From an uncultured virus (IMG/VR IMGVR_UViG_3300036832_001426) (Duplodnaviria; Heunggongvirae; Uroviricota; Caudoviricetes), in IMG/VR virus record IMGVR_UViG_3300036832_001426: a stretch of 20,000 nt of DNA; one strand, 5' to 3'. A program made the translations under genes and the position numbers. Of this stretch, positions 1 to 20,000 are shown in pieces. Below the pieces are notes generated by a model. That model did no database searches. It was not told the origin of the DNA and saw nothing but the letters and a program-made list of their open reading frames with translations. Numbering within the stretch: position 1 is the first letter of the stretch; each line of letters starts with the position of its first letter.

Positions 1-190
1 CATAGTAGTTGTGATCGAGGGCGAGGAAGACGGTCGAGATGAAGACGCTGCCGACGAGATCCTGCTGCAGGATGCGATTGTCTTTGCCTTTGGATTTGTG
101 GGAGCGCTCGAACCATTCCGCCCACTCACGCCCACTATGTGCGAGCCGGGGGTTGCCGTCGTCGTCAAGAATGTACTGTCCAAAAGCCAC
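1..190 (-). CDS. Phage-type hypothetical protein, running off the left edge
   Basis: Read manually; not in the ORF track. GTG at 190 gives VAFGQYILDDDGNPRLAHSGREWAEWFERSHKSKGKDNRILQQDLVGSVFISTVFLALDHNYY with no stop. The YILD...EWAxWF...STVFLxLDHN pattern is recalled from phage hypothetical proteins. Confidence 0.7.
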   Translation of the reverse strand, partial: MAFGQYILDDDGNPRLAHSGREWAEWFERSHKSKGKDNRILQQDLVGSVFISTVFLALDHNYY

Positions 191-239
191 TGTGCTGCCT
201 GAGGAACGAATTCCGGGGAGTTTACCACAAAGATGGGTA

Positions 240-268
240 TCGACAGACTCGCCCCGGCGCGGGATAAT
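240..268 (+). promoter_or_regulatory. Sigma70-type promoter for the putative sRNA
   Basis: TCGACA (240-245), 17-bp spacer, GATAAT (263-268); predicted start near G275. Confidence 0.65.
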
Positions 269-274
269 AGTTTC

Positions 275-363
275 GCACAACACTGGGAAGCAGGATTCAC
301 CGTTCTCTTCTCAATGCTGGTGCTCCTTGGGGCCGCGCTTGCTACGCGGCCCTCTTAATTTTT
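275..363 (+). ncRNA. Putative small regulatory RNA with an anti-SD segment
   Basis: Bounded by a promoter and a terminator, with no credible ORF inside. 275-290 pairs imperfectly with 307-323, followed by a single-stranded TCCTTG linker and the terminator hairpin. Confidence 0.55.
330..363 (+). terminator. Intrinsic terminator
   Basis: GGGCCGCG-cttgcta-CGCGGCCC (330-352) followed by TCTTAATTTTT. Confidence 0.65.
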
Positions 364-364
364 C

Positions 365-373
365 TGCTACACT
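365..373 (+). promoter_or_regulatory. Extended -10 promoter candidate for tRNA-Phe
   Basis: TG-c-TACACT about 30 nt upstream of the tRNA; a leader hairpin TGTGTT...AACACA spans 379-400. Confidence 0.45.
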
Positions 374-404
374 CTTCCTGTGTTTCACCCGAAGAACACA
401 TCAT

Positions 405-479
405 GGCTCGGTAGCTCATCGGTAGAGCGCTGCCCTGAAAAGGCAGGCGTAGGTGGTTCAATTCCGCCCCGAGCCACCA
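405..479 (+). tRNA. tRNA-Phe (anticodon GAA) with encoded CCA
   Basis: Cloverleaf: acceptor stem GGCTCGG/CCGAGCC, D arm GCTC/GAGC, anticodon stem CTGCC/GGCAG with loop CTGAAAA (GAA at 437-439), T arm GGTGG-TTCAATT-CCGCC, 3' ACCA. Confidence 0.97.
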
Positions 480-486
480 CCAATTT

Positions 487-692
487 ATTATTCATGGGAT
501 ATTCATGGGATACGACATTCATGTCCTCCGTGTCCCCCATGTCCCTGCTGGTTTCCCGCCAAAAACGCAGTTTTCTTGAAAACGCTGGACTTATCTAGGC
601 TTCCAATTAGACGGAGTTGGTACGTGGTGCCCTCACTTTTTCGCGGCTTTTGTCGGTAATTTCTTGCATTATTCATGGGATATGCATAGGAT
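487..692. repeat. att-like region with direct repeats (putative integrase arm-type sites)
   Basis: ATTATTCATGGGATATTCATGGGAT (487-511) vs ATTATTCATGGGATATGCATAGGAT (668-692), 23/25 identical; each is a tandem pair of an 11-bp ATTCATGGGAT unit. Three 9-bp RTGTCC units lie at 521-547. The region is AT-rich and directly upstream of the integrase. Confidence 0.7.
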
Positions 693-730
693 GGTCTGGC
701 AGGCCCGGCCTGCAAAGGAGCCCAGCAGCC

Positions 731-2254
731 ATGCCCAAGAAAGTCGTCATCGAAGATCTCAAGCTTTCGGTTGACCGTCCCTCGGTCGACGCCATCCGCT
801 ACAACTGCAAATGCAACGCGAAGTCCATCGAGAAATGCACCTGCAACAAATACTTTTACATCACAGGCGATCTGCTGAAGGGCGAACAGTACCGCGTCTC
901 CAGCGGTCTGGTCGACATCAAGCTCGCCCGCGAAGCGGCCACCGAGTGGCAGCGCAAACTGAAACGCGAAGAGCGCGAACTCGCGAAGCGCCACGCCAAG
1001 ACCATCACCGGGGCCATCACCATCGAACAGCTGTTCCTGCTCTACGAGACGGCGCAGGAAAGCGGGCAGGATCAGGACGAGATCGCGCTCAAGGGCGCGG
1101 CTCCTTCGGTCGGCAAAATCAAAACTCTGCGCCGCCTGCTGTGTGGCCACGAAGATCCCAAGCAGCGCGAGCTGCACGAAAAAAAATACGGCAAGCCGTT
1201 TCTTGAAGTGTTCAACGCGTTGCCCCGCGAGCAGCGTCTCATCGGAGCCAACCAGACCATCGCCAAGATCGCGCTCGCCGACGACATCACCAGCTACTGG
1301 ATGGCGCACATCTTCAAGCCAACATGGTTCGCCCGTGAGAACGGAGGCTCGCTGCACTCCATCCGCAAACGCAAGGAGCAGCTGCAGGCGGTCTGGCACC
1401 ACGCGCACAAGCTGGGAGAACTCGACGGCATGGGCGGCGGCAAGATGTGCAACTGCCCACCCTGCTCCATCGTGATTCCGAAAAAAATGACGAAGACCAT
1501 GAAGCCCACTCCGCCCGTGGACATTTGGCGATACCAAACCGCACTGGAGACCTGCGGTCGCTATCAGCAATCGCTCCGCGATCTCAATGCCGAACAACTG
1601 CGCTGTGATAACCTCCGCATGTTTTGCTTCTTGGCGATCATGATGAACTGCGGCTCGCGCCGCTCCGATACTTCGCTGATGCGGCGCAGTGCTCTCAAGG
1701 TCAACCGCGCCGGAGAAGTGACATGGGTATATGTGCCGCTCAAGAACGGCGACGAGAACAACCCGCTCAAGGTGCCCTTCCCGCGCTGGCTCTACGACGT
1801 GCTGATGTCGCTTCCGGCGCAGCCCCAGTTTTTTCACCCGAATTACTTTTTCTGTTCCGGGCCGAAAGACGATCCGCGCTCGGTCGATGGCGGAGTGCTG
1901 CTGCGCAACGCCGCTGACCCATGGTCGCGGGCCATCAAGCGCCTCGTCCAGCTGATGCCCGAAGAAGCCCGCACGGTCGACGATGGCCGCAACAAAACCA
2001 AGACCATCACGCCCCACATGTTTCGCGACGGCTTCTGCGTCGAGTGCTACGTGCAGGGCATGACGGATCGCCAGATCGCCGATGCAGTCGACGACGACGA
2101 AGACACCATTCGCCGCTCCTATTCGCCCTATCATGATCGTCAACGCGTGCGCGACAGCGTGGCTTCGATGGAAGAAGGCGTGCGCTACGTGCAGGCGGCG
2201 CTGGCCGGGCTGAACGCCGACCGCATGATGCGCGAGGCCGGGATCGTCTGGTAG
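731..2254 (+). CDS. int: Tyrosine recombinase / phage integrase (507 aa)
   Basis: AAGGAG RBS at 715-720 before ATG 731. Motifs CGSRRSD (R), LKNG (K), TPHMFRDGF (HxxR) and TIRRSYSPY (Tyr). Cys-rich N-terminal domain; adjacent to a tRNA and att-like repeats. Confidence 0.9.
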   Translation: MPKKVVIEDLKLSVDRPSVDAIRYNCKCNAKSIEKCTCNKYFYITGDLLKGEQYRVSSGLVDIKLAREAATEWQRKLKREERELAKRHAKTITGAITIEQLFLLYETAQESGQDQDEIALKGAAPSVGKIKTLRRLLCGHEDPKQRELHEKKYGKPFLEVFNALPREQRLIGANQTIAKIALADDITSYWMAHIFKPTWFARENGGSLHSIRKRKEQLQAVWHHAHKLGELDGMGGGKMCNCPPCSIVIPKKMTKTMKPTPPVDIWRYQTALETCGRYQQSLRDLNAEQLRCDNLRMFCFLAIMMNCGSRRSDTSLMRRSALKVNRAGEVTWVYVPLKNGDENNPLKVPFPRWLYDVLMSLPAQPQFFHPNYFFCSGPKDDPRSVDGGVLLRNAADPWSRAIKRLVQLMPEEARTVDDGRNKTKTITPHMFRDGFCVECYVQGMTDRQIADAVDDDEDTIRRSYSPYHDRQRVRDSVASMEEGVRYVQAALAGLNADRMMREAGIVW

Positions 2255-2491
2255 TTATCGGTTGTAGAGTTCGTCGAGATGTTCTTCGAGAAGGGACATG
2301 GGGATGCGCAACACGCGCCTCCCCTTTTTCTTGAAGCGCCCGTCCTTGAAGGTGATGTAGCGCTCGGTCAGTCGGACAATCCAGCGCCGTGCGGTTCGGG
2401 TGCTCACACTGCACCTCGCCGCGATCCATTGGGCATCGACGTCGATGTCCGTCATCGGCGGCCTCTCCGGTTTCTGTGCGCGAACGCCCAT
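2255..2491 (-). CDS. Excisionase-like HTH DNA-binding protein
   Basis: Small basic protein with HTH-like DAQWIAARCSVSTRTARRW and a wing-like RRVLRIP; convergent with int and last gene of the early region. Confidence 0.7.
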   Translation of the reverse strand: MGVRAQKPERPPMTDIDVDAQWIAARCSVSTRTARRWIVRLTERYITFKDGRFKKKGRRVLRIPMSLLEEHLDELYNR

Positions 2492-2841
2492 CAGGCCGCC
2501 TTCCTAATCCGCGAGCGCCAGCGTGGTGAGGGGCAGCCGTGCGCAAGCGGGTTATGCGCGTGATCGGAACTTTTCTCGATCAGTCCACGCTTCGCTGCTG
2601 CAACCAGCAATGGGCCCAATGCCCGGTCGGTCGGGGTTTCTGTTCCGAGACGGCGCAGCTCCACTGTGATCTCCCAGCCAAAGAATGAATCCCGTTCGCG
2701 TGCGAAGGTCTCGATCATGTGGGTGGCTTCGCTCTTCCAGTCAAGAGCGGCATGCGCGTCGGCCCTTTCCATGCCGTCTGCGCGTTCCGCCCGCCAGTCA
2801 GGAAGATCATCCTCCCCGAATAATTTGCGCTGCTGCGTCAT
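2491..2841 (-). CDS. Phage hypothetical protein (possible winged helix)
   Basis: 116 aa; TGATG overlap with the downstream gene; RALGPLLVAAAKRGLIEKS segment. Confidence 0.7.
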   Translation of the reverse strand: MTQQRKLFGEDDLPDWRAERADGMERADAHAALDWKSEATHMIETFARERDSFFGWEITVELRRLGTETPTDRALGPLLVAAAKRGLIEKSSDHAHNPLAHGCPSPRWRSRIRKAA

Positions 2842-2844
2842 TTC

Positions 2845-3039
2845 TCAGAGCACCACTCCTCTCATGTGCGGCGGGTAGCGGCCTTCGGCGGTCTCATGCT
2901 GCGTGACCCCACTGCTTCGCGGTTCCGTGCCGGAAGCGGTAGCAGCCGCGCCGGGGACGGATGTAAAAGCGATGGGGTCACGCAGAGCGAGAAACCACGC
3001 CTCGATAGCTTCAATCGTTCTTTCAGCCGGATGGTTCAT
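2845..3039 (-). CDS. Hypothetical protein
   Basis: GGAGG RBS before ATG 3039; fits the operon packing. Confidence 0.5.
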   Translation of the reverse strand: MNHPAERTIEAIEAWFLALRDPIAFTSVPGAAATASGTEPRSSGVTQHETAEGRYPPHMRGVVL

Positions 3040-3601
3040 TGCTTCCTCCATCGAATAGTGGCATTTCGAGTTCGTCTGCTGGAGCGGGGACTGTTTCCGC
3101 GAGGGGTTTGGGTTCGCCCCATTTTTGCCGCGTGCCCCGGTTCGCGCATTTTTTTAGCTCGGGATGCGCTTCCAGATGTTGTCGAAAAGGGCCGTCATCG
3201 ATTTCACCTTTCAGGGAATTGTGAAAAGCACAGCATGGCTGAATGTTCTCCAGTGTGTAGCCCTGATGAGAATTCTTGCGATCTATCCCGACGCGGATGC
3301 CTTCTTTGCGCGTGCCCCCGCCATAGACGCAGGGGCTGTTGATGACCTCCTCGTAGCGCCCACGCGCAAGCGGCGGCGAGCTGATGCGTGCTGCGGCATT
3401 GCGGTGAACCGCGTAATTTCCATTGACCCCGAGATACTCCCGCGTTCTGTTGGCCTCGCACTCCTTGCAGCTCGTCTGGAGCTTATCCGCCGTGCCCTTT
3501 TTGCTGGCGAAGTTCGCAACCGGGAGATAGCGCCTGCAGTGGAAGCACCTCTTCTCGCCCTTGTCGTTGTAACGCAGCCACGCGGTTGCTCTCCTGTTCA
3601 T
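3023..3601 (-). CDS. HNH-like (His-Me finger) endonuclease with N-terminal Zn finger
   Basis: KRCFHC...CKEC Zn motif; GIDRKNSHQGYTLENIQPCCAFHNSLKG matches the phage DRxDNxxGYxxxNxxxCCxxCN motif; ATGA overlap at 3598-3601. Confidence 0.8.
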   Translation of the reverse strand: MNRRATAWLRYNDKGEKRCFHCRRYLPVANFASKKGTADKLQTSCKECEANRTREYLGVNGNYAVHRNAAARISSPPLARGRYEEVINSPCVYGGGTRKEGIRVGIDRKNSHQGYTLENIQPCCAFHNSLKGEIDDGPFRQHLEAHPELKKCANRGTRQKWGEPKPLAETVPAPADELEMPLFDGGSNEPSG

Positions 3602-4323
3602 GCCACGATGTCCGCCGTACCTTCCAGTTCCTTCTCGAAGTACTCTTTGATGTTCTTGATGGCTTCCATCTTCCACGCTCCGCCATCCGCTTCGAACAGC
3701 GCGCAGCTGGGCATCTGGCCGGAGCGCGAGCGCAGCCGCAGGATGAAATCGCTTGAGGGCTGCGCGACCTCATGGAACGTGCGGAAGGGCGCGAGGCTCA
3801 CACGCGGCGAGACTTTTTCTTCGGTTTTTGAAACCATTCCTTGCTTTGTGACAACCTGCTGCGAATAGCCGTCGTCGTTCGAGATGGTGACCGCTTCGGC
3901 GGCAAGCCCGCTCACCAGCTTCACCACGCGCCCGTGGTTCACGCCGTAGGCCGCATCGTCGAACAGCGTCATGAGACCTATGACAAATTCGTCGGGGTCC
4001 ATCCAAGTGCCAAAGCGGAAGCGCGGCGCATCGTTGGGAATCTGCGCGTGCACCAGCGCCGGGCGGCGGTTCCACTCGTCCGGCTCGCGAGCCGTCAGCC
4101 AGACCGAGGAGTAATCCTGAATATGAATGAAGGCTGGTTCGGTTTCCTTGTTGTGCAGCTTGTACAGATCGCGGAACCCGGCGAGTGTCTGCACCGTGAT
4201 GGGTGTGATCAGCGGAGTCTTGATCTCGACCAGCTGCTTATCGGAATAGACGCGGCCATCTTCCTCGACTCGCACCGATGGTTCAGCGAGCGAAACGATT
4301 TTTTCAACGAATTCTTTCAACAT
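3598..4323 (-). CDS. Conserved prophage protein (DUF2303-like)
   Basis: AGGAGG RBS before ATG 4323 (alternative start 4416). C-terminal LAPFRTFHEVAQPSSDFILR...ALFEADGGAWKMEAIKNIKEYF motif is recalled from many prophages. Confidence 0.8.
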   Translation of the reverse strand: MLKEFVEKIVSLAEPSVRVEEDGRVYSDKQLVEIKTPLITPITVQTLAGFRDLYKLHNKETEPAFIHIQDYSSVWLTAREPDEWNRRPALVHAQIPNDAPRFRFGTWMDPDEFVIGLMTLFDDAAYGVNHGRVVKLVSGLAAEAVTISNDDGYSQQVVTKQGMVSKTEEKVSPRVSLAPFRTFHEVAQPSSDFILRLRSRSGQMPSCALFEADGGAWKMEAIKNIKEYFEKELEGTADIVA

Positions 4324-4424
4324 GCCATCCTCCTGTGCTGCGGCTGCCCCCAGACTGCGGGGCATCAGTCCGACGCTCTGGTTGAGCTGCTCGAATACTT
4401 GTCGTGGCGGTCCCATGGCTTCAC

Positions 4425-5615
4425 CTACTGCACGTAAATTGGTTTCAGGCCGAGGTGTACCTTCTGGTCTGCAATCGGCGTTGTGGTCCCGGTGATGTCG
4501 GTCTGCTTGGTGAATTTGGTTTGCCCCAGCGCGTACTCTTTGGTCGAGCAGCAACTGGAAGTGCATGACTGCGAGCTGTCCCAGAGCACCATGCCATTGC
4601 CCACCAGCATGCGGTAGACGGTGCCCTCGACGCGCACCTTCGAGGTCGACTTTTCCTGCAGCCAGCCCGTGATGGTGTTCCACGCTGTGCCCGCAAGATT
4701 GGCCTGCAGGCCGAGGTTGTCGTTCGCGTCCCAAAAATAAATGTACTGTCGCTCCAGTGGAACGCTTGCCCGCAGCATCAGTTCACGCGCAGCGAAAGAG
4801 GCGAGCGTGTCCGGGTCGGTGATAGCGTCGCCCGTGGTGATGCCGTGCTCGTCATCCCAGATCGCCGCGTCGATCTTGTCCCGCGCCAGCTCGTCGACCA
4901 CCATCTGCCACACCGCGAGGAAATTTTCCGGCGGGTAGTTGGGCTTGGAGCGCATGTGGACGTTGACGATGTCGAACATCTGGTGCCACGGGTGCGCCTC
5001 CACCAAAGGCCGGAAGTGAGAACTCATGGAGACGCCATGGAACGACGGCGAGAGAATCACGGCGGCGGGGTCAATCGAGCGAATGATGGTCGCCGCTTCC
5101 TTCGCGTAGTCCGCCATCTGCTGGATGGTCCCCGTCCAGAAACATTTGCAGTCGGGTTCGTTCCACGTCTCATAGAAGGCGACGCGGCCCTTGTAGCGCG
5201 TCACCAACGCCGTCACGAATGCTTTGTAGTCTTCGAGCTTCGGGATGGAGCAGGCGTTGGGAAACGTGCTATTCAGGCACTGTGGCGGCGGAGCCGGATC
5301 AATCGCCGCCCATGTTGGAGTGCCGCCGAAGGTGTAGAGCACATCCTGCTGTTGCGCTTCCGCCTTCGAGATCCAGTCGTCCATCTTCGACCAGTCGTAA
5401 ACGTCGCGTGAGGCCTGAATGTGCATCCACTTCACGCCGTCATCCCACAGCCGGATCCCTCTGCCGACCGCGAGCTTGCTGTTGCCGTCGATGCCGGGGA
5501 TGGTCGAGAGCTTGTTATAGGTGAGGCTGAAGAACTTCAGGTTGACAGAAGTTTGCTGCGCGGAACAGAGCGTGCAGCACAGGGTGAGTAGCAGGGTGGC
5601 CCCAAGTCTTTTCAT
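4425..5615 (-). CDS. Secreted clan GH-A (GH39/GH5-like) glycoside hydrolase
   Basis: Signal peptide MKRLGATLLLTLCCTLCSA; IRLWD...YDWSKMD; GGTPTWA; acid/base motif YETWNEP; putative nucleophile in IWDDEHG. Confidence 0.85.
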   Translation of the reverse strand: MKRLGATLLLTLCCTLCSAQQTSVNLKFFSLTYNKLSTIPGIDGNSKLAVGRGIRLWDDGVKWMHIQASRDVYDWSKMDDWISKAEAQQQDVLYTFGGTPTWAAIDPAPPPQCLNSTFPNACSIPKLEDYKAFVTALVTRYKGRVAFYETWNEPDCKCFWTGTIQQMADYAKEAATIIRSIDPAAVILSPSFHGVSMSSHFRPLVEAHPWHQMFDIVNVHMRSKPNYPPENFLAVWQMVVDELARDKIDAAIWDDEHGITTGDAITDPDTLASFAARELMLRASVPLERQYIYFWDANDNLGLQANLAGTAWNTITGWLQEKSTSKVRVEGTVYRMLVGNGMVLWDSSQSCTSSCCSTKEYALGQTKFTKQTDITGTTTPIADQKVHLGLKPIYVQ

Positions 5616-5809
5616 TTACGCTTCCTCCTCATCGAAAGTTTGCTTCTCAGTCGCTTCTTGCCCAGAAAATCTCTGATCACCTGCGCCGCCGCCGTGCGCG
5701 AGGTTTGATCGCACGGCATCTTCGGATAGCGCAGCACGTCGACCGCGAGCAACAGCGCGGCGTGCAGCCCGGAACGTTTTACTGCGCCTTTAGGCCGCAT
5801 CGCTCGCAT
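5612..5809 (-). CDS. Small basic hypothetical protein (start uncertain, 5800 or 5809)
   Basis: ORF with a 4-nt overlap onto the GH start; Arg/Lys-rich C-terminus. Confidence 0.5.
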   Translation of the reverse strand: MRAMRPKGAVKRSGLHAALLLAVDVLRYPKMPCDQTSRTAAAQVIRDFLGKKRLRSKLSMRRKRK

Positions 5810-5967
5810 ACTCCATTCACGAAGAGATGATTCCTCCACGCGTGCAAGCCGACCGAACATGTGTTGTCGGCCCAAAGCACTTCATCTGACTCCAGCACCT
5901 CGTCGTACCCTGCGAATTCTGCATCGAGCGATTCGTCGCTACGATCCTGCCGCCTCGGTTTTGCCAT
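5779..5967 (-). CDS. Small protein with C/H Zn-binding motif
   Basis: 62 aa ending CSVGLHAWRNHLFVNGVCERCG. Confidence 0.55.
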   Translation of the reverse strand: MAKPRRQDRSDESLDAEFAGYDEVLESDEVLWADNTCSVGLHAWRNHLFVNGVCERCGLKAQ

Positions 5968-6307
5968 CGGGGACTGACTCCTCTTCGCCCGTGAACAGCA
6001 GCTCCTGCCGCAGATCGCGTGAGAAGGCGAGGTACTTGCCGTCCTTCTTCGCGATATGAATCGTGCAGGTCAGGGCAGAAGTGTCGAGATCACCCAACGA
6101 GGTGTTGCAGCGACTGACTTCAGCCGTTGCCCCGGAGCGATCTGGGTAGGGTGTGAAGGTAAATTCCATCGTGATCTTCCGCACCTTCTTCACTGATGTC
6201 GTTGGATCCTGAATATTGGCAAGGATCTTTTCGAAGGCGAGAGCGAAAGCTTCCACCGCCCCGCCTTTGCAGATTGTGAGCAAGCCCTGTTCCTGTGCTT
6301 CCATCAT
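5939..6307 (-). CDS. Prophage protein of the family often annotated 'replication terminator protein'
   Basis: GGAVEAFALAFEKILANIQDPTTSVKKVRKITMEFTFTP matches the recalled GGAL.E.....ENI.DPNT...KKRKIT motif; ATGA overlap at 6304-6307. Confidence 0.75.
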   Translation of the reverse strand: MMEAQEQGLLTICKGGAVEAFALAFEKILANIQDPTTSVKKVRKITMEFTFTPYPDRSGATAEVSRCNTSLGDLDTSALTCTIHIAKKDGKYLAFSRDLRQELLFTGEEESVPDGKTEAAGS

Positions 6308-6546
6308 TGATTCCTGCATCTCCTGTGCTGGTGCTGCTGCATGGCATAGACGCCATTCGCCAGCGCACCCAGCACGGCCATGAATTTGATCCCGTTGCCC
6401 TTTTCGCTCTGATTGAGCATGTTGACTACGTTCTTCATCAGCTCGGTGCTCTCTTCCATCTCCTGCTCGGTCATGGTCTCTTTGCAGCCATGCGCGATCT
6501 CATGCGCCTGCTGGAGCATTTTGATAACTTCACAGTGTGCCGTCAC
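6304..6546 (-). CDS. Hypothetical protein
   Basis: 80 aa, GTG start abutting the upstream stop; operon packing. Confidence 0.6.
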   Translation of the reverse strand: MTAHCEVIKMLQQAHEIAHGCKETMTEQEMEESTELMKNVVNMLNQSEKGNGIKFMAVLGALANGVYAMQQHQHRRCRNQ

Positions 6547-6900
6547 CTAAAACTCCTCGAATTCCCAGTGACCATCTTTCATCCACGTTGCCGCGATGAA
6601 CTTGATCGGGAAAATTTCCGCGCAGGTCTTCACCTTCACCCGTGCGTCCTCTTCCCAGCCCGGCTTGCCTGTCGACCATTCCGACTTCACTTCGTGCGCC
6701 TCGATGTGCAGATCGTTCAAGACCACGATGAAGTCGGGCGTGTACCAAGTCCGGTCAGCGAGCCGGAACTTCCAGCACTCGAACGCCCACCAGAGGATCT
6801 CGCCGACCAGCATGCGATCCCGCAGCAGGCGCGAGTACCTCTCCTCGGTGTGGTTCATTCCGCCGCGCTCCCGCGTGGTTGCCAGTCCGCGAACCACCAT
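6547..6900 (-). CDS. DUF1064-like PD-(D/E)XK endonuclease
   Basis: AAGGAG RBS; MNHTEERY...RLADRTWYTPDFIVV...EAHEVK...DARVKVK motif. Confidence 0.8.
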   Translation of the reverse strand: MVVRGLATTRERGGMNHTEERYSRLLRDRMLVGEILWWAFECWKFRLADRTWYTPDFIVVLNDLHIEAHEVKSEWSTGKPGWEEDARVKVKTCAEIFPIKFIAATWMKDGHWEFEEF

Positions 6901-7087
6901 CGCAAATCTCCTTCCGCCGCTTGTGATCCGACCGCAGATCGCTCTGCTGAATCGAGCCGCCGCGAATCCAGACAGCCAGTCGATGATCGATGTTCAGGTG
7001 ATCCACCAACGCCATCCAGCTATCGAACTCCTCGCCGCAGGGCTTGCCTCCGGCGCGTTGATTGACGATGCCGCAGAAAAATTTCAT
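6755..7087 (-). CDS. Small protein with N-terminal C2H2 zinc finger
   Basis: FFC-x11-CGEEFDSWMALVDHLNIDH; ATGA overlap with the upstream XRE gene; the 3' part overlaps the nuclease gene by 146 nt. Confidence 0.55.
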   Translation of the reverse strand: MKFFCGIVNQRAGGKPCGEEFDSWMALVDHLNIDHRLAVWIRGGSIQQSDLRSDHKRRKEICDGGSRTGNHAGARRNEPHRGEVLAPAAGSHAGRRDPLVGVRVLEVPAR

Positions 7088-7470
7088 ACGACGGTCACCG
7101 ATGCCGATTCGCTCGCGTCACTGGCCTCGATTCTCGGCGCGATCACTCGCTTTTCTGCCAGTGCGGGGAATTCCCTCCGGCTGAACAGCGGAGACAAGAA
7201 CTCGACCAGCGGTTCGTTGAAAGCCTGCGCTATCCGGTTCAGCTCGGTGAGCCGGGGATTCTTGCCGTTGCGTTCATACTGAAAAACGTTGGTGAAAGGC
7301 ATCTCGCACGCCACCGCAAGCTGGCGCAGCGACATGCCGCTCCTGCGACGCCTCAACGACAGATAGCGACTGAAGCGCTCCAGCAAAATCTCCGGCGTCA
7401 TCGGGGAATTGCGCTTTCGCGCAACCCGCTCGCGGCGCTTTATTTCTTTCTGAGATATCTTTCGCTTCAT
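7084..7470 (-). CDS. XRE/Cro-CI family HTH transcriptional regulator
   Basis: LSLRRRRSGMSLRQLAVACEMPFTNVFQYERNGKNPRLTELNRIAQAF is an HTH_3 signature; AGGAG RBS before ATG 7470. Confidence 0.85.
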   Translation of the reverse strand: MKRKISQKEIKRRERVARKRNSPMTPEILLERFSRYLSLRRRRSGMSLRQLAVACEMPFTNVFQYERNGKNPRLTELNRIAQAFNEPLVEFLSPLFSRREFPALAEKRVIAPRIEASDASESASVTVV

Positions 7471-7541
7471 CTCGAAAGCTCCTGCTCCGGTCTTACATCG
7501 ACCTCTCCAGATCTTGCCGTCGGGAACCAAGCTCCTGTCAT
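7467..7541 (-). CDS. Putative 24-aa coupling mini-ORF
   Basis: MTGAWFPTARSGEVDVRPEQELSR; ATGA overlaps at both ends (7538-7541 and 7467-7470). Confidence 0.35.
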   Translation of the reverse strand: MTGAWFPTARSGEVDVRPEQELSR

Positions 7542-7714
7542 TCCTCGGCGATGTGGTAGCTCACCCCCTTGAAGATGTGGTTCTTTCCGTTTTTGTCGTT
7601 GAACTGCAGGCGGTCGCCGTCTTCGTCTGGCTCGGTTGCATTGTTGAAGACTTCAACCTCTGTGCCATTGCGCACGTTGATGGTGTATTTGTTGTCGCCG
7701 TCCATGTGTCCCAC
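7538..7714 (-). CDS. Small hypothetical protein
   Basis: AAGGAG RBS before GTG 7714 (or ATG 7705); KYTINVRNGTEVEVF...HIFKGVSYHI. Confidence 0.65.
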   Translation of the reverse strand: MGHMDGDNKYTINVRNGTEVEVFNNATEPDEDGDRLQFNDKNGKNHIFKGVSYHIAEE

Positions 7715-7727
7715 GTTTGGGCTCCTT

Positions 7728-8855
7728 TCACTTTTCATCAAAATTTAGCGGGATGCCGTTCTGTACGGGCTCAGATGCCGGGCCGGATGTCGCGTCAGCG
7801 GGTGTGGACGTCCCAGAGTCCCCCTCTACCGAGGCGATCTTCTCCGGCCCAGCAGCCTGCGCAGAGTCGGTTTTCCCTTTGTCATCGCTCTGCTTGTCGG
7901 TCGGGGCAGCAGCGGGTGCTGATGCCGCAGCACCCGTTGCTTCAGGAGCCGCTTCCTTCGTAGCGACTTCAGCTGCCCCGGACTTTTCCGTGGGTGCTTC
8001 CACGGGTTTCTCGTATTTCTTTTTGATCTGGTCGAGATTCGATTTCGACTTCTCCGCCAGCTTCGTGTCGGGATGGGCCTCGGGCGTGAAAGCGCGATCC
8101 GGCGAGATCTCGTTTTCCCTGATCGCGTTCAGCAGGCCACGCAGCGCGGTCAGATGTTCGAGCGTGATCTCTTCGAGTCCCTTGACTTCGAGCTTGGCGT
8201 AGATCTGCTCCGGCTTCACGCCCACCAGCTGAAAAGTTTTCAGCATCGCGGTGCGGCGCACGTCGAGAGTCTTGAGATCGCCAGCCACTACGGAACGTGC
8301 TGCCGCGTAGAGCTTCTTCCATAGCGGCTTCGGGATCCCGCGCAGCACCGCATTGCGCAGCGCAATCGAGCACGCAGCATTCGCGGTGACGGTGATCATG
8401 TCGGAGTTGAAGCGGTTGCCGCTGCGATCCGTGATGCGCCGCTTCACTTCGTAGGCGACGGCCACGTTGTTCTCCAGATCGAAGAACGTTCCCATGGCGG
8501 TGACGAATTCCTGATCCTCGCCGATGGGACGCGCACCGCAGCGATTGTTGCCATACGCATGCGCCAGCACTTCGGCGAAGCGCACGCTCGGGCCCTCGAT
8601 AATTTTCCCGGCGCGAGGCAGCGCGTAGATGCACTCTTCCGCCGTCTCCGCGTCCTGCGTGACCAGCTGCATCGCAGTCTGCATGACCTTGGTCATCGGA
8701 CGCGGGTACTGCTTCGCGGTCGCGATCTGCATGTCGATCTCGCCCTTCTGCAGCAGCGCCAGCGTTTTCGAATCGAAGACCTGCGCCGGGGCGAGTACTT
8801 CGGTTTCTTGCTGCTCATCCGGCTCGGTCGAAGGGTGCTCAATTGTCACTGCCAT
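7728..8855 (-). CDS. Conserved phage protein, putative single-strand annealing recombinase
   Basis: GEIDMQIATAKQYPR...YALPRAGKIIEGPSVRFAE...NAACSIALRNAVLRGIP family motif; low-complexity acidic tail ending IPLNFDEK; located near the YqaJ-like exonuclease. Confidence 0.7.
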   Translation of the reverse strand: MAVTIEHPSTEPDEQQETEVLAPAQVFDSKTLALLQKGEIDMQIATAKQYPRPMTKVMQTAMQLVTQDAETAEECIYALPRAGKIIEGPSVRFAEVLAHAYGNNRCGARPIGEDQEFVTAMGTFFDLENNVAVAYEVKRRITDRSGNRFNSDMITVTANAACSIALRNAVLRGIPKPLWKKLYAAARSVVAGDLKTLDVRRTAMLKTFQLVGVKPEQIYAKLEVKGLEEITLEHLTALRGLLNAIRENEISPDRAFTPEAHPDTKLAEKSKSNLDQIKKKYEKPVEAPTEKSGAAEVATKEAAPEATGAAASAPAAAPTDKQSDDKGKTDSAQAAGPEKIASVEGDSGTSTPADATSGPASEPVQNGIPLNFDEK

Positions 8856-8870
8856 TTTGTTCTCCTCGTC

Positions 8871-9176
8871 TCATGCGCTCTGCTTCATCACATCTTCGCG
8901 GTGCAGCTGACGCAGCGCCTTGTGGGTCACACTCACATCACCGACCCGGCCCTTCGGTTCGGTACAGCCCTGATCGCAGGTGCCGAGAATCTTGTCGTGG
9001 ATGCAGAACACTACGGGCGCAAACATCGTCCGCACGTTGTTGAGCGCTTTCGTGATTCCAGCGCCGTGATTGCGTCCATCGCAAATGCACTGGCAGAGGC
9101 CGGATTTCGCGTTGTAACAGCGAGCATCGCAACGCTGCGTCGGGCCCTGTCCGATTTTTTGTGTCATCAAAACCAT
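8871..9176 (-). CDS. Cys-rich phage hypothetical protein
   Basis: RCDARCYNAKSGLCQCICDGRNHG motif. Confidence 0.7.
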   Translation of the reverse strand: MVLMTQKIGQGPTQRCDARCYNAKSGLCQCICDGRNHGAGITKALNNVRTMFAPVVFCIHDKILGTCDQGCTEPKGRVGDVSVTHKALRQLHREDVMKQSA

Positions 9177-9180
9177 GGCG

Positions 9181-9936
9181 TCACCCCTGAATGCGGATTC
9201 CGGTCGCGAGCGAGGCCCACGGCTCGACCGCTGTCTGTTCGTGATAGTCGTTCCACGTCACGATCTGGATGTAGTCGCCTGCGCTCATGTCGCGAGACCA
9301 GAACATCTGTCCGGCCTTCGATGGGACCAGACGCACGGGCTGCGACTGGTTCCAGCAACTCTTGTTGCGATCCGCTCCGGTGCCGTCGTCGAACATGATG
9401 TAGCCGGAGGGCAGCTTCGTCTTGTTCGGCTTCGGCGGAATCAGGTTCCAGTCGTAGTCAACGTCCTTGAGCCAGTACTGGATCCCGGGCACAGCAGCGA
9501 GCACCTTGTCCTTGTTCGCGCCTGTGTTGAAGTCGAGCACAGGCTTGCCCGGCAGGTAGCACTGCATGTTGAGCAGCTCCTGCGTCTCGGGGTTCTTGAG
9601 CGCGTCGATCATCGCCTGCGATTTGTCGGCGGCGTTCTTCGTCGTCCACGGGTCGTAGCAAAGCGCGAAGGGCATGCCGACTGCGTTGCACGCGATGCCC
9701 ATTCTCCAAGAGGCTTCGTGCATGAACGGCGACGCTTTATACCCGTAGGTGAGCGCGATCACGCCTGCGCCGTCGCCGCCGAATGCACGCATGCAGTCAA
9801 GCTGTGCTGCGATTACGTTCGGGTCAGTCGAGATGTAGCCCTCGGTAGTCTGATCTGCGGGCTCGCCGTTCTTGCCTGCCCAGCCGACCCAGTGAAACAA
9901 CACAGGCTTGCCCAGACTTTCGCGTAGAGTTTTCAT
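9181..9936 (-). CDS. GH71/GH99-like glycoside hydrolase (no signal peptide seen)
   Basis: GYISTDPNVIAAQLDCM...FALCYD...GKPVL and the C-terminal catalytic motif IQIVTWNDYHEQTAVEP. Confidence 0.75.
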   Translation of the reverse strand: MKTLRESLGKPVLFHWVGWAGKNGEPADQTTEGYISTDPNVIAAQLDCMRAFGGDGAGVIALTYGYKASPFMHEASWRMGIACNAVGMPFALCYDPWTTKNAADKSQAMIDALKNPETQELLNMQCYLPGKPVLDFNTGANKDKVLAAVPGIQYWLKDVDYDWNLIPPKPNKTKLPSGYIMFDDGTGADRNKSCWNQSQPVRLVPSKAGQMFWSRDMSAGDYIQIVTWNDYHEQTAVEPWASLATGIRIQG

Positions 9937-9947
9937 TGCGCTGCTCC

Positions 9948-10466
9948 TCAGGGAACCAGAATTCCCAATCCGAAACTTCCCGTGTGATAACTGGGCTGCT
10001 TGCCGATGCTCGCGGCGTACTCTTCGAGCGCCTGCCGCACTCCCGCGCCTGCCAGATCAACATCGTGGCAAAGGATCTTGCCGCCCTCGCGCACCAGTGG
10101 CGCGTAGATCTTCAATTCGCTGCGCGTCTCTTCGAGATCGTGGCTGGAGTCGAGGAAGAACACGTCCAGCTCCGACGGGATCGATGCGAGAATTCGCTTG
10201 GCATCGACTACCGAGTGCGCGTGCAGGAATGTCCAGTCGGGGTCGTCGTAGAGGTGCCCGCAGCTCGCGATATCAACCGACCACAGATGCCCGCTGTGGG
10301 TTCCCTCATGCTCATGCTCCTTGAGGCCGAGCAGCAGCGCCGAGGTGGAGATGCCGCCGCGTACTCCAATTTCGAGCACGTAGCCATGGGCTTCGCTGCG
10401 CAGGAAGGGCAAGTGTTCGGAGATGTCTGACCACTTGCACCCTTCCGCGTAATTGTGTTCGAGCAT
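9948..10466 (-). CDS. Class I SAM-dependent methyltransferase (Methyltransf_24-like)
   Basis: VLEIGVRGGIST, WSVDI, FFLDSSH...LVREGGKILCHD; TGATG overlap at 10464-10468. Confidence 0.85.
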   Translation of the reverse strand: MLEHNYAEGCKWSDISEHLPFLRSEAHGYVLEIGVRGGISTSALLLGLKEHEHEGTHSGHLWSVDIASCGHLYDDPDWTFLHAHSVVDAKRILASIPSELDVFFLDSSHDLEETRSELKIYAPLVREGGKILCHDVDLAGAGVRQALEEYAASIGKQPSYHTGSFGLGILVP

Positions 10467-11578
10467 CACGCGCTTCTCCCGCTGCCCACCGCGTAGATGC
10501 GCAGCTGCTTCTCGGTCAGCTTGGTGACGGTGTACTTCTTGGCGATCTCGGGCTGCTCTTCGCGCAGCAGCTTCTGATTGAGGCCCGTCCACTTCCCGGC
10601 GGCGTGGTAGACGTGCCAACGGCCCTCGACGTCGGCAGCTTCGACTTCGCCCATTAGCTCGCGGATGCGATCATTCACCAGCTCCAGCGCTTCTTCCGCT
10701 GCCTGCTGCTCGGCCAGAACTTTTTCGCGGTCGCCGAGCGCTTCATCAAGATCCGCGTTGCGAATCTCGACTAGAGGCTTCACGCGATCCCGCTCGCGCA
10801 GCATGTACGCCACCTCTGCCGGGTCGAGCATTTCGCCGCGACACTTCAGCCTGTAGGGACAAACTTTGCATCGCCTGTCGCCGGGATCCTCAAGCTGCGG
10901 CATCATGTCGCCGTTCTTCATGCGCCGCCAAAAATCTTCGGTGGCCCCGGCGAAGATCTGCATCAGTACCTCGTCGCGCTCGACGTCGAAATACTTCAAG
11001 GGCAATCCACCGAAGACGCCGAGGATGATGAACGCTCCCCATTTATGCCCAGTGCAGAAGAAGCTCCACTGCAGCTGCAGGTTGTGCGAAGCAGGCAGCC
11101 CAGCGCGCAGGATGTGGAGGAACATGCCCTCGCCGTGCGATTTGAGTTCGGCGTCGCCAGTCGGTCGGCTCTGATCGGTGGCGTGCCCGTTCTCGACGAT
11201 GCGATGCGCAAGGATGATGCGGTCGGTGTGCACGCCTGCGCCCGGGTGCTCGGGATTGCGCACCAGCCGCGCCCGTTTGATCAGGGCTCGCCCGGTCTGA
11301 TCCATGTAGTCGCGGGCGGCAATCTCTTCCAGCTTGTGGCCCCGGTCGTAAAGCGCTTGCAGTTCTTTGCTGATAGTTCGCGAGGGCACGTCGGGCGGCG
11401 TCTGCAGCTTGCGATATTGCAGTGCGCGAGCGCAGCCGCGACCGCTGTATCCCGGTTCGTTCAGCAGTTCGTGAGCCTCGGAGCCGCCAATGAACGTGTG
11501 GCGAGTCGCCTCATCCGGGGCTTGCTTGCCCGCGACGAGGGACAACATCTCTGAGGCACCAAGCGTTACGTCAGCCAT
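10466..11578 (-). CDS. YqaJ-like phage exonuclease with Cas4/AddB-type Fe-S cysteines
   Basis: RHTFIGGSE, GHKLEE, HTDRI, AELKS and QLQW (lambda-exo/RecB-type motifs); GCARALQY plus CKVCPYRLKC. Confidence 0.85.
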   Translation of the reverse strand: MADVTLGASEMLSLVAGKQAPDEATRHTFIGGSEAHELLNEPGYSGRGCARALQYRKLQTPPDVPSRTISKELQALYDRGHKLEEIAARDYMDQTGRALIKRARLVRNPEHPGAGVHTDRIILAHRIVENGHATDQSRPTGDAELKSHGEGMFLHILRAGLPASHNLQLQWSFFCTGHKWGAFIILGVFGGLPLKYFDVERDEVLMQIFAGATEDFWRRMKNGDMMPQLEDPGDRRCKVCPYRLKCRGEMLDPAEVAYMLRERDRVKPLVEIRNADLDEALGDREKVLAEQQAAEEALELVNDRIRELMGEVEAADVEGRWHVYHAAGKWTGLNQKLLREEQPEIAKKYTVTKLTEKQLRIYAVGSGRSA

Positions 11579-11683
11579 GGCGGGCCTCGCAAGTTTTCAG
11601 TTATGTGGGTTTGGAAGTATCGGTGTGAAGGGCACCGTCTTTTGCGCTTCCAATCGTCTGCGCGGTCACAAAACGATTTTGAG

Positions 11684-11713
11684 AAACTACGCTCGCGGAA
11701 CCATTTCTGTCAA
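11684..11713 (-). promoter_or_regulatory. Sigma70 promoter for the recombination operon
   Basis: TTGACA (11713-11708), 18-bp spacer, TAGTTT (11689-11684), upstream of the exonuclease. Confidence 0.6.
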
Positions 11714-11768
11714 TAGGGAAAGTTCGCAGGGTGGTACACTCTCGCCCAAACCCGCGCCGTTATTGCTC

Positions 11769-12635
11769 TCAGGCCGACACGCGTGATTCATGGGCGGAGT
11801 GCTGCGAATCAGTTTTGCACAGGGCCGCTTTCAGAATGTCGATCTCTCGAATCTTCGAGAACAGGTGAAAGCCCCGCTCCTGATAGCAGAGCCGCTCTTC
11901 GGTGGCATCGAGCAGGCGCAGGCACTCCTCGACCAGCTTGTCGTAGGGAACATCCGCCACTGCTCCGACCAGCGCCAGCGGGAAATCGTCAGAGGTCTCC
12001 GAGACCACGCACTTCATGTTGGCCAGCAGGTAAGAAGTACGAACCCATTCGAAGATGCGCGGGGAATCGTAGTAGTGCAGGTTCAGCACAATGCGGCTGC
12101 GGGAGATGGCATCATCGCGCATCCTGCCGAAGCGCTGTAAGACCATCATGCGCTCGCCCAGTGCTTCCTGCAGCTGGCCAATGATCTTCGCCCGCCGGGA
12201 ATTCACCGAGCCAAAGAACAGCACGTCGATATCCGGGCGCGGCGCTGGAATGATGCGGGTCAGCTCGCGCACATATCCCACCGGGACACAGATCGCATCG
12301 ATGTCGTGCTGGTGCCAGTACGCGATATTGGCGGGGCTGTAGTCCCAGATGGTGTAGCGCCTGCTCAGCTCGGGTGACATGAGCATGTGCGGATTGCCGC
12401 CGATGGGTTCGAGGTTATAGAGAATCGTACCCTCAGGGAATTCGCTGCTGCTGTCGACGAACTGCGGGCCCAGCACGATGTTCTGGGCTGCCGCTACGAA
12501 CCTGTTGCGCTTGTGGCTGACCTCATGTCCGAGGGCGAGCAAACCATAGGCGAGGGTTTCACAAACTTCGTTGAAGGCGTTCGAGTAGAACCCGTCAGGC
12601 CCGTCAGGTCTCATCACGGTAATGTGGTAACGCAT
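11769..12635 (-). CDS. Glycosyltransferase (GT-B, Glyco_trans_1_2-like)
   Basis: LYNLEP, IWDYSPANI, DIDVLFFGSVNSRRAKII and SRIVLNLHYYDSPRIFEWVRTSYLLAN...VVSE. Confidence 0.85.
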   Translation of the reverse strand: MRYHITVMRPDGPDGFYSNAFNEVCETLAYGLLALGHEVSHKRNRFVAAAQNIVLGPQFVDSSSEFPEGTILYNLEPIGGNPHMLMSPELSRRYTIWDYSPANIAYWHQHDIDAICVPVGYVRELTRIIPAPRPDIDVLFFGSVNSRRAKIIGQLQEALGERMMVLQRFGRMRDDAISRSRIVLNLHYYDSPRIFEWVRTSYLLANMKCVVSETSDDFPLALVGAVADVPYDKLVEECLRLLDATEERLCYQERGFHLFSKIREIDILKAALCKTDSQHSAHESRVSA

Positions 12636-13246
12636 ACTGCCCTCCGCTCCCTGCTGCGCTCGATGATCGCATTCAGGGTCTCACGATAGCGGCGCTTGTC
12701 GATCCAGTCCGGGGCCGACCTCCACGACTGATCATCAAGTGGGCGGTATTCTACCTCACATCCGGCGATCACTCCAATGAGAGCTTCCTCCCCTCGCGTG
12801 AATTTCTCCAGCGCAGGCATGGCAATGAAGGGCGGCAGCTCGATCTTGTGTTGCGGGCGGTTCGCCTGACAGATTGAGGCATCGACCAGAGTGTCCTGCA
12901 CCTGACAGATCAGGTGACCCCCGAAAGCCTTGTAGCCACGCGTAAGAGACTCGTATGCGCTCTCGGGGACGATTCCGACGCTGTGAGACCCTGTAGCCCT
13001 CATCCATGCCTGCATCGGCTCAGGATCCACCGGAACGACCATTCCCTTGGCGCGGCACTCCACCATGCGGGCATTGCGGATCACGACGCTGCAGGGGACA
13101 GGGTGCGGGCTGAAGCCGTAATGCCGGAACACGCGGCAGAGCACCGCGACCGTCGCCACGCAGCAGTTGGGCACGCAGACCTTGAGCATCTCCTCGCGCA
13201 CCACAGGCTGCAGCCGCAAGAGCAGAGCTTCGAGGCGCGGCGTCAT
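12614..13246 (-). CDS. Hypothetical protein with a transglutaminase-like Cys-His-Asp arrangement
   Basis: PNCCVAT followed by a helix, then GGHLICQVQDTLVDAS. Confidence 0.6.
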   Translation of the reverse strand: MTPRLEALLLRLQPVVREEMLKVCVPNCCVATVAVLCRVFRHYGFSPHPVPCSVVIRNARMVECRAKGMVVPVDPEPMQAWMRATGSHSVGIVPESAYESLTRGYKAFGGHLICQVQDTLVDASICQANRPQHKIELPPFIAMPALEKFTRGEEALIGVIAGCEVEYRPLDDQSWRSAPDWIDKRRYRETLNAIIERSRERRAVCVTTLP

Positions 13247-13407
13247 CGCGAGACCTCAGCCGCGATCACCACCACGATGCCGAGGAAGGTAGCAATGAGG
13301 TCGGCCTCTCGGGGCTGGCGGAGAAGCTTGCAGAGCACCGTGACCCAGATCGGCCACCCCAGCAACAGCGCGATGACGGTCGCGATGTAGGTGCCCTCCT
13401 CGTTCAC
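13243..13407 (-). CDS. Small two-TM membrane protein (54 aa)
   Basis: GTG start overlapping the upstream TGA; hydrophobic segments YIATVIALLLGWPIWVTVL and LIATFLGIVVVIAA. Confidence 0.6.
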   Translation of the reverse strand: MNEEGTYIATVIALLLGWPIWVTVLCKLLRQPREADLIATFLGIVVVIAAEVSR

Positions 13408-13568
13408 GGTCTTCGCCTCCACATCTCGAAAGCCATGCCCGCGCCCACGATGACCACATACAGCACCACTGCGGCGAGCAGCAAGAGCAGCGCCGCGCCG
13501 GGATGATGCCAGAGCAGACTCCAGCGAGCCCGTTCGAGCGCCCACGTCTGCCGGAGAAATTCGCTCAT
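13404..13568 (-). CDS. Small single-TM membrane protein (54 aa)
   Basis: Read manually: MSEFLRQTWALERARWSLLWHHPGAALLLLLAAVVLYVVIVGAGMAFEMWRRRP; 4-nt overlaps at both ends. Confidence 0.65.
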   Translation of the reverse strand: MSEFLRQTWALERARWSLLWHHPGAALLLLLAAVVLYVVIVGAGMAFEMWRRRP

Positions 13569-13783
13569 GGCTCGTAGCGCCACTCGATGACCAGATCGTC
13601 AGTGCGCAGTGTGCCCGTCTGCGTGCGCTTGCTGCAGCGGTCGACCAGCGCCGGGTAGCTGCGACCGTCGAGCGGATGGGTGGTGCCATCCGGCTCGACG
13701 ATCTCGCGCACGCCTGTCCTGTGGATGAAGCGAACGAATCCCCCATTGCGGAGGATTCGCAGGCCGTCAGCTTTTCGGATCAC
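13565..13783 (-). CDS. Hypothetical protein
   Basis: 72 aa; 4-nt overlaps on both sides. Confidence 0.65.
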   Translation of the reverse strand: MIRKADGLRILRNGGFVRFIHRTGVREIVEPDGTTHPLDGRSYPALVDRCSKRTQTGTLRTDDLVIEWRYEP

Positions 13784-14178
13784 GCCTTCACCTTCTTTCG
13801 CATGAAGCCCGGCAGCTCGCCGCGCAGCTTGCGTTCTTTCGCCTGTGCCTTGCCCGCATTGGAGCGGGCGCGGGCGGTGAGCGCCGCCGCCTGTCGCTCG
13901 ATGGTGGCAGTCACTGAGGGCGGCAGGATTAGCCGCATCACGCCATCCTTGTCCATGAACTTCAGCACGATGAAATCGCCCATGGTGATCTTGCAGGTGC
14001 CGTCACCCTGCGGCTTGCGATGCTCGCCCCTGATGGTTTGAATCACGAAGGTCTCAGCCTCGCCTGTGATGTTGTTGACGGTTTCAATGGTGGTGGGTTT
14101 GGTCTGCAGGTTGTTGCCGCCCTGCAGCCCTGCGTTCATGCGGTCGAACTTGCTGATGGTTTCGTATTGCTGTTCCAT
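13780..14178 (-). CDS. Phage hypothetical protein
   Basis: 132 aa; strong AAGGAG RBS; basic C-terminus. Confidence 0.75.
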   Translation of the reverse strand: MEQQYETISKFDRMNAGLQGGNNLQTKPTTIETVNNITGEAETFVIQTIRGEHRKPQGDGTCKITMGDFIVLKFMDKDGVMRLILPPSVTATIERQAAALTARARSNAGKAQAKERKLRGELPGFMRKKVKA

Positions 14179-14311
14179 GCTGTTGCTCCTTGAGTGTAAG
14201 TGCTGGTTCGTTTCCCCAGCAACACAATTATCTCATGCGCGTTTTTCGCGATGTGCGTTTCAGGCCCTGTTCATGCGGGTTTGAGCGATGTCGGCGTTGC
14301 AGGCAAAGGAA

Positions 14312-14353
14312 ATAAAAAAGGGCTTGACAGGTCATCGCTCCCGTCAAGCCCTC
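14312..14353 (-). terminator. Intrinsic terminator
   Basis: Minus strand AGGGCTTGAC-gggagcgatgacct-GTCAAGCCCT followed by TTTTTATTT. Confidence 0.75.
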
Positions 14354-14400
14354 TTCCCGTTTTGCAGTCTTCAGTGTGAATGGATTGCGGCCATTATACC

Positions 14401-14691
14401 TCAGGACTTCATAGCCTGAGCCGGGTTGGTGTGGGCGACGGCGTAGTTGTAACCGCAGTTGAGGCCGCAAAATCGGTTGTCCCGGTAAGCGCCATAGGTG
14501 CCTAGAAAAATCTTGTGCTCGCGATCCCACTTGCTCTGCGCATCCGGCTCGTTATCAGTCCCGCGCAGCCATGGGCGAGGCCCGTCCCAGCTGTAGTTCG
14601 GGCGCAGCTCGCGGTTGCAGTGCAGGCAGCGCGGGCGCAGGCCGACAGCTCTCGGTTTGAGCTTTGTGGCCTTCGTGACTTCTATGCTCAT
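14401..14691 (-). CDS. Zn-finger protein (CxxC...FCxxxC)
   Basis: RCLHCNRELRP...NRFCGLNCG; GGAGG RBS; ATGA overlap. Confidence 0.7.
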   Translation of the reverse strand: MSIEVTKATKLKPRAVGLRPRCLHCNRELRPNYSWDGPRPWLRGTDNEPDAQSKWDREHKIFLGTYGAYRDNRFCGLNCGYNYAVAHTNPAQAMKS

Positions 14692-15041
14692 TTGACCTCC
14701 GAGGGAAAGCGCACGATGCTGCGCAGCAGGATCACGCTGAACCCGTGACGCCTGTACCACGACCGCAGCTGGTGCACGTTGAGGCGCGGCTTGTCGCCTA
14801 CAGGCTCGATGTGCCCGGAGATGGTGACCTGATGCTCATCGGCCAGCTTGCACAGCCAGTCAAGCGCCGCGCTGCCGTCGCGATTGCCGCGATTGAAAGT
14901 GCGAATGCAGCTGAGGCGTACCCTGCCGTCGAAGGATTTGATTTCGAACCCGGCCCGGTTCTCCCAGATGCGCTCGAAATCCGCGAGTGGGTTCACCGAG
15001 GTGGCCGCGTTGAAGGCTGCGAAAAAAGTGTCGAGGCTCAC
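14688..15041 (-). CDS. GNAT-like acetyltransferase
   Basis: GTG 15041 after AAGGAG; NRGNRDGSAALDWLCKLAD (motif A-like) and LRSWYRRHGF (motif B-like). Confidence 0.7.
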   Translation of the reverse strand: MSLDTFFAAFNAATSVNPLADFERIWENRAGFEIKSFDGRVRLSCIRTFNRGNRDGSAALDWLCKLADEHQVTISGHIEPVGDKPRLNVHQLRSWYRRHGFSVILLRSIVRFPSEVK

Positions 15042-15060
15042 AGCTGTTGCTCCTTGTGGG

Positions 15061-15339
15061 CTATTGCCCGGTGTGAAATGCGTGAGGGTTGCCGCCCAAG
15101 CAGGGCTTGCGCGGATGCTTCGGATCGGGCGCGAGGCACTTGGGGCAGGTCTCGAAGGGCCGCCCCGGTTGAGATCGCTTCGCGCCCTTCGCCCATGCGC
15201 GGCAGCCGTCCCGCGAACAGCGCTGCGGAGCCTGCGCTGCCAGCCAGACCAGCCCACACTCCTCGCAGATATAGATCTCCTCGCCTTGGGCTTCTAATGC
15301 GTCGCGCAGGTCGTTCCAGTTGGTGATCGGGTGCAGCAT
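15061..15339 (-). CDS. Cys-rich Zn-binding hypothetical protein
   Basis: CEECG...CSRDGC...CPKC...C...H. Confidence 0.65.
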   Translation of the reverse strand: MLHPITNWNDLRDALEAQGEEIYICEECGLVWLAAQAPQRCSRDGCRAWAKGAKRSQPGRPFETCPKCLAPDPKHPRKPCLGGNPHAFHTGQ

Positions 15340-15342
15340 GGG

Positions 15343-15528
15343 TTATTTCCTCTCCTTGGGTGGCTTGATTTCCGCTTTCACTTCGCGCCCGCTGCTCAAC
15401 ATGTCCATGGCGACCAGTGTCGCCTTGATGAATGAGACCTCATCGAGACACACGACAACCTCGTCCTTGGCAAGCACTTTGCGCAGGCTGCGCAGCTCCG
15501 GTTTGGTAATCGGTACTGGAATCGACAT
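15343..15528 (-). CDS. Hypothetical protein
   Basis: MSIPVPITKPELRSLRK...; operon packing. Confidence 0.6.
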   Translation of the reverse strand: MSIPVPITKPELRSLRKVLAKDEVVVCLDEVSFIKATLVAMDMLSSGREVKAEIKPPKERK

Positions 15529-15530
15529 TG

Positions 15531-15719
15531 CTATTTGTCCCCCTTTGGCGGGAAGTAGGTGATGCCAGTCCGAGGATCCGTCCAAGCCCGCTTGTACTTG
15601 AACGCGTCCTGTAGTTGCGCTTCGAGAATGCGCTCCCCGCGCTCGATCTCCTGAACGATCTCAGCCAGCCGTTCGAAGAGATCGGCGCGGATTGCGTAGT
15701 AGGTGCAGTCGCGAATCAT
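15531..15719 (-). CDS. Hypothetical protein
   Basis: MIRDCTYYAIRADLFERL...; GGAG RBS; ATGA overlap. Confidence 0.6.
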   Translation of the reverse strand: MIRDCTYYAIRADLFERLAEIVQEIERGERILEAQLQDAFKYKRAWTDPRTGITYFPPKGDK

Positions 15720-16381
15720 TCGATCTCCGCTGCGGACGCGTCGAGCTGCGCGGCCAGCGCCTGCATGTAGTCGCGCTGGCGCTCCCAGTAGCGCGTGAAC
15801 TCCGCCGGGATGACCTCGGGGTGATCGCGCAGCATGTTCACCGCACGCTGGGCGAGAACCTTGACCAGCTCGGGATCGTGCGGCGTGATCATGGCCTTGA
15901 GGTTGGTGGTCGCCAGATTGTGCCATGGCTCGCCCTCGCGGTAGAGGATGTCGTCGGGCAGGTAGCCTGCCGACTTCCACACCGTCCACTCAATCGAAAC
16001 CAGATCGAGATCGAGATCAAAGCTGTAAGTGAAGTCGGAGCGGTTCAGCACCGACCCGGCCAGATGATGCTGCGCCTCGAAGCACACGGTGTGGGTCGCG
16101 TCCTTGCCGACTTCCTCGTCGATGCCGCCGGAGCCGCAGCGGACCCCGCCAAACAGCGGCACGAAGTTCGAACTGGTCACCTTGCCCGCGAACGTCGCAT
16201 AGAAGCTGGGATAGCCGCCATCGCCGTGCAGCGTGAAGCGCAATTCCACGACCTGCGGCTGGCACTCGACGGTCTTGTGCCACGCCGCGCACTCGTAATG
16301 CTGGGTGAAGGATTTAGTGGTGCGCAGGGCCACCCGGCCCAGAATGTAACTGCCCTTGCCATTCGACTCGATGCGTTTCAT
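15716..16381 (-). CDS. Hypothetical protein
   Basis: AAGGAG RBS before ATG 16381; 221 aa. Confidence 0.7.
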   Translation of the reverse strand: MKRIESNGKGSYILGRVALRTTKSFTQHYECAAWHKTVECQPQVVELRFTLHGDGGYPSFYATFAGKVTSSNFVPLFGGVRCGSGGIDEEVGKDATHTVCFEAQHHLAGSVLNRSDFTYSFDLDLDLVSIEWTVWKSAGYLPDDILYREGEPWHNLATTNLKAMITPHDPELVKVLAQRAVNMLRDHPEVIPAEFTRYWERQRDYMQALAAQLDASAAEIE

Positions 16382-16454
16382 GTTTGCTGTGCTCCTTGGT
16401 TCGCTGAATGCGAACACTCAGAACCGCTGCACGCAGCGGGCCTGATGCCCGCGT

Positions 16455-17009
16455 TCAGCCGCAGATCCGGTTTTCCCAGTAGTCGATTACCTTGCGCACC
16501 TCGGTGCCGTCGCCCACATACTCTTCGAGATTCGTGGTGTTATCGCAGATCACATCCCAGCCGCTCTCGCCGTAGATCAGGCGAACCCAGCCGTGGTATT
16601 TGCCGTCGCGGAAGGGCTTGATGTAGTCCTCGTCGGTCAGGTGCAAGGCCTTGAAGATCGCCCGGGCATCGGTCGACTTCACAATCTCGAACTCGCCGTC
16701 CTCGCATCCACCGTTATCAATGGTGATCGAGAAACCCGCCGCCAGCAGCGCCCGCACCACCTTGTGGGAGATCGCCTTGTCCGCCCGCATAACCTCGGCA
16801 TGACGCTTCTTGCGGGCGATCTCCTCGGTGATCCAGTGCGCCGCGCTCGCCCACGCCTTAGCCGCATCCACCACGCGATACTGCGCTGAAACTCGCGGCC
16901 CGGCAGCAGGCTCGGATACGATCCAGACCTCAACGCCATTGCCCTGCAATTCCGCCTGCGGATACTGCTCCTTCACGATCTCGACATCGGTCTTGAGTTG
17001 CTTTGCCAT
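16455..17009 (-). CDS. Phage early hypothetical protein
   Basis: First gene after a strong promoter; VRALLAAGFSITIDNG...STDARAI...TDEDYI...GWVRLIYGESGWDVICD pattern recalled from phage early genes. Confidence 0.75.
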   Translation of the reverse strand: MAKQLKTDVEIVKEQYPQAELQGNGVEVWIVSEPAAGPRVSAQYRVVDAAKAWASAAHWITEEIARKKRHAEVMRADKAISHKVVRALLAAGFSITIDNGGCEDGEFEIVKSTDARAIFKALHLTDEDYIKPFRDGKYHGWVRLIYGESGWDVICDNTTNLEEYVGDGTEVRKVIDYWENRICG

Positions 17010-17045
17010 GGTGAACGCTCCTTGGGGGCATTGCCCCTACCCCAT

Positions 17046-17074
17046 GTTATAGACGAAGCCGTCTATTGTGTCAA
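17046..17074 (-). promoter_or_regulatory. Near-consensus sigma70 promoter with embedded palindromic operator
   Basis: TTGACA (17074-17069), 17-bp spacer, TATAAC (17051-17046); ATAGACG-aagc-CGTCTAT palindrome at 17049-17066. Confidence 0.8.
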
Positions 17075-17100
17075 GGACGAAACGAGGCATGACAACTTAA

Positions 17101-17130
17101 TGGACGAATCCCGGGGTGAGGGGATATAGT
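17101..17130 (+). promoter_or_regulatory. Divergent promoter candidate for the beta-helix gene
   Basis: TGGACG, 18-bp spacer, TATAGT; a GGAGGG RBS follows. Confidence 0.45.
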
Positions 17131-17155
17131 CCTCAGGCAACGGAGGGTATAGACC

Positions 17156-19288
17156 ATGACCATGCGAACGCTAGTTCTCGGAGTGTTTTTGCTGGGGATC
17201 ACCAGCGCACAGGCGCAGCAGCAGCGCGAAGAACCGCAGCCCCAAGATTGGGGTTCGCCCACGCTGGATGCGGTGCTCGCCCCGCCCGAAGTTTCAGTGA
17301 GCGCTGCGCCCACCAGCGGAGCTGCGCCGCTCCTCGTTAACCTCGCAGTCCAGTGCGACACCTGCGCCAGCTATCGCTGGGACTGGGGCGATCCCGGCAA
17401 CAAGTATCAGGTCGCGGGGGCGAATCAGTGGCACACCTACAATTCACCGGGCAGCTTCACCGCCACCGTCACCGGAACCGACCAGCAGGGCCAGACCGCG
17501 ACCGCTTCCATCGTGGTGAATGTCATGTCGCTGGTCCCGCTGGGCGAGAACGATTACTGCGCCAAGGGCGATGTGTGGATTGGACCGAAGCTGGATCGCG
17601 CCGCGCATCTGCCCGTGGCCTGCATCTACACCGGGCTCGACGGCTCACCCTCGACGGGAAATAAAATCATTGTCAGCGAGGCCACCATCACCGCGCTGAA
17701 TCTGGCTGCGTCGGCGGCGACCTGTGGCGACACAATTCTCATTCCGGCGAGCTTCGAGGCGCAGATCTCGACGTGGACCCTGCCTGCCCGCCCCTGCGAT
17801 GCGGACAGCTGGATCACCATTCGCACCGCCGCCGAGGACAGCGAATTGCCCCCGGAGCATACGCGCCTCACGCCGTGCTATGCGGGCCTCGCCTCATTGC
17901 CTGAGCGTCCCGCGTATCCTTGCCCGAACGTCAAGCGCGTGATTCCCAAGCTCTATGCCAAAGGCTCCGCCGATGTGATCTCGTTCGCGGCAGGGGCGAA
18001 TCACTACCGCTTCATCGGGCTTGAGATCGCCCGCACCCCGGGCACGGGCATCAACTACGGGCTGATCGAGACCACGGGCGCAGACCACATCATCTTCGAC
18101 CGCATGTGGATTCACGGCTCCGACTATCCCGAGGACTCGAAGAACGGCGTCTTTCTCGCGGACTCGACCAACATCGCGATTGTCAATTCCTACATGACCG
18201 AGTTCAAGTGTGGCCCCACAGCCTGCGTCGACGGCCATGCCGTGTCGGGTGCGGATGGCGTGCTGGAGATCGAGGGCGTGTGGAAGTTCTATAACAATTT
18301 CGTCGAAGCCTCGACCGAGAACATGCTGTTTGGGGGCTCGACCAAGGGCGTTGCCACGCCCACCGATTTGGAGGTGCGGCTGAATCACTTCTTCAAGCGC
18401 CCTTCGTGGAATCCCAAGCACCCCGACTTCGTGCCTCCCACGACGCGCTCGAAAGGCTACATCGTCAAAAATCTTTTCGAGCTGAAGAACGCCCAGCGCG
18501 TACTGTTCGAGGGCAATTACGGCGAGTACAGCTGGGGTGGCTTCTCGCAGACGGGCTGGTCGATGGTGCTCACCTCTCGCGGATCATGGGCAGCGGTCGC
18601 GGATGTGACCATCCGCTTCAACAAGTTCTCTCATGTGGGCTCGGGCTTCCAGCTGATCGCCGCGCTGACGCCGCAGCCCCGGGCTGATTCGAAAGAAGCG
18701 GCGCGCTGGAGCCTGCACGACAACGTGATCGACGACATGGATGCCGACTTCTATCTCGGCAGCGGGCAGGCCTTCTCGATGATCTCCGAGTACACTGCAC
18801 GCCCGCCGCTCAACAACGTCACCATCAGCCACAACACGTTTTTCAATTACACGCCGCAGCCGGGGAACATGTTCAACCTCGGGGTCGAGGCCGCGAATCC
18901 GCAGAAGCCATTCCAGATTCAGGTGACCGACAACATCATGCGGGCCGCGAAGTATTCGGTGTGGTCGACAGGCAAGGGCACCTGCGTGGTCTCGGGCAAA
19001 CCGTGGACAACCTTCACCCAGTGCTACGACACGTTCCACATCGCGAACAACGTGCTCGCCGGGTACGCGGATCCGAAGGGCCCAAGTCAGGGATTTTTCC
19101 CCGGCAACTATCAGACCACCGACCCCATGGGCTCGATGGACTCGATCCAGTTTGTAAACTGGAACAACGGCAAGGATGGCGACTACCATTTGCAGCCCAC
19201 TTCGCCCTATCACAACATGGCCAGCGATGGCACCGACCTCGGGGCCAACATCGATGCCGTCAATCAGGCGGTGAAGCTGGCCTACTGA
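17156..19288 (+). CDS. Secreted PKD-domain + right-handed beta-helix (pectin lyase-like) protein
   Basis: Signal peptide; PKD motif SGAAPLLV...YRWDWGD...HTYNSPGSFTATVT; beta-helix repeats (IIFDRMWIHG, NIAIVNSY, FELKNAQRVLFEGN, NVTISHNT); C-terminal GDYHLQPTSPY...DLGANI. Confidence 0.85.
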   Translation: MTMRTLVLGVFLLGITSAQAQQQREEPQPQDWGSPTLDAVLAPPEVSVSAAPTSGAAPLLVNLAVQCDTCASYRWDWGDPGNKYQVAGANQWHTYNSPGSFTATVTGTDQQGQTATASIVVNVMSLVPLGENDYCAKGDVWIGPKLDRAAHLPVACIYTGLDGSPSTGNKIIVSEATITALNLAASAATCGDTILIPASFEAQISTWTLPARPCDADSWITIRTAAEDSELPPEHTRLTPCYAGLASLPERPAYPCPNVKRVIPKLYAKGSADVISFAAGANHYRFIGLEIARTPGTGINYGLIETTGADHIIFDRMWIHGSDYPEDSKNGVFLADSTNIAIVNSYMTEFKCGPTACVDGHAVSGADGVLEIEGVWKFYNNFVEASTENMLFGGSTKGVATPTDLEVRLNHFFKRPSWNPKHPDFVPPTTRSKGYIVKNLFELKNAQRVLFEGNYGEYSWGGFSQTGWSMVLTSRGSWAAVADVTIRFNKFSHVGSGFQLIAALTPQPRADSKEAARWSLHDNVIDDMDADFYLGSGQAFSMISEYTARPPLNNVTISHNTFFNYTPQPGNMFNLGVEAANPQKPFQIQVTDNIMRAAKYSVWSTGKGTCVVSGKPWTTFTQCYDTFHIANNVLAGYADPKGPSQGFFPGNYQTTDPMGSMDSIQFVNWNNGKDGDYHLQPTSPYHNMASDGTDLGANIDAVNQAVKLAY

Positions 19289-19296
19289 GGATTCGA

Positions 19297-19455
19297 ATGG
19301 AACACTCCGAACGCTCGCTGCTGCTCGATGCGATTGTGCTGTACGAAAAGCTCAAGAGCGAGGGCGGTCTGCTGGACGCTGAGGTCGACAACTGGGAGCG
19401 CTGGAAGCGCCTCGCCCTCGGCGTTCTGTATCCAGACGTGAAAAAGCCCCAGTGA
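19297..19455 (+). CDS. Small hypothetical protein (52 aa)
   Basis: GAGG RBS before ATG 19297; MEHSERSLLLDAIVLYEKL... Confidence 0.55.
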   Translation: MEHSERSLLLDAIVLYEKLKSEGGLLDAEVDNWERWKRLALGVLYPDVKKPQ

Positions 19456-19482
19456 ATCACTTATAAGTGATTCGCCGGGGCT
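19441..19482 (-). terminator. Long hairpin/terminator between convergent genes
   Basis: AGCCCC...GAATCACTTATAAGTGATTC...GGGGCT inverted repeat; a T5 tract follows on the minus strand. Confidence 0.7.
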
Positions 19483-19501
19483 GGGAGTGGAGAAGCTTTA
19501 G

Positions 19502-19753
19502 CTATTGGCGGTCGATGGCGTCGCGCAGCGCGTCGATCTCTTTCGCGACGTCATCCAGCTTGCGGAAGCGGGCCGAGTGCTCATCCTGCGCCTCGTAGAT
19601 CACGTTGAAGCCCTGCGGGTAGTAATCGCGGCCATTGGGGGCGCAGGCTGCGAGCTTTGCCTCCGCGTCGAGGATCGCGTGGTAGGCCTCGCTCAGGGCG
19701 TCCATGAGATCCGACTTCGCAGTGCCGTTGAGGTGGACCGTGGGAATTTTCAT
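19502..19753 (-). CDS. Conserved phage hypothetical protein
   Basis: MKIPTVHLNGT...APNGRDYYPQG motif; ATGA overlap. Confidence 0.75.
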   Translation of the reverse strand: MKIPTVHLNGTAKSDLMDALSEAYHAILDAEAKLAACAPNGRDYYPQGFNVIYEAQDEHSARFRKLDDVAKEIDALRDAIDRQ

Positions 19754-19932
19754 CGGGTCGCCTCGTTTCCCAGCGCGGCGTATTCGCGGTCCACGATGAC
19801 CCGGCGCTCGCGCAGGATCAGGAAGGTTTCGTTGTAGTCGCGGCGGCGTTCGTCGGTCCTCTGCCGATAGGCCATCGAATCGCAGTACAGCTGCGCCCGG
19901 TACAGCAGGGAGCTGGCTTCGAGTCGGGTCAT
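19750..19932 (-). CDS. Hypothetical protein
   Basis: 60 aa; 4-nt overlaps on both sides. Confidence 0.55.
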   Translation of the reverse strand: MTRLEASSLLYRAQLYCDSMAYRQRTDERRRDYNETFLILRERRVIVDREYAALGNEATR

Positions 19933-20000
19933 CGCTGCGCCGCCTTCTGCTTGTCGGCGAGGATGCCCATGATGACGCGGATCGCGCCCATCGAGTCATG
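19929..20000 (-). CDS. 3' end of a gene entering from the right edge
   Basis: ...HDSMGAIRVIMGILADKQKAAQR-stop, overlapping the next ATG. Confidence 0.5.
   Translation of the reverse strand, partial: HDSMGAIRVIMGILADKQKAAQR

What the first reader, a model, noticed from the sequence alone, without database searches (positions are those of the whole stretch)
240..363. Putative phage sRNA complementary to the extended RBS of the integrase and four early genes
Seen: a promoter (TCGACA-17-GATAAT) and a terminator delimit an ~85-nt non-coding unit containing ATGCTGGTGCTCCTTGGGG (314-332). Near-identical text on the + strand, i.e. antisense to the minus-strand mRNAs, covers the RBS of four genes: ATGCTGTTGCTCCTTG at 14177-14192 (15/16), GCTGTTGCTCCTTG at 15043-15056 (13/14), TGCTGTGCTCCTTGG at 16385-16399 (one-base gap) and GCTCCTTGGGG at 17017-17027 (11/11). 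The integrase RBS AAGGAGCCCAGCA (715-727) is its reverse complement with one gap. The matches extend beyond the generic AAGGAG core. In the predicted fold, UCCUU lies unpaired between a 5' hairpin and the terminator, like a toehold. Inference: a trans-acting multi-target RNA that co-represses int and early genes, forming an RNA layer of the lysis/lysogeny switch. Caveat: part of the seed is predicted to be paired in the 5' hairpin.
Basis: partly seen in the sequence, partly recalled or inferred. Interest (0 to 1): 0.85.

Follow-up and report, generated by a model that had tools for sequence, protein, structure and literature searches.

The report
Orphan ribosome-site copy, possible antisense RNA
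Next to a prophage sits an extra, gene-less copy of the hairpin-plus-ribosome-binding-site module that several prophage genes use, placed backwards inside a promoter-terminator unit, so it may make a small repressor RNA, but nothing yet shows that it is transcribed.

Summary
The likeness beyond AAGGAG is not chance. AAGGAGCANCAGC occurs exactly 3 times in 20 kb, all on the minus strand.

A + strand unit is credible:
- The promoter-like site at 240-268 scores 10/12, the better of only two in the window.
- A 9-pair GC hairpin with a T-run follows at 329-363.
- The fold has z -4.6.

Three points weaken the proposed function:
- The unit lies upstream of tRNA-Phe, outside the prophage's int-side junction.
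- The "seed" is a further copy of a module (hairpin, AAGGAGC, CA-rich spacer, start codon) used at int and the early genes. The antisense of any true copy pairs with the other copies almost as well.
- With intramolecular structure included, predicted binding is no better than controls.

No Rfam family, relatives or RNA data were found.

My odds are roughly 0.35 for an anti-initiation-site sRNA, 0.3 for a minus-strand leader or relic, 0.15 for a tRNA leader and 0.12 for no function. Interest is moderate.

The parts
240..268 (+). sigma-70-like promoter TCGACA-17-GATAAT; predicted start near 275
   Evidence: 10 of 12, the better of only 2 promoter-like sites in the 20 kb. It is the only + strand candidate at 8/12 or better in 100-480 in my relaxed scan.
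275..362 (+). predicted ~88-nt small RNA (not shown to be transcribed)
   Evidence: Fold -36.1 kcal/mol, z -4.61, 0 of 200 shuffles as good. No Rfam family.
284..313 (+). inner hairpin that forms only on the + strand (three G-U pairs)
   Evidence: -9.9 kcal/mol (z -2.3) on +, against -2.8 kcal/mol (z +0.43) on -.
314..328 (+). antisense of SD + spacer + start codon ('seed'). 324-328 UCCUU is unpaired; 320-323 pair with 275-278
329..363 (+). intrinsic-terminator-like hairpin (9 pairs, 8 G-C, loop 7) with tail CTTAATTTTT
   Evidence: Hairpin alone is -18.2 kcal/mol, z -3.16.
297..353 (-). orphan initiation module. Hairpin 352..330, C at 329, AAGGAG 328..323, spacer CACCAGCA 322..315, TTG 314..312, then a 5-codon ORF ending at TGA 299..297
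2..190 (-). left neighbour, N-terminal 63 codons of a small protein of a phage-borne family; start is GTG at 190
   Evidence: 69 related metagenome loci. Homologues begin a few residues before the YILD motif. Phage contexts.
405..479 (+). tRNA-Phe (GAA), the integration target
491..682 (+). three TTCATGGGATA repeats (491, 502, 672), read as arm-type integrase sites
   Evidence: 3 matches against 0.14 expected; 0 of 200 shuffles reached 3.
699..733 (+). int initiation module: hairpin 699-713, AAGGAGC 715-721, CCAGCAGCC, ATG 731
   Evidence: Integrase identified.
14176..14192 (-). g13780 initiation region CAAGGAGCAACAGC-ATG (no adjacent hairpin)
15039..15069 (-). g14688 initiation module: hairpin 15069..15058, AAGGAGCAACAGCT, GTG 15041
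16379..16415 (-). g15716 initiation module: hairpin 16415..16399, AAGGAGCACAGCAAAC, ATG 16381
17007..17074 (-). g16455: promoter TTGACA-17-TATAAC (17074..17046), hairpin 17037..17025, AAGGAGC, ATG 17009

Best explanation
The interval holds an orphan copy of a repeated translation-initiation module. The module is a GC hairpin, 1-2 nt, AAGGAGC, a CA-rich ...CAGC spacer and a start codon. The adjacent prophage uses it at int and at several unrelated early genes.

Here the module is followed by only a 5-codon ORF. It lies in antisense inside a + strand promoter-terminator unit, and the module's hairpin, extended to 9 pairs and given a T-run, serves as the terminator.

My committed reading is that about 88 nt are transcribed from about 275 to about 362 on the + strand. 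The 3' part of this RNA (AUGCUGGUGCUCCUU, with UCCUU exposed) pairs across the Shine-Dalgarno sequence, spacer and start codon of module-bearing mRNAs and blocks ribosome loading. It would act in trans on int, g13780, g15716 and g14688. It would act in cis on its own minus-strand copy if that strand is transcribed towards the left gene.

Shown: the sequence family, the architecture, the promoter and terminator matches and the fold.

Inferred: transcription, pairing in vivo, repression and any role in the lysis-lysogeny choice.

The RNA would be encoded outside the prophage's int-side junction, beside a phage-family gene. Its owner (host, an older mobile element or the same phage) is unknown.
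For: - Promoter-like site 10/12 with a 17-nt spacer, the better of 2 in 20 kb where shuffles give 4.7.
- The host appears to use this promoter type. The early-operon promoter I found by relaxed scan scores 11/12.
- Hairpin of 9 pairs (8 G-C) plus a T-rich tail on the + strand only. The hairpins of the other modules have no T-run (read).
- Fold z -4.61. The inner hairpin 284-313 is stable only on the + strand.
- There is no + strand gene upstream that would need the terminator, because the neighbours are divergent.
- Only a 5-codon ORF follows the module on the minus strand.
- No minus-strand promoter better than 8/12 with a 19-nt spacer.
- Seed-only hybridisation to 29 initiation regions: int -22.7, g13780 -21.8, g15716 -20.4, g5939 -19.8, g14688 -19.6 kcal/mol. 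This beats controls that keep the core and shuffle the flank (top five 1/1000).
- The site's antisense is marginally the best 'hub' of the family.
Against: - There is no transcript evidence. The only run holding the DNA is a soil-metagenome DNA run.
- No relatives of the locus were found, so there is no conservation or covariation to examine.
- No Rfam match.
- With intramolecular structure included, net binding (best -15.0 kcal/mol) is matched by 63/150 full shuffles, 94/150 core-kept shuffles and 35/150 flank-only shuffles. The top-three sum is matched by 17/150 flank-only shuffles.
- Multi-target complementarity is a property of every member of the module family.
- The 16-mer is a common phage initiation region elsewhere. 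It has at least 120 hits in IMG/VR, and 62 of 120 start an ORF of 40 codons or more.
- Part of the seed (320-323) is paired in the 5' hairpin.
- The T-run starts only after CUCUUAA, which is not an ideal terminator tail.
- The mismatch to g13780 and g14688 is G opposite A, not a wobble.
Confidence: 0.35

Rival explanations
1. Minus-strand reading. The module works, or once worked, as what it looks like: a 5' hairpin plus a strong Shine-Dalgarno sequence plus a start codon. It would lie on a minus-strand transcript that leads to the left gene. That would make it either a leader with a 5-codon upstream ORF (LRRER, with rare AGA AGA codons) or the decayed start of a lost phage gene. On this reading the + strand promoter and T-run are incidental.
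For: - The site matches true initiation regions in every element. It has a hairpin ending 1 nt before AAGGAG, as do int, g16455 and g15716; g14688's ends 2 nt before. Such hairpins occur at 7 of 14 AAGGAG sites against an 11.3% background, P 4e-4.
- AAGGAGC-N0-3-CAGC occurs at 5 of 14 sites.
- TTG lies 8 nt after the SD, the same spacing as GTG in g14688.
- The layout (A/T-rich -10-like element, 6 nt, hairpin, SD) mirrors the g16455 promoter and leader.
- The same 16-mer starts real ORFs in 62 of 120 viral loci.
- The left gene belongs to a phage-borne family, so a shared phage 'dialect' is plausible.
Against: - The ORF has only 5 codons, and the left gene starts 107 nt (297 to 190) beyond its stop codon.
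- The stretch 190-313 does not look coding. GC3 is about 52% by my hand count, against 72-84% in the genes.
- The best minus-strand promoter is 8/12 with a 19-nt spacer.
- In the minus-strand fold the TTG is buried in a stem.
- This reading does not explain the 10/12 + strand promoter, the T-run or the + strand-specific hairpin.
Confidence: 0.3
2. tRNA leader. The promoter at 240-268 is the promoter of tRNA-Phe. Positions 275-404 form a long 5' leader that is removed by processing, and the hairpin/U-run is a leaky terminator or a processing signal. The likeness to initiation regions is a relic with no function of its own.
For: In my relaxed scan no other + strand promoter candidate at 8/12 or better exists between 100 and the tRNA at 405. 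Only 41 nt (364-404) separate the T-run from the tRNA.
Against: A -18.2 kcal/mol hairpin followed by a T-rich tail between promoter and tRNA would waste most transcripts. A 130-nt leader is unusually long for a single tRNA gene (general knowledge, not tested here). Promoter scans of this kind miss many real promoters.
Confidence: 0.15
3. No function. A generic good initiation sequence, a GC hairpin and a promoter-like match coincide by chance in an intergenic region. A reader scanning 20 kb for such coincidences picked them out.
For: - The 16-mer is common across unrelated viral contigs (at least 120 hits).
- CAGC is about twice as frequent as uniform expectation in this window.
- Terminator-like hits in the window equal chance overall: 17 found against 16.5 in shuffles.
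- The structure-aware binding test is not significant.
Against: - Three exact copies of the 13-mer in 20 kb, against 0 in 458,911 nt of 69 other metagenome loci.
- Only 2 of 120 viral loci have two copies.
- Sequence, hairpin and spacing coincide at one site.
- The promoter match is the best in a window that has fewer such matches than shuffles.
Confidence: 0.12

Closest known systems
Start-associated sequences (SAS) and extended SAS of Cluster K mycobacteriophages (PMC3203893; passages read)
   Same: Both are short asymmetric repeats that contain the AGGAG core. Both sit just upstream of the start codons of unrelated non-structural genes, and about half carry an inverted repeat immediately upstream. 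Some of those phages have a single copy not associated with a gene start. The authors leave open whether an RNA or a protein binds the repeats.
   Different: - The sequence differs from the SAS consensus printed in that paper.
- Only 3 exact and 5 relaxed copies are seen here in 20 kb, against 11-19 per genome there.
- The upstream inverted repeats here differ in sequence but keep their pairing, which suggests RNA hairpins. The ESAS repeats are conserved in sequence and were judged unlikely to pair.
- The host here is unknown, not Mycobacterium.
- The orphan copy here has the same orientation as the early genes, not the opposite one.
Phage antisense immunity RNAs: P1/P7 c4 (PMC8201110, passages read); P22 sar and P4 CI RNA (recalled, not read here)
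   Same: These are small untranslated RNAs of temperate phages that pair with the ribosome-binding region or leader of early-gene mRNAs and hold lytic or antirepressor functions down. P4 CI and c4 act on more than one site.
   Different: There is no match to any Rfam family, including the C4 family. The candidate is outside the prophage's int-side junction and is an independent promoter-terminator unit, not processed from the target operon. int is among the predicted targets.
Multi-target bacterial sRNAs with anti-Shine-Dalgarno seeds (recalled general class; no paper read)
   Same: A short exposed pyrimidine motif (UCCUU) next to a terminator could occlude the SD of many mRNAs.
   Different: Here the complementarity extends through the spacer to the start codon, because the seed is a mirror copy of one particular initiation module. 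Chaperone dependence is unknown.
5'-terminal stem-loops that stabilise mRNAs (recalled general mechanism)
   Same: On the minus-strand reading, a hairpin at or near the 5' end lies directly before the SD, as at g16455 just downstream of its promoter.
   Different: No minus-strand start site has been shown, and the downstream ORF has only 5 codons.

Membership tests
Independent sRNA gene (orphan promoter + intrinsic terminator) | Promoter on the same strand 50-400 nt upstream of the terminator, in an intergenic region | tested here: met
   240-268, 10/12. The region lies between divergent genes.
Independent sRNA gene (orphan promoter + intrinsic terminator) | GC-rich hairpin followed by a U-tract | tested here: met
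   329-353, 9 pairs, -18.2 kcal/mol. The tail has 7 U in 10 but is interrupted.
Independent sRNA gene (orphan promoter + intrinsic terminator) | A transcript with defined ends | not testable with these tools
   No RNA run holds the stretch.
Independent sRNA gene (orphan promoter + intrinsic terminator) | Conservation or covariation in relatives | tested here: inconclusive
   No related locus in genome, viral or phage collections.
Rfam C4 antisense RNA (P1/P7/P4 type) and all other Rfam families | Match to the covariance model | tested here: not met
   cmscan at gathering score over the window, and at E up to 10 over 150-720: only the tRNA and chance-level hits.
Trans-acting anti-RBS sRNA with several targets | Complementarity to target RBSs beyond the generic SD core | tested here: met
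   Seed-only duplexes against core-kept controls: top five 1/1000.
Trans-acting anti-RBS sRNA with several targets | Complementarity exceeds what the targets' own antisense strands show to each other | tested here: not met
   Top-5 sums are -104.3 for the site against -100.1, -97.8, -97.3 and -95.1 for true initiation regions.
Trans-acting anti-RBS sRNA with several targets | Favourable binding after paying for intramolecular structure | tested here: inconclusive
   Net -15.0, -14.8 and -14.2 kcal/mol, but 35/150 flank-shuffled controls do as well for the best target and 17/150 for the top three.
Start-associated sequences (Cluster K type) | Asymmetric repeat containing the SD core, just upstream of starts of unrelated non-structural genes | tested here: met
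   g13780 and g14688 show no protein similarity.
Start-associated sequences (Cluster K type) | The consensus sequence of the family as printed in PMC3203893 | tested here: not met
   The motif here is AAGGAGCANCAGC. Only AGGAGC is shared with the printed consensus.
Start-associated sequences (Cluster K type) | 11-19 copies per genome and absence from the host chromosome | not testable with these tools
   Only 20 kb is visible and no genome is held.
Start-associated sequences (Cluster K type) | Extended form: conserved 17-bp inverted repeats upstream | tested here: not met
   Hairpins are present at 4 of 5 relaxed copies, but with different sequences and 4-8 bp stems.

The most novel reading that the evidence does not exclude
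An sRNA born by turning one copy of a phage translation-initiation module around and adding a promoter and a T-run. It would be encoded just outside the prophage, beside the tRNA attachment site. It would co-repress int and several early genes by covering SD-to-start. That would make it the first identified trans-acting ligand for start-associated repeats, and an RNA layer of prophage control owned by the host or by a neighbouring element and not by the prophage itself.
Probability: 0.2. Interest if true: 0.8.

Novelty: new variant of a known kind. Interest (0 to 1): 0.38.

Why it matters
Repeated start-associated sequences in phages have had no known binding partner since they were described. 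The authors left open whether an RNA or a protein binds them (PMC3203893). If this unit is transcribed, it gives a concrete, testable candidate: an RNA that is the exact mirror of such a module. It would also show a simple route by which regulatory RNAs can arise from their targets.

If it is not transcribed, the finding still documents a hairpin-plus-extended-SD module shared by int and unrelated early genes of an uncultured soil prophage. It also carries a caution for sRNA target prediction: a sequence copied from one member of an RBS family will always look like a multi-target regulator.

Tried and rejected
- **Genome context:** no whole genome is held for the window, so host RBS usage and the left flank could not be examined.
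- **Wrong frame:** I first used the wrong frame for the left gene (window:1-195:-). Those results for that gene are void. They were repeated in the right frame (2-190).
- **Exact 27-nt pattern of the site:** 0 hits in genome contigs and 0 in viral contigs.
- **Megablast of 1-8000 against phages:** no match.
- **Integrase as query:** no relative in genome contigs or viral contigs.
- **Other proteins against viral contigs:** the protein of 7728-8855 and g13780 gave no usable locus.
- **Pfam and PHROGs for the left gene:** none.
- **Sequencing runs:** no RNA holder is listed. The only holder is a soil-metagenome DNA run that may be the source of the window.
- **Laying that run's contigs:** no piece spans 439-450. 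One contig of depth 25.9 follows the window to 479, the tRNA's last base, and then leaves it. I could not tell an empty attachment site from another organism's tRNA, so I draw no conclusion on prophage borders.
- **No repeat of the tRNA 3' part in the window:** no attR is seen.
- **Whole-length duplexfold of the 88-nt RNA against initiation regions:** gave unrealistically long duplexes and was discarded.
- **Earlier notes of this scan:** nothing by place, sequence or words.
- **Literature:** a search for prophage + small RNA + integrase mRNA + ribosome binding site found 0 papers.
- **Paralogy as a source of the shared initiation region:** rejected, because g13780 and g14688 show no protein similarity.
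- **A + strand 14-codon ORF (314-358):** considered as a small peptide. I rejected it as unlikely because it has no SD and is too short for a membrane helix.

Full report
**Setting**

The window has 60% G+C. Its DNA is held by a single soil-metagenome run, and no genome is held for it.

From left to right the layout is as follows.

- **Left gene.** A minus-strand gene starts at GTG 190 and runs off the left edge. Its 63 visible residues have relatives in 69 metagenome loci at up to 56% identity. In the 39 loci I examined, the reading frame has a possible start a few residues before the YILD motif. This fixes the start at 190 and not at 283 or 300.
- **tRNA-Phe** at 405-479 on the + strand.
- **Three TTCATGGGATA repeats** at 491, 502 and 672 (3 found against 0.14 expected).
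- **A tyrosine-integrase gene** at 731-2254 on the + strand.
- **A minus-strand early region** from 17009 down to 2255. It includes a RecE-like exonuclease, a methyltransferase, an HTH regulator, a resolvase-like protein and an HNH/endonuclease VII-like protein.
- **A promoter** TTGACA-17-TATAAC at 17074..17046, found by my relaxed scan (11/12).

The interval 240-363 therefore lies in the divergent gap between the left gene and the tRNA, on the far side of the tRNA from int. It is outside the prophage's int-side junction.

The left gene's family is itself phage-borne. In other loci it sits beside an integrase, a portal protein, a primase and ligase, or a DnaC-like loader (11 of 29 neighbouring ORFs had PHROG hits). 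It also occurs in contigs with arrays of 22-28 tRNAs. Who owns the left flank stays open.

**The observation**

All quoted strings are at the stated coordinates. The four minus-strand sites are true initiation regions:

| Gene | Initiation region |
|---|---|
| g13780 | CAAGGAGCAACAGC-ATG |
| g14688 | CAAGGAGCAACAGCT-GTG |
| g15716 | CCAAGGAGCACAGCAAAC-ATG |
| g16455 | CCCCAAGGAGCGTTCACC-ATG |
| int | AAAGGAGCCCAGCAGCC-ATG |

The likeness beyond the core is real.

- AAGGAGCANCAGC has 3 exact copies, at 316-328, 14179-14191 and 15043-15055, all on the minus strand.
- With up to 2 mismatches there are 10 matches against 2.42 expected, and 0 of 200 shuffles reached 10.
- 5 of the window's 14 AAGGAG sites are followed by C-N0-3-CAGC, against a measured background of 1.2% (P 5.5e-7). 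Leaving the site out, it is 4 of 13 (P 1.6e-5).
- g13780 and g14688 are unrelated proteins, so gene duplication does not explain their shared initiation region.

**What the site is**

Aligned on the minus strand, the site has every element of these initiation regions.

- **Hairpin.** A perfect hairpin ends 1 nt before AAGGAG. It has 8 bp here, 6 bp at int, 6 bp at g15716 and 5 bp at g16455. At g14688 it has 4 bp and ends 2 nt before AAGGAG. Such hairpins occur at 7 of 14 AAGGAG sites against an 11.3% background (P 4e-4). Hairpins of 5 bp or more occur at 5 of 14 against 3.2% (P 5.5e-5).
- **Pairing kept, sequence not.** The stem sequences differ between copies while the pairing is kept.
- **Spacer and start.** Next come AAGGAGC, a CA-rich spacer ending in CAGC(A), and TTG at the 8-nt spacing that g14688 uses for GTG.
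- **Extent of homology.** Beyond about 17 nt there is no extended homology.

The site is therefore a further copy of a repeated initiation module, but an orphan one. The TTG opens only LRRER-stop. The left gene starts 107 nt (297 to 190) beyond that stop codon.

I took the antisense 15-mer of each true initiation region and paired it with the other initiation regions.

| Antisense 15-mer of | Top-5 energy sum (kcal/mol) |
|---|---|
| the site | -104.3 |
| g13780 | -100.1 |
| int | -97.8 |
| g14688 | -97.3 |
| g15716 | -95.1 |

'Complementary to the RBS of int and four early genes' is therefore what any reversed member of this family would show. It does not by itself argue for an antisense function.

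The motif is also a generally good initiation region.

- 67 of the 120 are followed by G, and 62 open an ORF of 40 codons or more.
- What is unusual here is the repetition. Only 2 of those 120 loci carry two copies of the 13-mer.
- There are 0 copies in 458,911 nt of the 69 metagenome loci.

**Evidence for a + strand RNA**

- The promoter-like site at 240-268 scores 10/12 with a 17-nt spacer. It is the better of only two such sites in 20 kb, where shuffles give 4.7.
- It is the only + strand candidate at 8/12 or better in 100-480.
- The hairpin at 329-353 has 9 pairs (8 G-C) and -18.2 kcal/mol. It is followed by CTTAATTTTT on the + strand only. The other modules' hairpins have no T-run (read).
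- The 89-nt fold has -36.1 kcal/mol and z -4.61. UCCUU is unpaired.
- The outer stem folds about equally on both strands (-17.4 against -16.7 kcal/mol). The inner hairpin 284-313, with three G-U pairs, is stable only on the + strand (-9.9, z -2.3, against -2.8, z +0.43).
- The best minus-strand promoter candidate is 8/12 with a 19-nt spacer.

**Evidence on pairing**

I chose 29 gene starts out of the 36 ORFs first listed. I dropped seven overlapping or doubtful ones: 3483-3773, 3598-4734, 6755-7087, 9948-10619, 14228-14530, 15531-15989 and 19502-19999.

*Seed alone.* The seed 314-328 hybridises best with int (-22.7), g13780 (-21.8), g15716 (-20.4), g5939 (-19.8) and g14688 (-19.6 kcal/mol). 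Controls that keep CUCCUU and shuffle the nine 5' bases reach the observed best value in 19/1000, the top-three sum in 2/1000 and the top-five sum in 1/1000.

*Whole 88-nt RNA.* When the RNA and each initiation region may also fold on themselves, net binding is -15.0 (g13780), -14.8 (g15716), -14.2 (g14688), -10.7 (g16455) and -8.5 (int). This is no better than controls.

| Control | Controls matching the best target | Controls matching the top-three sum |
|---|---|---|
| Full body shuffle | 63/150 | 33/150 |
| Core kept, rest shuffled | 94/150 | 63/150 |
| Flank only shuffled | 35/150 | 17/150 |

**Weighing**

The fact is an orphan copy of a shared initiation module. The open question is which strand matters.

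- **+ strand sRNA (0.35).** This is favoured by the promoter, the T-run, the + strand-specific hairpin and the lack of a real ORF or good promoter on the minus strand. The RNA would be the mirror image of the module and would act as an anti-initiation-site repressor. If the minus strand is also transcribed, it would first be a cis-antisense of that leader.
- **Minus-strand leader or relic (0.3).** This is favoured by the complete match of architecture, including the start-codon spacing.
- **tRNA-Phe leader (0.15).** There is no other promoter candidate before the tRNA.
- **Plain coincidence (0.12).**

**Comparison with what is known**

The closest described phenomenon is the start-associated sequences of Cluster K mycobacteriophages. 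These are 13-bp asymmetric repeats containing AGGAG, a few bases before the starts of unrelated non-structural genes. About half have upstream inverted repeats, and some phages have a lone copy not tied to a gene start. The binding partner, RNA or protein, is undetermined (PMC3203893, passages read; its supplementary PDFs were not seen).

The present motif is not that family. The sequence differs, few copies are visible, and the upstream repeats vary in sequence but keep their pairing.

By mechanism, the sRNA reading resembles phage antisense immunity RNAs such as P1 c4 (PMC8201110, passages), and P22 sar and P4 CI (recalled). No Rfam model matches.

**Verdict**

The candidate is a reasonable one to test. 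Its headline argument, multi-target complementarity, is explained by family membership. Nothing shows transcription or conservation. Novelty: a new variant of a known kind. Interest: 0.38.

Noticed in passing
window 17025-17037 and 15058-15069 (minus strand): Two of the module hairpins are near-identical in sequence (GGGGCAATGCCCC and GGGCAATAGCCC on the minus strand). The first lies directly after the early promoter. They could be recognition hairpins for a phage RNA-binding or antitermination factor.
   Followed up: no
window 17046-17130: A divergent promoter pair: minus strand TTGACA-17-TATAAC (11/12) and + strand TGGACG-18-TATAGT (9/12). It looks like a switch region. The + strand gene it faces (17156-19288) is a 710-aa PKD-domain protein, which is unusual for that position.
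   Followed up: partly
window 14357..14304 (minus strand): The strongest terminator-like site of the window (18 pairs plus a T-run) lies inside the early region. It is followed by a GATAAT -10-like element before g13780, so g13780 may be its own transcription unit.
   Followed up: partly
window 10307-10325 (minus strand): A further near-copy, AAGGAGCATGAGC-ATG (1 mismatch to the 13-mer), lies inside the methyltransferase ORF 9948-10619 but out of frame with it. It would open only a 33-codon ORF.
   Followed up: partly
window 2-190 (minus strand) and loci L001-L069: The left gene belongs to a widespread family of roughly 100-250-aa proteins with the motif pattern YILD...W..WFE...VSTVFLALDH...LWETM.F. 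It has no Pfam or PHROG hit but 69 metagenome relatives, many in phage contexts.
   Followed up: partly
L017 8184-8255 and L018 423-494: Contigs carrying a homologue of the left gene encode a tRNA with anticodon TTA, which reads a stop codon. This hints at stop-codon suppression or recoding in that phage.
   Followed up: no
window 314-358 (+ strand): A 14-codon ORF (MLVLLGAALATRPS) lies inside the candidate RNA. It starts at the ATG of the seed and ends just before the T-run. It has no Shine-Dalgarno sequence.
   Followed up: partly
window 439-479: In the source run's contigs, the pieces break inside the tRNA (439/450). One contig of depth 25.9 follows the window to base 479, the last base of the tRNA, and then diverges. 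This is compatible with an empty attachment site or with another organism's tRNA.
   Followed up: partly
window 4425-5615 (minus strand): A glycoside-hydrolase-like gene (weak GH5/GH39/GH10 matches) sits among the prophage early genes.
   Followed up: no
window 263-269: The + strand -10 element GATAAT overlaps a minus-strand TATTAT (269..264). A back-to-back promoter for the left gene would therefore compete with the candidate sRNA promoter. This is read by eye; the minus-strand -35 is poor.
   Followed up: no
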